Origin: an uncultured bacterium
GTDB lineage: Bacteria; Zixibacteria; MSB-5A5; GN15; FEB-12
Assembly: GCA_965603125.1 (NCBI GenBank)
Contig: CBFDBU010000008.1
Location: forward strand, 30,929-94,928
Direction of reading: 5' to 3'
DNA: 64,000 nt
Position 1 is the stretch's first letter. Each line of letters opens with the position of its first letter. This document shows positions 1-64,000 of this stretch, piece after piece. The notes under the pieces were generated by a model. The model did no database searches and had not been told where the DNA came from. It worked only from the letters and a program-made list of their open reading frames with translations. A program made the position numbers and the translations under genes.

Positions 1-654
1 CACGATTTGAACGAATCCCTGGCCAACATTCTCGGCTTCGCTCAACTGGCAGCCAAGGACCCGGCTCTGACCGTCCAGACCAGGCAGGACATAGAGAAAA
101 TCGTCTCCACGACTCTGCACGCCCGCCAGGTGACAACGAGACTCCTGGTGTTCGCCAGGGAAACGCCCACAGAGAAGACGCGAGTGAACCTCAGCAGCCT
201 GGTGGAAGACGGACTTCACTTTCTGCAGTCAAGGTGCGCCAAAGCAGGGATCGAACTGGTGCGCAACCTGCCGAAGGGATTGCCTGAAATCACGGCTGAC
301 CGCACGCAAATGCTTCAGGTGCTGATCAACCTTGTTGTCAACTCGGTACAGGCGATGCCCCATGGCGGACGCCTGACAATTACCACTGCCTCTGACGACG
401 CTCACGTGCTGTTGTCCGTTGAGGACACCGGTACCGGCATGAGCGAGGAAGTAATGAAGGACATCTTCAACCCGCTTTTCACTACCAAGGATGTCGACCA
501 GGGCACCGGTCTTGGTCTGCCCGTGGTGCACGGCATCGTCACCTCCCATGGCGGAACGGTAGCGGTCGAGAGCACTGTTGACCGGGGAACGAAGTTTGTG
601 ATCCGGCTGCCGATGGATACACCTCAAAACAACAGCGGGGGTCAGGATGGCTGA
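1..654 (+). CDS. sensor histidine kinase, C-terminal portion (5' end outside window)
   Basis: The frame is open from nt 1. An H-box-like HDLNESLANILGF lies at the window edge. N-box QVLINLVVNSVQAM, G1 DTGTGM and G2 GTGLGL indicate HATPase_c. The stop overlaps the next start (ATGGCTGA). Confidence 0.85.
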   Translation, partial: HDLNESLANILGFAQLAAKDPALTVQTRQDIEKIVSTTLHARQVTTRLLVFARETPTEKTRVNLSSLVEDGLHFLQSRCAKAGIELVRNLPKGLPEITADRTQMLQVLINLVVNSVQAMPHGGRLTITTASDDAHVLLSVEDTGTGMSEEVMKDIFNPLFTTKDVDQGTGLGLPVVHGIVTSHGGTVAVESTVDRGTKFVIRLPMDTPQNNSGGQDG

Positions 655-1993
655 ATCGGGGAAAGAGCGCCGCATTCTCGTGGTTGATGACGCTCCGGAA
701 ACGCTGGAGGTGCTTGAGAGAAACCTGGCTTCAAGAGGTTACCAGGTGCATACGGCGTCAGGTGTGGACGAGGCCCTCCGGGTTCTCGAAGCGCAAGCGA
801 TTGACCTGGTCATCACGGACTACAAGATGCCGCGGGTCAGCGGTCTGGACCTGGTCAGGCACGTCCGCGAGAATCTCACCGACACCGAGGTCATAATGAT
901 CACCGGCTATGCGTCAATCGGGGGAGCGGTTGAGGCCGTCAAGTACGGGGCCGAGGATTACCTGGCCAAACCTTTCACCGATGAGGAGCTTTCCGACGCG
1001 GTGGAACACGCCCTGGACAGACTCCGCACCCGGCGCGCGGCCCGGTCCCGCTCAGATAAGGAGGTTTCCGAGTCGTACGGCATCCTCGGTGAGTCAGAGG
1101 CGATACGCAAGGTGTATCGAGCCATCGGCAAGGCTGCCGCGACTTCCGCGACAACTCTCATAACGGGGGAAAGCGGAACCGGCAAGGAACTCGTCGCGCG
1201 GGCTATTCACTACAGTAGTCCGCGAGCGTCGGCACCCTTTGTTCCCGTCAACTGCGGCGGCATCCCCGAGGGCCTGCTGGAAAGCGAGTTGTTCGGGCAT
1301 GTCAAGGGAGCCTTTACGGGAGCGACCGAGACCCGCGCCGGCTTCTTTCAAACCGCCGACGGCGGCACGATCTTCCTCGACGAGATCAGCGAAACTAGTC
1401 TGGCCATGCAGGTCAAACTGCTACGCGTCCTGCAGGACAAGGAAGTCTGCATGGTCGGGGACGTTCGCTCCCGAAAGGCCGACGTGCGCATTGTGGCCGC
1501 AACCAACAAGGACCTGCACAGCCTTGTCGAGAAAGAACTCTTCCGTGAGGATCTCTTCTTCCGCCTCAGCGTCATTACCATCTCCGTTCCCCCCCTGGCC
1601 GAGAGAGAAGACGATATCCTGATCCTGGCCCGTTATTTCGCCGGCAAATTCGCCCAGGAGTCGGGCAAACAGGCGGTACGCTTCTCTGACACTGCTGTCC
1701 GGGTGCTGAAAGACTATGACTGGCCGGGGAATGTCCGGGAACTGGAGAACGTTATCCAGCGACTGACGGTTATGGCTGATGGCGACCTCATTGACGCACC
1801 CGACCTGCCATCCCTGATGCGGTTTTCAGCGCCGCGTCGAACCCGACTTCACCGCACTCTTGCGGAGGTGGAAAGGGAGCATATTCGCAATGTCCTGACC
1901 GGTGTGAACGGCAACAAAACACGCGCCGCCGAGATACTTGGTATCGATCGCAAGACTCTCAGGGAAAAGCTGAAAGATAACAAGAACTCCTGA
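647..1993 (+). CDS. sigma54-dependent response regulator (NtrC family enhancer-binding protein)
   Basis: REC domain (ILVVDDAPETL...DLVITDYKMPRVSG). AAA+ sigma54-interaction domain (GESGTGKE Walker A, ESELFGHVKGAFTGA GAFTGA loop, IFLDEI Walker B). C-terminal Fis-type HTH (NKTRAAEILGIDRKTLREKL). Confidence 0.92.
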   Translation: MAESGKERRILVVDDAPETLEVLERNLASRGYQVHTASGVDEALRVLEAQAIDLVITDYKMPRVSGLDLVRHVRENLTDTEVIMITGYASIGGAVEAVKYGAEDYLAKPFTDEELSDAVEHALDRLRTRRAARSRSDKEVSESYGILGESEAIRKVYRAIGKAAATSATTLITGESGTGKELVARAIHYSSPRASAPFVPVNCGGIPEGLLESELFGHVKGAFTGATETRAGFFQTADGGTIFLDEISETSLAMQVKLLRVLQDKEVCMVGDVRSRKADVRIVAATNKDLHSLVEKELFREDLFFRLSVITISVPPLAEREDDILILARYFAGKFAQESGKQAVRFSDTAVRVLKDYDWPGNVRELENVIQRLTVMADGDLIDAPDLPSLMRFSAPRRTRLHRTLAEVEREHIRNVLTGVNGNKTRAAEILGIDRKTLREKLKDNKNS

Positions 1994-2018
1994 GTTTTCT
2001 TGGTAACTCCGGGGAATT

Positions 2019-2037
2019 ACTCCCCGGTGGTACAGTT
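2019..2037. promoter_or_regulatory. perfect dyad CCGGGGA-N5-TCCCCGG, candidate enhancer (UAS) or terminator hairpin
   Basis: 7-bp inverted repeat about 166 bp upstream of the -24 element. It is conserved at the same relative position in copy 2 (3951..3969). Confidence 0.35.
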
Positions 2038-2202
2038 TTCCCCGCCCCATACCCTATCGTCAGAGGCGTAGCGCGGCAGGCTTTCTCTCTGTTTGCCATT
2101 GTACTTACACATTGACCTGTCAAGGTAACTCATTGCCGGACAGAGCGGTATGGTGCCATGAGCGTCGGCACGCGGGACGCTTCGCATCGTAGTCGCACGC
2201 TG

Positions 2203-2218
2203 TGGCACACTCATTGCT
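2203..2218 (+). promoter_or_regulatory. sigma54 (-24/-12) promoter
   Basis: TGGCACactcaTTGCT is an exact match to TGGCAC-N5-TTGCW. It lies about 120 nt upstream of the small ORF and gdh and directly downstream of a sigma54 activator gene. Confidence 0.75.
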
Positions 2219-2336
2219 AAAGGCCCGAATGCGGGTGTCAATGATAGCGGCCACCCGCGTGAGAGAAACCGATAAGTTAGGAAAATAGATAGTGGAAACC
2301 GGGGAAACACAAGTTGCACTTATGGAGGGCCTCACT

Positions 2337-2480
2337 ATGTCATCAGCGAAGCTGCTTGTCGGGCTTTGTGCGACCTGCAACAATGCTGAAGACTGTGTCT
2401 ACCGGAAACGCCATCGAACAGACGCGATATACTGCGAGATATTTGACGGCTACGTCCCTCTCGCGGGCAATGGTCGTTGA
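2337..2480 (+). CDS. small Cys-rich protein, single CxxC-x5-C-x12-C unit (short paralogue of 4278..4565)
   Basis: GGAGG lies 7 nt upstream of ATG 2337 (MSSAKLLVGLCATCNNAEDCVYRKR...). The track ORF 2292..2480 has an upstream in-frame extension without an RBS. The first ~40 codons are near-identical to 4278..4400. Confidence 0.55.
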   Translation: MSSAKLLVGLCATCNNAEDCVYRKRHRTDAIYCEIFDGYVPLAGNGR

Positions 2481-2560
2481 CCGTGTTGAGTTAACTGTAG
2501 AGAGAAGACAGCCCGCCGGCACTATCCCGACGTACCGGCGGCGGTCTCCAGGAGGTTCTG

Positions 2561-3859
2561 ATGAAAACGGGAGCGACTCCACCTCAGAGGGGAGTGCAGA
2601 CCACAAAGACCAACCCTTATGAGAACGCGAAATGGCAGTTCAATAAGGCCGCTGATCACATTGGGCTCGACAGCGATATTCGTAAAATCCTATCGACGAC
2701 CGAGAGCGAGATCACGATTCACTTCCCGGTCAAAATGGACAACGGCCGAGTGGAGATGTTTACGGGATACCGGATTCAGCACAACAGCGTCTTTGGACCC
2801 TACAAGGGCGGGCTACGCTACCATCCCACGGTCGATGTCGATGAAGTCCGTGCCCTGGCCACATGGATGACCTGGAAAGGGGCGATCACCGACATACCGT
2901 TCGGAGGAGCCAAAGGCGGAATTCAGATTGATCCTTTCAAGTACTCTAATGGCGAGATTGAACGGATCACTCGTCGTTTTGCATTCGCGCTCGGAAACAA
3001 CATCGGACCGGAATATGACATCCCTGCTCCCGATGTAAATACCAACCCTCAGATAATGGCCTGGATATTGGACACCTACCTTTCAACTACAGCCCCCCAT
3101 GAGCGCCAACGCTGCAAGCACGTCGTCACCGGCAAGCCGATCGAATCAGGCGGGAGCCTTGGACGAGATAAGGCCACAGGTCAGGGCGTTGTCTTTACCA
3201 TTGAAGAATGGGCCAAAGACAACAACTTCGATCTCAGCAAGGCAACATATATCGTTCAGGGATTTGGAAATGTCGGGTCCTGGGCTTCCCGCCTGTTGAA
3301 GCCCCACGGAGCGAAGCTGGTGGCCGTCGAGGATGTTACCGGGGCCATAGCTAACGAGGACGGCATAGACCCCAGTGATCTTGCCGCCTATGTGGCGAAG
3401 ACGGGAGGCGCCGCCGGATACCGGGGTACCAATGCCATCAGCCATGAGACTTTCATGAAAACAATGGCGGACATCTTCATCCCGGCCGCTATGGAAAACC
3501 AGATAACCGCCGACACAGCTCCCTGGCTGAATGTCAAGCTTGTGGCCGAAGGCGCTAATGGACCTACTGACCCGGACGGCGATACGATTCTCAGAGAGAG
3601 ACACATTGACGTCATACCGGATATCCTCTGCAACTCCGGCGGCGTCATCGTCAGTTACTTCGAATGGCTTCAGAACAAACGCAGTGAATTCCTGGAACTG
3701 GAGGAAATCGACCGTAAGCTGCACAAGAAAATCACCCGCGCCTATGAGAAAGTGCGCAATACCGCCTCAGAATACGACGTCGATTGGCGCATCGCGGCGT
3801 GCATCGTAGCCCTGGTGCGTCTGGCAAAGGTCTACAAGGAACGTGGCATTTTCCCGTAG
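2561..3859 (+). CDS. gdhA: glutamate dehydrogenase (Glu/Leu/Phe/Val dehydrogenase family)
   Basis: Catalytic-Lys region PFGGAKGGI and Rossmann motif VQGFGNVGSW. The length (432 aa) is typical. GGAGG RBS lies before the ATG. Confidence 0.93.
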   Translation: MKTGATPPQRGVQTTKTNPYENAKWQFNKAADHIGLDSDIRKILSTTESEITIHFPVKMDNGRVEMFTGYRIQHNSVFGPYKGGLRYHPTVDVDEVRALATWMTWKGAITDIPFGGAKGGIQIDPFKYSNGEIERITRRFAFALGNNIGPEYDIPAPDVNTNPQIMAWILDTYLSTTAPHERQRCKHVVTGKPIESGGSLGRDKATGQGVVFTIEEWAKDNNFDLSKATYIVQGFGNVGSWASRLLKPHGAKLVAVEDVTGAIANEDGIDPSDLAAYVAKTGGAAGYRGTNAISHETFMKTMADIFIPAAMENQITADTAPWLNVKLVAEGANGPTDPDGDTILRERHIDVIPDILCNSGGVIVSYFEWLQNKRSEFLELEEIDRKLHKKITRAYEKVRNTASEYDVDWRIAACIVALVRLAKVYKERGIFP

Positions 3860-3906
3860 TAAATCCTGTCAGTAACCGATGCCTCTTCTCATTTCAGTTA
3901 TGACAG

Positions 3907-3940
3907 ACCGGGCGACGAGACATCGTACTCGTCGTCCGGT
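3907..3940 (+). terminator. strong hairpin after gdh (13-bp stem, no U tract)
   Basis: ACCGGGCGACGAG (3907-3919) pairs with CTCGTCGTCCGGT (3928-3940) with one G.U pair and an 8-nt loop. It lies 48 nt after the gdh stop. Confidence 0.4.
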
Positions 3941-3950
3941 TAACGCATGG

Positions 3951-3969
3951 CCGGGGAATTTCTCCCCGG
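3951..3969. promoter_or_regulatory. perfect dyad CCGGGGA-N5-TCCCCGG, candidate UAS
   Basis: Same dyad as 2019..2037, about 174 bp upstream of the second -24 element. Confidence 0.35.
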
Positions 3970-4142
3970 TGGTACAGATTTCCCCGCCCCATACCCTGTC
4001 GTCAGAGGCGTAGCGTGGCTGGCTGTCCCCGCTTGCCGTTGAGCCCACACATTCACCTATCGTGGTATCTCATTGCAGAGCAAAACGATATAACGTTGGG
4101 GGCATCGGCTTACGGGATACTTCGCATCGTAGTCGTACGCTA

Positions 4143-4158
4143 TGGCACACTCATTGCT
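4143..4158 (+). promoter_or_regulatory. sigma54 (-24/-12) promoter
   Basis: TGGCACactcaTTGCT, identical to the element at 2203..2218. Confidence 0.75.
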
Positions 4159-4277
4159 TTAAGGTCCGAATGTGGGTGTCAATGATGACGGCTACCCGCA
4201 CGAGAGAGACTGCTAAGTAGGGAAAACAGATGATGAAAACCGGGGAAACGCAAGTTGCACTTATGGAGGGCCTAATT

Positions 4278-4565
4278 ATGTCATCAGCGAAGCTGCTTGT
4301 CGGGCTTTGTGCGACCTGCAACAATGCTGAAGACTGTGTCTACCGGAAACGTCGTGGAACAGACGCGATATGCTGTGAGATGTTTGACGGATACGCCCCT
4401 CTCACGGGCAATAGCAGCAAACGTGTTGCTAACGCCGCCATGATGGCGCCGGACACAGTGGAATCCGCAGGTTTCAAAGGCCTCTGTGTGAATTGTGTAC
4501 ATCGTCATGCCTGCAAGCTGCCCAGACCGAAGGGTGGAATCTGGCACTGCGAGGAATACGAATAG
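4278..4565 (+). CDS. small Cys-rich protein with two GLCxxCx5C...C units
   Basis: GGAGG lies 7 nt upstream of ATG 4278. Unit 1 is GLCATCNNAEDC...CCE and unit 2 is GLCVNCVHRHAC...HCEEYE. It is the first gene of the operon and ends 22 nt before the next start. Confidence 0.6.
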   Translation: MSSAKLLVGLCATCNNAEDCVYRKRRGTDAICCEMFDGYAPLTGNSSKRVANAAMMAPDTVESAGFKGLCVNCVHRHACKLPRPKGGIWHCEEYE

Positions 4566-4587
4566 CGTTTGCAGGTGAAAGGGAGTA

Positions 4588-5439
4588 ATGACTGCTGAAG
4601 AAATATCAGCCATCGTAGAGAAAAGCGGTTCCGGGCAGGGGGGGCTTATAGCCATCCTGGAGGAGATACAGGCCCGCTACAGTTATCTTCCCGAAGACGC
4701 CCTGAGAGTTGTCGCCAAGGAGACCGGCCGCTCACTGGTCGACATTTACGGAGTGGCGACATTCTACAGAGCGTTCAGCCTTAAGCCCCGGGGGAAACAT
4801 CTCATCTCTGTATGCCTGGGAACGGCGTGTCATGTTCGAGGCGGGCCTGCCATAGCGGAGGAAATCGAACGGCAACTGGGAATCAGAGCCGGTGAGACAA
4901 CAGGGGACAAAGAATTCACGCTGGAAACGGTCAACTGCCTGGGTGCCTGCGCCCTCGGTCCGGTAATTGTGGCCGACGGGCACTATTTCTCCAAGGTCAG
5001 TATCACGATGGTCAAGAAGGTAATTGATGAGGTACACACCGGCCTTGACAGGGTTGAGATTGAAACCGACCAACGTGTGTTCCCAGTCGAAGTGAGTTGT
5101 GCCCGGTGCAATCACAGCCTGATGGATCCACGGCACCTGATCGACGATCACCCTTCCATTCGCATAACAGGGTCTTTCGGTAACAAACACGGCCGACTAT
5201 TGCTGTCCAGTCTTTACGGGAGCTATGAGGTCACTTCCGAGCACGAGATACCACCCGACACCGTTGTTCACATGTTCTGTCCTCACTGCCATGCCGAGTT
5301 GATCGGCAGTTCGACGTGTGGTGAGTGCGGCGCACCGATGGTGCCGATGATCGTCCGCGGGGGAGGTGTGGTGCAGATATGCTCTCGCCGCGGCTGCAAG
5401 GGCCACATGCTGGATCTGGGTGGTACCGCTTTAGATTGA
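4588..5439 (+). CDS. NuoE/HydC-like thioredoxin-fold [2Fe-2S] protein with C-terminal Cys-rich (zinc-ribbon-like) extension
   Basis: Cluster ligands are in SVCLGTACHVRGG...VNCLGACALGP. An extra ~130 aa tail carries CARCNH...CPHCHAEL...CGECGAPM...CSRRGCKGH. AAGGGAG RBS. Confidence 0.85.
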   Translation: MTAEEISAIVEKSGSGQGGLIAILEEIQARYSYLPEDALRVVAKETGRSLVDIYGVATFYRAFSLKPRGKHLISVCLGTACHVRGGPAIAEEIERQLGIRAGETTGDKEFTLETVNCLGACALGPVIVADGHYFSKVSITMVKKVIDEVHTGLDRVEIETDQRVFPVEVSCARCNHSLMDPRHLIDDHPSIRITGSFGNKHGRLLLSSLYGSYEVTSEHEIPPDTVVHMFCPHCHAELIGSSTCGECGAPMVPMIVRGGGVVQICSRRGCKGHMLDLGGTALD

Positions 5440-5476
5440 CGGCCAATCGCTGTCTGCTAGGAAAAGAGGTCACTAA

Positions 5477-8400
5477 ATGAGAAAACTCTCAACTGTTCAG
5501 GAGTTCCACAATTTCCGCCAGCGTATTATGAGCGAAAGTAAAGCCCAGGAAGGCAAACCCACTCTGGTAATTAGTGCAGACACAGGAGGGCAAGCCAGCG
5601 GTGTCAATGACATAATAAGATTGGTTAAGCGATACATAGTGGAGAGGAATCTCCAGCACAGGATTGCGCTGAGAATTACCGGCTGTCAAGGTTTCTGCGA
5701 GATGAACCCGTATCTACTGGTCGAACCCGGCGGGCATTTTTACCCTAAACTCCAGGCAGAACACGTTCCCAGAGTGGTAGAAGCTGCTGTGGGCGGCTTC
5801 CTAGACGAGGACTTGATCTACAAGGACCCGAACAAACGGAAGAGCTATTCTTGCCAGACCGACATTCCCTTTTTCAAGAAGCAAACGCGTACTATTCTGG
5901 GAGAAAATCAGAAGCTGGACCCCATACGCATTCTCGACTACTTTCAACAGGGTGGGTACATGGGGGCCCAGAGAGTCCTGACCAAACCTGATCCCGACTG
6001 GATCATCAAGGAAGTGAAACAATCCGGACTTAGAGGTCGGGGTGGAGCTGGTTTCCCCACAGGTAGGAAGTGGGAGTTGGCCCGGGCTTCCGGTAACGGA
6101 GATGAGCAGAAGTACGTTGTCTGCAACGCCGATGAGGGCGATCCGGGAGCATACATGGATCGGGCCGTTCTGGAGGGCAACCCACATGCCATTATTGAGG
6201 GGATGCTTATCGCTGGTATCGCCATTGGGGCCACGCGGGGCATCATCTATGTCCGCGGTGAGTACCCCCTGGCTATCAAACATGCCCTGATCGCTCTTCG
6301 CCAGGCGCGGGATGGCGGTCTCCTGGGGCGGAATATCCTCGGCACCGGCATCGATTTCGATATCGACATTGTCCGCGGCGCGGGCGCCTTTGTATGCGGA
6401 GAGGAAACGGCGCTGATCAGGTCTGTCGAGGGCCTTATGGGCGAACCTCGTCAACGACCGCCGTATCCCATAGAAAAGGGTCTCTGGGGCCATCCCACCT
6501 GCATCAACAACGTTGAAACCCTGGCTAACGTCCACGTGATAATCGACCGCGGAGCCGAGGAATACGCCAAGGTGGGCGTACCCGGCAACACCGGAACGAA
6601 GATATTCTCGCTGGTCGGAAAAATCAGAAACACCGGTCTGGTTGAAGTTCCGCTGGGCATGAAGATCAGCGAGGTCGTCTACGATATCGGCGGCGGCTCG
6701 GTAGGCAAAGCAAAGATCAAGGCGGTGCAGACAGGCGGGCCGTCGGGCGGCTGCATTCCGGCCGGCATGTTCGATCTCCCCATCGACTACGAAAGCCTTG
6801 CCAAGGTCGGATCAATGATGGGGTCCGGCGGTATGATTGTCGTGGACGAAAACACGTGCATGGTTGATTTCGCCAAGTACTTCATGTCCTTCCTCAAGGA
6901 CGAATCGTGCGGCAAGTGCTTCACCTGCCGGAAGGGCACACAGCGTATATACGAAATCCTCGACGACATTTCCAAAGGTAAAGCAACACTTGAGGACCTG
7001 GATCTGCTCGAGGAATTGGCGATTGTTGTGAAAGACACCACCATGTGCGGACTGGGGCAGACAGCGTCAAACCCGGTTCTCAGCACCCTGCGGTATTTCC
7101 GAAACGAATACGAACGACACATCAGGGACAAGAGATGCGACGCCTTCGTCTGCAAGGAACTGGTAGGAGCTCCCTGCCAGTCTGCCTGTCCGCTCGGCAC
7201 CGAGGCCTGGCGCTACGTGGCCCACATCGCGCGTGGCGAATATGATGATGCTTATACCGTCATCCGGGATGCGAATCCGTTCCCGTCGGTATGCGCCCGG
7301 GTCTGCCATCACCCCTGTGAGGAAAGATGCCGCGCCGGTACGAGCGGCGGTGACGCCATAGCTATACGGGCGCTGAAGCGCTTCATTACCGACCGCGTCG
7401 ATCCAACTCTATACAAACCGCAAAGAGTGGCGTGGACCGATGGCGAGCCTCCCAAGATAGCCGTGATCGGCTCAGGTCCGGCCGGCCTCACAACAGCTCA
7501 TTATCTCTCTTTGCAAGGCTACAAAGTGACTGTCTTTGAGGTCGAGCCGGAGCCGGGTGGGATGCTTTACTGCGCAATTCCGACCTATCGTCTGCCGCAT
7601 GAGGTCATCAGGAATGAGATCAATGCCCTCCTGGATGACAACATCACCCTCAAATGCAACATCGCGCTGGGTCGTGACATCACGGTGGATGGATTGTTTG
7701 AGGACGGTTACAAGGCGGTCCTGCTGGCCCTGGGCGCACACAAGAGTAAGCCGCTCAGTCTCGAGAACGAAGATGCGGACGGTGTCTATCCGTCAATTGA
7801 ATTCCTCAAGGCCTTGAATATGAGAGGTGAGCATCTGGCTCGAGGTCGGGTTGGTGTTATCGGCGGCGGTAACTCCGCCATTGATGCTGCTCGGATGGCA
7901 TTGCGCCAGAAAAACGTCGAAAGTGTTATAATCCTGTACCGTCGAACACGCGAAGAGATGCCTGCCTTTGGCGAAGAGATTGAAGCTGCCGACCAGGAAG
8001 GAATCAAGATCGAGACATTGGTTACACCCACCAAAGTTATCGCCAAAGACGGACACTTGTCCGGTATCGAATGTGTCCGAAACGAGTTGGGTGATGTCGA
8101 CTCCAGCGGCCGGCGGCGACCGGTTCCGGTGAAAGGCACCGAGCGTATCATTGAACTCGATACCCTGGTTGTGGCTATCGGCGAGGACTCCGGGATCGAC
8201 GCCATTGGTCCTGCCCGTTTGAGCCGTATTGAGACGACCAGGTGGAACACAGTGAAAGCTGATCCAACCACCCTTCTTACTAATCGGCCGGGAGTATTCG
8301 CCGCTGGCGATGTCGTCACCGGCCCCAATACGGTGGTTGAAGCAATTGCAGCCGGTAAGCGAGCGGCGGTGATGATCGACCGTTTTGTACGCAACGAGGA

Positions 8401-8674
8401 TATGGTCCAACCGGCTGAACCATATTTGCCAAAAGTCTACATCGAGCCGGTCAAGATGGACACAGAAGATGCGCAGCCGGCTGATCGCGTTGAAACCCCC
8501 CGCGCGCCGGCGGAATGGCGAAGGCGCAACTTCGCCGAGGTGGAAGTATCACTCTCCATTGATGAGGCGACCCATGAGGCTTGTCGGTGCCTTCGGTGCG
8601 ACCTGGAGTTCACCAAACCCAAAGAAGTTGAAACCGTAACAGAGGCCAAGGCTACCGTAACCGGAGGCAAATGA
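5477..8674 (+). CDS. NuoF-like (FMN/NADH, 4Fe-4S) fused to GltD-like (NAD(P)H:FAD, 2x4Fe-4S) oxidoreductase
   Basis: N-terminal thioredoxin-like part ITGCQGFCEMNP. NuoF motifs GLRGRGGAGFPTGRKW, NADEGDPGAY and ESCGKCFTCRKG. GltD-type CQSACPLG...NPFPSVCARVCHHPCEERC. Two dinucleotide folds, IAVIGSGPAGL and VGVIGGGNSAIDAAR. Confidence 0.9.
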   Translation: MRKLSTVQEFHNFRQRIMSESKAQEGKPTLVISADTGGQASGVNDIIRLVKRYIVERNLQHRIALRITGCQGFCEMNPYLLVEPGGHFYPKLQAEHVPRVVEAAVGGFLDEDLIYKDPNKRKSYSCQTDIPFFKKQTRTILGENQKLDPIRILDYFQQGGYMGAQRVLTKPDPDWIIKEVKQSGLRGRGGAGFPTGRKWELARASGNGDEQKYVVCNADEGDPGAYMDRAVLEGNPHAIIEGMLIAGIAIGATRGIIYVRGEYPLAIKHALIALRQARDGGLLGRNILGTGIDFDIDIVRGAGAFVCGEETALIRSVEGLMGEPRQRPPYPIEKGLWGHPTCINNVETLANVHVIIDRGAEEYAKVGVPGNTGTKIFSLVGKIRNTGLVEVPLGMKISEVVYDIGGGSVGKAKIKAVQTGGPSGGCIPAGMFDLPIDYESLAKVGSMMGSGGMIVVDENTCMVDFAKYFMSFLKDESCGKCFTCRKGTQRIYEILDDISKGKATLEDLDLLEELAIVVKDTTMCGLGQTASNPVLSTLRYFRNEYERHIRDKRCDAFVCKELVGAPCQSACPLGTEAWRYVAHIARGEYDDAYTVIRDANPFPSVCARVCHHPCEERCRAGTSGGDAIAIRALKRFITDRVDPTLYKPQRVAWTDGEPPKIAVIGSGPAGLTTAHYLSLQGYKVTVFEVEPEPGGMLYCAIPTYRLPHEVIRNEINALLDDNITLKCNIALGRDITVDGLFEDGYKAVLLALGAHKSKPLSLENEDADGVYPSIEFLKALNMRGEHLARGRVGVIGGGNSAIDAARMALRQKNVESVIILYRRTREEMPAFGEEIEAADQEGIKIETLVTPTKVIAKDGHLSGIECVRNELGDVDSSGRRRPVPVKGTERIIELDTLVVAIGEDSGIDAIGPARLSRIETTRWNTVKADPTTLLTNRPGVFAAGDVVTGPNTVVEAIAAGKRAAVMIDRFVRNEDMVQPAEPYLPKVYIEPVKMDTEDAQPADRVETPRAPAEWRRRNFAEVEVSLSIDEATHEACRCLRCDLEFTKPKEVETVTEAKATVTGGK

Positions 8675-9354
8675 ATATGATCAACCTTTTCATAAACGGC
8701 TTGAAGGTTTCGGTGGAAAAAGGCACGACTTTGCTCGAGGCCGCTAAGTTCCTCGGCTTTCCCATTCCGACGTTGTGCTACATGGAGGGGCTATCACCCT
8801 ACGGGGCGTGTCGGCTGTGCGTGGTTGAGATCGGCGAGGGACCGAGAGCCAAGCTGGTTTCCTCGTGTACCTATCCGGCCGAGGAGGGACTGAAAGTCCG
8901 CACTGCTTCAGAGCGTGTCGTGAGGGCGCGCAAGATGGTTCTCGAACTGCTGCTGGCGTCATGTCCACAGTCCAAAATCATACAAGACCTTGCCGCCGCT
9001 CACGATATTCGGCAGCAGCGGTTCCGGCAGGAATATGAAGACTGCATTTTGTGCGGGCTGTGCGTGCGCATGTGTGAAGAGCAGATGATGGCCAAGGCCA
9101 TCGGCTTTCGTGGACGTGGCCAGAACCGGAGCATCGGCACACCGTTCGACATGACCTCTGATGTCTGCCGCCAGTGCGGGGGATGCATATACGTCTGCCC
9201 GGCCTGCTCGCTGCGGTGTACGTATACTGAGCCTGAGAAGGCGATCTGCGGAGGCTGCGCCAACTTGAGCCCCCCCTGTCTCGAAAAAGAAAAGTATGAA
9301 GATATGATGTGCTACATGGAACCCTGTGTGGCATGTGAGATCAAGAAAGATTGA
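8671..9354 (+). CDS. ferredoxin, NuoG/HydA N-terminal-like [2Fe-2S] plus two [4Fe-4S] motifs
   Basis: PTLCYMEGLSPYGACRLCVVEI...SSCTYP, CILCGLCVRMC and CRQCGGCIYVCP. The ATGA start/stop overlaps the preceding gene. Confidence 0.85.
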   Translation: MNMINLFINGLKVSVEKGTTLLEAAKFLGFPIPTLCYMEGLSPYGACRLCVVEIGEGPRAKLVSSCTYPAEEGLKVRTASERVVRARKMVLELLLASCPQSKIIQDLAAAHDIRQQRFRQEYEDCILCGLCVRMCEEQMMAKAIGFRGRGQNRSIGTPFDMTSDVCRQCGGCIYVCPACSLRCTYTEPEKAICGGCANLSPPCLEKEKYEDMMCYMEPCVACEIKKD

Positions 9355-9376
9355 GGTCGGCAACGGAGGAAAAACA

Positions 9377-10966
9377 ATGTCCATGACGTTATCAAGAGTG
9401 AATTCATCGGCCGCGACTCTGACGAAGAACCGCACCGAAGGTTCGGTTACGCCAAGTTCAGGTATGTGTGTCACCTGTGTGGACGGCTGCATCGGCATGT
9501 GCGAAATCGGGAAGTCCGCCTACCGGGGGCATGAGGTAATCTACCCTCAGCCGTTTGGGGTCATTACCACCGCGTCGGAAAAAAACTATCCGATTGACTA
9601 TTCCCACTTCAATATCATGGGTACCGCTGTGGGCGCTCACGGCATCGAGGCCGACAGCGACAAGGCCATCTTCCCCAACGTCAGTCTTGAAGTCACCTTC
9701 GGACACGACAAGAGGTTGAAATTCCGTTTGCCGTGGATTATTCCCGGAATCGGCTCTACGGACATCGCCAAGAACAACTGGGAAGGCCTGGCTATCGGCA
9801 CCGCTCTGGCGGGTACCGGGCTGACTATCGGCGAGAATGTCGTCGGCATGGACCCAGAGTCCGTTATCAAGAAAAGTCGCGTTGTTGACACCGTTGACCT
9901 CAAGAGACGCGTGAAACTCTTCACGGATAACCAGCGCGACGGGTATGGAGCCACCATCGTGCAGGCAAACGTCGAGGACACGCGTCTCGGTGTCCAGGAG
10001 TATGCCATCAACGAGTTGGGCGTCGAGGTCGTGGAGCTCAAATGGGGCCAGGGAGCCAAGGACATCGGCGGCGAGGTCAAAATCAGGGACCTGAAGAAAG
10101 CCCAGATGCTCTATGAGCGCGGCTATGTAGTCCTGCCCAATCCTACCGACCCTGCCGTCATCAAGGCGTTTGAGCGCGGTTCATTCAAGGAGTTTGAAAG
10201 ACACTCCCGCATGGGTATGGTTTCTGAAGAAGGGTTCGCCTCCAGAGTTGAGGAACTGCGCAAGGCCGGAGCCGAGTATCTTTTCTTGAAGACCGGCGCC
10301 TACGGACCGGCGGACCTGGCCCGGGCGGTCAAGTATGCCTCCAAGTACAAGATCGACCTTCTCACCGTCGATGGAGCCGGAGGCGGTACCGGCATGAGTC
10401 CCTGGCGAATGATGAACGAATGGGGTGTGCCACCCGTAGAACTGCACTCGTTGTTGTACCAGTACACCAAACGTATGGCCGACAAGGGCGAACACGTCCC
10501 CGCGCTCGCCTTGGCAGGCGGATTCACTTTCGAGGATCAGATCTTCAAGGCCCTGGCTATCGGCGCCCCCTTCGTTAAGCTGGTAGGCATGGCTCGCGGT
10601 CCCATTGCGGCCACCATGGTCGGCAAGACAATCGGCGCGGCTATTGATAACCATCAACTGCCCGTGTACGTGGAGCGCTTCGGTCAGACGCGGGACGAGA
10701 TATTCGTCACCTCCGGGGAATTGCGCAAGGAGATTGGAGACAAGGAATTCGAAGCCCTGCCGGCAGGCGCCATCGGCCTGTACACGTACTACGAGCGCCT
10801 GGCCCAGGGTCTACGACAACTCATGTGCGGTAGCCGGAAATTCGCACCTGAATATATCTCGCGCGACGATATTGCCGCCCTGACTCCCGAGGCAGCGCAG
10901 GTCAGCGGGATTCGATACATCATGGACGTCGGGAAAGAGGAGGTTGATCAGATTCTCAACGCATAG
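9377..10966 (+). CDS. FMN-binding glutamate synthase family protein (GltB FMN domain only)
   Basis: VDGAGGGTGMSPW and LAGGFTFEDQIFKALAIGA are typical of the Glu_synthase (PF01645) barrel. There is an N-terminal CVTCVDGCIGMCEIG cluster motif. GGAGG lies 7 nt before ATG 9377, and the track start 9326 overlaps the upstream gene. Confidence 0.85.
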   Translation: MSMTLSRVNSSAATLTKNRTEGSVTPSSGMCVTCVDGCIGMCEIGKSAYRGHEVIYPQPFGVITTASEKNYPIDYSHFNIMGTAVGAHGIEADSDKAIFPNVSLEVTFGHDKRLKFRLPWIIPGIGSTDIAKNNWEGLAIGTALAGTGLTIGENVVGMDPESVIKKSRVVDTVDLKRRVKLFTDNQRDGYGATIVQANVEDTRLGVQEYAINELGVEVVELKWGQGAKDIGGEVKIRDLKKAQMLYERGYVVLPNPTDPAVIKAFERGSFKEFERHSRMGMVSEEGFASRVEELRKAGAEYLFLKTGAYGPADLARAVKYASKYKIDLLTVDGAGGGTGMSPWRMMNEWGVPPVELHSLLYQYTKRMADKGEHVPALALAGGFTFEDQIFKALAIGAPFVKLVGMARGPIAATMVGKTIGAAIDNHQLPVYVERFGQTRDEIFVTSGELRKEIGDKEFEALPAGAIGLYTYYERLAQGLRQLMCGSRKFAPEYISRDDIAALTPEAAQVSGIRYIMDVGKEEVDQILNA

Positions 10967-11370
10967 AACCCGACTCCGTTACAAACAACCGGAGATCCCG
11001 GTTTCACACTGCCCAGCGGCAGACGAAAGCCGATCCTGACGACATCGGCCGGGGGGGTTTCCGGGCGTCATACTCCTCAAGAGGGCCTCCTGTTGCGAGG
11101 GTCTTTCAGCAAAACAGCACTCTGTCTTGTGACCCCCGCAGCAGTGAGGCTCTCTATATTGAGGGAGACTGCCACCAGTACAGCAGGTGAGCGTATCCGT
11201 GGTCAATGTTGCCATGAGCGTCGCCTCACACCTTACCCCTTTACATAGCGCAGGAAAGAACAGCATTGATGGACTTGTGATACGAATCAGAATATCTGCG
11301 TCGACCTATCATATCGAGACAAGGCAACCGTCAGAGGACAAGGTGACCATCTGACCGGTTTCGGAGCAAC

Positions 11371-11438
11371 TGTAGGTCAAGACAACTGCGGTCACGACAT
11401 CCGCATCTGTCGGAATCGCATGGGTTCCGACCTACAGG
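11371..11438. repeat. 68-nt composite palindromic element, copy 1
   Basis: TGTAGGTC...GACCTACA outer inverted repeat enclosing two hairpins. It has the same length and architecture as 56639..56706. Confidence 0.75.
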
Positions 11439-11538
11439 ACTGCAACGTGAGGCAATTCACCTGCAACCCGGGATCAAAATGGTTTGGGTTTACGACACGA
11501 AGTCGTTACCATGTACGTGACTCGTTTAAGGAGGACAG

Positions 11539-14500
11539 GTGCTCAAGATGTATCTATCTATAGTGGCTCTCATTGCCACCCTTTCATGTTCTCTCGCAGC
11601 CGGCGGGGTTCAAAGTCGGTCGTGGCAGGATATGCTGACCTTGGCGGACTCCCTGTCAAACGCCGCCAACTACGACTCGGCGCTTGCAGTTTCAGGGCTG
11701 GCGCTCGATCAGGCCCGGCAGGAACTTGGGCAAGAGGACACGGTCGTGGCAGCGATCCACTATCGGGTCGGCATGTGCCTCTTTGAGATGCTGGACTATG
11801 CCAACGCCGAGCAATCTCTGCAGCAGTCCCTCGCCATTCGTAACAGATTAATCGACGGCGATCATTGCGACCTGGCTGCAAACCTCTACTATCTTGGCGC
11901 CATACGCCTGAGGCAGGCCAGGTATGACGAGGCCGAGCCGTTCTTTGAGCAGGCGCTGGCCATGCGCGAACGTCTCTTCGGCCCGCGGCATCCGAAGGTT
12001 GCGAAGAGCCTGTTCGGCCTTACGTCGCTCCGGCTGCGGCAGGACCGACTGGCCGATGCGGAGGCTCTCGGCAGGCGGGCTCTGGACATCGTAACGGAAT
12101 CATCCGGGCCGGATAGCCCCGATATTGTCACTCCTTCGGTTATCCTGGCTGATGTGTTGATTCGTTTTGGTCGCTATCGAGAAGCAGCCGCATACTACAA
12201 GCGATCACTGGAGGTCGGTGAGAAGAGCCTGAATGTCGACCACCCGCGGGTCGCGCGCAGTATGTCGGGCCTCGCGGGCGTCTACTATATACTCGGCGAT
12301 TACCCGGAGGCCGAGTCTATGTACCTGCGCGCCGCTGAAATCCATGAGGACATATTCGGAGAAGACAGCTACCTGGTCGGAATCGATCTGATGAACCTCG
12401 GTTTGCTCTATATGGCGGAAGGCAGACTCGATGCTGCCGAAGACCATTACCGTAGAGCGGTTCACATTTTTGAAACGTCACTTGGCCCCGACCATATATT
12501 TGTGGGCAGTAGCGCCCATTTTCTGGCACAAGTGTCTATGCTCCAGCGCAAGTATGCAGAAGCGGAATCATCACTCGCTCGGGCGCTGCAGATCACGACC
12601 AAGCGTTTCGGACCGCAGCATTCGGAAACCGCCATTATCATGAACTCGCTGGCAGACGTTCACCTGGCACGAGGAGAGTACGGTCAGGCTGATTCCGTGT
12701 TCCGCGGCGCGCTCCGTATTCTGGCAGACGTGTTAGGCGAAGAACACCCCGAGGTCGGCGGAAGCCTCAGCGGAATAGCCACCTGTCATCTTATGCGAGG
12801 TCAGTACGAGCAGGCTCTCGAGTTCTATCTGAGGACCAGACGCATATCAGAGCAGGCCTATGGAGTCGAGCATCCCCAGTATGCCGGTAGTTGCGAGTCG
12901 TTGAGCAAGTGCTGTCGTCTGGCCGGAGACCACAAGGGAAGTCTCGAGTTCGCCGCGCAGGCGGTCGCTGTTCGCAGCCGTAACCTTCAGCTCGGCGCAA
13001 TGGTGATGTCGGAACAAGATGCCCTGACCTACGCCCGGCAGATGCGGCATTCGGTCAACGGCTATCTGACCGCATTTCTCGAAGCCGCTGTTGGCGATTC
13101 GGTAGGCTTCGCTATGGCAGCAGACATCGTCCTGTCGGCGAAGGGGAGTGTGTCCGACGAGATTTTCAGCCGCCGCAAGTCTGTGATTACCGAGACGGAC
13201 ACGGTTACCGTCGCCCTCGCCGAGAACTACCGGTTTGCCAAGTTTCGACTGTCGCAGTTGTTCAACGAAGGACCGGGCGAGAAGACTCCGGAACATTTCA
13301 GGCGGGAACTGGATTCACTGCGCGGGCGAATCAACGACCTGGAATCGGAGTTGGCCCGCAGGAGCAGGAGTTTCAGAACCAGGCAGGATCGGCGGGACAT
13401 CCGCGGCGAGCGCATCGCCGGTCTTCTGCCAGATAATTCCGTCCTTGTGGAATACGTGAGTTACGATCGGCACATCGGCCCCGGCGATTCCACCCGTTCT
13501 CGTTACCTCGTCGTCGTGGTCGACAACTATGGCGCGCGTGACATGGTGGATATCGGCCCGGCGGAGGATATCGACGCGCTTGTAGACCGGTATCGCCACC
13601 ACCTGCTCGACGTCTCGACACGCGCTCGCGGGCCGTCAGTTATTGACCAGGCGCAGTATGAAACGATCAGCAGGGAGTTGTACCGGGCCGTCCTCAAACC
13701 GGTCGAAAAGCGGCTGGACGACAGGGACCTGGTCTTTGTGTCGCCTGACGGGGGGCTGACATTGGTGTCGTTTGCAGGATTGCAGGACGAGGAGGGAAAG
13801 TACCTGATCGAAAAATATCCTGTGCACTATCTGACTTCCGGTCGCGACCTTCTCCGGTTCATGGACGTTCCCCCGGCGTCGACCGGTCTGCTGGCAATGG
13901 GCGACCCCGACTATGATGCCACCGCAGAGGCGCGTCTGTCAAGTCTGAGAGAAACGCAGGACGCGCCGACATTACCACAAAACACCCCACAGCCTGATTC
14001 GCCGCAAAGTGACCTGCGCTCCGGATGCGGTCGCCTTGATGAGATCACGGTCAAGCCGCTTCCGGCGACCCGGTATGAGATAGAGAAGGTCGCCGAAAGC
14101 TGGCGCGCAAGCTCGCCGGAACCGGCCGTAGTCTGTCTCGGCTCTCGTGCCGGCGAGGAGGCGCTCAAGCTGAAAGCGCCGGGAAGCCGCGTCATTCATC
14201 TGGCTACCCACGGCTACTTTCTTCAGGGTGATTGCGGGACGCTGTTCCCACAGTCCGGTCACACTCTCGACTACGGGTTTGTCGGCGAAAACCCGCTGCT
14301 GTTGTCCGGATTGTTCCTTGCCGGCGCCAACCTTCACGGCCGCGGAGCCGACAGCATCGGGGCCGACGACGGCATCCTGTCGGCCGAAGAAGTGACGGCA
14401 CTGGATCTTGACGGCACGGAACTGGTGGTATTGTCCGCCTGCGAAACCGGACTGGGGAGAGTGACCGCCGGCGAAGGGGTCTACGGTCTGCGTCGCGCTT

Positions 14501-14721
14501 TTCAATTAGCGGGCGCGCGAACCGTCGTGAGCGCTCTCTGGCCCGTGTCGGACGAGGCCACAGCCGACCTTATGAGCGGACTATATGGCAGGGGGAGTGA
14601 ATCGTTGCCGCAGACAATGCGGGCTATGCAGCAGCAGGTCATCCGTGAGTTACGCTCCGCCGGGGAACGCGATCACCCTTTCAGTTGGGGCGCCTTCGTG
14701 GCCATCGGTGACTGGCGGTGA
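11539..14721 (+). CDS. TPR-repeat / CHAT-domain (caspase-like) protein with N-terminal signal or anchor
   Basis: Hydrophobic N-terminus MYLSIVALIATLSCSLAAGG, then about 10 TPR_12-like repeats (YxxAEPxFxQALAIxE pattern). C-terminal CHAT motifs are HLATHGYF and LVVLSACETG. The start could be GTG 11539 or ATG 11548. Confidence 0.88.
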   Translation: MLKMYLSIVALIATLSCSLAAGGVQSRSWQDMLTLADSLSNAANYDSALAVSGLALDQARQELGQEDTVVAAIHYRVGMCLFEMLDYANAEQSLQQSLAIRNRLIDGDHCDLAANLYYLGAIRLRQARYDEAEPFFEQALAMRERLFGPRHPKVAKSLFGLTSLRLRQDRLADAEALGRRALDIVTESSGPDSPDIVTPSVILADVLIRFGRYREAAAYYKRSLEVGEKSLNVDHPRVARSMSGLAGVYYILGDYPEAESMYLRAAEIHEDIFGEDSYLVGIDLMNLGLLYMAEGRLDAAEDHYRRAVHIFETSLGPDHIFVGSSAHFLAQVSMLQRKYAEAESSLARALQITTKRFGPQHSETAIIMNSLADVHLARGEYGQADSVFRGALRILADVLGEEHPEVGGSLSGIATCHLMRGQYEQALEFYLRTRRISEQAYGVEHPQYAGSCESLSKCCRLAGDHKGSLEFAAQAVAVRSRNLQLGAMVMSEQDALTYARQMRHSVNGYLTAFLEAAVGDSVGFAMAADIVLSAKGSVSDEIFSRRKSVITETDTVTVALAENYRFAKFRLSQLFNEGPGEKTPEHFRRELDSLRGRINDLESELARRSRSFRTRQDRRDIRGERIAGLLPDNSVLVEYVSYDRHIGPGDSTRSRYLVVVVDNYGARDMVDIGPAEDIDALVDRYRHHLLDVSTRARGPSVIDQAQYETISRELYRAVLKPVEKRLDDRDLVFVSPDGGLTLVSFAGLQDEEGKYLIEKYPVHYLTSGRDLLRFMDVPPASTGLLAMGDPDYDATAEARLSSLRETQDAPTLPQNTPQPDSPQSDLRSGCGRLDEITVKPLPATRYEIEKVAESWRASSPEPAVVCLGSRAGEEALKLKAPGSRVIHLATHGYFLQGDCGTLFPQSGHTLDYGFVGENPLLLSGLFLAGANLHGRGADSIGADDGILSAEEVTALDLDGTELVVLSACETGLGRVTAGEGVYGLRRAFQLAGARTVVSALWPVSDEATADLMSGLYGRGSESLPQTMRAMQQQVIRELRSAGERDHPFSWGAFVAIGDWR

Positions 14722-15047
14722 ACCGGAGGCAGGCGCAACTCCCTCCAAACTACACTAGGAACAGGGCGGGGTTCAGAGCCAGCGTTAAACATGTAGTCAA
14801 CGAGATAGACCAGATCGGCAATGTCCACTGGCGGAACACCGCTGTGGTTCACATCGCCGCGGATGGCGCAGCAACTCTCACGCAGCTTAGTCAAAAAAGC
14901 ATCATGGTTGAGCTGAAAGTGAAAGGTCTGATATGCATCCTGGGTAGGTAAATCAGATGACCATGTTTCGCCTGTGACATAAGCGCAGCCCCAACCGTCA
15001 ATGGCGATACCCCACCCATATTCCCAGTTGCTGCCGCCGAGGTGCAC
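14673..15047 (-). pseudogene. 5'-truncated fragment: SBBP-like beta-propeller repeat plus dockerin-like CCxIRGDVNHSG tail
   Basis: WGIAIDGWGCAYVTGETWSSDLPT (SBBP-like), then CCAIRGDVNHSGVPPVDIADLVYLVDYMFNAG (compare 21148..21705). It has no signal peptide or N-terminus. Its tail runs antisense into the end of the CHAT gene. Confidence 0.6.
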
Positions 15048-15246
15048 GATTCGGATCTACAGCCTGGATGGTGATCTGGTGCGGGAGCTGGAGCATGATG
15101 TTGACCAGTCGGACGGCACCGGCAATCATCATACCTGGAACCTGACCACGCGAAACACGCAGATGTTAGTTTCGGGGTTGTACTACTGGACGGTGGAGAT
15201 GCCGGGCGGCGCTGTGCAGATGGGAAGGTTAGCTGTTATCATGTAG
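15031..15246 (+). pseudogene. orphan C-terminal sorting-domain cassette (FlgD-Ig/T9SS-like), no body
   Basis: LPPRCTIRIYSLDGDLVRELEHDV...GLYYWTVEMPGGAVQMGRLAVIM is homologous to the last ~70 aa of 24578.., 27506.., 30577.. and 33417... Homology starts abruptly at 15031, where it abuts the minus-strand fragment. Confidence 0.7.
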
Positions 15247-15269
15247 TGGTGCTTGTTGCTATCGACCGG

Positions 15270-15287
15270 GCAGACGAGGGTGTCTGC
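15270..15287. repeat. GCAGAC...GTCTGC hairpin family member
   Basis: GCAGACgagggtGTCTGC. The reverse complement contains AGACACCCTCGTCTGC, compare 30390..30405 and 56602..56617. Confidence 0.6.
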
Positions 15288-15423
15288 GGGGATTTGAACC
15301 AAGGACCTGCCGATTAAGAAGCAGTTGGCCTGAAAGTCTAATCTGCAAAAGGCTTGACATGCGGCTGCATCAGCTCTACTCTGGAGTTGATTCAAGTGGA
15401 GATAAGGGCGATGGGAAGAGAGT

Positions 15424-16005
15424 TTGACCGCAAGGTTGAGTCAGGAAAACGCATTGACAATTGACATCATTACTAGGTTCCTCCCACGCAAGTTACGGCA
15501 CCTTGGTGTTGGGTTTATTATCGGTGTGGTTGTTACGTGGGGTTATTACTCTCAATTCGTGGCACCCTCTCAAAGAGAGATCTATGGCAAAGACGCTTCT
15601 CGTTTGGAAGCACGGGTGGATGCCCTCACCAGTGAGAATCAGCGATTGAGGAATTCACTGACGGAAGCAACGGCCTACGGCCAACTCGTATGCAGAACAA
15701 AGGTTTCAACGTCCTCTGTACCTTTGATCGGGAATGAAGTCAGGGTCTTCTTCCGAATGCGCAAGCGAGCGAATGAATCTGGAGAGCTTACGGTCGTCCA
15801 TGAAGATCCGAGATCCAGGCAGTATTGGCAGCACAAATTCGATCTTGTGCGACTCACGTTCCCGACAGAGGCTGGGGCCGTCCACAGTTTTGAATACAAC
15901 GAGCAAGAGTACATCATGGTTGTCAAGGAAATCCGTGATGACACGGCCAGCATTGCGCTGCACAGGTGCTTGCAGATCACTGCTACGCCGCCCACAAATC
16001 CCTAA
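15424..16005 (+). CDS. hypothetical membrane-anchored protein
   Basis: Only an ORF with a TTG start, one hydrophobic segment (LGVGFIIGVVVTWGYY) and a coiled-coil-like stretch. No motif recognised. Confidence 0.4.
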   Translation: MTARLSQENALTIDIITRFLPRKLRHLGVGFIIGVVVTWGYYSQFVAPSQREIYGKDASRLEARVDALTSENQRLRNSLTEATAYGQLVCRTKVSTSSVPLIGNEVRVFFRMRKRANESGELTVVHEDPRSRQYWQHKFDLVRLTFPTEAGAVHSFEYNEQEYIMVVKEIRDDTASIALHRCLQITATPPTNP

Positions 16006-16017
16006 GCCACCCCCCCC

Positions 16018-17787
16018 CTACTTTCCCTTTCCTGCTTTCTCCATCTTCGCCCAGGTGTCGCGCAGCGGTACCGTTCGGTTGAATACGAGCGCTCCGTCCG
16101 CGGAATCCACCGGATCAAGACAGAAGTAACCCTGACGCAGGAACTGGTAACGCGCCCCGGGAACCGCGCCTGAGAGCGATGGTTCCACCCGGCATGAAGT
16201 GAGGGTCTCCAGCGAGTCCGGGTTCAGGTAGTCGGTGAAATCGCCACCCTCGTCAGTCTCCAGCGGATTCTCTTTCGTAAACAGGTGGCTGTAGAGCCGA
16301 ACGGTGGCTGGTATGGACTGAGCCGCCGAGACCCAGTGCAGCGTTCCCTTGACTTTGCGTCCGGCAGGGGAGGTGCCGCTTTTCGTCTCAGGGTCGTAGG
16401 TGCAGTGCAGGGCGATGACTTCGCCCGTCTGCTCGTCTTTGACCACCCGCTCGCACTTGATTATGTAGGCGTGCTTGAGCCGCACCTCGCGGCCGGGGGC
16501 CAGGCGGAAAAACTTCCGGGGAGGGTCCTCGCGGAAATCCTCGCGCTCAATATACAACTCGCGCGAGAAGGGAAGCTGCCGGGTACCCATAGCAGCATCT
16601 TCGGGGTTATTCACCGCATCCAACTGTTCCACGCGATCTTCGGGGTAGTTGTCGATAATCAGCTTGAGAGGACGAAGCACAGCCATGACGCGCGGCGCCT
16701 GCCGGTTCAGCTCCTCGCGAACGCTGTATTCGAGATCGGCTGCCGCCACTATACTGTCCCTTTTCGCCACGCCGATGCGACCGATGAAGTTGCGGATAGA
16801 CTCCGGTGTATAGCCCCGCCGGCGCAGACCGGACAGGGTAGGCATCCGCGGATCATCCCATCCGCTCACGTGACCTTCGCTGATCAGCCGGGCGAGGATA
16901 CGTTTACTCAATACGGTATAGCTGATGTTGAGACGGGCGAACTCGATTTGCTGGGGATGGTGAACGGGCAGTTGATCCAGAAACCAGTCGTACAGGGGGC
17001 GGTGGTCTTCAAAGTCCAGGTCACAAAGCGAGTGCGTTATCCCCTCGATGGAGTCCGAGAGGCAGTGGGTGAAATCGTACATCGGATAGATGCACCACTT
17101 GTCTCCGGTGCGGTGGTGTGTCGCTCTCATGATGCGGTAAATGACCGGATCGCGCATGTTGAGATTCCCGGCGGCCATGTCGATTTTCGCCCGCAGTACG
17201 CGGGATCCGTCTTCAAACTCGCCGGCGCGCATTTGCTTGAACAGATCCAGGTTCTCCTCGACGGATCGGCCACGGTAGGGGCTGTCGCGGCCCGGTTTTG
17301 TCAGTGTGCCGCGGTATTCTCTGATCTCGTCACCGCTCAGATCACAAACGTAGGCTTTGCCGTCCCTGATGAGTTGAACGGCGTACTCATAGAGCTGCCC
17401 GAAGTAGTCGGAGGCGTAGTACAGACGGTCGTCCCAGCCAAATCCCAGCCAGCGGATGTCCTCCTGGATGGCGTCCACGTATTCGACATCCTCCTTGGTC
17501 GGGTTGGTGTCGTCAAAGCGGAGGTTGCACAGCCCGGAATATTCAGCGGCGATTCCGAAATCGAGACAAATCGCCTTGGCATGCCCAATGTGCAGACAAC
17601 CGTTCGGCTCCGGGGGGAATCGAGTATGGACCCGCCCCTCATTCTTGCCTGCCCTGATATCCGCCTCGACGATGCTTCGGATGAAATCCAGCGATGCCGA
17701 GGCATCACTGCCGGAGCTTCCGGCGGTTCCGTCTTGTTTTTTTGCTCCGTCGTTGCCCGGTTGTGAAAAGGGCTCTTTTGTTGTCAC
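16018..17787 (-). CDS. glnS: glutamine--tRNA ligase
   Basis: [25 protein letters not shown] (HIGH), [10 protein letters not shown] and VLSKR (KMSKS). The likely start is GTG 17787 with a GAGGAAG RBS. The track ORF extends to 17970 with no internal ATG. Confidence 0.93.
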
Positions 17788-18086
17788 TGTCTTCCTCGAT
17801 TCCTGCTGCTGTGTCGATAGGCTCGCATACTGCGAGCTAACGTTGCCGCGAGCGACTCCGTCACGCCCGATTGCCAAATCTAACCAATCCGGCCATCTCT
17901 GCAACCTAAATGTGTGGCAATATCTGACGTGGCGAGCGATAGTGTGATGCGGGGGAGAGCGGTGCAGCACTTTTTTTCTAACGGATAGAGGCTCATTTGC
18001 GAAAAAATTTTAAGACAATGTTGACTGTCGAACGTCATATAGCTGAAATTGTATTAAAAGAAACCCGCTTTAACTGAGGATACGCC

Positions 18087-19691
18087 ATGCAAGTAAGAGG
18101 AAGGTGCCTTTGGGGGATGCTGGTCTTACTTTTGACGGTGTCCGTGGTTTTTCTCACCTCGGACGCTGTCGCTCAAACACCGCCGATCTGGGGTGATCTG
18201 GAGCCCGGGCCATATGTTGCCGGTTTCAAGACGGCGGAAGTGTACGATTACTCCAGAACGTTCGGCCGGAAATTCGACTATTTCGGAAATCCATTGCCCG
18301 AACAGACGACGCGCCGGATTCAACTCTGCGTTTGGTATCCGGCCCAGGACACAGTCGGTGCTCTACCAATGGTCTATGGAGAGTATGCCTACCCCTACCC
18401 GGAGGATGACCGGTTCGTCAACCTGCTTTCGGCCCTTCAGACTCGCGAAGCCTATGCTCTGATTTACCTGCTGAATACGAACTACGTATTGGCGTTGGAC
18501 ATGATGAGCGTGGAAATGGCTGCCGTCAGGGACGCCCAACCGGCGGAAGGGCCGTTTCCCCTGATCATCTATCACCCCCACCTGCGCAACAGCTTCGCTG
18601 AAAACGCCGTCATGTGCGAGTACCTGGCCACTTACGGGTTTGTGGTGGCCACGACGCATTCAGTGGGAACACATGAACTCAATTCGGAAGTTAACCTGGT
18701 CGATCTGGAAACTCTGACGCGAGACAAAGAGTTTGTGCTTGCCCATGTACGCGCGTATCCGTTTGTCGATGCCAACAGGCTAGGGGTCATGGGATATGGC
18801 TGGGGAGGTGTCACGTCGCTGATTATGCAGATGCGCAACTCAGATGTGATGGCCGTAGCTACCTTTCAGGGGGCGTTCCTGTGGACGGATCATTTGGATC
18901 TGATCAGAGGTATCCCGCAGCTTGCGATCGAGCGAATGTACGTCCCCTGGTTGCAGATGTACGCCCCGATCGAGCCGCCGCCCGACCTGGCTCTTATGGA
19001 CACGTGTGTTTACGCGCCGAGGTACGCGGCGAGATTCAGCGGTCTGCGGAGAGAGGATTTCACCATTTACGGCATGATCTCGGAACACCGGGAGGACTCC
19101 GCCAACGCCTACCTGGAGATAGCGAGTCACGGCGGCGAGATAATATGTCGCTACGTGAAGACCTTCTTCAGGGCTTACTTGAACGGGGACGAGGAGAGTC
19201 GGAGGTTCCTGGACAACTCGCCCGCGGACAATGGTATCGATCCGGAGTTGCTGTCATTGGCATTCCACGCCTCGCGCAGGTTGCCACCGACCGAAACGCA
19301 GTTCGTGTCCATAATACGTGATGTCGGAGTGGCGAAGGCGATGGAAATCTACGAGGAGTTCAAGGCCTCCGACCCCGACCACATGATCTTCCGGGAGTCC
19401 GTTCTCAACAGCCTCGGCTACCAACTCGTTCGGACGCAGAGAACCGACGAGGCCCAGGAAGTGTTCAGACTGAATACCGAGGCCTATCCCCATTCGGCCA
19501 ACACGTGGGACAGCTATGGCGAGGTGTGCGTCGCCAACGGCGACGAGGCCACCGCTCTTCAGTGTGCCCGCAAGGTTCTCGAGGTGCTGGCGGTCGACAC
19601 AACTACGAGCGACCAGGTGAAGGAGATCATTCGGAACAACGCAAACCAGATACTGGAGAGATCTCAACAGCAATCACCCGAAGGAGAGTAG
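18087..19691 (+). CDS. secreted alpha/beta-hydrolase-fold protein (PAF-acetylhydrolase/dienelactone-hydrolase-like) with C-terminal TPR-like region
   Basis: Signal peptide MLVLLLTVSVVFLTSDAVAQ. The core is PLIIYHPH...GFVVATTHS...RLGVMGYGWGG. The helical TPR-like tail is AYPHSANTWDSYGEVCVANGD. Confidence 0.6.
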   Translation: MQVRGRCLWGMLVLLLTVSVVFLTSDAVAQTPPIWGDLEPGPYVAGFKTAEVYDYSRTFGRKFDYFGNPLPEQTTRRIQLCVWYPAQDTVGALPMVYGEYAYPYPEDDRFVNLLSALQTREAYALIYLLNTNYVLALDMMSVEMAAVRDAQPAEGPFPLIIYHPHLRNSFAENAVMCEYLATYGFVVATTHSVGTHELNSEVNLVDLETLTRDKEFVLAHVRAYPFVDANRLGVMGYGWGGVTSLIMQMRNSDVMAVATFQGAFLWTDHLDLIRGIPQLAIERMYVPWLQMYAPIEPPPDLALMDTCVYAPRYAARFSGLRREDFTIYGMISEHREDSANAYLEIASHGGEIICRYVKTFFRAYLNGDEESRRFLDNSPADNGIDPELLSLAFHASRRLPPTETQFVSIIRDVGVAKAMEIYEEFKASDPDHMIFRESVLNSLGYQLVRTQRTDEAQEVFRLNTEAYPHSANTWDSYGEVCVANGDEATALQCARKVLEVLAVDTTTSDQVKEIIRNNANQILERSQQQSPEGE

Positions 19692-19771
19692 GTCGTGCTG
19701 CATGGTCCCGCCAGGTGCCGGAGCTATGCTGCCAGCCATGTTAAATGGTGTTCGGACAACAGTTGGAGGAG

Positions 19772-21001
19772 ATGATGAAGCGTGAACACTCCGAAATAAC
19801 TCGCAGAGGTTTTTTGTCAACAGCCGTTTCGTGTGCAGCGTCGGCCGGACTGTTGGGTATCGCTCCCGGCCGCGCCCTGGCCCAGGAGACGGTGAAGGAA
19901 CAGGCGGAGCGGCAGTCGGATGTAATCTATCGGCAACTGGGCAGAACCGGTTTCCGGCTGCCGGTCATCAGTCAGGGCGTGGGATACACCAACAACCCAG
20001 CCGTGGTTCAGGCGTCCTACGAAGCCGGCGTGCGGCATTTCGATACGGCTGCCAACTACCAGTTCGGCCGCAACGAGCAGATGGTGGGCAGGGTGATAAA
20101 GCGCCTGGGCGTGAGAGACAAGGTGAATATTGGCACCAAGGTTCATCTGCCTGCGCAGCGGCGCGGTCTGTCGCCGCAGCAGTCGAAAAAGAAGCTGCTC
20201 GACAATTTCGAGGGCAGCCTCAAACGGCTGTCGACCGACTATGTTGATATTCTCTACGTTCACGAAGTGGACGATCCGCAGGAGGTGAGCGATCCGGCGA
20301 TCATCGAAGCCCTTGTGCAGCTTCGGGAGCAGAAGAAAGCGCTGGCTATCGGTATTTCCACGCACTCCGGAATGGCCGAGGTTATCAACGCCATGATTGC
20401 CGCCGGTGTCTACGACGTCGTACTCACGTCCATCAACTTCACTATGTCCGATGATACCGACCTCCTTAAGGCCATTGCCGATGCGGCGTCCAAAGGGATC
20501 GGAGTGATAGGTATGAAAGTCATGGCGGGCGGGACCCGCTGGCCAAACCCGGACACCCGGAGAGACTACAGTTCCGAGACAATCGCTCGGGCCGGCCTCA
20601 AATGGGTGTTGCGAAACGACAACATTACCACCGTTATTCCCGGCTATGACAGCTACGAACACCTCAACCAGGATTTTTCCGTTGCCTTTGACCTTGAGTT
20701 GACTCCGGAAGAGAAGAACTTCCTGTCCGACAACAGCATCAAGCTCGGCATGGGTTTCTGCCGCCAGTGTCGGAAATGCCTGGCTTCCTGCCCTCACGAC
20801 GCCGACATCCCGACCCTCATGCGCACTCACATGTATGCCGCCCAATATGGGAACTTCCAGCTGGCGCGGGCAACTCTCGACGGCATTCCACGGGAATCAG
20901 GTCTTCAGGCTTGTCGGATTTGCACGGAGTGTGTGGCCGCGTGTGCCAACTCGGTGGATATCAACCGGAGAATCGACGAATTGAAACTTATGTACGCTTA
21001 G
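19772..21001 (+). CDS. aldo/keto reductase with Tat-type signal and C-terminal 2x[4Fe-4S] motif
   Basis: Twin-arginine ITRRGFLSTAVSCAASAG. AKR core FDTAANYQFGRNE...VDILYVHEV. CRQCRKCLASCP and CRICTECVAACA. GGAGG lies before ATG 19772. Confidence 0.8.
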   Translation: MMKREHSEITRRGFLSTAVSCAASAGLLGIAPGRALAQETVKEQAERQSDVIYRQLGRTGFRLPVISQGVGYTNNPAVVQASYEAGVRHFDTAANYQFGRNEQMVGRVIKRLGVRDKVNIGTKVHLPAQRRGLSPQQSKKKLLDNFEGSLKRLSTDYVDILYVHEVDDPQEVSDPAIIEALVQLREQKKALAIGISTHSGMAEVINAMIAAGVYDVVLTSINFTMSDDTDLLKAIADAASKGIGVIGMKVMAGGTRWPNPDTRRDYSSETIARAGLKWVLRNDNITTVIPGYDSYEHLNQDFSVAFDLELTPEEKNFLSDNSIKLGMGFCRQCRKCLASCPHDADIPTLMRTHMYAAQYGNFQLARATLDGIPRESGLQACRICTECVAACANSVDINRRIDELKLMYA

Positions 21002-21147
21002 CAACCTGCGGGACTCAACTGCTCCGAACAGCAGGCAGGAAGTGAAGGATCAGCCGCCTGACGATATTCAAACGGCTTGTACACCGATTGACGGCAACTC
21101 CAGTTAAACCGTCGACTCCACGTCCCACGCGGCAATCGAAAACCAAC

Positions 21148-21705
21148 CTACGGACACGCGGGCGGTACCGGACCGGCGTTAAACATGAAGTCCACTAAGT
21201 AGACCAGGTCGGCAATGTCGATAGGTTCGACACCGCTGCCATCGACGTCGCCTTCGTCAAAACATTCAGGTTCGGGGCCGCTATTGAACATGAAATCTAC
21301 TAAGTAAACCAGGTCGGCAATATCCACGGGCGGCACACCACTGTGGTCGACGTCACCGCGCAGGACACAGCAGCCGCCAAGAGGCTGAACGAAACCGTGG
21401 TTGACCCCGTAACTGTCAGAGCTGCCCGACCCAACCACCGGCTGACCCACGGTTGTGGTCACATCGTAGCTCATTGAGCTGCTCGCTCCACCACCCGACG
21501 AAACAACCTGCCAGTTTATCTCGTAGTTGTCCGATCGCCACACAGGCGACAATTCAACACCACCGGATTCTCCGGCAGTCTTGCTATTATCAACCAACCG
21601 CATCTCGGCGCGCGTCCCCTCCTTACCGGCGCCGATACCGGAATGGGAAGCAAGCAGCAGCAAGCCTGTCAGAACCAGAACGATGATTCCTTTTTTCATT
21701 GTCAC
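21148..21705 (-). CDS. small secreted protein with two dockerin-like (EF-hand-type) repeats
   Basis: Signal peptide MKKGIIVLVLTGLLLLASHSG. CCVLRGDVDHSGVPPVDIADLVYLVDFMFNSGPEP and GDVDGSGVEPIDIADLVYLVDFMFNAGPVP. Confidence 0.75.
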   Translation of the reverse strand: MTMKKGIIVLVLTGLLLLASHSGIGAGKEGTRAEMRLVDNSKTAGESGGVELSPVWRSDNYEINWQVVSSGGGASSSMSYDVTTTVGQPVVGSGSSDSYGVNHGFVQPLGGCCVLRGDVDHSGVPPVDIADLVYLVDFMFNSGPEPECFDEGDVDGSGVEPIDIADLVYLVDFMFNAGPVPPACP

Positions 21706-21719
21706 ATCCTTCGGTCCGG

Positions 21720-23855
21720 CTACTTGGTAGCGGCCAGTTCATCATTACTGTCAAGAGGCGCGCGTTGCCGAGCCAATATGACTTCCACCAGGGCGGATAC
21801 CTGTGTCAGTTGCGCTCTGGTGTCTTTCAATTCAGCCCTGAGCTCGTCAATCTCATCCGTCCTGGCCTGTAGCTTCTGTTGCGTTTCGTAAAGCGTCTGC
21901 ACCGCCTTCAGCGCCACGCCCGCAACATCCGCTGCGGCAAGGTATTTCGTATCGCGCTGCCCGTCTTTCATTGTGCCGACATCAAAGACTGCGTGAAAAT
22001 CCTCGGCCACCGGCCAGATGTGCCTCTCATCGGTACCCTTGTACTTCCAGTTTTCAATCGGAAGACTGCCTATCCGCTCCAGCACGTCGGCGCCGTCAAG
22101 CGACCTGAAGTCTTCCTTGAACTCCCGACTGGAACTATTCGTCCACACTCCCCCACTTGTCAGGCGGGCCCCGAAGCCATTCGAGCTGTTGGTACCGATG
22201 TGCAGTGGGTGGTGCACACCGCCGTCTTCGTCGTCGCGATTGATGCCTACCCGACCGGAGTTGCCGCCGCTAAAGAAAACAGCGCGGTCAGAGTTCTCGA
22301 CAAGGACGTATTCTCCGAAGATCAGCGAATGGTGGGCGCCGGTCGATATCTCATTGGATTCTCCTCCCAGAATGGTCGAGTAGTTGCCTTGATTGTAGTT
22401 TAGACGCCCGCCGAGCACCGAGGAGAACTTGGAGGCGGCCGTGTTATCATAGCCGCCACATACGAGAGCGGCTGTATCAAATACTGTCGCGCCGGCCAGG
22501 TTGCTGTAGCCTGAGGCTACACCGGCAAAGATGCCGTATGCCGTGTCAGCCTCGCCCCCGGAGACCGTGGCGGCTTTACCATTCGTGGCATTACTTAGTC
22601 CTCCGCCGATAACGTTGAACGAATAGTGGGCCTCATTCATATTACCCCCTGCGACTACGCTCCCATGCCCGCCGGCTGTATTGGAGTAGCCACCTGCGAC
22701 TCCGGAATACGCGCCTGAAGCGAAGTTGGCTCTGCCACCACTGATGGTGGAATACTCTCCATCGGCGGTATTGCTCCGTCCCCCACTCACCACACTGTAG
22801 TCGTAACCGGCAGTATTAAGCCACCCGCCGCCAACGGTCGCGCAACGGTAGCCCTGGCCAGCGGACCCGGTGACGCCTTCAACTCCGAGATTGACATGGG
22901 TGTAGTCGCTGGACCCGTGGAGCACGGACCCGGACCTGGCGATTCCCCAACCGCCACAGATGCGCAGAACGTTGCCCGTCAAGCACCAGTCACCATCATC
23001 GCCACCCGCGGCAGGTTGCCAGGTACCAAGACCTTCGCTGTCCGTCGTCAGGACGTAGCCGCCCTCCGACCCGGCCGCCATCCGAAATCCCTCAACCGAG
23101 GCAGTTCCCCGAACATCCAGGGCCTCCTCCGGTATGTCGGTGCCGATTCCCACCCGGGTTTCAGTGGCGTTGGCAGAGAGCACAATTGTCGGCTGACCAC
23201 CGCCGGAGTCCGGTCCCAGGATGGTCATCCGTCCCGTCAATGCGTCACTTGCCAATTCCACTCCGGGGTTTATTGGATCGGTGGGGACGCCCACCTCCAG
23301 GCGTGTGCCACTGCTGTCCGCACGGAGCTCAATGGCGGGCTGTCCGGTGGAGTCGGGAAGATACATCAGTCCCGCCAGGGTACGAATGTCCCCTGTCACC
23401 CGCTGCGAAATAGACGCATTGGGCACCGGGGTAACCCGTGTCCGGGGCTCCATCACCTCACCGTCGAATGTTACCTCGAGCCAGAGACCCGGCAGTCCCC
23501 TGTGGATGTCGCCCTGCTTGACCGTATCCTCGTGAATCGGTATCGGGTAAGACAACTGGGCCGTCGCCAGACCGCCACCTGCGATTGGCAGGTCGCCCCG
23601 ACCGCCGCAGCAGACGATCTCACAGTCACTGGCTACCGAATCCTCATAGTAGCAGTACGACAGGCTGTACAGACCGGGCGCAATGGGTTCACCGAGAGTG
23701 TCTGTGATCACGGCCGACCAGGTGATAACATACTCCCAGTCGCAATCGAAGTGATACAGCCAGTCGCAGGCTGCCTTTGCCTGCCCGGGTAGCGCCGCCA
23801 GCACAATGAGTGTTCCTACAATGATGACCAGTCTTGAGATGCTTGTGACTTTCAT
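21720..23855 (-). CDS. tail-fibre-like surface protein with C-terminal Peptidase_S74-type intramolecular chaperone domain
   Basis: Signal peptide. Central repeats are GGxSNTAxGxxSxxxGG (GGRSNTADGEYSTISGGRANFASGAYSGVAGGYSNTAGG...). The C-terminus SSREFKEDFRSLDGADVLERIGSLPIENWKYK...AADVAGVALKAVQTL plus coiled coil matches the endosialidase-chaperone pattern. Confidence 0.8.
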   Translation of the reverse strand: MKVTSISRLVIIVGTLIVLAALPGQAKAACDWLYHFDCDWEYVITWSAVITDTLGEPIAPGLYSLSYCYYEDSVASDCEIVCCGGRGDLPIAGGGLATAQLSYPIPIHEDTVKQGDIHRGLPGLWLEVTFDGEVMEPRTRVTPVPNASISQRVTGDIRTLAGLMYLPDSTGQPAIELRADSSGTRLEVGVPTDPINPGVELASDALTGRMTILGPDSGGGQPTIVLSANATETRVGIGTDIPEEALDVRGTASVEGFRMAAGSEGGYVLTTDSEGLGTWQPAAGGDDGDWCLTGNVLRICGGWGIARSGSVLHGSSDYTHVNLGVEGVTGSAGQGYRCATVGGGWLNTAGYDYSVVSGGRSNTADGEYSTISGGRANFASGAYSGVAGGYSNTAGGHGSVVAGGNMNEAHYSFNVIGGGLSNATNGKAATVSGGEADTAYGIFAGVASGYSNLAGATVFDTAALVCGGYDNTAASKFSSVLGGRLNYNQGNYSTILGGESNEISTGAHHSLIFGEYVLVENSDRAVFFSGGNSGRVGINRDDEDGGVHHPLHIGTNSSNGFGARLTSGGVWTNSSSREFKEDFRSLDGADVLERIGSLPIENWKYKGTDERHIWPVAEDFHAVFDVGTMKDGQRDTKYLAAADVAGVALKAVQTLYETQQKLQARTDEIDELRAELKDTRAQLTQVSALVEVILARQRAPLDSNDELAATK

Positions 23856-24148
23856 TTCTCACCTCTTGTATTGATGCATTAATAGTGTTCGTTTGCTTGC
23901 AGTTCTACCTCACGATATCGGCTTGATACCGGTGTTGTCTCAATCTGTGTAACAAGTCAGCGGCATTCCGGCAGAACTTCCGTTCAGGCCGTATACTCTC
24001 CGCCCTGCGCGCGGTATGGCATCAGGCGAACGTAGGTTGGAATCCCTCAACCGCTACATTATAGCCCATAATCGTCCATTATGCAAGTAGTTTCGGCAGG
24101 GGAATAGCCAGGTGTTTCCGCTTGACGGAAGCATCTGCAATCGCTATA

Positions 24149-24265
24149 CTACAGTGAGCACATATCCGCGATAGCCAATCGATTTGGCGCCCCCAGGACT
24201 CGGACCGGCGCTGCGACACAGAGCAGCCCCAGGGCGATGACGCAAATACCCTTGCGTGACAACAT
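24149..24265 (-). pseudogene. decapitated third copy of the ~870-aa paralogue (signal peptide only)
   Basis: MLSRKGICVIALGLLCVAAPVRVLG, then unrelated sequence and a stop. It is preceded (24266..24577) by the same leader found upstream of copies A and B. Confidence 0.75.
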
Positions 24266-24577
24266 GACAAGCACCTCGATCACACTGTGGGGTCCGGTGT
24301 CGGGCGCCTCTCGCTCGGCAACCAGAAAGGGCAGGGGCCAAACTGATACAATAGCGATGTCACCGTGCGAACGATACCCGTAGTCGGCAGGCCGGCTGCC
24401 CCCGATTACTATACCACACGACAAGTCTACAGCAATAGCATATTATAATCAAGCGGAAAATGCGGCCTCTTCTATCTCCCGACAAGGTGCGCAGGGCAAG
24501 ATCCCTGCAAATACTGTCACGCGCCCGTCAGCTACGGTGATCCGTGGCAGCAAGGATAGCCTCTTATGCAAGCGGCG

Positions 24578-27193
24578 CTACATGAGAACGGCAAACTTTC
24601 CCATCTGCACAGCGCCGCCCGGCATCTCCACCGTCCAGTAGTACAACCCCGAAACCAGCATCTGCGTGTTCCGGGTGATCAGGTTCCACGTGTGATGATT
24701 GCTGGCGCCGTCCGACGGGTCGACGTCATGCTTCAGCTCCCGCACCAGATCACCATCCAGGCTGTATATCCGAATCGTGCACCTGGGCGGCAGGTTAGCG
24801 AAGTGAATCGCCCGTACCCGGTAGTCAGGGCGATCAAGCTCGGTGCGACCCTCGAAACCACGCTCCCGATAATCACCGTCGATCCGGTACGGGTTGGGGT
24901 AAACGTAGATTCGATCATCGGTCCCGTCCGCCATCCCTCCCGAACCGTACGGATAGGCGCATTGCGCACCCGCCGTCACCGAGGTTTCTAAAGCCTCAAG
25001 GTCTGACTTCGGCGAACCATAATCAAATGCCGTCACGTTCACCCAGTAGGGCACCGTCGGCAGTAAACCCTCTATCACGTACTCGTACTCGTAGTACTTG
25101 AAGTAACCATCCTCGGTGTAACGATCCGGGGTCAACGAATCCGGCGGCAGAGTCGAAGGGTCCGGCTCGTCGGGGTAAACCTTCCGGATCGGCGTAGTCA
25201 CACCGGGAATACAGGCATTGTGATCGTGCCACTCGAAATAGAAGAGCGAATCGGGATACTCAGGATGCACATAGTATGAACCGGGCATGTAGTCCAGCGG
25301 GTCGAAGCCGTCGTCCCGGCAGGGATCATCACCGGTCCCGTAGAGACAGCGAAGGTCGTCCAGCGTGAAGGGGATATCCCGCAGTTCCCAGCGTGGCTCG
25401 GGATAACGGTTGCCGTTCCATGTATACTTGTCATAGTTATCGCGGTCGTACGAAGCCACCAGCGAGTAGCTCTCGCGGCGATCATCGCGACCGAGATATA
25501 CCCGGTACCCCTCGAAATCATATTCGTGCGAGAAAACGTCCTTCTCCGTTTCTGAACGGTGGCCGTTGAAACGAATCTTCAGGCCGTCGACGATCGGGGT
25601 CACCCAGTATTCAGGCGCCGGCGGTGGTGATGCTCCTCGAAAGTCCGGCACGCCGTCACCCCAGTACCAGGTTGTCTCGGCCGACGTGATCACCCAGCCC
25701 GTATCAGTCGCCACCGAATCATACACGCACACCCGATACTCCCCCCGGTAACCGTCACCGTCAGTGTCGACACCGGGATTATCGTAGATCCACCGCGCCC
25801 AGATGGCGTTCTTGACCAAATCGGAGAAGTCCAGATGGGTATAGAATGCCGCCGGGTCACGCGGCAGATGCTGCAGGTTGTCGGGGTCGGTGTGGAGATT
25901 CTCCCCGGCCACGTAGGCGAACGTCAACGACAACGCCTGACCGGGATAGAGAGTGAAGGCGCCGTATGACAGCAGGTAGCGCGTGTCGTAGCCGTCGGCG
26001 AAATCCTCCGCCAGGTCCTGGTTTGGATACAGCCATGCGGTGTCATACGGCGAGATGGAGGACGTGAAAGCCTGGTCGTAATCGAACTCGTAGTTGCTCA
26101 TCTGGTAGTACTTGTTGACGTCACCCTCGGGAGTGCCCAGCCCACCGGTGCCGAAATCGCGGAAACCGGCTCTGCGCCGGGGGCCGAAATCATAGGCTGG
26201 ATCCGGACTGCTGATCCACCAGTTAAACGACAGATCCAGATTCTCCGATGGCGGTTCAAGGATACAGGTGCCGGTAACGTGTCGCTTGGAGACCATTGGA
26301 CCACCACCGATCCAGATTACGGTTTCCTGGAAATGGCCGTCTATTGGGTTCCCGTCGTTGTCAGCTATCCAGGCAATTTGCACCGTGTCCACAAATCCAC
26401 AGCCGAACGGCGACTTCAAAGTCTTCAGGAAACCGCACAGGTCATCCCATGGTCCCGCAGGCATCCCTACACCAACATCGGCGTCTACATAGAGCCCGAT
26501 GAACAACTGTTCCAGCAACTCGGATCCGATATTCTCGATAGACAGATCGAACAAAACGAAATCCTCGGCATAGCCGTACGACCACGCGTAAGTGTTCTGG
26601 GTGATCTCAACGTTCAGCGGGATGTGTGGACGATGGGCCATTACATCATATAAAAGGTAGGGATTCGCGTCGGTCATCGTGTCGGTATAGACACAAATGT
26701 AGTCCTGCTCCGAAACGGCCCCGTCGAAGTCTGGCGATTCCGGATCGACGATTGACCGGTACCTGATTTCGCCGAATGGATAGACATCGGGCGCCATCTC
26801 CTGCGCTAGGATTCGCCAACAGTCCTGCCCCGTGGAAACAAGGGTATCCCGGCCCACTACGGCGCCCACCCACAGGCTCGCGGAGTAAAGATACGAGCCC
26901 GGCATGCCCTTCGGAAACTTGCACCCGCTGAAGGGATCAATCAGCTCCCCGGTGAAGCAATCAACAGCCCCCGAATCAAAGGGTGTCATCCCAAAGCAAC
27001 CCTGATTCGCTATAGGGAGCCAAATTTCGCCGACGTTGTGAATGGCTGCCTGGTAGGCAGGTTCTGCTGAGACGGCACTGTGACTGACGCTCGGCCGTGT
27101 CTGCTGCAATGCAGATCGACCCGAAACTCGGACCGGCGCTGCGACGCAAAGCAACCCCAGGGCGATGACGCCAATGCTCTTGCGTGACAACAT
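24578..27193 (-). CDS. large secreted protein of unknown function, paralogue A, C-terminal FlgD-Ig/T9SS-like sorting domain
   Basis: Start ATG 27193 (GAGGTG 6 nt upstream) gives signal peptide MLSRKSIGVIALGLLCVAAPVRV. Calcium-binding-like NPGVDTDGDGY. C-terminus CTIRIYSLDGDLVRELKHD...GLYYWTVEMPGGAVQMGKFAVLM. The track ORF start 27277 is an unsupported upstream extension. Confidence 0.85.
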   Translation of the reverse strand: MLSRKSIGVIALGLLCVAAPVRVSGRSALQQTRPSVSHSAVSAEPAYQAAIHNVGEIWLPIANQGCFGMTPFDSGAVDCFTGELIDPFSGCKFPKGMPGSYLYSASLWVGAVVGRDTLVSTGQDCWRILAQEMAPDVYPFGEIRYRSIVDPESPDFDGAVSEQDYICVYTDTMTDANPYLLYDVMAHRPHIPLNVEITQNTYAWSYGYAEDFVLFDLSIENIGSELLEQLFIGLYVDADVGVGMPAGPWDDLCGFLKTLKSPFGCGFVDTVQIAWIADNDGNPIDGHFQETVIWIGGGPMVSKRHVTGTCILEPPSENLDLSFNWWISSPDPAYDFGPRRRAGFRDFGTGGLGTPEGDVNKYYQMSNYEFDYDQAFTSSISPYDTAWLYPNQDLAEDFADGYDTRYLLSYGAFTLYPGQALSLTFAYVAGENLHTDPDNLQHLPRDPAAFYTHLDFSDLVKNAIWARWIYDNPGVDTDGDGYRGEYRVCVYDSVATDTGWVITSAETTWYWGDGVPDFRGASPPPAPEYWVTPIVDGLKIRFNGHRSETEKDVFSHEYDFEGYRVYLGRDDRRESYSLVASYDRDNYDKYTWNGNRYPEPRWELRDIPFTLDDLRCLYGTGDDPCRDDGFDPLDYMPGSYYVHPEYPDSLFYFEWHDHNACIPGVTTPIRKVYPDEPDPSTLPPDSLTPDRYTEDGYFKYYEYEYVIEGLLPTVPYWVNVTAFDYGSPKSDLEALETSVTAGAQCAYPYGSGGMADGTDDRIYVYPNPYRIDGDYRERGFEGRTELDRPDYRVRAIHFANLPPRCTIRIYSLDGDLVRELKHDVDPSDGASNHHTWNLITRNTQMLVSGLYYWTVEMPGGAVQMGKFAVLM

Positions 27194-27351
27194 GACAAGC
27201 ACCTCGATCACACTGCGGGGTCCGGTGTCGGGTGCCTCTCGCTCAGCAACGAGAAAGGGCAGGTGCCAAACTGACACAATAGCGATGTCACCGTGCGAAC
27301 GATACCCGTAGTCGGCAGGCCGGCTGCCCCCGATTACAATACCACACTACA

Positions 27352-27380
27352 AGTCTACAGCAATAGCATATAACAGTCAA
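27352..27380 (-). promoter_or_regulatory. candidate promoter of paralogue A (TTGACT-17-TAGACT on the sense strand)
   Basis: The sense strand reads cTTGACTgttatatgctattgctgTAGACTtg, about 155 nt upstream of the ATG. The -10-like TAGACT is conserved in the other two leaders (24424-24429 and the equivalent site near 30275). The -35 region varies (TTGATT in the other copies). Confidence 0.35.
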
Positions 27381-27505
27381 GCAGAAAACGCGGCCTCTTC
27401 TATCTCCCGAAAAGGTGCGCAGGGCAAGATCCCTGCAAATACTGTCACACGCCCGTCAGCTACGGTGACCCGTGGCGGCAAGGATGGCCCCCCCTGCAAG
27501 CAACG

Positions 27506-30115
27506 CTACATGATAACGGCTAACTTGCCCATCTGCACTGCACCGCCCGGCATCTCCACCGTCCAGTAATACAAACCCGAAACCAGCATCTGCGTGTTCC
27601 GCGTGATCAGGTTCCACGTGTGATGATTGCTGGCGCCGTCCGACGGGTCGACGTCATGCTTCAGCTCCCGCACCAGATCACCATCCAAACTGTATATCCG
27701 AATCGTGCACCTGGGCGGCAGGTTGGCGAAGTGAATCGCCCGCACCCGGTAGTCCGGGCGATCAAGCTCGGTGCGACCCTCGAATCCACGCTCCCGATAA
27801 TCACCGTCGATTCGGTACGGGTTGGGGTAAACGTAGATTCGATCATCGGTCCCGTCCGCCATCCCTCCCGAACCGTACGGATAGGCGCATTGCGCACCCG
27901 CCGTCACCGAGGTTTCTAAAGCCTCAAGGTCTGACTTCGGCGAACCATAATCAAATGCCGTCACGTTCACCCAGTAGGGCACCGTCGGCAGTAAACCCTC
28001 TATCACGTACTCGTACTCGTAGTACTTGAAGTAACCATCCTCGGTGTAACGATCCGGGGTCAACGAATCCGGCGGCAGAGTCGAAGGGTCCGGCTCGTCG
28101 GGGTAAACCTTCCGGATCGGCGTAGTCACACCGGGAATACAGGCATTGTGATCGTGCCACTCGAAATAGAAGAGCGAATCGGGATACTCAGGATGCACAT
28201 AGTATGAACCGGGCATGTAGTCCAGCGGGTCGAAGCCGTCGTCCCGGCAGGGATCATCACCGGACCCGTAGAGACAGCGCAGGCTGTCCAGCGTGAACGG
28301 GATATCTCGCAGTTCCCAGCGCGGCTCGGGATAACGGCTGCCGTTCCATGTATATTTGTCATAGTTATCGCGGTCGTACGAAGCCACCAGCGAGTAGCTG
28401 TTGCGGCGATCATCGCGGCCGAGATACACCCGGTACCCCTCGAAATCATATTCGTGCGAGAAAACGTCCTTCTCCGTCTCCGAACGGTGGCCGTTGAAAC
28501 GAATCTTCAGACCGTCGACAATCGGAGTTACCCAGAAATCGGGCGCCGGCGGTGGTGATGCCCCTCGAAAGTCCGGCACGCCGTCACCCCAGTACCAGGT
28601 TGTCTCGGCCGCCGTGATCACCCAGCCCGTGTCGGTCGCCACGGAATCATACACGCACACCCGATACTCCCCCGGGTATCCGTCACCGTCAGTGTCGACA
28701 CCGGGATTGTCGTAGATCCACCGCGCCCAGATGGCGTTTTTGACCAGATCGGAGAAGTCCAGGTGGGTATAGAATGCCGCCGGGTCGCGCGGCAGATGCT
28801 GCAGGTTGTCGGGGTCGGTGTGGAGGTTCTCCCCAGCCACGTAAGCGAACGTCAACGACAGCGCCTGACCGGGATAGAGGGTGAAGGCGCCGTACGACAG
28901 CAGGTAGCGCGTGTCGGAGCCGTCGGCGAAATCCTCCGCCAGGTCCTGGTCGGGATACAGCCAGGTCGTGTCATACGGCGTGATGCTGGACGTGAAGGCC
29001 TGGTCGTAATCGAACTCGTAATTGCTCATCTGGTAGTATTTGTTGACGTCACCCTCGGGAGTGCCCAGTCCGCCGGTACCAAAATCTCGGAAGTCGGCCC
29101 TGTGCCGGGGGCCGAAATCGTAGACAGGATCCTGATTGCAGATCCACCAGTTGAACGACAGGTCCAGATTCTCCGATGGCGGCTCAAGGATGCAGATACC
29201 GGTAACGTGTCGTTTGGAGACCATGCGATCGAGGCCCCTCCAGATTACGGTCTCCTGGAAACGGCCGTCTATTGGATCGCCATCGTTGTCTGCTGTCCAG
29301 GCGATTTGCACCGTGTCGACAAATCCACAACCGAACGGCGACTTCAGAGCTTTCAGAAAACCGCACAGGTCGTCGTATGGTCCCGCACCCAACCCTCCCC
29401 ATACATCGGCGTCCACATAGAGCCCGATATACAAACGTTTTAGTAGCTCGGCTCCGATATTCTTGACAGACAGATCGAAGATAACGAAATCCTCGGCATA
29501 GCTGTACGACCACGCGTAAGTGTTCTGGGTGATCTCAACGTTCAGCGGGATGTGTGGACGGTGGGCCATGACATCATACGAAAGGTAGGGATTGGCGTCG
29601 GTCATCGTGTCGGTGAAGACACATAGGTAGTCCTGCTCCGAAACAGCCCCGTCGTAGTGTGGTGATTCCGGATCCACAATTGACCGGTACCTGATCTCAC
29701 CAAACGGATGGACATCGGGCGCCATCTCCTGAGACGGCCAGTGCCAACCGTCGGTGCCCGTGGAAACGAGGGTATCCCGGCCCACTACGGCACCCACCCA
29801 CAGGCTCGCGTCGAAAAGATACTCGCCCAGCATGCCCTTCGGAAACCGGCAACGGAACCTAATCTTCTCCCCCGTGAAGCAGTCAACATTTCCTGAATCT
29901 GCTAACCCTAGCCCAATGCAACCCTGATTCTGGATAACCAGTTCAATTTCGCCGACGTTGTGAATGGTGGCCTGGTAGGCAGGTTCTGCTGAGACGGCAC
30001 TGTGACTGACACTCGACCGTGCCTGCTGATAAGCAAGTCGACCCAGGACTCGGACCGGCGCTGCGACGCAAAGCAACCCGATGGCAATGACGCCAATGCT
30101 CTTGCGTGACAACAT
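27506..30115 (-). CDS. large secreted protein of unknown function, paralogue B
   Basis: Same architecture as A. The N-terminal ~330 aa is visibly divergent and the C-terminal ~540 aa is nearly identical. The start is ATG 30115. Confidence 0.85.
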   Translation of the reverse strand: MLSRKSIGVIAIGLLCVAAPVRVLGRLAYQQARSSVSHSAVSAEPAYQATIHNVGEIELVIQNQGCIGLGLADSGNVDCFTGEKIRFRCRFPKGMLGEYLFDASLWVGAVVGRDTLVSTGTDGWHWPSQEMAPDVHPFGEIRYRSIVDPESPHYDGAVSEQDYLCVFTDTMTDANPYLSYDVMAHRPHIPLNVEITQNTYAWSYSYAEDFVIFDLSVKNIGAELLKRLYIGLYVDADVWGGLGAGPYDDLCGFLKALKSPFGCGFVDTVQIAWTADNDGDPIDGRFQETVIWRGLDRMVSKRHVTGICILEPPSENLDLSFNWWICNQDPVYDFGPRHRADFRDFGTGGLGTPEGDVNKYYQMSNYEFDYDQAFTSSITPYDTTWLYPDQDLAEDFADGSDTRYLLSYGAFTLYPGQALSLTFAYVAGENLHTDPDNLQHLPRDPAAFYTHLDFSDLVKNAIWARWIYDNPGVDTDGDGYPGEYRVCVYDSVATDTGWVITAAETTWYWGDGVPDFRGASPPPAPDFWVTPIVDGLKIRFNGHRSETEKDVFSHEYDFEGYRVYLGRDDRRNSYSLVASYDRDNYDKYTWNGSRYPEPRWELRDIPFTLDSLRCLYGSGDDPCRDDGFDPLDYMPGSYYVHPEYPDSLFYFEWHDHNACIPGVTTPIRKVYPDEPDPSTLPPDSLTPDRYTEDGYFKYYEYEYVIEGLLPTVPYWVNVTAFDYGSPKSDLEALETSVTAGAQCAYPYGSGGMADGTDDRIYVYPNPYRIDGDYRERGFEGRTELDRPDYRVRAIHFANLPPRCTIRIYSLDGDLVRELKHDVDPSDGASNHHTWNLITRNTQMLVSGLYYWTVEMPGGAVQMGKLAVIM

Positions 30116-30389
30116 GACAAGCACCTCGATCACACTGCGGGGTCCGGTGTCGGGTGCCTCTCGCTCAGCAACGAGAAAGGGCAGGTGCCAAACTGACACA
30201 ATAGCGATGTCACCGTGCGAACGATACCCGTAGTCGGCAGGCCGGCTGCCCCCGATTACAATACCACACTACAAGTTTACAGCAATAGCATATTATAATC
30301 AAGCGGAAAATGCGGCTTCCTTTGTCTCCCGACAAAGTGCGCAGGGCAGGGCAAGTTCAGTCTCGACCGACTTTTTGTTTGTGCGCGGA

Positions 30390-30405
30390 AGACGCCCTCG
30401 TCTGC
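30390..30405. repeat. GCAGAC-type hairpin family member (core AGACGCCCTCGTCTGC)
   Basis: The 16-nt core is identical to 56602..56617. A second member, GGGGCAGTCCGGTAGGTCTGCC, lies at 30540..30561. Confidence 0.6.
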
Positions 30406-30576
30406 CCCTTGATAGATGTGTGACCCAAGTCATCCCAAGGTATCTAAACAAGGAAGAATTCCACCTGCGACGCCGCTTTAGGTGCAGTACCAATATGTCA
30501 AAACCGCAGATGTCTCAACCTACAACCGTAGTAAAAGTAGGGGCAGTCCGGTAGGTCTGCCACCCACGAAGCGGCG

Positions 30577-31779
30577 CTACATGATAACGGCTAACTTGCC
30601 CATCTGCACCGCTCCGCCCGGCATCTGCACCGTCCAGTAGTACAAACCCGAAACCAGCATCTGCGTGTTCCGGGTGATCAGGTTCCACGTGTGATGATTG
30701 CTGGCGCCGTCCGACGGGTCGACGTCATGCTTCAGCTCCCGCACCAGATCACCATCCAGGCTGTATATCCGAATCGTGCACCTGGGCGGCAGGTTGGCGA
30801 CCCAGACCAGGGCCATCTTGCCGTCGGTCATGGAGCTGGCGATGTCCTGCGAGAGATCATAAACGGTATCGACCACATAAGGCGGATAATCCCAGGCGCC
30901 ATCCGGGCCAACTCCCTCCTTGCGGAAATAGTAAATCGCCTGCGGGTCAGCAGCGTTAGGATTGGCTTGCTGCCCGATAACATGCGTCACCGGAATCTGC
31001 CCGGGCACATCGTGATACCGCATGGCCGGCCAGATTGCTACCTGCCCGGCCGATGCCCCATACTCCTGCACACTGTCAGGCACACGCGAGGTCAAGGCAA
31101 AATCGCCCCACATCGGTCCGGAATCGTAGGCCACCTGGCAGGAATAGCCTGTGCCTTGATTGTTGTGGCCTACGGTGACGGCGCAATTTGCGACGTAACT
31201 AGTATCAAGTCCGCCCTGACCGTCATCCTCGGTCCGCAGCACCTGGGTTACATCAAGACCACCGTAGCCACTATATTCACCCGGAGGTTGAACGGACACA
31301 CCGACGCCGGGTTGAAGCTGGGTGCCGGTCATACCCATGTAACAATTATAGTACGTGTGACGATCTACTAGAACCATACTCGGCAAATGCATATAGGTGA
31401 AGTGAACCCCGAACCCATAAGCCTTGCCGTCACCCAGGTCAGGACCCCAGCCCCAATTGACCATGCGGCGCATCGAGCCGTTACGCTGCTTGTCGTACCA
31501 GGTCTCACCAACCTTCACACCCGGCGACACGCCGAGCTTCTCAGTCCCGCCCAGGGACTGAGTCGGCACGACCCTGCCGGTCGAAACGGAGAAATCTTGC
31601 TCATCAGGGAAAGAGTACATCTCCACCCTGTTGATAAGAGGATTGAGCACCTTTCGTTTCTCAACCGGTTTCTCGGAAGCGCCCGCCTGCGTCGTCAGGA
31701 AGGCCACCACCAGTAAGGAGAGCACCAGCGCTATTGAAGTTCTCCTTGCCGTACAATTGCTCCTTTCAAGATATTTCAT
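30577..31779 (-). CDS. secreted protein, unrelated N-terminal body fused to the same C-terminal sorting cassette
   Basis: Signal peptide MKYLERSNCTARRTSIALVLSLLVVAFLTTQAGA. The last 224 nt (30577-30800) differ from paralogue B (27506-27729) at only 7 positions, then similarity stops abruptly. The start is ATG 31779 or TTG 31788. Confidence 0.8.
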   Translation of the reverse strand: MKYLERSNCTARRTSIALVLSLLVVAFLTTQAGASEKPVEKRKVLNPLINRVEMYSFPDEQDFSVSTGRVVPTQSLGGTEKLGVSPGVKVGETWYDKQRNGSMRRMVNWGWGPDLGDGKAYGFGVHFTYMHLPSMVLVDRHTYYNCYMGMTGTQLQPGVGVSVQPPGEYSGYGGLDVTQVLRTEDDGQGGLDTSYVANCAVTVGHNNQGTGYSCQVAYDSGPMWGDFALTSRVPDSVQEYGASAGQVAIWPAMRYHDVPGQIPVTHVIGQQANPNAADPQAIYYFRKEGVGPDGAWDYPPYVVDTVYDLSQDIASSMTDGKMALVWVANLPPRCTIRIYSLDGDLVRELKHDVDPSDGASNHHTWNLITRNTQMLVSGLYYWTVQMPGGAVQMGKLAVIM

Positions 31780-31832
31780 AACTCTCAACCTTCTCCTGTA
31801 GTTTCATGCTTGAAACGCATACCCGTGATCCC

Positions 31833-32007
31833 TCAACAGTATTTCGCCGTCACTTCGGTATAGATTTCCGGCGCCACTAAGACTGTGTCGCCCACCCCTG
31901 CCGCATCAATCCCCGCCTGAATCGTCGGCTGATCTACAGGTGCGTGAATCGTGGCTACAGACCCAGCCGCACAACATCCCTTCAATGACAAGAACTGAAC
32001 TCTTCAT
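31833..32007 (-). pseudogene. frameshifted N-terminal fragment of a secreted beta-helix-type protein
   Basis: ATG 32007 gives MKSSVLVIEGMLCGWVCSHD. The next frame reads TIHAPVDQPTIQAGIDAAGVGDTVLVAPEIYTEV then stop. The IxVPxDxPTIQxAIDxAxxGDTVLVAPGxY pattern is typical of the start of right-handed beta-helix surface proteins. Confidence 0.35.
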
Positions 32008-32505
32008 AGAACCCCTACATTAGTGGCTGGCCCTTTCGACCAAATGTAGCCCAAAAGGGCCAGGTTGTCAAGGTAATCCGCACTTGTCCCTACCGCTATG
32101 AGCTACCCGTGACCACAAGAATTCCGCCGACTGCCTTCAATTGCCACAACGGTGTTCCAGTAGTCCCGGCAGTAAACTACTCCACTAACGCAAACCTGTC
32201 ACCAACGCGGTCAGTATGTCCAGCCGCACATTTGTCTCGCGTCTTCTGCACAGTCCGCCGGGCTGTCAGCCACCGGCGGAGTCTGCGATTTCGGCTGCAA
32301 GTTCCAACTGGGCCACGCTCCCCCCTTTTACAGTTGATCGAGAAGGAGTCAATACTCACACTCTGACTGGAGTGAAAAACAGGGGCAGACCACGATGCCC
32401 ACGTGAACGAACCCACAGTGTACGGAGAGACTGCTGATAGCCACGCGGTGGTTGCACAACAAGTTACAGGGAAAGCAAGCCGCAGATCATTGGCTTATAT
32501 GGAAA

Positions 32506-32589
32506 TGCCGAAGGGGGGACTCGAAGCCCCACTCCCTTGCGAGAACTGCGCCCTGAACGCAGCGTGTCTACCGATTTCACCACTTCGAC
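32506..32589 (-). tRNA. tRNA-Leu (anticodon CAG), class II with long variable arm, CCA not encoded
   Basis: The reverse complement reads GTCGAAG TG GTGAAATCGGTAGACAC G CTGCG TTCAGGG CGCAG TTCTCGCAAGGGAG T GGGGC TTCGAGT CCCCC CTTCGGC A. The acceptor has 7 bp with one G.U. It is closely parallel to E. coli tRNA-Leu(CAG). One oddity is C at position 53, giving a C.C instead of the G53-C61 pair. Confidence 0.8.
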
Positions 32590-32655
32590 ATCCGGTGTCT
32601 CACAAGCACCTCGAGCGACGAATCGTTTTGGTGATATCTCCTTGGTGTCCGAATA

Positions 32656-32925
32656 TTGTCCATCAATAAGCTCCGATGACTCAATCGCCTTACGCTTGTG
32701 CGACGTACTAAGAGGGGAATATCGCAGCGTCTTGTCAATGCTTTTGTGCCCCAATAACTCCTTTACAGTCAGTAAGTCCAGATCGTTCATCACCAGGTGA
32801 GACGCAAAAGTGTGACGAAGATCATGGAACCTAAACCGAGCAATCCTGGCCCGCTTGAGGGCGTTGGCGAAGGCTGTACTGAGGTCTCTCCGTTTGTCGC
32901 CGCTGTGCTTGGCAAAGGCGAAGGG
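32656..32925 (-). pseudogene. tyrosine recombinase (phage integrase family) C-terminal fragment
   Basis: FRFHDLRHTFASHLVMNDLDLLTVKELLGHKSIDKTLRYSPLS covers the R-H-x-x-R...Y catalytic end. The frame opens just after a stop at about 32926. There is no N-terminal two-thirds. The open frame continues through the tRNA to 32464. Confidence 0.75.
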
Positions 32926-32930
32926 TCCTC

Positions 32931-33296
32931 AAGACGATCTATTCAGCGCCGAACGTGGACGCCGCCGAAGAAGCTCTGGCTGCCTTCGAAGCCAGGTATC
33001 AGGACCGCTTCCCCCGGATCGCCCGCTCGTGGCGTTGTTGCTGGATGAACATCATTCCGTTTTTTAGCTACCCGCCGGAGATTCGGAAGGTTATCTATAC
33101 CACCAACGCCATTGAATCGATGCAGGCACAACTTAGAAAGGTGATTCGGAATCGCGGCTCGTTTCCTACGGCCGACTCGGTCAGGAAGGTGATCTACTTG
33201 GCATTCCAGAGAATCTCGCAGAAATGGAAGCGGCCCATCAAGGATTGGGTCGCAGCCCTGAACCACTTCAGCATTATGTTCGAGGGAAGGATCTGA
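32931..33296 (+). mobile_element. IS256-family transposase, C-terminal ~120 aa only (remnant)
   Basis: KTIYSAPNVDAAEEALAAFEARYQDRFPRIARSWRCCWMNIIPFFSYPPEIRKVIYTTNAIESMQAQLRKVIRNRGSFP...ALNHFSIMFEGRI matches the conserved Transposase_mut C-terminus. It abuts the integrase fragment head-to-head at about 32926-32931. Confidence 0.8.
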
Positions 33297-33416
33297 CAAT
33301 CGTGAACCGGTCGCTTACACAAAATTCCGGACACTCTCCCTTTCATAAGTGCGGTTTCGACAACCACGTTCCGCCAAAAGCACAGGGCTTTTGATCTACC
33401 TGCTCATTCGGCAGGA

Positions 33417-36041
33417 CTACATTATTATCACGAACTTGCCCATCTGAATGCGGCCGCTCTCATGGTCCTCGACGCTCCAGTAGTACAATCCCGAAACGAC
33501 CGTCTGCGTGTTGCGGGTAATCAGGTTCCATTGTGCCTGGGTGGCCGTTCCATCGCGGGGTTGTTTGTCGTTCTCGATTTCGCGTACCAGGTCGCCGTCG
33601 ATCGTGTATATGCGTATGGTGCACCGGGGCGGCACGTTTGCGAAATGGATGGCGCGGACCCTGTCGGGGGGGCGGACTATTTCCGTCCGGCCTTCCAGGC
33701 CGCGCTCGCGATACTCGCCGTCTCCGCGGTAAGGGTTGGGATACACGAATACGTCGAGGTTGTCACGTTGCACTTCATCCCAGGGGCTGAGCGCGTAGAC
33801 ATTCTGCATACCAAGCGTGACCGATGATTCCAGGGATTCCAGCCCGGACTCAGGGGAGCCGTAGTCGAAAGCTGTCACATTGACCCAGTAGGGGACGGTA
33901 GGTAGCAGATCGGCAATGGTGAATTCGTACTCGAAGTACTTCAGGTGGCCGTCCTCGGTCAGTTCCTCGGGCCGGGCCGAATCCGGGCAGAGGCTGGTGG
34001 GGTAGGGCTGACCCCGGTAGATCTTGCGAATGGGGGTGGTGACGCCGAACACCGACGCGTTGAAATCCTGTGCAGCGAAGTAAAACTGGGAATCGGGATA
34101 GAGCGGGTGTTCGTAGGGCCGATTTCTCGTGAAATCCAACGGCTGAAAACTCCCGTCGTTACAGGACTCGCCGTAGAGGCACCTGAGTTCCTCAAGAGTG
34201 AACGGTGTCTCCTGCAGTTCATACTCGATTCGCCTATCATTCCAGACGAACTTGTTGTAGTCCTCACGGTCGTAGGAAGCCACCAGGGTGAAGCTGGAGG
34301 CCCGATCGTCGCGGGCCAGGTACACCCGATATCCTTCAAAGTCGAACTCCCGCGAGAAGACGTCTCGCGTGGTCTCGGAGCGCAGCCCGTTGAACCGTAT
34401 CGTCAGACTTCCAACCCTCCGGTCGATCCAGAAGTCGGGAGGCGGCGGGGGGGAGGCTCCCCGAAAATCCGGTACGCCGTCGCCCTCGTAGTAGAATGTG
34501 TCGCAGACAGTGTAGTTCCAGCCGGTGTCAACCTGCAGCGGGGACTCAGAGAGGGTGTCCAGGATGATCAATGAATCGGTGCAACAGATTCTCATTTTCC
34601 CGTAATACCCGTTGCCATCGGTGTCGACGCCGGGGTTGTCGTATATCCACGAGGCCCACTGGCTGTTCGCGGCCAGGTCGGTGAAATCCACATTCCGGTA
34701 GTACTCATCAGGGTCACCTGGGAGGTTGGAGACGTTGTCGTTGTCTCCGTGAAAGTCTTCGCCTCCCACATACGCAAATGACACCGGCAGGGTCTGCTCC
34801 GGACGGATGTGGAAGGGGCCGAAAGATATCAAATACCTGGTATCGAAACCATCAGCGAAATCGTCGGCCAGTTCCTGGTTCGGATACTGCCACAGGGTAT
34901 CGCCGGGCTGGATGACGGCGGTGCGTATCTGGTCGTAGTCGAATTCCTGATTGCGCATGACGTAGTACTTGTTGACATCACCTTCCGGGGTGCCCAGGCC
35001 GCCGGTGCCGAAATCACGGAAGTTCTCGCCCCGTCGCCCCATGAAAGGTCTTTCACGGGGGCCGAAACACAGTGAGGGGTTCATGTTGCCGATCCACCAG
35101 TTGAAACTGACGTCCAGCGAATCCGAGGGTGTGCGCACAATCCGGGTGGCGGTCACGGCCGGACAGGGATGAAACTGACCGTCATTGTGTATCCGATTGA
35201 AGTCGCCGTCATTATCCGCTATCCAGGCAGTGAAGACAGTATCCACATAATCGCAGGCGCCGTACCGGGACGGGTGGCGGTAAAGGAATCCGCAGATATC
35301 GTCGGCAAAGCCCCGGGAGTTGACGCAGTCGAAGCAGACATCGGCATCGACATATATCCCCATGTAGACATCGTTCAGATTCCGGGAACCGATGTTCCTT
35401 ATCTTGTAATCGAACAGAACGAAATCCTCCGCATACGAGTACGACCAGGCGTAGGAGGCCTGCGTTATCTCGATGTTCAGGGGCATGTGGGGTCTGCCGA
35501 AAGCGTCCGCCAAAACTCCCTCGGTTAGGGTATCCATGTAGACGGCGATGTAGTCTTCTTCCGAAATGGCGCCGTTAAACTCCGGCTTGGTGGGATCGGT
35601 AATGGAGCGGTACACGATCTCCCCGAAGGGCTCCTCGTCCGGGTACATCTCGGCTCCACCGCCCCACCCGTCTGCGCCCACGGAGACAAGGGTGTCGCGT
35701 CCGATCACGGCGCCGATCCAGAAGGCAGCGCCGTACAGATACTCCATGTCGGAGTTCTTCGGGTATTCGCAGGACGGCACTTGTTCGCCGGTAAACCAGT
35801 CAAATCTCGGGCCGGGGTGATAATTGTTGCCGAAAGTCCCATTGTTGGCAACACCCAACTCGATTTGCCCTACGCGGTGGGCCACCAGGCAATGAACGGG
35901 AGAGGCGGCCGCCTGGCCCGTTCGAGCAGACCTGACCTGGTCGGCACCCGGGGCGATTCTGGCTGAGACGGCGGTGGCAAGGACCAGGCTGCCTGCCGCC
36001 GCGGCGACGATCCGGATCGTCCTGTTGTTCAGTGTAAACAT
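33417..36041 (-). CDS. large secreted protein of unknown function, divergent paralogue D of A/B
   Basis: Signal peptide MFTLNNRTIRIVAAAAGSLVLATAVSA. It is collinear with A/B (AAFWIGAVIGRDTLVS, PLNIEITQASYAWSYSYAEDFVLFDY, FGTGGLGTPEGDVNKYY, NPGVDTDGNGY, VPDFRGASPPPPPDFW, PTVPYWVNVTAFDYGSPES, CTIRIYTIDGDLVREI). Confidence 0.85.
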   Translation of the reverse strand: MFTLNNRTIRIVAAAAGSLVLATAVSARIAPGADQVRSARTGQAAASPVHCLVAHRVGQIELGVANNGTFGNNYHPGPRFDWFTGEQVPSCEYPKNSDMEYLYGAAFWIGAVIGRDTLVSVGADGWGGGAEMYPDEEPFGEIVYRSITDPTKPEFNGAISEEDYIAVYMDTLTEGVLADAFGRPHMPLNIEITQASYAWSYSYAEDFVLFDYKIRNIGSRNLNDVYMGIYVDADVCFDCVNSRGFADDICGFLYRHPSRYGACDYVDTVFTAWIADNDGDFNRIHNDGQFHPCPAVTATRIVRTPSDSLDVSFNWWIGNMNPSLCFGPRERPFMGRRGENFRDFGTGGLGTPEGDVNKYYVMRNQEFDYDQIRTAVIQPGDTLWQYPNQELADDFADGFDTRYLISFGPFHIRPEQTLPVSFAYVGGEDFHGDNDNVSNLPGDPDEYYRNVDFTDLAANSQWASWIYDNPGVDTDGNGYYGKMRICCTDSLIILDTLSESPLQVDTGWNYTVCDTFYYEGDGVPDFRGASPPPPPDFWIDRRVGSLTIRFNGLRSETTRDVFSREFDFEGYRVYLARDDRASSFTLVASYDREDYNKFVWNDRRIEYELQETPFTLEELRCLYGESCNDGSFQPLDFTRNRPYEHPLYPDSQFYFAAQDFNASVFGVTTPIRKIYRGQPYPTSLCPDSARPEELTEDGHLKYFEYEFTIADLLPTVPYWVNVTAFDYGSPESGLESLESSVTLGMQNVYALSPWDEVQRDNLDVFVYPNPYRGDGEYRERGLEGRTEIVRPPDRVRAIHFANVPPRCTIRIYTIDGDLVREIENDKQPRDGTATQAQWNLITRNTQTVVSGLYYWSVEDHESGRIQMGKFVIIM

Positions 36042-36206
36042 AGGCGCGGTATCCGCTTTTTACGCGTTCCTCAGCTTTTCATTAGGACGTAGACAGGTCG
36101 CAAACGTTGTATGGTTCCTCAGGAAGTTGTTGAGGGAGTGTTTCGTCATCCCGTTAGGTCGGGATCGCTTCAGGAGACCGTCTGCCGCTTGTGGGCCGAC
36201 CCCCGC

Positions 36207-37034
36207 TCAATCACCGGATGAATCCCGTTTCACATCCTGCCAGATCTCCTCCAGTTGGTTCAAAGAGAAATCTGGGAACCGCTTGCCCGAAGCGAGAACC
36301 CTTTTTTCCAGCTTCTCGAATCTCGTCTTGAATTTCTTGAGGGCACGTTTGAGGGCCTGTTCCGGATCGATACCGAGCTTCCGAGCCAGTGATGCCGTGG
36401 CGAAAAGCAGATCCCCGATCTCGTCGGCCAGTCGTTCGTTGTTGCCTGTTTCCATTGCCGACTTGATCTCGTGTAGTTCCTCGTCCAGTTTGTCGATCAC
36501 ATCGTCGGCCTGGTGCCAGTCGAAACCGACGCCGGAGGCCTTTTCTCCCATGCGGAAAGCCATGTTGAGGGCAGGCATGGACTCCGGCAGGCCCGAGAGG
36601 ACCGATTTCTTTTCACCGGATTCGATCTTGAGCCGTTCCCACTGATCGCGGACCTGCTTTGGATTCAACTGCTCCGGCCTACCGAAAACGTGGGGATGAC
36701 GTGCGATCAGTTTCTCCGCGATTGATTCTACGGCGTCATCGGCCCCAAAGGCGCCGCTCTCCTGGGCCAGTTGGGCATGAAAAACGATCTGGCAGAGCAG
36801 ATCACCAAGCTCTTCGCAAAGGGCGCGGCTGTCTCCGGCTTCCACGGCTTCGACCACCTCGTAGGCCTCCTCGATCAGGTATGGAAGCAGGCTCTTGTGG
36901 GTCTGCTTACGGTCCCAGGCACAACCGTCCTCGGAGCGCAGGATAGCCATTATCAGCTTCAGCCTCTCCCAGGCGGGGAGTTTTTTATCGAGAACACGGC
37001 TTCGGGAATCCTGCATAATTGTCGATAATACCAT
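36207..37034 (-). CDS. mazG: nucleoside triphosphate pyrophosphohydrolase MazG
   Basis: Tandem MazG domains: DGCAWDRKQTHKSLLPYLIEEAYEVVEAV, EELGDLLCQIVFHAQLA and DEIGDLLFATASLARKLGIDPEQAL. Confidence 0.9.
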   Translation of the reverse strand: MVLSTIMQDSRSRVLDKKLPAWERLKLIMAILRSEDGCAWDRKQTHKSLLPYLIEEAYEVVEAVEAGDSRALCEELGDLLCQIVFHAQLAQESGAFGADDAVESIAEKLIARHPHVFGRPEQLNPKQVRDQWERLKIESGEKKSVLSGLPESMPALNMAFRMGEKASGVGFDWHQADDVIDKLDEELHEIKSAMETGNNERLADEIGDLLFATASLARKLGIDPEQALKRALKKFKTRFEKLEKRVLASGKRFPDFSLNQLEEIWQDVKRDSSGD

Positions 37035-37160
37035 ATGTTAACCGTTATGCCAACTCCTTTTGAACAGTCGTCTTGACAAGAAAGAAAGGCAAGGCTATGT
37101 TTGGACGCTTGAGTCCAAAACTTGAGCGGTCTTTTGTCAGCTTGAGCTGTTGAGAATGCC

Positions 37161-39836
37161 ATGAGTCCTAAGACGGATACAAAGAAGAAGCAATCCACGG
37201 CCTACTCGCCGGCCGAAGTCGAAGACAAAATCCTGCGCCGCTGGCTGGGGGCGGGCTATTTCCACGGCCGGGTGGACACGGCTGCCGAGCCGTACAGCAT
37301 TGTAATCCCTCCTCCCAACGTTACCGACGTCCTTCACCTGGGGCATGCCCTGAACAACACCATTCAGGATATCCTGATCCGGCGGCATCGCATGGAGAAC
37401 TACGAGACGATCTGGATTCCGGGGGTCGATCACGCCGGTATCGCGACGCAGGTGATTGTCGAGAAACAGTTGGTCAGGGAGGGAACCACGCGGCGGGAGA
37501 TCGGCCGCGAGAAGTTCCAGGAACGCACTGCCGGGTGGGCGCAGCGGAACAAGGACATTATCGTCGACCAGTTGAAGAAGATGGGTTGCAGTTGCGACTG
37601 GGAGCGCACCCGCTTCACATTCGACGAGGGCCTCTCGAGAGCCGTCGCCGAAGTGTTTATGCATCTGTACGAGAAGGGCTGGATCTATCGCGGGCACCGG
37701 ATAGTCAACTGGTGCCCCTCCTGCCAGACGTCGCTGTCGGATGATGAGGTTGAACATGAGGAGATCGACGGCCATCTCTGGTACATCAAGTACAAGCTCA
37801 AGGGTTCCGATGAATTCCTGACGGTGGCCACGACGCGACCGGAGACGATGCTGGGTGACACCGGGCTGGCGGTATCGCCCAAGGATCGGCGGTTCAAGAA
37901 GTACGTGGGCAAACAGGTCATACTGCCGATCCTGGAGCGCGAAATCCCTATCGTCGCCGACAGTTTTGTCGATCCTGAGTTCGGTACCGGCGTGGTGAAA
38001 GTGACTCCGGCCCATGACCCGAACGATTTCGAAATCGGTCGCCGCCATGATCTTCCGGAAATCAACATTCTCAACACCGACGGCTCACTCAACGAGAATG
38101 CAGGCAAGTTCAAGGGGCTGGATCGCTACGAGGTGCGCAAGCAATTGCTCGATGAGCTCAGAACGAAGGGATTGCTGGAGAAAACCGAGAAGTACCAGCT
38201 ATCTGCCGGTACCTGCTATCGCTGCCACCAGGTCATCGAGCCATACTTGTCCGATCAGTGGTTTGTGAAAATGAGCAAGTTGGCAGCCCCGGCCATCGAA
38301 GCGGTCAAGAGCGGCAAAATAAAGTTCCATCCCGAATACTGGTCCAAGACATATCTGCACTGGTTGGAGAACATCCGCGACTGGTGTATCTCCCGCCAGC
38401 TCTGGTGGGGGCACCGGATTCCCGTCTGGTACGCCGAGGACGGCACCATCTTTGCCTCCATCGACCGACCCTCGGCTGAACATTGCCCGGGCTGTGACCC
38501 GAAGAGCCTCGTTCAGGATGAAGATGTTCTGGACACCTGGTTTTCGTCCTGGCTGTGGCCCTTTTCCACTATGGGCTGGCCGGAGAAGACACCCGAGCTG
38601 AAGAAGTTTTATCCGACCAGGGTGCTTAGCACGGCTTCGGAAATCATCTATCTCTGGGTAGCGCGCATGGTCATGGCCGGCTATGAGTTTATGGGCGAGG
38701 CCCCCTTCTCCGACGTCTATATCCACGGCACGTTGCGGGACGCCAATGGCGTCAAGATGTCGAAATCGCTCGGCAACGGAATCGACCCGCTTGAGATAAT
38801 AGACAAGTACGGAGCCGACGCCCTGCGCATGTCGCTGGTTCTGGCCACTCCCGACGGCCAGGACCCCTGGATCAGCAAAAACACATTTGAGATTGGCCGC
38901 AATTTCGTAAACAAGCTGCACCAGGTCTCGCGGTTCGTGATGATTCGCCTTGACGGATGCCCCCCGGTGCTGGACGCGGTTGACGATAACAACCTGGTCA
39001 TATTCGATCGCTGGATACTCTCCCGCCTCGAGCGCACGATTCAGACGGTCGAGAAGGGGTTCCACGAATATCAGCTCTCGTCGGTGGCCAAGACCCTTTA
39101 CAACTTCGTGTGGAACGATTACTGCTCCTGGTATATCGAGTTGATAAAGCCCGATTCCCCGTCCGTTCCGATAAGAGAGGGTTCGCTCAACGTTGCCACC
39201 TACGTGCTGTACAACATCCTGAAACTTCTTTACCCCTTAGTACCGTTTGTTACCGAGAGGATCTATCTTGATCTGTGCGGTGCGGACTACGACTCCGACA
39301 AGACCCTCACGTTCGGGCCGTGGCCGAAGACGCAGGGCGAACATATCAACGACTCCCTGGAACTCAGCCTCGAGCAGATCCAGGCGGTAGTTACCGCGGT
39401 GCGGGCGGTACGCTCCGAGTTGAACGTACCTCCCGGCAGGAAATCGGACCTGTACATCAGAACCGATGACGCTGAGTTCGGCCAACTGCTTGAGAGTCAC
39501 ATCGAGTACTTCCGCTCACTGGTGCGGGTTGAGAATCTTCACACCGGCTGCGACATCAGGAAACCGCCCGTGTCGGCCTCGGCCGTGATCTCAGGGGCGG
39601 AGATATTCGTGCCGCTGGAAGGCCTGATCGATATCGAGCTCGAAAAGAAGCGGACAGAGAAAGAGCTGAAGAATCTCTCAGTGCAACTGGAGAAGATATC
39701 CAGGAAGCTGGCCAATGCCGATTTTCTGGCCAATGCTCCGAGCGAGGTTATCGAGCGTGAGAAAGGCAAAAAGCACGACTACCGGGAGCGGATCGAGAAG
39801 TTGAACAAGAACCTGGAACAGATTCTGGGTTGGTAA
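37161..39836 (+). CDS. valS: valine--tRNA ligase
   Basis: PPPNVTDVLHLGHAL (HIGH), KMSKSLGNGIDP (KMSKS), editing-domain TTRPETMLGDT and a C-terminal coiled coil. Confidence 0.95.
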   Translation: MSPKTDTKKKQSTAYSPAEVEDKILRRWLGAGYFHGRVDTAAEPYSIVIPPPNVTDVLHLGHALNNTIQDILIRRHRMENYETIWIPGVDHAGIATQVIVEKQLVREGTTRREIGREKFQERTAGWAQRNKDIIVDQLKKMGCSCDWERTRFTFDEGLSRAVAEVFMHLYEKGWIYRGHRIVNWCPSCQTSLSDDEVEHEEIDGHLWYIKYKLKGSDEFLTVATTRPETMLGDTGLAVSPKDRRFKKYVGKQVILPILEREIPIVADSFVDPEFGTGVVKVTPAHDPNDFEIGRRHDLPEINILNTDGSLNENAGKFKGLDRYEVRKQLLDELRTKGLLEKTEKYQLSAGTCYRCHQVIEPYLSDQWFVKMSKLAAPAIEAVKSGKIKFHPEYWSKTYLHWLENIRDWCISRQLWWGHRIPVWYAEDGTIFASIDRPSAEHCPGCDPKSLVQDEDVLDTWFSSWLWPFSTMGWPEKTPELKKFYPTRVLSTASEIIYLWVARMVMAGYEFMGEAPFSDVYIHGTLRDANGVKMSKSLGNGIDPLEIIDKYGADALRMSLVLATPDGQDPWISKNTFEIGRNFVNKLHQVSRFVMIRLDGCPPVLDAVDDNNLVIFDRWILSRLERTIQTVEKGFHEYQLSSVAKTLYNFVWNDYCSWYIELIKPDSPSVPIREGSLNVATYVLYNILKLLYPLVPFVTERIYLDLCGADYDSDKTLTFGPWPKTQGEHINDSLELSLEQIQAVVTAVRAVRSELNVPPGRKSDLYIRTDDAEFGQLLESHIEYFRSLVRVENLHTGCDIRKPPVSASAVISGAEIFVPLEGLIDIELEKKRTEKELKNLSVQLEKISRKLANADFLANAPSEVIEREKGKKHDYRERIEKLNKNLEQILGW

Positions 39837-39856
39837 CCGGCAATGACCGGTTTTTC
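39835..39856 (+). terminator. rho-independent terminator of valS
   Basis: AACCGG-caatga-CCGGTT followed by TTTC, overlapping the TAA stop. Confidence 0.55.
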
Positions 39857-39903
39857 TGCGACATAGGCTCTTTCGCGTAAGGGGGAAGTCACAAGATGGT
39901 CTC

Positions 39904-39924
39904 GGGCAGACCGGAGGGCTGTCT
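39904..39924. repeat. GCAGAC-type hairpin family member (diverged)
   Basis: GGGCAGACCGGAGGGCTGTCT, compare GGGGCAGACCGGGGGTCTGC at 56539..56558. Confidence 0.4.
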
Positions 39925-40065
39925 CAATAGTAAGTTGCCCAAGGCAACGGCTGAGTGACACCCTCAAGCTTGTTTAGTTGTGTCTCTTCCTGGACTGAAT
40001 TCCCGTTCCAAACAAGTTTGAAACGGCCACCCGACGATGGCTTGTGGGCCCTGTGTGTAGTCTCC

Positions 40066-41043
40066 TCATTGCGGATAGAACAGGGCGCCGAAGTCCTGAA
40101 AGAAGTGGGCGAGGATACACGGCCATAGGCGTCCCGTGCGCAAATACAAAAATGAGAACATCAGCCCGTACACGGTGATCAGAATAATGCCGGGGAGACC
40201 CTGGTAGGCGTGGGCCATGCCGAATGCCAGCGCCGACAGCGCCGTCGGCACGACCCAGGAATTCGTTTTCCCTACCAGCCGAAGTCGAGTCATCAGGTAG
40301 CCGCGAAACCCGATCTCTTCACAGAAGCCGGCCGTCGCCGACACGGCCACCCATACGATGCGGCCGACCGTGTCCTCGGGAATCAGCAGCGCAATTTCTC
40401 CCGGCATCGGCAGCCCGATTTGGGCCAGCCCCCAGGCCAGCCCCGCGAGTATCAGGTTGGAGGATACCAGAAAGGCAACCACCCAGAGAAAATCCACCGG
40501 CCGGAGTCTGCCGAGACCAAGCCCGGCGAGGCCGGTCTGTTCGCGGAAGGTGGCGACGTAGAGAAGAAGAAAGACCGACCACTGTATGAACACAGTCGCA
40601 ATCAGCCCGATCAACAGGATTTCCTCAGTCAGTAAATCAGTAAGTTTCGAGGGATCGTCGGCGGTCGCTACTGCGACTGCGGGATATGCCAGGAGCAAGA
40701 CGGCCAGCGATATCCATGTCAGGCGGGACCGGCGGAAATAAGCATTACCCGAGTTGACCGCAAAGTGGCTGAAGGGAGTGTCCGCGGCGTCCTGCGGAGT
40801 GTACCCGGAGATGTGTTCAAGATCGTCAGTAGTCACGAACGCCAAGGTACAAAAGCGTCTTCTCGAAAGCGAGTTCAAATCGAGTCTCCGGACCCGGTCG
40901 CCAACCGTAACCCGCATCGAAAGTGACTCATGTGATAGTAGGGAGGCCAGACGCGTCGATTTGGATGCGAACCCCTTGTGGTAGCCCTCACGCGATGGAT
41001 CGGCTTTCTTGGGGGAAAGCGAAATGAAATCGCATGCCGTCAA
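40066..41043 (-). CDS. CPBP family intramembrane glutamic endopeptidase (CAAX protease-like)
   Basis: Motif 1 CEEIGFRGYL, motif 2 FGMAHAYQ, motif 3 HFFQDFG, with multiple TM segments. The start is uncertain. ATG 40917 (MRVTVGD) would avoid overlap with the divergent gene at 41067. Confidence 0.8.
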   Translation of the reverse strand: MTACDFISLSPKKADPSREGYHKGFASKSTRLASLLSHESLSMRVTVGDRVRRLDLNSLSRRRFCTLAFVTTDDLEHISGYTPQDAADTPFSHFAVNSGNAYFRRSRLTWISLAVLLLAYPAVAVATADDPSKLTDLLTEEILLIGLIATVFIQWSVFLLLYVATFREQTGLAGLGLGRLRPVDFLWVVAFLVSSNLILAGLAWGLAQIGLPMPGEIALLIPEDTVGRIVWVAVSATAGFCEEIGFRGYLMTRLRLVGKTNSWVVPTALSALAFGMAHAYQGLPGIILITVYGLMFSFLYLRTGRLWPCILAHFFQDFGALFYPQ

Positions 41044-41066
41044 ATGGATCGATTACAGGAAGACAA

Positions 41067-41645
41067 ATGGCAAACAACCGCATTGTCTATCAGAACTGGA
41101 TTGTGGACATGGGTTACGATCCGGGTGGATGCGCCGGTGGGGCCGGTTCGCGCCGGTCGCCGGCGCTGGGTATCTCGCTGAACAGTCCCGCCGCAGTTGC
41201 CCTGACCGATGAGGATATTCTCGGTCTTGCCGAACAGGCCGCCCGGGCTGTACTCGTGCGCGAGCAGGTCGACACAGCACTGGCGCAGTTGACCGACGAA
41301 GAGAGGGAGTTCGCCGTCAGGTTCTATTTCATGGGGGAAAGCTACCGGCTAATCTCGGAGAAGTCGGGTCGTGCCGTTCACAAACTGGAGACCCTGCACA
41401 AGCGTAGCCTGAGAAAACTCAGGAAAGAACTGGCGCCGTTCGTACAGGAGATGTACCGATTGCGGCCCGCGATCAGAAGGGACTGCCCGATCTGCAGGTC
41501 GCCGCACCTGGACGCCATCAACAGGCTCATCCGGGACCGGGACAAGGCGTCCACCTGGAAGCCGGTACTGAAAGTCCTGCGTGAGAAGTACGGGCTATGT
41601 ATTTCCAGTCCGCAGCTACTGATCGGTCACGAGAAATATCACTGA
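41067..41645 (+). CDS. sigma-70 region-4-like HTH protein with C-terminal CxxC segment
   Basis: LTDEEREFAVRFYFMGESYRLISEKSGRAVHKLETLHKRSLRKLRKEL resembles sigma70_r4. CPICRSPHLD follows downstream. AGGAAG lies before ATG 41067. Confidence 0.6.
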   Translation: MANNRIVYQNWIVDMGYDPGGCAGGAGSRRSPALGISLNSPAAVALTDEDILGLAEQAARAVLVREQVDTALAQLTDEEREFAVRFYFMGESYRLISEKSGRAVHKLETLHKRSLRKLRKELAPFVQEMYRLRPAIRRDCPICRSPHLDAINRLIRDRDKASTWKPVLKVLREKYGLCISSPQLLIGHEKYH

Positions 41646-41711
41646 GGTCGCCGACTGGTATCTGTCACGCCGCCAGATAAGTTGACGACCCAAATATAGG
41701 GAGAGCAGGAA

Positions 41712-41969
41712 ATGGCCAACGATCCAACCACGGGCGCCAAAGTCAGGGGGGATCACTGTCTTAACGTGTTCGTCTCGTACGAGTTGAAGGAGAAGCTGAA
41801 GGCTTTGGCAAAGAAGTACGACCGCACGACATCCGACATGGTGCGGGCAGTGCTCCGGATCGGCATTCCGATGATGGAAGGTCTATCCCAGGCTGAGGAA
41901 ATCATGGTCAGGGAGTATATCTCCCTCTTCCGTAAGCTGCGGCAGGTGAAATCGCTCAAGGAGATATGA
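41712..41969 (+). CDS. ribbon-helix-helix (CopG/Arc-like) small DNA-binding protein
   Basis: NVFVSYELKEKLKALAKKYDRTTSDMVRAVLRIGI shows a beta-strand then helix-helix pattern. GGGAGAGCAGG RBS region. Confidence 0.55.
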   Translation: MANDPTTGAKVRGDHCLNVFVSYELKEKLKALAKKYDRTTSDMVRAVLRIGIPMMEGLSQAEEIMVREYISLFRKLRQVKSLKEI

Positions 41970-42099
41970 TCCCGGGTGCCGTGCCGGCCATTGTGCCGTA
42001 AGTCCGCAAAGTCGGAAAGACGAGCGATTAAAAAAAGCTTGAGGGCTCCCGTCGTTCTTCGTATCATCCAGCCAGTTTGCTGAACTGGAATTATGCACG

Positions 42100-43491
42100 A
42101 TGCTGGAAAAACAAAGAACGGTCAGGACTGAAATCTCGATGTCCGGCGTGGGGCTTCACACCGGCAACAACTGCACCATGACTCTCAAGCCGGCCCCCCC
42201 CGATACCGGCATCCATTTTGTCCGAAGTGACCTTCCCGGCAAACCGTGGGTCATCGCCGACATCGACCACGTTGTGAACATCTCCCGCGGCACCACCCTG
42301 CAGCACGGCGAGGCCATGGTGCACACGGTGGAGCACGTTCTGGCCGCTATCGCGGGCCTGGAAATCGATAACCTAGTCGTCGAGCTTGACAGCAACGAGC
42401 CGCCGGTTGGAGACGGCTCCGCCCGACCGTATGTCGACAAACTGCTTGAGGCCGGCTTCGAGAGTCAGGAAGCCGACAAGGCATATCTTGAGATCGACAC
42501 GCCGATGGCTTACAACGAGCCGGAACGGGGGGTCGACCTGGTCGTCACGCCGTCCGACGAGTTGCGCATCACCTTCATGATCGACTACAAGAACCCGGCC
42601 CTGGGGACCCAGTACACGTCGCTGGTGGACCTGGAGAAGGAATTCGTTGACGAGTTCGCGCCGGCGCGGACGTTTTGTTTTCTCTCGGAGGTCGAGGCCC
42701 TCAAGGACGCCGGACTCATAAAAGGCGGCGGTTTGCACAACGCCATTGTGATCTACGACAGCGACCTCGGTCAGGTGGAGGTTGACCGCATCCGCAAGGC
42801 GCTCGACCTGCAGGAGGAGGCGTTCGTCGGCAAAACGGGCATCATAAACGATATCCCCCTCCGTTTCTACAACGAACCCGTGCGCCATAAGGCGCTCGAT
42901 CTGTTGGGGGATTTGCTGCTGATCGGGGCGCCTCTGAAAGGGCACGTGCTGGCGGCGCGGTCCGGTCACAAAGCCAATGTCGCCCTGGCCCGGAAACTAC
43001 GTGAACTATACAGGAAAAAAAAGATGGCCCGGCGCTACGCGACCAAGGCCGGCGAGGCGTTCTTTGATATCAATTCCATTCTGAAAATAATGCCCCACCG
43101 TTACCCGTTCCTGCTTATCGACCGTATTCTCGACCTCGAACCGGGCAAGAGTGTGGTCGCGATCAAGAACGTGACCATCAACGAGCCGTTCTTCCAGGGG
43201 CATTTCCCCAGCCACCCGATCATGCCCGGAGTGCTGGTACTCGAGGCGATGGCGCAGGCGGGCGGTGTACTTCTGCTTCACGCCATGGATAAACCTGAGA
43301 CCAAGCTGGTCTACTTCATGGCCATCGACAACGCCCGCTTCCGAAAACCGGTCATACCGGGCGACCGGCTTCGCTTTGAACTCTCAATGAACGCCTTTCG
43401 CAGGAACACCTGCAAGATGTCCGGCAAGGCGTTTGTCGATGACGATCTCGTGGCCGGCGCGGACTTCATGGCGATGGTTATTGACCGATGA
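42100..43491 (+). CDS. lpxC/fabZ: bifunctional UDP-3-O-acyl-GlcNAc deacetylase / 3-hydroxyacyl-ACP dehydratase (LpxC-FabZ fusion)
   Basis: LpxC N-terminus [29 protein letters not shown]...[13 protein letters not shown]...HKAL. FabZ C-terminus [44 protein letters not shown]. Confidence 0.93.
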
Positions 43492-44261
43492 CCGATATCC
43501 ACAAGACCGCAATAGTGTCACCCAAAGCGGAGCTTGCCGAAGACGTGACGGTTGGCCCGTACAGTATCATCGAGGATGACGTCACAATCGGCAAAGGTAC
43601 GAGAGTTGCGTCAACGGCGTTGATCGCCGCCGGAGCCAGGATCGGCGAGAACGTGACCGTTGCGCACGGCGCCGTCATTGCCACGCAGCCGCAGGATTTG
43701 AAGTTCGAGGGCGAAATAACCACCGCCGTGATTGGCGACGGCACAGTGGTCCGCGAGTACGCCACCATAAACCGGGGTACAAAAGACCGCAACGAGACAA
43801 CGGTCGGGAGAAACTGCCTGATTATGGCCTACGCCCACGTAGCCCACGATTGCCTCATCGGTGACAACGTCATCATGGCAAACTCGGTCAACCTTGCCGG
43901 GCATATCGAAATCGGCGAGTGCGCTATTATTGGCGGCGTGGTGCCGGTGCATCAGTTTGTCAAGATTGGCGCTCATGCCATGATCGGCGGCGGTTTTCGC
44001 GTGCAGCACGACATCTGCCCTTACGCGCTGGTGGCCGGGTATCCGCTGAAGGTTGTGGGGGTCAATGTCATCGGTCTCAGGCGTCGCGGTTTCAAGCGGG
44101 AGGTGATAAAGAGCATTGAGGGGGCCTTCAAGTCTCTTTTCTTCAGCGGGCTTAACACGTCACAAGCGGTCGAACGAATCAGGGGCGAGATGCAGATCAC
44201 ACCGGAGCTTGAAGTCATCCTGAGCTTTGTCGACGACTCCACCCGCGGATTGGTCAAGTAG
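43488..44261 (+). CDS. lpxA: acyl-ACP--UDP-N-acetylglucosamine O-acyltransferase
   Basis: [35 protein letters not shown] hexapeptide repeats, ...[19 protein letters not shown]. The ATGA start overlaps lpxC-fabZ. Confidence 0.92.
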
Positions 44262-44588
44262 CAGGGGCACAAGATTCCTGTTCTGCCAGCTGTTCCGACC
44301 GATCCCACAGCGCGCCGCAGGCCGGTGGGGTACTATTGTAATACGGATGTTCGGCTGGAACCCGATCTTGTTGTTAGTCCGTAATGTGTTACCAGAAGAG
44401 CGAGTTCTGGCGCAGCTATTAGCCCGCTGTCGGCAGCAGTTTCAGTCCCTTATTTGTTTCTCTAAAAGAACGTAGCCCCGCCCAACATTCGCCCACTAAT
44501 ATACCAAAACTGCTAATAAAAAATCCCCCGCTTCGGCAACAAATCCATCGCTTGACGGAGTCGGAAACTCTATGTTCACAAAAAGCTC

Positions 44589-44616
44589 TTGCCATTTCCC
44601 GTTTTCAGATTATATT
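44589..44616 (+). promoter_or_regulatory. candidate sigma70-type promoter of the rib operon
   Basis: TTGCCA-16 nt-TATATT ends about 10 nt before the riboswitch P1 helix. Confidence 0.5.
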
Positions 44617-44626
44617 GCCCGGACAT

Positions 44627-44747
44627 AAATCTTCGGGGCGAGGTGGAATCCCTCGACCGGCGGTAAAGCCCGCGAGCCGGAGAAAGTCTCCGGCAGAGCC
44701 TGTGAGATTCAGGCGCCGACGGTAACAGTCCGGATGGTAGGAGGTTT
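44627..44747 (+). promoter_or_regulatory. FMN riboswitch (RFN element)
   Basis: AAATCTTCGGGGCGAGGTGGAATCCCTCGACCGGCGGTAAAGCCCGCGAGCC...GCCGACGGTAACAGTCCGGATGGTAGGAGGTTT matches the conserved RFN core. P1 is AAATCTTC/GGAGGTTT. It sits directly upstream of ribD. Confidence 0.9.
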
Positions 44748-44793
44748 CAGTGCGGAGACGCATACCTGTGTTGTAAGCCCACCGTCTGCCCGT

Positions 44794-44820
44794 GCCCCGA
44801 ATAGACACCGGGGTTTTTTT
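44794..44820 (+). terminator. riboswitch expression-platform terminator
   Basis: CCCCG-aatagacac-CGGGG followed by T7. It ends immediately before the candidate ribD start. Confidence 0.5.
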
Positions 44821-45927
44821 GTGGATGCTGAAGCAGACGCGCAGTACATGAGGCAGGCCTTGACTCTGGCCGAGAAGGGGAGAGGCAGAACATCCCCCAA
44901 TCCGATGGTCGGGGCGATCCTGGTGAAAGGCGGGAGTGTCATCGGCAGAGGATACCACCGCGCCGTGGGACGGGATCATGCCGAGATTGCAGCTCTCAAA
45001 GACGCCGGACGGAGTGCGCGGGGAAGCACCATGTACGTCACGCTGGAACCGTGTTGTCATACCGGTCGCACCGGTCCGTGCAGTCAGGCGATCATCGAGG
45101 CCGGGCTCAGCAAACTCTTCTACGCCGCCAGGGATCCCGATCCCCGGGTAAACGGCAAGTGTGCGCGCCTGCTGAGAAAAGCCGGTATCGAGGTCACCGG
45201 CGGACTTCTACGCAGAGAGGCTCGACGGCTCAACGACTGGTATTTCGGCTACGTGGAGAACGGGCGCCCGTTCGTAATCCTGAAGCACGCCCAGAGCCTC
45301 GACGGCCGGATCGCCACGCGCACCGGTGATTCCAGGTGGATATCGGGACGCGAGTCCCTCAAGCTGGCTCATCGCCTGCGCAGCGAAGTCGATGCCGTCC
45401 TGGTGGGATCAGGAACGGTACGTGCCGATGATCCGGCTCTGACCGTTCGATTGGTCAAAGGGAACAACCCTTACCGGATTGTGGTTTCTGCATCGATGAA
45501 CCTGCCTATTCACAGTCGGCTGCTAAAGGACAACAAAGACTGCAGGACCATCCTGGCGACGACGGCGGCCGCACGGGAAAAATTCGCGCGCCGCAAACGT
45601 CTGCCACACATGATATTCTGGGAGGTCAGCGCGAACCGCAGCGGTGGCATTGACATCGAGGATCTGGTGCAAAAGGCGATGGACTTCGGGTTCCAATCGC
45701 TGTTGGTCGAGGGTGGCGCCGAACTGGCGACATCATTTATGAAATCCGGTCTCGTTGACAAGTACATCATCATAACGGCGCCCGTTATTCTGGGCAAGGG
45801 AGTCAACGCAATCGGCGAGTTGAACGCGCGCACGATTGCCGACGGCACATACTTTAACGACTACACTATGGAAAAGAGCGGTGGCGACTGCGTCTTTGTC
45901 GGTTACCCCGGCAGGAAGGAAAGGTAA
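44821..45927 (+). CDS. ribD: bifunctional diaminohydroxyphosphoribosylaminopyrimidine deaminase / 5-amino-6-(5-phosphoribosylamino)uracil reductase
   Basis: YMRQALTLAEKGRGRTSPNPMVGAILV, HAEIAAL and TLEPCCHTGRTGPC (deaminase zinc site), plus the reductase half. The track start 44734 lies inside the riboswitch. The start is taken as GTG 44821, with ATG 44848 as the alternative. Confidence 0.9.
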   Translation: MDAEADAQYMRQALTLAEKGRGRTSPNPMVGAILVKGGSVIGRGYHRAVGRDHAEIAALKDAGRSARGSTMYVTLEPCCHTGRTGPCSQAIIEAGLSKLFYAARDPDPRVNGKCARLLRKAGIEVTGGLLRREARRLNDWYFGYVENGRPFVILKHAQSLDGRIATRTGDSRWISGRESLKLAHRLRSEVDAVLVGSGTVRADDPALTVRLVKGNNPYRIVVSASMNLPIHSRLLKDNKDCRTILATTAAAREKFARRKRLPHMIFWEVSANRSGGIDIEDLVQKAMDFGFQSLLVEGGAELATSFMKSGLVDKYIIITAPVILGKGVNAIGELNARTIADGTYFNDYTMEKSGGDCVFVGYPGRKER

Positions 45928-45931
45928 CGCT

Positions 45932-46567
45932 TTGTTTACGGGTTTGGTTGAGACAACGGGAACCGTTCGGGAGGTCAGGCGGAGGGGAGACTACCGGGTA
46001 CTGTCGATTGCCGCCCCCGAGCAGGGCGAACCTTTCAATGTCGGCGAGTCTGTCGCCTGTGACGGCGCCTGCCTGACGGTTGTGTCAGCGGCGGAAGGAT
46101 CGTTCGTGGTCGAAGCCTCCGTGGAGACAGCGAGCAGAACAACGCTGGAGGACTACCGGGCCGGGTCGGTGGTCAACGTGGAGCGGGCCGCGAAGGCAGG
46201 CAGCAGGCTCGGCGGCCACCTGGTCAGCGGGCATATCGATGACGTAGGTGTGGTCGACTACCTTCGCCCTGCGGGGGAGTCGCTTGTGTTGGCGTTGAGG
46301 TTTCCGCAGCGCTTCGATCCCTTGGTCATCGAGAAGGGCTCCGTTGCCATAAGCGGCGTGTCGCTTACGGTCAACGATGTCCGACCCGGCTGGTTGAGTG
46401 TGAATCTAATTCCCCACACGGCCCGCGTGACGACACTCGGATCGCTCAAAGTATCCGACAGGGTCAACCTTGAATTTGATATGATAGGCAAATATGTACT
46501 CAAAATGATCAATACACCGGGAGCGGAATCACTCACGATGGAAAAACTGAGAGGAAGTGGATGGTGA
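45932..46567 (+). CDS. ribE: riboflavin synthase (alpha chain)
   Basis: (M)[14 protein letters not shown]...[13 protein letters not shown]...[10 protein letters not shown]...[15 protein letters not shown] start at 45932 with AAGGAAAGG 7 nt upstream. The track start 45836 overlaps ribD. Confidence 0.9.
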
Positions 46568-46568
46568 A

Positions 46569-47789
46569 ATGAACAGCAACAACGGTGTCAAGTTCAATAC
46601 GATTCCGGAGGCCATTGAAGATATCAGGGCCGGTAAGTTCGTGGTGGTGGTTGACGACGAAGACCGTGAGAACGAGGGCGATTTGATAATGGCGGCCGAG
46701 TGCGTGACGCCTGAGACGGTGAACTTCTTCACCAGGCACGGGCGCGGTCTGGTATGCTGTTGCCTGACGCACGAGAGCATTGAAAGGCTCAGGTTGCATC
46801 CGATGGTGGAGGAGAATACCGCCCTGCTGGGCACCCGTTTCACGGTGTCGGTCGACGCCGTGAAAGGCACCAGCACCGGTATTTCCGCCTACGACCGGGC
46901 GTTGACGATCAGGTGTCTGGTCGACGAGAACACGCGACCGGAGGATCTGGCCCGGCCCGGTCATGTCTTCCCCATTCAGGCGCTCAACGGCGGGGTACTC
47001 GCCCGCGCGGGTCATACGGAGGCCTCCACCGACTTGGCGCGCCTGGCCGGTTTCAAACCGATCGGCGTACTATGTGAAATTATGGACGACGACGGAACCA
47101 TGGCCCGGGTCCCGCGACTGATCAGATTCTGCAAGGAGCACAATCTCAAGCTGATCTCGATCCATGATCTTATCGCCTACCGGAGTCATACCGAAAAACT
47201 GGTGGAAAGGATTGAGATCGTTGATCTTCCCACCGAGTTCGGTCACTTCGACCTGCATCTGTATCGGTCGGACATCGATGACCACCATCACCTGGCTCTA
47301 ACGAAAGGCGACGTTGCGGGCAAGAAGAACGTTCTGGTGAGGGTTCATTCGAGTTGCCTCACGGGCGACGTTTTCGCCTCGCGGCGCTGCGACTGCGGGA
47401 GTCAGCTTCATGCCGCCATGCGGGCCGTGGATGAGGAGGGTCTGGGGGTGGTGCTTTACATGCGGCAGGAAGGGCGCGGAATCGGGCTGGCCAACAAGAT
47501 TCTTGCCTACAAGTTGCAGGAAGCCGGGCGCGATACGGTTGAGGCCAATGAAGAGTTAGGTTTCGAGGCCGACTTGCGGGACTACGGTATTGGAGCGCAA
47601 ATCCTGGTTGATCTGGGGCTGAGTTCAATCCGCCTGCTGACCAACAACCCTAAGAAGCTGGTAGGTTTGAAAGGGTATGGCCTGGAGATTACGGAACGGG
47701 TGCCACTCCAGATAGAACCGTCGCGGTACAACCAGGTTTACCTCGAAACGAAACGGGACAAACTGGGGCACTTGCTCAACCTCAAGTAG
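46569..47789 (+). CDS. ribBA: bifunctional 3,4-dihydroxy-2-butanone-4-phosphate synthase / GTP cyclohydrolase II
   Basis: [19 protein letters not shown]...RAGHTEAS (RibB). [24 protein letters not shown]...[11 protein letters not shown] (RibA). Confidence 0.93.
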
Positions 47790-48275
47790 ATGGGAGTAAA
47801 AATGATGGATCATAAGGTTTTCGAAGGCAAGCTTGAAGCGGCGGGACTGAGATTCGGTCTGGTGACTACTCGCTTCAACAACTTCTTCACCGACAAACTG
47901 CTCGAAGGCGCTCTGGACTGCCTCAGGCGTCACGGCGCCGATGAAGGTAACATCGGTGTCGCCTACGTACCGGGTGCGTTCGAGGTACCCTATGTTGCCG
48001 CCAGGATGGCCAATTCGGGCGATTACGATGCCGTTATCTGCCTCGGCGCCGTAGTGCGGGGAGACACGCCGCATTTCGATTACATAGCCGGCGAGTCGGC
48101 TAAGGGGATCGCCCGCATCGCGCTCGACAGCGGTATCCCGGTGATCTACGGCATAGTGACTGCAGACACGCTGGAGCAGGCGGTCGAACGTTCCGGCACC
48201 AAGGCGGGCAATAAAGGCTGGGACGCCGCCGCCGCCGCAATAGAAATGATCAACCTGTATCACAGTCTGGGTTGA
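47790..48275 (+). CDS. ribH: 6,7-dimethyl-8-ribityllumazine synthase
   Basis: [21 protein letters not shown]...VPGAFEVP...[14 protein letters not shown]...GIVT. ATG 47802 (GGGAG upstream) is an alternative start. Confidence 0.92.
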
Positions 48276-48712
48276 GCATATTGAGCATAAAGGTATCCCT
48301 CCGTCACCGGGCGCGCGAGCTGGTGTTGCAGGCGTTGTATGCGTCCGAACAGGGTGACGCGGCTCCGAACGAGGACTTCTCGAATATCGTCGATGCCGAA
48401 CCGCTGCCCGACCGAGCGCTGCAGTTCGCCCGCCAACTGTATGACCTGACGCAGACACATCGCCGGTGGGCCGACGAGCGGATCAGTCAACTGGCCGAGA
48501 ACTGGGAAATCAACCGGATGGCGGCAGTCGATCTTGCCATTCTGCGAATGGCGATAGTGGAATTGCAGTACGTTGTCGACGTGCCGGTCAAAGTAGTCCT
48601 GAACGAGGCAATCGAACTGGCCAAGACGTTTTCCACGGATGATTCTTCGGCGTTCGTAAACGGTATCCTCGACAACTTCGTCAAACAGATGGAGGGCTCC
48701 TCAAGGGATTAG
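48272..48712 (+). CDS. nusB: transcription antitermination factor NusB
   Basis: [16 protein letters not shown]...[13 protein letters not shown]...[17 protein letters not shown]...FVNGILD. The start overlaps the ribH stop. Confidence 0.9.
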
Positions 48713-48918
48713 CTGTCATGGGTGGGTGACAGGCAGTTCGGTTTCCGAGTATAATGGGACTTTTCTTCGACAACCTCCCGACGCGTCAGCATACGCGGCG
48801 GTCTGTAAAAGGAACTGGACAGGCAACATAAAGCTGTTATATTGCAACTCTTTAGGAGGCCGCCGCACACTGTCAGGGAAGAAGGTCCGGCGGCATAGCT
48901 CTCGACCGGTCCTTGTGG

Positions 48919-51900
48919 ATGAAAAGCAGTTCTCGCTACAACCTCGACATCACCAATGCTATCATCGGCTTTGGCATCTGGTTTCTGAGCTTTTGGGTCT
49001 ACTATCTCACTAAGGCCGTGACCCTGTCATTCTGGGACTGCGGTGAATTCATCGCCGCTGGTTACGTTCTGGGCATACCCCATCCGCCCGGATCGCCCCT
49101 GTGGGTAATGGTCGGGCGCATCTTCAGTATTCTGCCGATTTCCTCCGATATTGCCGTGCGCGTAAACATGCTGTCTGGTTTCTGTTCGTCGTTCACGGCG
49201 CTGTTCGGTTACCTGGCATCGGTGCGTATTCTCTGGATATGGTTCGGATCGGATCGGAGCACCTACAGTCGGCTGCTGATTTACGGTGGGGCCGCGTCGG
49301 GAGCTCTGTTTCTCGCTTTTGGCCTCACGAACTGGACCAACTCGGTGGAGGCCGAAGTTTACGGCATGTCCATGATGTTAATGATAGCTATGCTGTGGCT
49401 GATACTGCTCTATCTCGAACGTCGGGGCACCGCCCTTGGCGAGCGGATCATGCTGCTGATCGTCTTTTTAGCCTTTCTGGGTATCGGCGTTCACATGATC
49501 ACGTTCCTGGTCTTCCCGGTGGCGGCCCTCGTTTTCATTATCAAGAAGGACGCCGGCGTCGCAACCTGGTTTACGGCCGCGCTCTTTTTTGCTGCTGAAC
49601 TGTACCTGGTATTCGTTCTCTCATCCCAGGTCGGCGAACTGCCCTGGTATCTGCCGGTAGTGATAGTATTCGTGTTCTACCTGTTCTACGTCTTCTCCTT
49701 CGACCGCATTCCGCGCCTGTTTCTTTATGTCGGCGGTGGTTTCCTGCTGGCTACGGCCCCCGGGTGGGTGACGGCAATCAACATTGTGGGAAAAGCGTAC
49801 GGTGTTTCCGGTGTGGTTGGCGGCAGTGTCCAGCAGGTCTTGACAATTGTGGCTCAACTGGCGACGGCCGCTTTAATATTGACCGGGCTTTATTGTCTCT
49901 CGAAGTACCTGGGCAAAAGCGCAACCGGCGCTCGACGGAGTGTTTATCTGACGGCGGCTTCTTTTACCCTGACCGCCGGGATCGCGTCGGCGCTGCTGCA
50001 TGTTCCGAAGGGTTATACGACCTTTCTGGTCCTCTCTGCGATTATGGCCTTGGTTGTCGCGGCATTCCTGTGGCGTCACATACACTGGCCTATATTAACA
50101 GCGGCCGTGGGCGCATCCCTCGTGGTTATGGACCTGAGTCTGTTTGTAATCGGTATTGGCGTGGCGGCGGCAGCGTTGCTCGCGATGGGTCTGGGAGGTC
50201 GTCTGCCGCGGTGGCGAACTGGCCTGATGATTCTTGTCATGGCCGTGGCCGGCTTTTCCGTGCACCTGTTCATTCCGATCCGGTCGGCGCAACAGCCTTC
50301 TCTTAACGAAAACAATCCTTCGGAATCCTTGCGTACGACGGTCAACTTCCTCGAGCGAAAACAATACGGTACGCAGTCGATGGTCGAACGGATGTTCATG
50401 CGCCGGGCGGACTGGGTCAACCAGTTCGGCAATCACCGACGGATGGGTTTCTGGGGCTTTTTTCAACAGCAGTATGGCCTCCGGGGTTCTAAATTCGTGC
50501 TGCTTCTGCTTCTGGGTTTGTTCGGAGTCTGGGAGGTCGTTCGTCGTTCCCCGGTAGCGGGGTGGCCACTGGTGGTGCTCCTGCTCCTTTCAACGGTGGG
50601 GCTGGTGCTGTATATGAATTTCGCGGACGGGACACGCCAGGGTCTCGGTACGGGACCCGATCACATCGAGGTGCGCGACCGGGACTATTTCTTTACGCCC
50701 GGTTTCGTTCTCTTCGGCCTGGCGATCGGGATCGGAGCCGCGATAGTCGTTCAATACATCCGCAGCAGTGTCAGGCGGTTTTCAGCTCTCCCGAGAAAGA
50801 CAGTGCTGTCTTGTGCTCTTGTCGTGCTGCTCTTGCCGGGTTATGCCTTAGGTGTGAACTACTACTATTGCGACCGCTCGCGGAACTTCATCCCCTACGA
50901 CTACGCCTGGAATCTCCTGGACTCGGCTGACGAAAACGCCGTCCTGTTCACCAACGGCGACAATGACACCTTTCCGCTCTGGTGCCTGCAGGAGGTCTAC
51001 GGTGTGCGCACCGACGTCAAGGTTGTGAACCTGTCGCTGGCCAACCTGCGCTGGTACATCAAGCAGCTTCAGAGCAACCTGGGACTCGATCTGGGCTGGA
51101 GCGACGAGCGGATTGACCGGCTGCGGCCTTTCCGCGTGCCCGACAGCGCCACCCTCAGCGCCCGTGGCCAGATAGTCGACAAATCCGTCTATGGGTACCT
51201 CGGCCTGAGCAGCAGGAAACTTGACAGTGTGTATAGATCCGCCGGCGTTCCCTATGGCGCTACGTTTCCTCTCCGCGCGCAGGTAGTGGACAAGCTGATC
51301 TACAGCCGGCTGGGCAGGGAACCAATCAATTTTTCGGTCACCTCGGGACGTGGCTCTCGGGTCTTTCTGGGCCGCCGAATCGACAGTCTCCTGTCGTTGA
51401 ACGGCATGATGTGGCGGGTTAATGAGACGGGAGGGGCGATTCGGGCCGATATGGAATCGTCCGTGGATTTCTTTACCAGACCCGGTCGGTTCAGCGCTCG
51501 CGGAGTCAATGATCCCACGATCTACAAGAACGAAGCCACCCGCCGGCTGGTCAGCAACTTCACCAACGGCTTTCTTCTGGTGGCTGATTCTCTGCGCGCC
51601 CGTGGTGATATCCGACAGGCGGAAGAACTTGCCCGGCTGGCCGTGGAACAGATGCCGCTCTCGGCGGACGCAGTGGAGTATCTGGCCGGGATCTACGGCC
51701 AACAGGGACGGGTGGAGGACCTGTCGGCCCTCTACCGAAAAACCGTAGCTGGAGACAGAAGTACCCTTGCCGTGATGATGGCGCTGGCATATCGCCAGAT
51801 AGGAGATGACATTAGAGCCGAGCAACTGCTGGACAGCCTGCTAACCGCTGATGAGACCTGCCGGCCGGCTTTCGAGGAACTGGTCCGGCTTTACTTCGAG

Positions 51901-52041
51901 AACAACCAGGTGGGCAGCATGGACGTGCTGCTGAAGCGATGGCTGCGAACCAATCCCGGTGACAGGCGAGCCAGGCTGATGCTTGAGGAACTGCGCCGGG
52001 GTCTCGATTCGTTCGACTCCGTGCGAGGGAGCGGCCGGTGA
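48919..52041 (+). CDS. DUF2723-family polytopic membrane protein (putative glycosyltransferase) with C-terminal TPR region
   Basis: The hallmark N-terminal motif is FWDCGEFIAAGYVLGIPHPPGSPLW. There are more than 10 TM segments and a C-terminal TPR-like soluble domain. The start is ATG 48919 (the track TTG 48913 is 2 codons upstream). Confidence 0.8.
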   Translation: MKSSSRYNLDITNAIIGFGIWFLSFWVYYLTKAVTLSFWDCGEFIAAGYVLGIPHPPGSPLWVMVGRIFSILPISSDIAVRVNMLSGFCSSFTALFGYLASVRILWIWFGSDRSTYSRLLIYGGAASGALFLAFGLTNWTNSVEAEVYGMSMMLMIAMLWLILLYLERRGTALGERIMLLIVFLAFLGIGVHMITFLVFPVAALVFIIKKDAGVATWFTAALFFAAELYLVFVLSSQVGELPWYLPVVIVFVFYLFYVFSFDRIPRLFLYVGGGFLLATAPGWVTAINIVGKAYGVSGVVGGSVQQVLTIVAQLATAALILTGLYCLSKYLGKSATGARRSVYLTAASFTLTAGIASALLHVPKGYTTFLVLSAIMALVVAAFLWRHIHWPILTAAVGASLVVMDLSLFVIGIGVAAAALLAMGLGGRLPRWRTGLMILVMAVAGFSVHLFIPIRSAQQPSLNENNPSESLRTTVNFLERKQYGTQSMVERMFMRRADWVNQFGNHRRMGFWGFFQQQYGLRGSKFVLLLLLGLFGVWEVVRRSPVAGWPLVVLLLLSTVGLVLYMNFADGTRQGLGTGPDHIEVRDRDYFFTPGFVLFGLAIGIGAAIVVQYIRSSVRRFSALPRKTVLSCALVVLLLPGYALGVNYYYCDRSRNFIPYDYAWNLLDSADENAVLFTNGDNDTFPLWCLQEVYGVRTDVKVVNLSLANLRWYIKQLQSNLGLDLGWSDERIDRLRPFRVPDSATLSARGQIVDKSVYGYLGLSSRKLDSVYRSAGVPYGATFPLRAQVVDKLIYSRLGREPINFSVTSGRGSRVFLGRRIDSLLSLNGMMWRVNETGGAIRADMESSVDFFTRPGRFSARGVNDPTIYKNEATRRLVSNFTNGFLLVADSLRARGDIRQAEELARLAVEQMPLSADAVEYLAGIYGQQGRVEDLSALYRKTVAGDRSTLAVMMALAYRQIGDDIRAEQLLDSLLTADETCRPAFEELVRLYFENNQVGSMDVLLKRWLRTNPGDRRARLMLEELRRGLDSFDSVRGSGR

Positions 52042-53153
52042 GGATTCTGGCTCTCAACTGGAATGACCTGAAGAACCCTTATGCCGGTGGGGCCGAGGTC
52101 CACCTTGAGGAGATGCTGCGACGTCTGGTGACGTACGGTCACGAAGTGACGCTGCTGTGTTCAGGGTTCGCTGGCTGTCGGCGCTCTGAGACAGTGGAAG
52201 GTATCAGGATAGTCAGGTGCGGTAATAGACACAACTTCAACCTGGTCGTCCCATTTCACATCAGGCGACTCGTGCGCGACAATCATTACGACATCCTGGT
52301 GGAAGACATCAACAAGATACCTTTCTACACGCCGCTCTATCTGGACATCAAGACGTTGGTGGTGGTGCCGCACCTTTTCGCCACGACGGTGTTTCACGAA
52401 ATCAACTTCGTGCTTGGGTGCTACATCTACCTCGCGGAGAAACCGATGGTGTCGATCTACCGGGGGCGGCCGTTCAACGTCATATCGGAGTCGACCGCCG
52501 ACGATATCGCCGCTCGTGGCATCCCCCGCAGCGACATATCAATTATCCACTGTGGTATCGACCGGCAGGTCTATGCGCACGACCCCGGTCTGCCCAAGTA
52601 TGAGCAGCCGACTATCCTCTACCTGGGACGGATAAAGAAGTACAAGTCGATTCAGGACCTGGTATGCGCGCTGGCGCTGGTAAAGAAAAAGCTGCCCGAG
52701 GCGCGACTGATGGTTGTCGGCGCCGGTGACTATCTTGACAGTCTCAAGTCTCTGGCGAGATCGATGGGCTTGGCCCATGACGTGGAGTTTCCGGGTTTTG
52801 TTTCGCCGGAAGAGAAAGTCGAGCGCATGCGCCGCGCGCACGTGTCCGTTCTTCCGTCGTTGAAGGAAGGATGGGGGTTGACCAATATCGAGGCCAATTC
52901 CGTCGGGACGGCGGTGGTGGCGGCCGATGTGCCGGGCCTGAGGGATTCCGTTCGTGACGGCCAAACCGGGTTGCTCTACGAGTACGGCGATGTCGAGCAG
53001 TTGGCCCGGAAGCTCTTGCAAATTCTCGCCGACGACAGCCTGCGCGTGCGTCTGCAGGAGGGCGCCCTCAAGTGGGCCGAGACATTCAACTGGGACGATG
53101 CCGCCCGCAAGTTCGAGGACCTTCTGCTGAAACTGGTCGGGGAGAGGCGATGA
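52038..53153 (+). CDS. glycosyltransferase family 4 (GT-B, Glycos_transf_1)
   Basis: RILALNWNDLKNPYAGGAEVHL...LPSLKEGWGLTNIEANSVGTAVVAADVPGLRDSV (E-x7-E region). The GTGA start overlaps the upstream stop. Confidence 0.85.
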   Translation: MRILALNWNDLKNPYAGGAEVHLEEMLRRLVTYGHEVTLLCSGFAGCRRSETVEGIRIVRCGNRHNFNLVVPFHIRRLVRDNHYDILVEDINKIPFYTPLYLDIKTLVVVPHLFATTVFHEINFVLGCYIYLAEKPMVSIYRGRPFNVISESTADDIAARGIPRSDISIIHCGIDRQVYAHDPGLPKYEQPTILYLGRIKKYKSIQDLVCALALVKKKLPEARLMVVGAGDYLDSLKSLARSMGLAHDVEFPGFVSPEEKVERMRRAHVSVLPSLKEGWGLTNIEANSVGTAVVAADVPGLRDSVRDGQTGLLYEYGDVEQLARKLLQILADDSLRVRLQEGALKWAETFNWDDAARKFEDLLLKLVGERR

Positions 53154-54163
53154 AGTCGAAGGCGAAGAAGCAATTCTATTTCCTATTGGGTATTGTGATA
53201 TCGGCGGCATTCGTGTGGGCTCTTTTTCGTAATATTGATTTTGGGGACTTGTGGGGCGCCCTTAAGGGAGCCAACTACCTCTGGTTGATACCGAACGTTC
53301 TGTTGATAGTTCTGACCATGTACCAGCGTGCTTACCGCTGGCGCTTCATGGTGGCGCCGATCGGCCGCGTCCCGTTTTCCAAGCTCCTCGCGGCGACCTG
53401 TATCGGTTTCATGGCCAACAACGTTCTGCCGCTGCGGTTGGGGGAGTTTGTGCGCGCTTACTCTCTTGCTATGCAGCACAAACAGATCACCAAGTCGGCC
53501 TCCCTGGCGACTATCTTTGTCGAGCGTATGGTTTTCGACCTCGTGGCTCTTTTGCTGATCTTCGGTGTCGTTCTCGGCCTGTCGCACCTGTCGCTGGATG
53601 AGTCGATGAGATACGGGCTCAGCATTGCCATTGGAGCTGCTTTCCTTGGGCTTGTTTTTATCATGGTCATGGCCCTAAAGCCGGTGCAGACCACCAGTTT
53701 CCTGACGCGGTACCTGTTTATGATTCCCGAACGCGGCAAACAGTTCATCCAGCGCGTGGTTATGAAATTCACGCGCGGACTTGAGTTTCTGAGGGACAGA
53801 GACGCCGTGATGCAGGTGGCGTTTCACACGCTGTTGATCTGGATACTGATGGGAGTATCCAACCTGTTCGTCTTTCGCGCTTTCGGTCTTGATCTGCCGC
53901 TGGATGCTTCGTTCGTGGTGTTGGTGGTGGTGTCGGTGTCGATCCTGGTTCCGTCCTCACCCGGATTCATCGGCGTCTACCATGCCGGAGCCGTTTGGGC
54001 TATGATGGCCTATGGGTACACCAAGAGCGAGGTTCTGCCCTGCGCCATTGTCCTTCACGCCGCTCAGTACTTAGTGGTAACTCTCATGGGTTTCTATTTC
54101 CTGAAAAAGGAGCACCTCACGCTTAAGAGGCTGGAGGAAGTGGCAGGCGAGAACGAGCAATAG
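53150..54163 (+). CDS. flippase-like / lysylphosphatidylglycerol-synthase TM-region family membrane protein (UPF0104)
   Basis: ATGA overlaps the GT4 stop. MKSKAKKQFYFLLGIVISAAFVWALFRNIDFGDLWGALKGANYLWL and about 8 TM segments are typical of this family. Confidence 0.7.
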   Translation: MKSKAKKQFYFLLGIVISAAFVWALFRNIDFGDLWGALKGANYLWLIPNVLLIVLTMYQRAYRWRFMVAPIGRVPFSKLLAATCIGFMANNVLPLRLGEFVRAYSLAMQHKQITKSASLATIFVERMVFDLVALLLIFGVVLGLSHLSLDESMRYGLSIAIGAAFLGLVFIMVMALKPVQTTSFLTRYLFMIPERGKQFIQRVVMKFTRGLEFLRDRDAVMQVAFHTLLIWILMGVSNLFVFRAFGLDLPLDASFVVLVVVSVSILVPSSPGFIGVYHAGAVWAMMAYGYTKSEVLPCAIVLHAAQYLVVTLMGFYFLKKEHLTLKRLEEVAGENEQ

Positions 54164-54251
54164 CCGGGACGGCCAGGTGATTCCGATCCCGGTTGCGCGG
54201 GTATCATGTCATTCATAGTCCGCGTTTCGGTTGATTGAGCAGAGTGGTTCG

Positions 54252-56474
54252 ATGCGTGACACGGTTTTCAAGCGTACTATTCTTGCCATACTGATCCTTG
54301 CGACCTTATGGCGGATCGGGTTTCTGACTACCGGCCGGGTGCTCCCGGTCATGTGGGACGCCAGTCGCTACGCCAGTGCGGGGGTAGCCCTGTTATCTTA
54401 CGTGGACGACTCCGGGCCACAGCAGGAAACCAACGAAGACCTGGACCGGGAAGCGTTCGCCTACTACTACGACAAGTACGTCCAGGGCGAACAGATCGAC
54501 TGGCTGTTCTATGCGCCGCACACTCTGACCCAGGCGCGTGAGGACCTTTTCCTGAGCGGTCCGCTCTACCCGCTTCTGCTGGCGGCGGTTTTCTATCTCG
54601 CACCCGCAGCGGATTTCACCTGCGCCCGTCTGGTGGGGATCGCGCTGGATATTATCGCCTGCCTCCTTTTGATGCTGATTGCCGTCCGTCTCGTGGGTCG
54701 CAAGGCGGCGCTGCTGGCGGGTGCCGTCTACGCCGTCTACTTTCCCTTCACGCTGGCGTCGACCACGCTGTTGATGGAGACCTCCACCGTTTTTTTCATC
54801 CTGCTCGCGATTTACGCCATGATCCGCGGTGTCGAGACCGACCAGCGTGTCTTCTTCGTTGCGGCCGGGATTATCAGCGGACTGTTGGTGCTGCACAAGC
54901 CCACGGCGATGTTCCTCGGCCTTCCTCTTGTCGTCGGACTGTACCTGTACACGCGGCGGTCGTGGGATGGGCGGAAGTTCCTGTGGCGGCTGGCGCAGGT
55001 AGCGCTGCCGGCTTTAGTTGTTTTTGCGGTCTGGCTGGGTATTTCGTCGGCAAAGTATGGTCAACCGGCGCTTCGCGATCCTGCCTACGCCGGGGTCAAT
55101 CTGAGACAGTCGTCCTCGATCAGGTTCGAGGGTTACGATCTCGACCAGGTCGAGCCCACGTTCTCTGAAAGAAAGGTGTACGGCGATTTCTTCGGCCAAC
55201 TGCCCGGTTACCTGGGCCTTTTCGCCAAGAAGTTCGAGCGCCTCTGGAGCCGCCCCTACAACGATTTCAAGAGAACCTTCGTCCTGCCCTACGTGGTTGA
55301 TGAGCGACTGCACGTAATAGTAGTATCGCTGGGGTTGGTAGGGCTCCTCTTCATGGTAGCGAAAAACCTGTCACTGGCCGCCTGGCCGTTGCTCATTACT
55401 GCCTACTATATATCGCTTCACCTCGTGTTTCATTCGATCAATCGGTACGCGTTCGCGGCCATACCGCTGCTGATAATCTGCGGCGCCGGTTTGGTGACGG
55501 CGCTGGCGGACAGGTACGCGGCTTCCGGGTCGGCGGCAAGACGAATTCTGCCGGTCGCTGCCGGCCTGCTTCTTATCGGCTGGCTGATCGAGGCGCACTG
55601 GTTGAGTGCCATATTTGGCTGTGAACTGTCTTTGACTATGGTCGTGACAGTCATAATTCTCAAAGCGCTGTTGTGGCTGGCGGCGGTGACTCTCCTGGTG
55701 AGGGAGTTGTGGGGCGGCAGGTGGCGAGCGCGTCATCTGTGGGTGGGGCTGGCGGCGAGCCTGATCTTTACCCTGACGACTGCCACGCCGCTTCTTTTCC
55801 GCAACGGCTGGGCGGAGTTCTCGTGCCGTCTGGATGATCCGAAGATGAAGGCCGGGACCCGGCTCTATGTCTCGCGAATGGGGCCGCTTGATGAGGGCGA
55901 TCTCCTGGCTCTCATGATAGATCTCAATGCTCCCTCGGAGCGCAAGAACAGTTTCTCCCTGTTTGTCGGGGACAGAGAGCAGCGGTACGTGGTCGGCCGG
56001 GAGCCGCTGGCTCGGTACTTCTATCCCAAGCCGACATACGATGAGTACGCCCGACTTGAAGGGCAGGGCATTGAGCACTTTCGCCAGTATGCCGTCGTGC
56101 CGGTGGAGGCCGGTCGGATCCGGCGTCTTCTGGAGAGGGACGGCTTCCTGGACGTATCCGTGGCCATCAACGACGGTATGCAGGAAGCGGACAATTACAT
56201 CACGCTCCACGGCAGCTACGCCACGGGAAACGCCGATGTTCTGATGCCGTCGCACCACTATACCTCCGTGGAGCGGTATGTGCATCGTGACGACCCCCGA
56301 ATCAGGCTCCCTGTGAAACTTGTGTCCGACTCGGCCATTTCTTACTATATTACCCGTAATGACAGTATCGTTATCGCCGGACAGGATCTGTCTCCCGCGG
56401 CCGGTAAGCAGACGGGGAGATACAATATGTACCTGGCTCTTTTCCGGCACGAGGGCGGGTTTCTTGTGTATTAG
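54252..56474 (+). CDS. polytopic membrane protein, ArnT/PMT_2 (GT39/GT83)-like putative glycosyltransferase with C-terminal soluble domain
   Basis: There are about 12 TM segments with a periplasmic loop after TM1 (WDASRYASAG). The architecture resembles dolichyl/undecaprenyl-phosphate-sugar-dependent transferases. The motif match is loose. TTG 54231 is an alternative start. Confidence 0.5.
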   Translation: MRDTVFKRTILAILILATLWRIGFLTTGRVLPVMWDASRYASAGVALLSYVDDSGPQQETNEDLDREAFAYYYDKYVQGEQIDWLFYAPHTLTQAREDLFLSGPLYPLLLAAVFYLAPAADFTCARLVGIALDIIACLLLMLIAVRLVGRKAALLAGAVYAVYFPFTLASTTLLMETSTVFFILLAIYAMIRGVETDQRVFFVAAGIISGLLVLHKPTAMFLGLPLVVGLYLYTRRSWDGRKFLWRLAQVALPALVVFAVWLGISSAKYGQPALRDPAYAGVNLRQSSSIRFEGYDLDQVEPTFSERKVYGDFFGQLPGYLGLFAKKFERLWSRPYNDFKRTFVLPYVVDERLHVIVVSLGLVGLLFMVAKNLSLAAWPLLITAYYISLHLVFHSINRYAFAAIPLLIICGAGLVTALADRYAASGSAARRILPVAAGLLLIGWLIEAHWLSAIFGCELSLTMVVTVIILKALLWLAAVTLLVRELWGGRWRARHLWVGLAASLIFTLTTATPLLFRNGWAEFSCRLDDPKMKAGTRLYVSRMGPLDEGDLLALMIDLNAPSERKNSFSLFVGDREQRYVVGREPLARYFYPKPTYDEYARLEGQGIEHFRQYAVVPVEAGRIRRLLERDGFLDVSVAINDGMQEADNYITLHGSYATGNADVLMPSHHYTSVERYVHRDDPRIRLPVKLVSDSAISYYITRNDSIVIAGQDLSPAAGKQTGRYNMYLALFRHEGGFLVY

Positions 56475-56538
56475 AGGAGGAAAGTGAAGGACAATGGCTA
56501 GCCGGTGCACGAGGGGAGGATGTCCCACAAGTCGGTAA

Positions 56539-56618
56539 GGGGCAGACCGGGGGTCTGCAGCCCACGGAATTCCCGTGAGCTCAGAGATTACCGTGCCTGG
56601 CAGACGCCCTCGTCTGCT
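56539..56618. repeat. two GCAGAC...GTCTGC hairpins (REP-like)
   Basis: GGGGCAGACCgggGGTCTGC (56539-56558) and GGCAGACGccctCGTCTGC (56599-56617, core AGACGCCCTCGTCTGC at 56602-56617). Confidence 0.65.
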
Positions 56619-56638
56619 GGGTAAGGGGTGGCAGCAGT

Positions 56639-56706
56639 TGTAGGTCGAGACCCCTGCGGTCTCGACAGATTCAGGTGTCAGAACCACAGGGGTTCTGACC
56701 TACAGG
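56639..56706. repeat. 68-nt composite palindromic element, copy 2
   Basis: TGTAGGTC[GAGACCcctgcGGTCTCGAC]agattcaggt[GTCAGAACCacaggGGTTCTGAC]CTACAGG. Both inner hairpins are perfect 9-bp stems. It ends 15 nt before ATG 56722. Confidence 0.8.
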
Positions 56707-56721
56707 ATTGAAGGACTACTC

Positions 56722-57732
56722 ATGAATATCGGGATAATCGGTTGCGGTTACTGGGGGCCGAATCTGGTACGGAACTTCAATGCTCTCGATGACGTCACCG
56801 TCGCGGCCGTAAGTGACGTGAGAAAGGAGCGGCTGGAATATATCGGCCGGCAGTTCCCGGCTGTTGGAGTGCTGACCACCGACGCCGGCGACATCCTTCG
56901 CTCACCGAATATAGACGCTGTGGTCATCGCCACGGCGGTGTCCAGTCATTTTCCGCTTGGCATGGAAGCCCTTTCCAACGGTAAACACCTGTTCATGGAG
57001 AAGCCGTTCACAGCCACGGTGGAGCAGGCCCGGCAGTTGATTGAACTGGCAGAGCGGAAAAACCTGCGTGTGATGGTCGACCATACCTTTGTCTACACCG
57101 GCGCGATCGAGACGATAAAACAATTCATCGATTCGGGGCAGTTAGGGGAGATGTATTATTTCGATTCGGTGCGGGTGAACCTCGGTCTCTTTCAGCACGA
57201 TGTCAACGTTATCTGGGATCTGGCTCCGCACGATGTTTCAATCATGGACTACCTGCTGGGGCGCGAGCCAAGAGCGATCGCGGCCACGGGCGTGGCCCAT
57301 TTTGAGAGCGATATCGAGAACATCGCCTACATCTCCACCTACTATGACAACAACCTGTTGGGGCACATCCACGTCAACTGGCTGGCGCCGGTGAAAGTGC
57401 GCAAGACGCTTATCTCGGGATCCAGGAAAATGATCATCTATGACGACATGGAACCCTCCGAGAAAGTAAAGGTGTACGATCGCGGCGTTGAAGTTGTCCA
57501 CGACCGCAACCAGATCTATGATATCCTGATTCAGTACCGAACGGGAGACATGCTGGCGCCGAGGATCGACCTGACCGAGGCTCTCAAGAAGGTCACTCGC
57601 GAGTTCTATGACGCTGTTCATGAGAGCCGTCCGGCAAGAACCGACGGCCTTGCCGGTCTGCGGGTGGTAAGGATTCTGGAGGCGGCCAACCGGTCAATCA
57701 GAGACGGCGGCCGGGTCGTCAGGCTGGATTGA
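56722..57732 (+). CDS. Gfo/Idh/MocA-family NAD-dependent sugar (nucleotide-sugar) dehydrogenase
   Basis: MNIGIIGCGYWGPNLVRNF Rossmann start, EKPFTATVEQARQL and a WbpB-like layout. Confidence 0.8.
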   Translation: MNIGIIGCGYWGPNLVRNFNALDDVTVAAVSDVRKERLEYIGRQFPAVGVLTTDAGDILRSPNIDAVVIATAVSSHFPLGMEALSNGKHLFMEKPFTATVEQARQLIELAERKNLRVMVDHTFVYTGAIETIKQFIDSGQLGEMYYFDSVRVNLGLFQHDVNVIWDLAPHDVSIMDYLLGREPRAIAATGVAHFESDIENIAYISTYYDNNLLGHIHVNWLAPVKVRKTLISGSRKMIIYDDMEPSEKVKVYDRGVEVVHDRNQIYDILIQYRTGDMLAPRIDLTEALKKVTREFYDAVHESRPARTDGLAGLRVVRILEAANRSIRDGGRVVRLD

Positions 57733-57733
57733 T

Positions 57734-58339
57734 ATGGCAGGGAAAAGCTTCTTCGCGCATCCGACGGCTCTCGTTCACAGTGAGTATATCGGGACGGGGA
57801 CCCGCATCTGGGCCTTCTGCAATGTTCAGGAGAAGGCAGTCATCGGCGCCAACTGCAATATAGGCGATCACTGCTTTATCGAGAATAATGTTCGCATAGG
57901 GGATCGCGTGACGGTCAAGAACGGTGTGTCGCTGTGGGACGGCGTGGTCGTGGAGGATGATGTGTTCATCGGGCCGAATGCCGTATTCACCAATGATATC
58001 TATCCCCGGAGCAGGGTTCACCACGATGAGCCTGATAGAACGCTTGTCGGGAGAGGCGCTACCATCGGCGCCAACGCCACCGTTGTGGCGGGGCACACTG
58101 TCGGGCGGTATGCTTTTATCGGAGCCGGGGCCGTGTTGACCGGAGACGCGCCTGATTATACACTATGGCTGGGTAATCCTGCCCGCCTGGCAGGCTATGT
58201 CTGCATGTGTGCCGAGCGGCTCGTCTTTGGCGAGAGTGTGGATACAACCGGTACCTCGACCGTCTGCGCATGCGGGCGAAAGTACCGGCTTGTCGACGGC
58301 GCTGTTGTGCCGGACCCCGATTCAGTACAGGGGGATTGA
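57734..58339 (+). CDS. left-handed beta-helix (hexapeptide) N-acetyltransferase, WxcM/FdtC/WbpD-like
   Basis: IGTGTRIWAFCNVQEKAVIGANCNIGDHCFIENNVRIGDRVTVKNGVSLWDGVVVEDDVFIGPNAVFTND hexapeptide repeats. Confidence 0.8.
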   Translation: MAGKSFFAHPTALVHSEYIGTGTRIWAFCNVQEKAVIGANCNIGDHCFIENNVRIGDRVTVKNGVSLWDGVVVEDDVFIGPNAVFTNDIYPRSRVHHDEPDRTLVGRGATIGANATVVAGHTVGRYAFIGAGAVLTGDAPDYTLWLGNPARLAGYVCMCAERLVFGESVDTTGTSTVCACGRKYRLVDGAVVPDPDSVQGD

Positions 58340-59053
58340 TTGACCGGTAAGCTTCTCGTCACCGTTCTGACTTATAACGAGGGGGAGAAACTCAAGGCTC
58401 TCGTCGACCGGTTTTCGGATGCACAGAATTACCAACTTCTGTTTGTCGATGACGGCTCCACCGATACCACAGCCACCTTCCTATATGACCAGGGGTACGA
58501 GGTCATCTGCCACGACCACAATCGAGGTGTGGGAGCAGGAATCAGAACGGCCGTCCACTGGGCTCGCTCGCGCGGTTTCGAAATCATTGTCATCATGGCT
58601 GGCAACGGCAAGATGCAACCGGAGGAAATCCCCCGCCTGGTTCGGCCAATCGTGGAAAACCAAGCGGACTACGTGCAAGGTTCACGGTATCTCGAGGGCG
58701 CACGGTCGCCCAATCTGCCTCTTTTCAGGAAGATCATGATCCGGTTATTCACGACCATCGTGAATCTAGCCACGGGCTTCAAGGGAACCGACCTCACCTG
58801 CGGTTTTCGGGCCTATCGGCTCGACCTTTTCGACCATAGCGACATAGATATAGACCAGGATTGGCTGGATCGCTATGAAATGGAGTATTACATACACTAC
58901 AAGGCGCTCAAACACCGGTTTCGAGTGGTCGAGGCCGCCGTGTCGATGGTCTATCCATCTGAAGGCAAAGACTACTCCAAGATAAAGCCGTTTGTGGGCT
59001 GGTGGTCGATGATCCGGCCGTGGGTGTTTCTGCTGCTTCGCTTGAGGAAGTAG
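58340..59053 (+). CDS. glycosyltransferase family 2 (polyprenol-phosphate sugar synthase-like)
   Basis: LLVTVLTYNEGEKL...LFVDDGSTDTT...IMAGNGKMQPEEI. TTG start directly after the upstream stop. Confidence 0.8.
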   Translation: MTGKLLVTVLTYNEGEKLKALVDRFSDAQNYQLLFVDDGSTDTTATFLYDQGYEVICHDHNRGVGAGIRTAVHWARSRGFEIIVIMAGNGKMQPEEIPRLVRPIVENQADYVQGSRYLEGARSPNLPLFRKIMIRLFTTIVNLATGFKGTDLTCGFRAYRLDLFDHSDIDIDQDWLDRYEMEYYIHYKALKHRFRVVEAAVSMVYPSEGKDYSKIKPFVGWWSMIRPWVFLLLRLRK

Positions 59054-59181
59054 AGCCACGACCCCTGGTCACGCCCGCAGCCTGCCTGCGGGTGCCGAAA
59101 TTTCACGCTCGCGCTTAAGCGAATCCCACCGAGAAATTCAAACTTGACACTATAATCAGCGGTGGATATTGTAAATTTGTC

Positions 59182-59709
59182 ATGAAAAAAGCAATTGTCG
59201 CCATATGTCTTCTGATTATCGTTGCCGGCGTCACCTATGTGAAGGTAGTGCGGGGAACGGCTCAGAGGCAGATTTCATGGGATGAGGGTAGGAAAGAAGC
59301 CACAGGGGAACTTCTTGCTTACCGGCAGGCGGTGGATTCACTTCAGTATCTTATTGAACAACAGGAGGTTGCCTTCCGCGATTCGCTCTCTCATCGGGAT
59401 TCCACCTATCAAGCCGGCATTGACTCTCTGATGATAGTCCTGGACTCAATGTGGGCGCAGACCGACGGGGAGGTTGATTCCACCGAAGGGGAGTCGGGAA
59501 CACCAACCGATGCTGAGATTGCTGATGATGCCGTCCACAGGGAAATAATCGCATACTATGAGAAACTCTACCAGGAACTTCCCAATGACCTTTCCGTCTA
59601 CGAGCGTAAAGTAGCGTTGCACGAGATCAGGTTGGAGACGGCGCAAAATTTCTCGATATCGCTCAACGAACTTAAAGCGCTACGTTCTCGATATGAACTA
59701 ACCTATTGA
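59182..59709 (+). CDS. hypothetical membrane-anchored coiled-coil protein
   Basis: N-terminal anchor MKKAIVAICLLIIVAGVTYV. The rest is acidic and helical. No recognised motif. Confidence 0.5.
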   Translation: MKKAIVAICLLIIVAGVTYVKVVRGTAQRQISWDEGRKEATGELLAYRQAVDSLQYLIEQQEVAFRDSLSHRDSTYQAGIDSLMIVLDSMWAQTDGEVDSTEGESGTPTDAEIADDAVHREIIAYYEKLYQELPNDLSVYERKVALHEIRLETAQNFSISLNELKALRSRYELTY

Positions 59710-59725
59710 GACAGTAAGTATTGGA

Positions 59726-60043
59726 ATGGCTTCCAAGAAAGAACACGATTTCGCTGAAGTTCTCGTGGACAAGCTGTTCCTGGAGTCATTTGCAAACGAG
59801 CAGTCTCCGTACTACAGCAGTGGAATGGATGGTTCACAGGGGCCAGCGCTGGACAAGTTCCGAAGTCGACTCCGATGGCATGTGGACAACTCACTCTCGC
59901 GCCGTCAGAAACAGGTGATACGGCATTACCTCAGCGGAAGGAAAGAGCGCGAAATCGCCTCCATTCTGGGGATAACTCAGCAGGTGGTCAATATCTATAA
60001 ACACAGGGCTATCAGGAGATTACAGAAGATAATGGTCTCTTAG
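59726..60043 (+). CDS. small sigma-70 region-4-like HTH protein
   Basis: LSRRQKQVIRHYLSGRKEREIASILGITQQVVNIYKHRAIRRLQKIM resembles sigma70_r4/LuxR-type HTH. No region 2 is present. Confidence 0.6.
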   Translation: MASKKEHDFAEVLVDKLFLESFANEQSPYYSSGMDGSQGPALDKFRSRLRWHVDNSLSRRQKQVIRHYLSGRKEREIASILGITQQVVNIYKHRAIRRLQKIMVS

Positions 60044-60250
60044 GTGTATGTCAAAAACCTACTATATAGAGAGCCGTTTTGCAGATAGATAACGGTGTAA
60101 GCGGTATTGTCAAAGCGGTCGGCGTTCATGCCGTTTCTTAAAGGAGGTGATAGGCGTATAACTGAGCATCTCATGTTTCCTCACCGCCATGATAGTAGCG
60201 AGTACTGGTAAGCAGTACGTGAGGGGGGAAGACATGCGAGGAGATGCAAA

Positions 60251-60421
60251 ATGCCGAAGAGAAAAGGAAAACAGAAGTTCGCCAAGTTGGGTGAGAAGGA
60301 CTGCTGGCATTTGTATGGACTGCAGGTGCTGACGCCAACCAAATTTACGCGCGTCGTGGAAAAGATCCTTCGGGGCCACTACGCGTTGATTAGTTCCCGA
60401 TTCGAGGAGCGTGCCCAGTAG
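60251..60421 (+). CDS. small basic hypothetical protein (56 aa)
   Basis: GAGGAG lies about 8 nt upstream of the ATG. MPKRKGKQKFAKLGEKDCWHLYGLQVL... It is followed about 70 nt later by a terminator-like hairpin plus T tract. It is below the length cutoff of the ORF track. Confidence 0.3.
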   Translation: MPKRKGKQKFAKLGEKDCWHLYGLQVLTPTKFTRVVEKILRGHYALISSRFEERAQ

Positions 60422-60490
60422 ATCCATCCGGACTGATCTCGGTACGGATTGTTACCAGTTCCTTGAACCCTGTGGGCGAACCGAAAAATG

Positions 60491-60529
60491 ACGCGGGAGC
60501 CACTATGCGGTGGGTCCCGTTTTCTTTTT
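60491..60529 (+). terminator. rho-independent terminator candidate
   Basis: ACGCGGGAGCCAC-tatgcg-GTGGGTCCCGT (imperfect ~10-bp stem) followed by TTTTCTTTTT. Confidence 0.5.
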
Positions 60530-60820
60530 GAGTGTTGCACGTTCATCTGTGCCCGGTTGAGGGTTACTTGATGCCCAAACCGCCCGATTCCCGCAAGAGC
60601 CGCTCGATTCCACTTGACAGCCGGTCTGCCTGACTTTTCATTCCGCCTCAACGGCCGCCGTACCAAGCCGGGGCCTGTTGCGAGGAAGCTCATACGAGTT
60701 GACGGCCCCGTGGGGGCAGCAACCGGTTTGGGCTTCACTCTAATAAGCAGTGGTGGTATTTTCGAGCAAACGGCAAGGTGCCTTGATGGTATAAGCGGTT
60801 AAGTGTTTAGACGGACATTC

Positions 60821-61339
60821 ATGGTATTCAAGCAGGCTGTACTTCTCGTGGTTGTGACCTCAGTGCTTGCCTTCGGGGTCAACCTGATTTCACCAAATGC
60901 GATTCCGTACATCGGCAACTACCGGTCTTTGTATACCGGTTCCGGCCCGATTGTCCCCCCTGAGGCTCAACTGGGTGATCCGCCTTTTATTGCAGTCGAT
61001 GTCGCCGAATTGGATTTCAGTTCCGGTGAGGCTGTCTTTGTGGACTCCCGCGAACCCCACGAGTATGACTGCGGCACGATACCGGGAGCGATATGCATTC
61101 CCTTCGACTTCCTGCCCGAAGGTGACCTTGCCCCCTATTTTGATTCGGCGCTGGGTTATGTCAGCCGGGACAGTCGGATCGTGACGTTCTGTTCCGGGGA
61201 GGAATGTGACCTGTCGCTGCATCTGGCCAGGAACATGCAGGATGTGGGCTATACCAACGTGGTGATCTTTTTTGGAGGCTCACGGGAATGGGAGAAGTAT
61301 GAACTCCCTGTTCAACGGAGAATACAGTGCGACGAGTAA
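60821..61339 (+). CDS. membrane-anchored rhodanese-domain protein
   Basis: Anchor MVFKQAVLLVVVTSVLAFGV. Rhodanese core VDSREPHEYDCGTIPGAICIP...IVTFCSGEECDLS (active-site Cys loop). The track start GTG 60803 is an alternative. Confidence 0.75.
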   Translation: MVFKQAVLLVVVTSVLAFGVNLISPNAIPYIGNYRSLYTGSGPIVPPEAQLGDPPFIAVDVAELDFSSGEAVFVDSREPHEYDCGTIPGAICIPFDFLPEGDLAPYFDSALGYVSRDSRIVTFCSGEECDLSLHLARNMQDVGYTNVVIFFGGSREWEKYELPVQRRIQCDE

Positions 61340-61773
61340 TCGATCACGATCTCATTACACTGGTTGTTCGTCTGGTGGTGGGCGTCACTTTCATCATTGC
61401 CTCCTATTACAAGATAGTCGAGCCGGCCTCTTTTGCCCGGTCAATCTGGTACTACCATATGGTGCCGGGGGTGCTTATCAACCTCATGTCCCTGTTCCTG
61501 CCGTGGCTGGAGTTGGTCTGCGGCATCTGCCTGGTTCTTGGCGTCTGCTACCGGGGAGCGGTTACGCTTGTCAACCTGATGGTCCTGGTGTTTCTTGTCG
61601 CCCTGTCTACAGCCATCGCCCGGGGGATCAACATAGACTGCGGTTGTTTCAAGGCGGCTCAGGTCTCAAGCGAATCGGCCTGGGAGGCGCTCTGGTTCGA
61701 CCTGGGGCTGATTGTGCTTACTCTCCAACTGCTGTTCAGCCGTTCCCGTCGATGGATGCTGACGCGGACGTGA
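61327..61773 (+). CDS. MauE/DoxX-family membrane protein
   Basis: Four TM segments, LVVRLVVGVTFIIASYYKI...INIDCGCF (the CGCF motif typical of MauE). It overlaps the rhodanese gene end. Confidence 0.7.
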   Translation: MRRVIDHDLITLVVRLVVGVTFIIASYYKIVEPASFARSIWYYHMVPGVLINLMSLFLPWLELVCGICLVLGVCYRGAVTLVNLMVLVFLVALSTAIARGINIDCGCFKAAQVSSESAWEALWFDLGLIVLTLQLLFSRSRRWMLTRT

Positions 61774-63087
61774 TCAGGGGACTATCCGCGGCGTAATAAG
61801 AATAAGCAGATCCGTATTAACCTTCTCCTTCGACCGGCTGGTAAAGAGCAGTTTGCCGAGCAATGGAATGCGCCCCAGCAGCGGTACTTTCTGTTCCTGA
61901 ACAATCTCGGTTTCTTTGAGAAGTCCGCCCAGGGCGACGGTCTCGCCGTCCCTGACGGTGACTCGCGTTCTTACGGATCTGCTGGCGGTAATCGGTTTCT
62001 GGTTGTCGGGTGGACCGGCGAAACCGATGATATCTTCCACCTCGGAATAAGCGTCAAGCGTTATGCGGTCGGCGTCGTCTATGCGCGGGGTGACTTTCAG
62101 GTAGATTCCGATCTCTTCGTCCTGGAAGGTGACGATATCCTGAATCGTGACGCCCTCGGTAAAGCGGCTGAGAGTGGCAATGGGGATAATTGTCTGGACT
62201 CGTATTTCCGCTTCATGGTTCTCCAGGGTTGTAATGTGGGGATCGGACACGAGCCTGCTGTTGCCGCGCTGATCGAGCAGGTTCAGGACAGCCGTGACCT
62301 GGTTAACGGTCAGGGTACCCCAGGTCCAGCGGCCGGTTGACGGGTTATAGCTTGCGGCCGTGTTTTCCAGTGTCGCCTGGTATGACTCCGTTTCCGTGTC
62401 TGATTCCGTGCTCTCCGAGATGGTCTGCACGCCTGCGCCCAGGTCGGCCGCGATTGCCATCGGCCACGTGAGGCCGAGCTTCGACTTGCTGTCCAGCGTG
62501 GTCTCTATGATCTTGACTTCGATTGAGACCAGGCGCTCAGGTTTGTCGATCCGGCGTACAATCTCCAGCAGATCGCCTATCACTTCCGGTAGATCGGTAA
62601 TCATGATCCTGTTCGGTGTGTACGTTCTGGAGCTGCCGGTCGCCTCGGCGTCGTTGTCCAGAATCACCGTCTTGCCCTTGACGGTCAGTCGGGACTGCAG
62701 CGCTCTCTGAACGGTGGCCGGTTCTGCATGCCGGAGCGTGATCGTGCGCGACACGAGTTCGCCGACGGCATCGAGGTCAACCGGTTTAATTATGAGCACG
62801 TCGTTGCGGACGTAGTAGTTGTATCCGTTGGGCATCAGGATCGCCTCCAGGGCGGATGCTATATCGACGTTATTCAGCCTCAGCGTCACTTCACCCTGAA
62901 CGTCCCCGGGAATGACGATATTAAGCTCGTTCTGCTCGGCGATCATCCTCAGGACGGTCGGGAGGGGCACCGCCTCAAGCTGGAGCGTCAGCCTTTCGGT
63001 TGTGTCAAGCGGTCTTTCGGCAACAGCGGTAGCCGCTGCCAGCAGCAACACAAGAATCAGCGCTCTTGAGATTGTCTTTCGTCTCAT
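61774..63087 (-). CDS. pilQ: secretin (type IV pilus PilQ / GspD family)
   Basis: Signal peptide, an N-terminal secretin-N-type domain (LEAVPLPTVLRMIAEQNELNIVIP) and the C-terminal secretin signature GGLLKETEIVQEQKVPLLGRIPLLGKLLFTSRS...LLILITPRIV. Confidence 0.85.
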   Translation of the reverse strand: MRRKTISRALILVLLLAAATAVAERPLDTTERLTLQLEAVPLPTVLRMIAEQNELNIVIPGDVQGEVTLRLNNVDIASALEAILMPNGYNYYVRNDVLIIKPVDLDAVGELVSRTITLRHAEPATVQRALQSRLTVKGKTVILDNDAEATGSSRTYTPNRIMITDLPEVIGDLLEIVRRIDKPERLVSIEVKIIETTLDSKSKLGLTWPMAIAADLGAGVQTISESTESDTETESYQATLENTAASYNPSTGRWTWGTLTVNQVTAVLNLLDQRGNSRLVSDPHITTLENHEAEIRVQTIIPIATLSRFTEGVTIQDIVTFQDEEIGIYLKVTPRIDDADRITLDAYSEVEDIIGFAGPPDNQKPITASRSVRTRVTVRDGETVALGGLLKETEIVQEQKVPLLGRIPLLGKLLFTSRSKEKVNTDLLILITPRIVP

Positions 63088-63090
63088 ATT

Positions 63091-63546
63091 CTAACCCTTG
63101 GATACAGTCAGCGTGAATTGCTTCCCCTTGTGTTCAAGCGTGGCCGTCTTGCGACCGATTGCGATCACTCGCGCATTGCCGACCGTGTCGCCCAATCGAA
63201 CCATCTGCTTGTTGATGATTGCCATCGGACTGCGAGTGCTGTATGCGATGCCGTCCAATACCCAGACGAGGTTGTTCGGTCGGGGTGCAAGCGCAGATGC
63301 AGGCGTCACCCTGGCGCGGAACGGGTCAGCCCCCCACGGCGCGGACATCATGTCATCGGTGACAATCAGTTGGGCCGATGAGCGAGGAGAGGCTGCCGAG
63401 TGGATCGCCGCACTGACGTTTGTGGCCTGTTGCTGCTCGTAAGTTATCCGTGGCCGGTCGTCTCCTGTGAGGAGGTTGTATGCGCCGTAGATGATGGCCG
63501 CAATGAAGCAGGCGTACACTACTTTCTTGCGCGTGTTCTCGCTCAC
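63091..63546 (-). CDS. PilP/GspC-like pilus assembly protein
   Basis: GTG 63546 with GGAGG 4 nt upstream. TM anchor VVYACFIAAIIYGAY. C-terminal beta domain LDGIAYSTRSPMAIINKQMVRLGDTVGNARVIAIGRKTATLEHKGKQFTL. The position is between the pilO-like and pilQ genes. Confidence 0.55.
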   Translation of the reverse strand: MSENTRKKVVYACFIAAIIYGAYNLLTGDDRPRITYEQQQATNVSAAIHSAASPRSSAQLIVTDDMMSAPWGADPFRARVTPASALAPRPNNLVWVLDGIAYSTRSPMAIINKQMVRLGDTVGNARVIAIGRKTATLEHKGKQFTLTVSKG

Positions 63547-64000
63547 GTTTCCTCCACAAAACTGCCGAGGAGCGCTCTGAATCCGATCCTGAACGTGGTC
63601 TCGTGATTGACGTCCGGTGAGGCGGCGATACGGCAACCGTTTATTCCCCGGAAGAACTCCGCTGTTTCCAGGAAACCGACGTATTTCCCGAAATCCACGT
63701 AATTGCCGGTGAGTTCGAGCTGGATATTCAGAAACCCGGGCTGCGTGGAATCGACGACCATGCTGTTGAGAAGCAGCAGTTCCTCCACGGGTGGCGAGAC
63801 ATCGGTGACGGTGAGATTCCGTCCGCCTGCTTCCTGCTGCAGTTGATCGAGCAGTTTGAGCACGCAGTTCTTGGCATAGAGGTGCGAGTGGAGGTCACTC
63901 CTGGCCTTGAGGAGTCGCTTTCGGGCCGCCACGAATCCGGGCAGTTCGCTGATCGTCCGCCTGAAATCGGTTAACTGCCGTTCGGCTTCGTCTATCCGGG
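63543..64000 (-). CDS. PilO-like pilus assembly protein, 5' end outside window
   Basis: The frame stays open to nt 64000 (RIDEAERQLTDFRRTISELPGF...), so the track start at 63932 is an internal GTG. There is a coiled-coil N-part and a C-terminal LELTGNYVDFGKYVGFLE pattern as in PilO. Confidence 0.55.
   Translation of the reverse strand, partial: RIDEAERQLTDFRRTISELPGFVAARKRLLKARSDLHSHLYAKNCVLKLLDQLQQEAGGRNLTVTDVSPPVEELLLLNSMVVDSTQPGFLNIQLELTGNYVDFGKYVGFLETAEFFRGINGCRIAASPDVNHETTFRIGFRALLGSFVEET

Follow-up and report, generated by a model that had tools for sequence, protein, structure and literature searches.

Old tandem duplication, gene conversion and unequal constraint as the probable origin of a mosaic pair of paralogues in Zixibacteria

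Two adjacent genes that match perfectly over one part of their length and differ strongly over another raise the question of whether the difference is being maintained or has simply accumulated. Such a pair is found in the 64-kb window, by which we mean the whole stretch of DNA from an uncultured marine-sediment bacterium of the Zixibacteria that was analysed here: gene A (24578-27193, 871 aa) and its tandem paralogue gene B (27506-30115, 869 aa) lie head-to-tail on the minus strand, with stop codons 2928 bp apart, which is the repeat period. An initial annotation placed both genes correctly and read them as variable surface or receptor-binding proteins, in which diversifying selection or cassette replacement maintains the differences between the N-terminal domains, while the rest is homogenised by conversion. 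We consider another explanation likely, namely that A and B are intact, fixed head-to-tail paralogues that arose by tandem duplication long ago and have since been homogenised in places by gene conversion, and that the contrast between their N- and C-terminal parts comes from unequal constraint. As such, they represent ordinary paralogue evolution and not a programmed variation system.

Gene B shares 91% amino-acid identity with gene A. The coding sequences differ by 234 nt mismatches and the proteins at 81 residues, 64 of them between residues 26 and 330. Substitutions are thus indeed as dense in this region as first described, although the 'small indels' reported alongside them come down to a single 2-codon indel. 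The proteins are identical at residues 621-866 (...DDPCRDDGF to ...AVQMGK), just as initially noted. This is the last 29% and not, as also stated, the C-terminal two-thirds, since residues 331-620 differ by 45 synonymous and 19 non-synonymous changes. On the DNA level, identity of the 3' part is limited to 451 nt (24885-25335 in A and 27813-28263 in B, both on the minus strand), a mismatch-free block whose previously given limits are exact and which we regard as a well-supported recent conversion tract; the low-divergence zone around it covers residues 621-790.

Both genes appear fully equipped, each with a promoter-like leader, a Shine-Dalgarno-like motif, a signal peptide and a C-terminal domain (CTD). 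Gene A is supported by the list of open reading frames (ORFs), by an ATG start with GAGGTG as the Shine-Dalgarno-like motif upstream, by AlphaFold and Foldseek, and by RNA contigs specific to it in three metatranscriptomes, which hint at stronger expression of A than of B, and gene B by the ORF list and B-specific unitigs. The leader of A (27194-27425, minus strand) contains a promoter-like site, TTGACT-17-TAGACT at 27380-27352, followed by a 5'UTR of ~150 nt. It is ~95% identical to that of B (30116-30347, minus strand), with 190 nt free of mismatches (27354-27165), so that the near-identity of leaders and signal peptides seen at the outset holds. Compared with the spacers of A and of a truncated third unit, T, the intergenic sequence upstream of the B leader (30348-30576) contains an insertion of 149 nt. 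A riboswitch or otherwise structured leader was ruled out: the predicted fold of the 5'UTR is no stabler than that of shuffled sequence (z=+0.43), and an Rfam scan of 20-37 kb returned only a tRNA-Leu, with no family matching the leader.

The duplication is old, as judged from a synonymous divergence of ~0.22-0.30 per site and from the near-equal distances between A, B and the single homologous gene of the nearest relative, the MAG L001, which form a star-like trio over residues 26-620 (branch lengths of 92, 98 and 101, respectively). Outside the conversion tracts, synonymous divergence is roughly uniform along the gene, with a pS of 0.30 in residues 26-330 and 0.22 in residues 331-620 (p=0.09). 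By contrast, pN is 0.123 in the former and 0.028 in the latter (p=1e-10). A computational alignment, proposed initially as a check for uniform divergence, hence gives a divided answer: the contrast between the N- and C-terminal parts is real for the protein, whereas synonymous divergence is similar in both and collapses in the tract alone. The contrast accordingly lies in the rate of amino-acid substitution, which differs four-fold while selection remains purifying on balance, and the similarity across most of the C-terminal two-thirds is owed to purifying selection rather than to homogenisation.

Of the alternatives, the variable surface or receptor-binding protein survives best, although we regard it as unlikely. 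It fits the concentration of 64 of the 81 amino-acid differences in residues 1-330, and it draws on local measures of selection: pN/pS reaches 0.63-0.75 in the patches 26-130 and 201-250, where it is not distinguishable from 1, and 1.25-1.65 in 30-codon windows at residues 76-115, none of which is significant in a comparison of three sequences only; against L001, too, residues 26-130 evolve fastest (dN/dS 0.48-0.54). Furthermore, at two other loci (L049 and L051), a 5' part of old divergence (dS about 1 or saturated) meets a 3' part without differences, a configuration that does resemble replacement of the head or homogenisation of the 3' end. Over residues 26-330 as a whole, however, pN/pS is 0.41 and significantly below 1 (p=8e-9), so that the patch does not display the dN/dS above 1 by which diversifying selection would be recognized; a ratio well below 1 in this patch is the outcome that the initial annotation itself had named as speaking against its proposal. 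The differences between A and B sit at columns that vary across the family (p=4e-13) and are not concentrated in the loops of the model (odds ratio 0.95). Cassette replacement, likewise, is not supported by the sequences. Synonymous divergence in the N-terminal part is no higher than elsewhere outside the tract, which suggests that neither gene has taken up a foreign cassette, and as both have a full leader, signal peptide and CTD, neither is a silent cassette. The substitutions between A and B show a symmetric spectrum without adenine bias, by which a diversity-generating retroelement target was ruled out, and no reverse transcriptase was found among the Pfam-scanned ORFs, which comprise those of the array and some 28 of the larger ones in the window. 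Finally, contigs from four runs (2016-2024), a type of data that drops rare variants, contain no variants in the variable region (26200-27100 and 29100-30040).

The homogenisation of the flanks, the other half of the initial proposal, fares better. The sequence comparison shows that gene conversion has acted on A and B and that a single recent non-reciprocal transfer made the 451 nt identical. When the mismatches of the 3' half were placed uniformly, a gap of at least 451 nt arose in 0 of 100,000 trials; at 39 consecutive variable sites, A equals B and L001 differs (permutation p<1e-5); and pS falls to 0.026 in the tract compared with 0.22 alongside (p=4e-6). Over residues 621-790, the L001 branch has a length of 45, compared with 2 for that of A and 1 for that of B. 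Skews in the same direction at the signal peptide (22/2/3 for L001, A and B) and, more weakly, at the CTD (20/6/5) point to older or weaker homogenisation of the CTD and of the leader with its signal peptide, although in the 5'UTR the identity between A and B could also stem from constraint together with decay of the defunct T copy. A and B are thus true tandem copies with an over-long identity tract and phylogenetic discordance, all of which characterize concerted evolution. Similar tracts occur elsewhere in the family: six adjacent pairs from five loci have exact runs of at least 100 nt, all in the 3' half, in short-read MAG assemblies that may collapse near-identical repeats. At locus L078, a 222-nt exact run lies at the CTD even though the two genes concerned share only 65% identity overall.

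One might explain the locus without any conversion, by a plain old duplication under unequal constraint, in which selection at the level of the DNA or RNA preserves the mismatch-free block. Such an account would agree with the uniform synonymous divergence outside the block and with the fact that the block codes for a well-conserved part of the protein, yet we hold it to be very improbable. The 45 changes of L001 in residues 621-790, compared with the two and one private changes of A and B, suggest that the DNA there is free to change. Moreover, family conservation in this stretch (0.64-0.76) is no higher than elsewhere, the block has neither an Rfam match nor an overlapping conserved ORF, and unrelated arrays also have 3' identity tracts of this kind.

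The tandem duplication itself is real and fixed. In four metagenome runs from three studies, A-specific and B-specific unitigs each stand at about the depth of the flanks (1x) and the shared 451-nt unitig at ~2x (assembler unitig depth), whereas two strain alleles would each show about half the flank depth. An independent assembly of 139 kb runs collinear with the window, from which it differs by 4 mismatches in 22 kb, and the same gene order is found in at least five independent long contigs. That A and B are alleles of two co-existing strains which the assembler wrongly strung together, or that a repeat was collapsed or expanded, is therefore hardly credible. In its favour, the source is uncultured and its sequence so probably a metagenome assembly, several assemblies end within the repeats (at 25130, 24721 and 24402) and one low-depth contig (3.2x, run X3) joins 25900 to 28985. 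This joint, however, does not keep to the repeat period, skipping 3084 nt instead of 2928; it contains 6 extra letters and looks chimeric, and tandem arrays are usual for the family elsewhere, closed MAG chromosomes included.

The surroundings of the pair suggest that the array has also contracted. The third unit T (24198-24577, minus strand), initially called 'decapitated', has in fact kept its head and lost its body: it consists of intergenic spacer, leader and signal peptide, and its homology to A and B ends directly after ...VRVLG. A 38-codon ORF (24265->24149) runs out in unrelated sequence, and a 711-aa gene begins 290 nt beyond its end. Two more remnants had been overlooked. Gene C (30577-31788, minus strand, 403 aa) resembles a Zixibacteria family of ~550-700 aa up to ...VWVANLP only, and continues as an A/B-type CTD (30577-30800, minus strand), whose DNA differs from that of the A and B CTDs at 7 of 216 nt. 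The junction lies at a microhomology, ANLP, and the fused CTD would be what is left of the tail of an array copy that once lay upstream; a metatranscriptome contig suggestive of an un-fused gene C allele proved irrelevant, as it overlaps by 39 nt only. The other remnant is a lone inverted CTD (15031-15246, plus strand) within an 81-aa ORF (15001-15246), ~9 kb from the array and ~90% identical to the CTDs of A, B and C; the 32 nt downstream of it match the sequence downstream of the single L001 homologue, adjoining glnS. The upstream end of the cluster is formed by gene D (33417-36041, minus strand, 874 aa), an older paralogue of the family with about 54-57% amino-acid identity to A, depending on the aligner, and a tRNA-Leu gene and a transposase fragment lie between C and D. 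At least two inversions and a deletion would be needed to derive the gene order of the window from that of L001. Expansion and contraction by unequal recombination, as proposed initially, is thus borne out in its result, given the three remnants (head-only, fused tail and inverted lone tail) and the arrays found at other loci, but the truncations themselves look like non-homologous junctions, not in-register unequal crossovers.

For an old duplication patched by conversion, these observations suggest the following course of events. The repeat unit would consist of CTD, spacer, promoter/leader and signal peptide, and would therefore span the junction of neighbouring genes. This junction unit could provide the homology both for unequal crossover, giving rise to the order leader-B-leader-A-leader, and for conversion. 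Conversion would begin in the well-conserved 3' part and be halted on the 3' side at the stop codon, where homology ends, and on the 5' side by the rising density of mismatches, so that the N-terminal domain would escape homogenisation and keep drifting or specialising. Copies would also have been lost via non-homologous deletions and rearrangement.

The structural models (pLDDT 83-84; 83 for A) give some indication of what these proteins may do. Gene A begins with a putative signal peptide, MLSRKSIGVIALGLLCVAAPVRVSG, of positively charged, hydrophobic and small-residue layout, modelled as a helix and followed by a disordered linker. Next come an N-terminal beta-supersandwich (~43-470), Ig/FN3-like beta-sandwiches and a type IX secretion (T9SS)-like CTD (~795-871). 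Foldseek matches the N-terminal part to the N-domains of GH116, GH94 and dextran dextrinase, which are beta-supersandwiches, and to the P1 domain of YidC (E 1e-9 to 1e-4). The C-terminal half resembles PorU, PorZ and Ig/FN3 stacks, and the CTD itself PorZ 5m11 (E 6e-4, 21% identity) and PorU 6za2. Matches of the CTD to the Pfam T9SS models reach 12-16 bits overall against a cut-off of 27, with E 0.012-0.028 (15-16 bits) for CHU_C (PF13585) and E 0.1-0.3, also below cut-off, for Por_Secre_tail (PF18962/TIGR04183). The T9SS-like CTD is common to A, B, C and D and to more than 100 other, unrelated Zixibacteria proteins. No T9SS machinery (SprA/Sov, PorV, GldK-N) was found in the ORFs scanned within the window, nor did our literature search find Zixibacteria paired with T9SS. 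Together, the signal peptide and the T9SS-like CTD make a secreted or surface location plausible, and A and B are probably exported via Sec and then sorted to the cell surface by a T9SS-type CTD. The variable N-terminal beta-supersandwich is likely the ligand-binding, possibly glycan-binding, part of the models, though its many invariant acidic residues could equally mean an enzyme. A GH116/GH94/GH15-like enzyme was rejected: the (alpha/alpha)6 domain is absent, the model being nearly all beta-strand with short helices at 358-470 only, and the Foldseek alignments cover only ~420-480 columns, with a TM of about 0.2.

Pfam and NCBIfam scans assign A, B and C to no family, and a sequence-profile search of the PDB returned nothing. 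The A/B family of ~870-aa proteins is found throughout Zixibacteria, with more than 1900 matches, none functionally annotated at source, and at least 859 clusters at 50% identity (E<=1e-30). Head-to-tail arrays of two to five copies occur in about 45 of the 80 loci that were fetched from a collection of species-representative genomes, mostly of Zixibacteria, and the identity of adjacent pairs in them ranges from 99% down to ~40%.

Several known systems share features with this array. The antigenic-variation cassettes of Neisseria (pilE/pilS), Borrelia (vlsE) and Mycoplasma genitalium (MgPa/MgPar) and, likewise, diversity-generating retroelements combine a localised variable region, here in a putative surface protein, with partial copies nearby. 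In cassette systems, however, an expression site is accompanied by promoterless silent cassettes, a layout that the A/B array lacks: A and B are both complete, and what its partial copies have retained is conserved end sequence rather than the variable region. The outer-membrane paralogues babA/babB of Helicobacter pylori and omp2a/omp2b of Brucella, which undergo gene conversion, have near-identical ends, divergent internal or N-terminal ligand-binding parts (ligand binding being presumed for A and B) and non-reciprocal mosaics. Yet they are usually dispersed or inverted, belong to host-associated pathogens and show phenotypic switching, whereas A and B are adjacent copies in a free-living sediment bacterium, with no switching or heterogeneity seen in the contigs from four runs. 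In Porphyromonas gingivalis, rgpA, kgp and hagA have recombined 3' adhesin segments in common. Like A and B, such T9SS cargo of Bacteroidota joins an N-terminal signal peptide (putative in A and B) and a C-terminal beta-sandwich of ~75-80 aa to unrelated proteins and has 3' segments homogenised among paralogues; unlike it, A and B have a CTD under the CHU_C and Por_Secre_tail cut-offs and passenger domains without a known family. Lastly, in the lpl cluster of Staphylococcus aureus, as described by Tsuru & Kobayashi (2008, PMC2568036), tandem paralogues recombine at a central conserved region between two variable regions. There, too, exported tandem paralogues have parts shuffled by homologous recombination at a conserved intragenic segment (PMC2568036). 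A and B differ in being homogenised at the 3' quarter and at the leader with its signal peptide, and in having a single variable region, at the N-terminus. They belong to a protein family unrelated to that of lpl, and the lpl evidence described there comes from many complete genomes of one species, that for A and B from one population and scattered MAGs.

The mosaic of A and B, in which one conversion tract and unequal protein constraint are superimposed on a uniform synonymous background, illustrates that alternating identity and divergence in tandem paralogues need not imply diversifying selection. We think it possible, if doubtful, that the Zixibacteria family constitutes a repertoire of surface binding proteins, with a stalk and sorting domain kept uniform by 3'-anchored conversion, a beta-supersandwich head that diversifies in each copy, and the junction unit described above as its recombination module. 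If so, each genome would carry two to five or more heads of differing ligand (glycan or substrate) specificity on an interchangeable secretion chassis, and the junction module would let arrays gain or lose copies and pass their sorting domain on to other genes, as in gene C. The family is large, unannotated, usually tandem and probably surface-displayed, and it belongs to a phylum that is uncultured and of major importance in sediments. Structural and glycan-binding studies could reasonably be directed at its N-terminal beta-supersandwich, and the junction-spanning unit, together with the CTD given to gene C, offers clear examples of how a sorting domain may spread by recombination.

The paralogous secreted-protein genes A and B form part of a longer array whose genes all lie on the minus strand. 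Read along that strand, the older paralogue D (36041->33417, 874 aa) is followed by C (403 aa, 31788->30577), which ends in an A/B-type, type IX secretion-like C-terminal domain (CTD), by B (30115->27506, 869 aa) and A (27193->24578, 871 aa), each preceded by a leader, and by T (24577->24198), a third leader with signal peptide. In a repeat search of the window, a leader segment of 300 nt (92-93% identical) and a 241-nt segment over the coding-sequence end each turned up three times, with a repeat spacing of 2928 bp. Beyond T lie, on the same strand, an unrelated 711-aa gene (23855->21720), which combines a region of beta-roll-like repeats with a domain of the Peptidase_S74 type (tail-spike/endosialidase chaperone) and into which the T leader may now be reading, and a 185-aa gene with two dockerin-like repeats (within 21148-23855); a similar repeat occurs at 14770-14858. 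Exported or surface proteins cluster in this neighborhood, which is set among chromosomal housekeeping genes (glnS, valS, lpxC-fabZ, ribD, gdh) in a window of 54-59% G+C. The glutamate dehydrogenase gene (2561-3859) is itself flanked by ~460-nt direct repeats (2009-2471 and 3951-4412, 74-92% identical). Between D and C, a tRNA-Leu(CAG) (32505-32590, minus strand), an overlapping ORF (region 32464-33296) that ends in the tyrosine-recombinase-like motif LLGHKSIDKTLRY and has no Pfam match, and a C-terminal fragment of a Mutator-family transposase (32955-33296, plus strand) look like mobile-element debris. Loose contig ends from several runs fall at 31900, 31931, 32592 and 32927.

Both copies are present in the genome. 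We placed assembler unitigs on the region from four metagenome runs (X1, X2, X3 and X6; marine sediment and subsurface, three studies, 2016-2024). If A and B were two strain alleles, each would sit at about half the depth of the single-copy flank; instead, flank, A-specific, B-specific and shared 451-nt sequence have depths of 8, 10-11, 7-10 and 19 in X1, of 16.5, 15, 10-11 and 20 in X2, of 21, 11-18, 16-19 and 35 in X3, and of 23, 25, 21-26 and 39 in X6, which means two copies per genome. Moreover, an independent assembly contains a contig of 139 kb that runs collinear with window positions 33855->11720 (4 mismatches in 22 kb), and there are four similar places. The breaks in shorter assemblies, at 25130, 24721 and 24402, fall right within the repeats. 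A search for long reads yielded none. The unitig depths in the four runs and the collinear independent contigs rule out an assembly artefact.

Computed alignment bears out much of the pattern described in the initial annotation: 24885-25335 and 27813-28263 match without mismatch over 451 nt, the proteins are identical from residue 621 to 866, the leaders are nearly identical, and the differences are concentrated in the first 330 residues. Its description of the C-terminal two-thirds as identical is incorrect, as residues 331-620 hold 45 synonymous and 19 non-synonymous differences. Only one indel, two codons long, separates A from B. Nei-Gojobori counts of synonymous (pS) and non-synonymous (pN) divergence give 0.30 and 0.123 for residues 26-330, 0.22 and 0.028 for 331-620, 0.026 and 0 for 621-790, and 0.17 and 0.011 for 791-871. 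The N-terminal third thus differs strongly from the middle in amino-acid divergence (p=1e-10), but not significantly in synonymous divergence (p=0.09), whereas the tract at 621-790 differs from its neighbor in synonymous divergence (p=4e-6). The nearest outside sequence, from locus L001 of the Zixibacteria MAG RS_12_5 (88% amino-acid identity), is as far from A and from B over residues 26-620 as these are from each other, with branch lengths of 92 for A, 98 for B and 101 for L001. The corresponding values are 2, 1 and 45 for residues 621-790, 2, 3 and 22 for the signal peptide, and 6, 5 and 20 for the CTD, and a run of 39 concordant variable sites has p<1e-5 in a Sawyer-type permutation. These observations fit best with an old duplication that dates from around the time when the L001 lineage split off, or from before it, with subsequent homogenization of both ends, including one very recent conversion of 451 nt, and with an N-terminal domain that evolves faster while still being constrained. 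Upstream, A and B are free of mismatches over 190 nt of the 5'UTR, and the three leaders all differ pairwise by a similar 5-6%, so that conversion at the leader appears likely.

The proposal that diversifying selection keeps the N-termini different finds no support, as pN/pS over residues 26-330 is 0.41, below 1 (p=8e-9). At residues 26-130, 51-100 and 201-250, ratios of 0.63-0.75 are indistinguishable from neutrality, and a few 30-codon windows near residues 76-115 reach 1.25-1.65, which is not significant. The A/B differences fall at family-variable positions (p=4e-13) and are not enriched in loops. Family conservation does not explain the lack of differences in the 3' part, because it is no higher there than elsewhere. 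The divergence-pattern tests, among them the absence of adenine bias in the A/B substitution spectrum, tell against both antigenic variation of the cassette type and DGRs.

The array also retains traces of lost copies. A homologous unit of CTD, spacer, leader and signal peptide recurs at the C/B, B/A and A/T junctions; the spacer 5' of B's leader (30350-30576) carries a 149-nt insertion and ~70 nt unrelated to the A and T spacers. The third copy is indeed truncated to leader and signal peptide and has kept its head but not its body: nothing after the signal peptide is homologous to A and B (...VRVLG), and its 38-codon ORF then enters unrelated sequence. C aligns with a ~550-700-aa Zixibacteria family, called 'glycoside hydrolase' in some records, only up to ...VWVANLP (~residue 333) and then runs on directly as the A/B CTD. 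Its closest homolog, P0122 from a related Zixibacteria MAG, is unfused and continues normally past this point, so that C is a chimera: through a deletion at the microhomology ANLP, the N-terminal half of a protein of that family was fused to the tail end of an array copy now lost. At 15031-15246 there is a fourth, solitary CTD copy in inverted orientation. It belongs to an 81-aa ORF lacking its 5' part (region 15001-15287, plus strand), and adjoining it back-to-back is the 3' fragment (124 aa) of a gene of the SBBP/dockerin-like kind, likewise without 5' part (14673-15047, minus strand); the pair looks like an old rearrangement breakpoint. This CTD differs from those of A, B and C at 19-23 of 216 nt, a distance like that of the L001 CTD from the same three (22-25 nt); A, B and C are only 7-10 nt apart. 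It has the residues E and TG in common with L001, and its downstream 32 nt match sequence 3' of L001's single homologous gene, next to glnS; it is therefore probably the ancestral end of the array. The T signal peptide likewise has two states in common with L001, and T and the lone CTD, 9 kb apart and in opposite orientation, may be two ends of one broken gene. Unequal crossover between leader repeats at the flanks would yield the order leader-B-leader-A-leader; at the truncations, the junctions are non-homologous.

In L001 (JAGLXI010000061.1), the gene order is family gene, HDOD, glnS and CHAT/TPR gene, whereas window positions 11445-17937 hold the CHAT/TPR gene, CTD relic, a 193-aa ORF and glnS; here the intact array lies at a distance of 9 kb and in inverted orientation. 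This difference would need at least two inversions and a deletion, or a chimeric L001 contig. That the L001 contig starts precisely with the ATG of the family gene suggests a repeated leader in this second genome as well.

Gene A has >1900 matches (E<=0.001, among candidates scored), almost all without functional name and, where the source names the organism, mostly from candidate division Zixibacteria; no Pfam domain is precomputed for any of the 120 best. When 1.84 billion representative proteins were searched with a profile, 859 clusters reached E<=1e-30 and 2632 reached E<=1e-10; in some of these, the similarity is confined to the first 490 or 750 positions from the N-terminus, and the C-termini are different. 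We fetched 80 loci from a species-representative genome collection, most labelled Zixibacteria or GN15 and some Ignavibacteriales or Calditrichaeota. In about 45 of them, 2-5 copies stand head-to-tail within 10 kb, and copies at one locus share between 99% and about 40% identity. Exact DNA runs of at least 100 nt are present in six of 99 same-strand pairs (from five loci) and lie without exception in the second half of the gene: for instance, 2313 nt in L049, 1302 and 495 nt in L051, and 222 nt at the CTD in L078, where the overall identity of the pair is only 65%. Profiles of the flanks in L049 and L051 show identity ending at the stop codon. Therefore, 3'-anchored homogenization is a recurrent property of the family, with the caveat that short-read MAG assemblies such as these may collapse near-identical repeats. 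In other Zixibacteria, two M16 peptidases (~526 and 713 aa) or an S8-PKD protease often lie 5' of the arrays and an MFS transporter 3' on the opposite strand (L011, L024 and L043, which were scanned, and L009 and L017; same-sized flanking ORFs in L038 and L049). This arrangement, which may hint at protein or peptide processing or uptake, is absent from the window.

An AlphaFold2 model of A from a 69-sequence alignment reached pLDDT 83 and pTM 0.77 (C-terminal half alone, pLDDT 84). In Foldseek searches of the PDB, ~420-480 columns, assigned to the N-terminal part by domain layout, match beta-supersandwich N-domains (E 1e-9 to 1e-4), namely those of dextran dextrinase, of GH116 and of GH94 phosphorylases, and the YidC P1 domain; an (alpha/alpha)6 catalytic barrel is absent from the model. 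For the C-terminal half, the matches are PorU, PorZ and Ig/FN3 stacks, and the last 75-80 residues, which match Pfam CHU_C and Por_Secre_tail below cut-off only, form a domain that also ends many unrelated Zixibacteria proteins. From fold and architecture, we infer a surface protein that is exported by Sec and sorted by its CTD, and whose N-terminal domain would bind, or possibly act on, a glycan or other ligand. A-specific RNA contigs (25433-27300) occur in three sediment metatranscriptomes and B-specific ones (28238-29788) are almost absent, which, at very low depth, hints that A is more expressed; D was also detected.

Gene conversion occurs between bab and between omp2 paralogs, and P. gingivalis T9SS cargo genes have recombined 3' segments; conversion between A and B is similar in kind. 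In the part of the literature covered here, the S. aureus lpl cluster comes closest; its conserved unit consists of an ORF 3' end, the spacer and the next ORF's 5' end and, as in the A/B array, spans the gene junction (PMC2568036). The A/B array is a real and well-resolved case in which an evolutionary process already known has acted on a protein family that lacks annotation.
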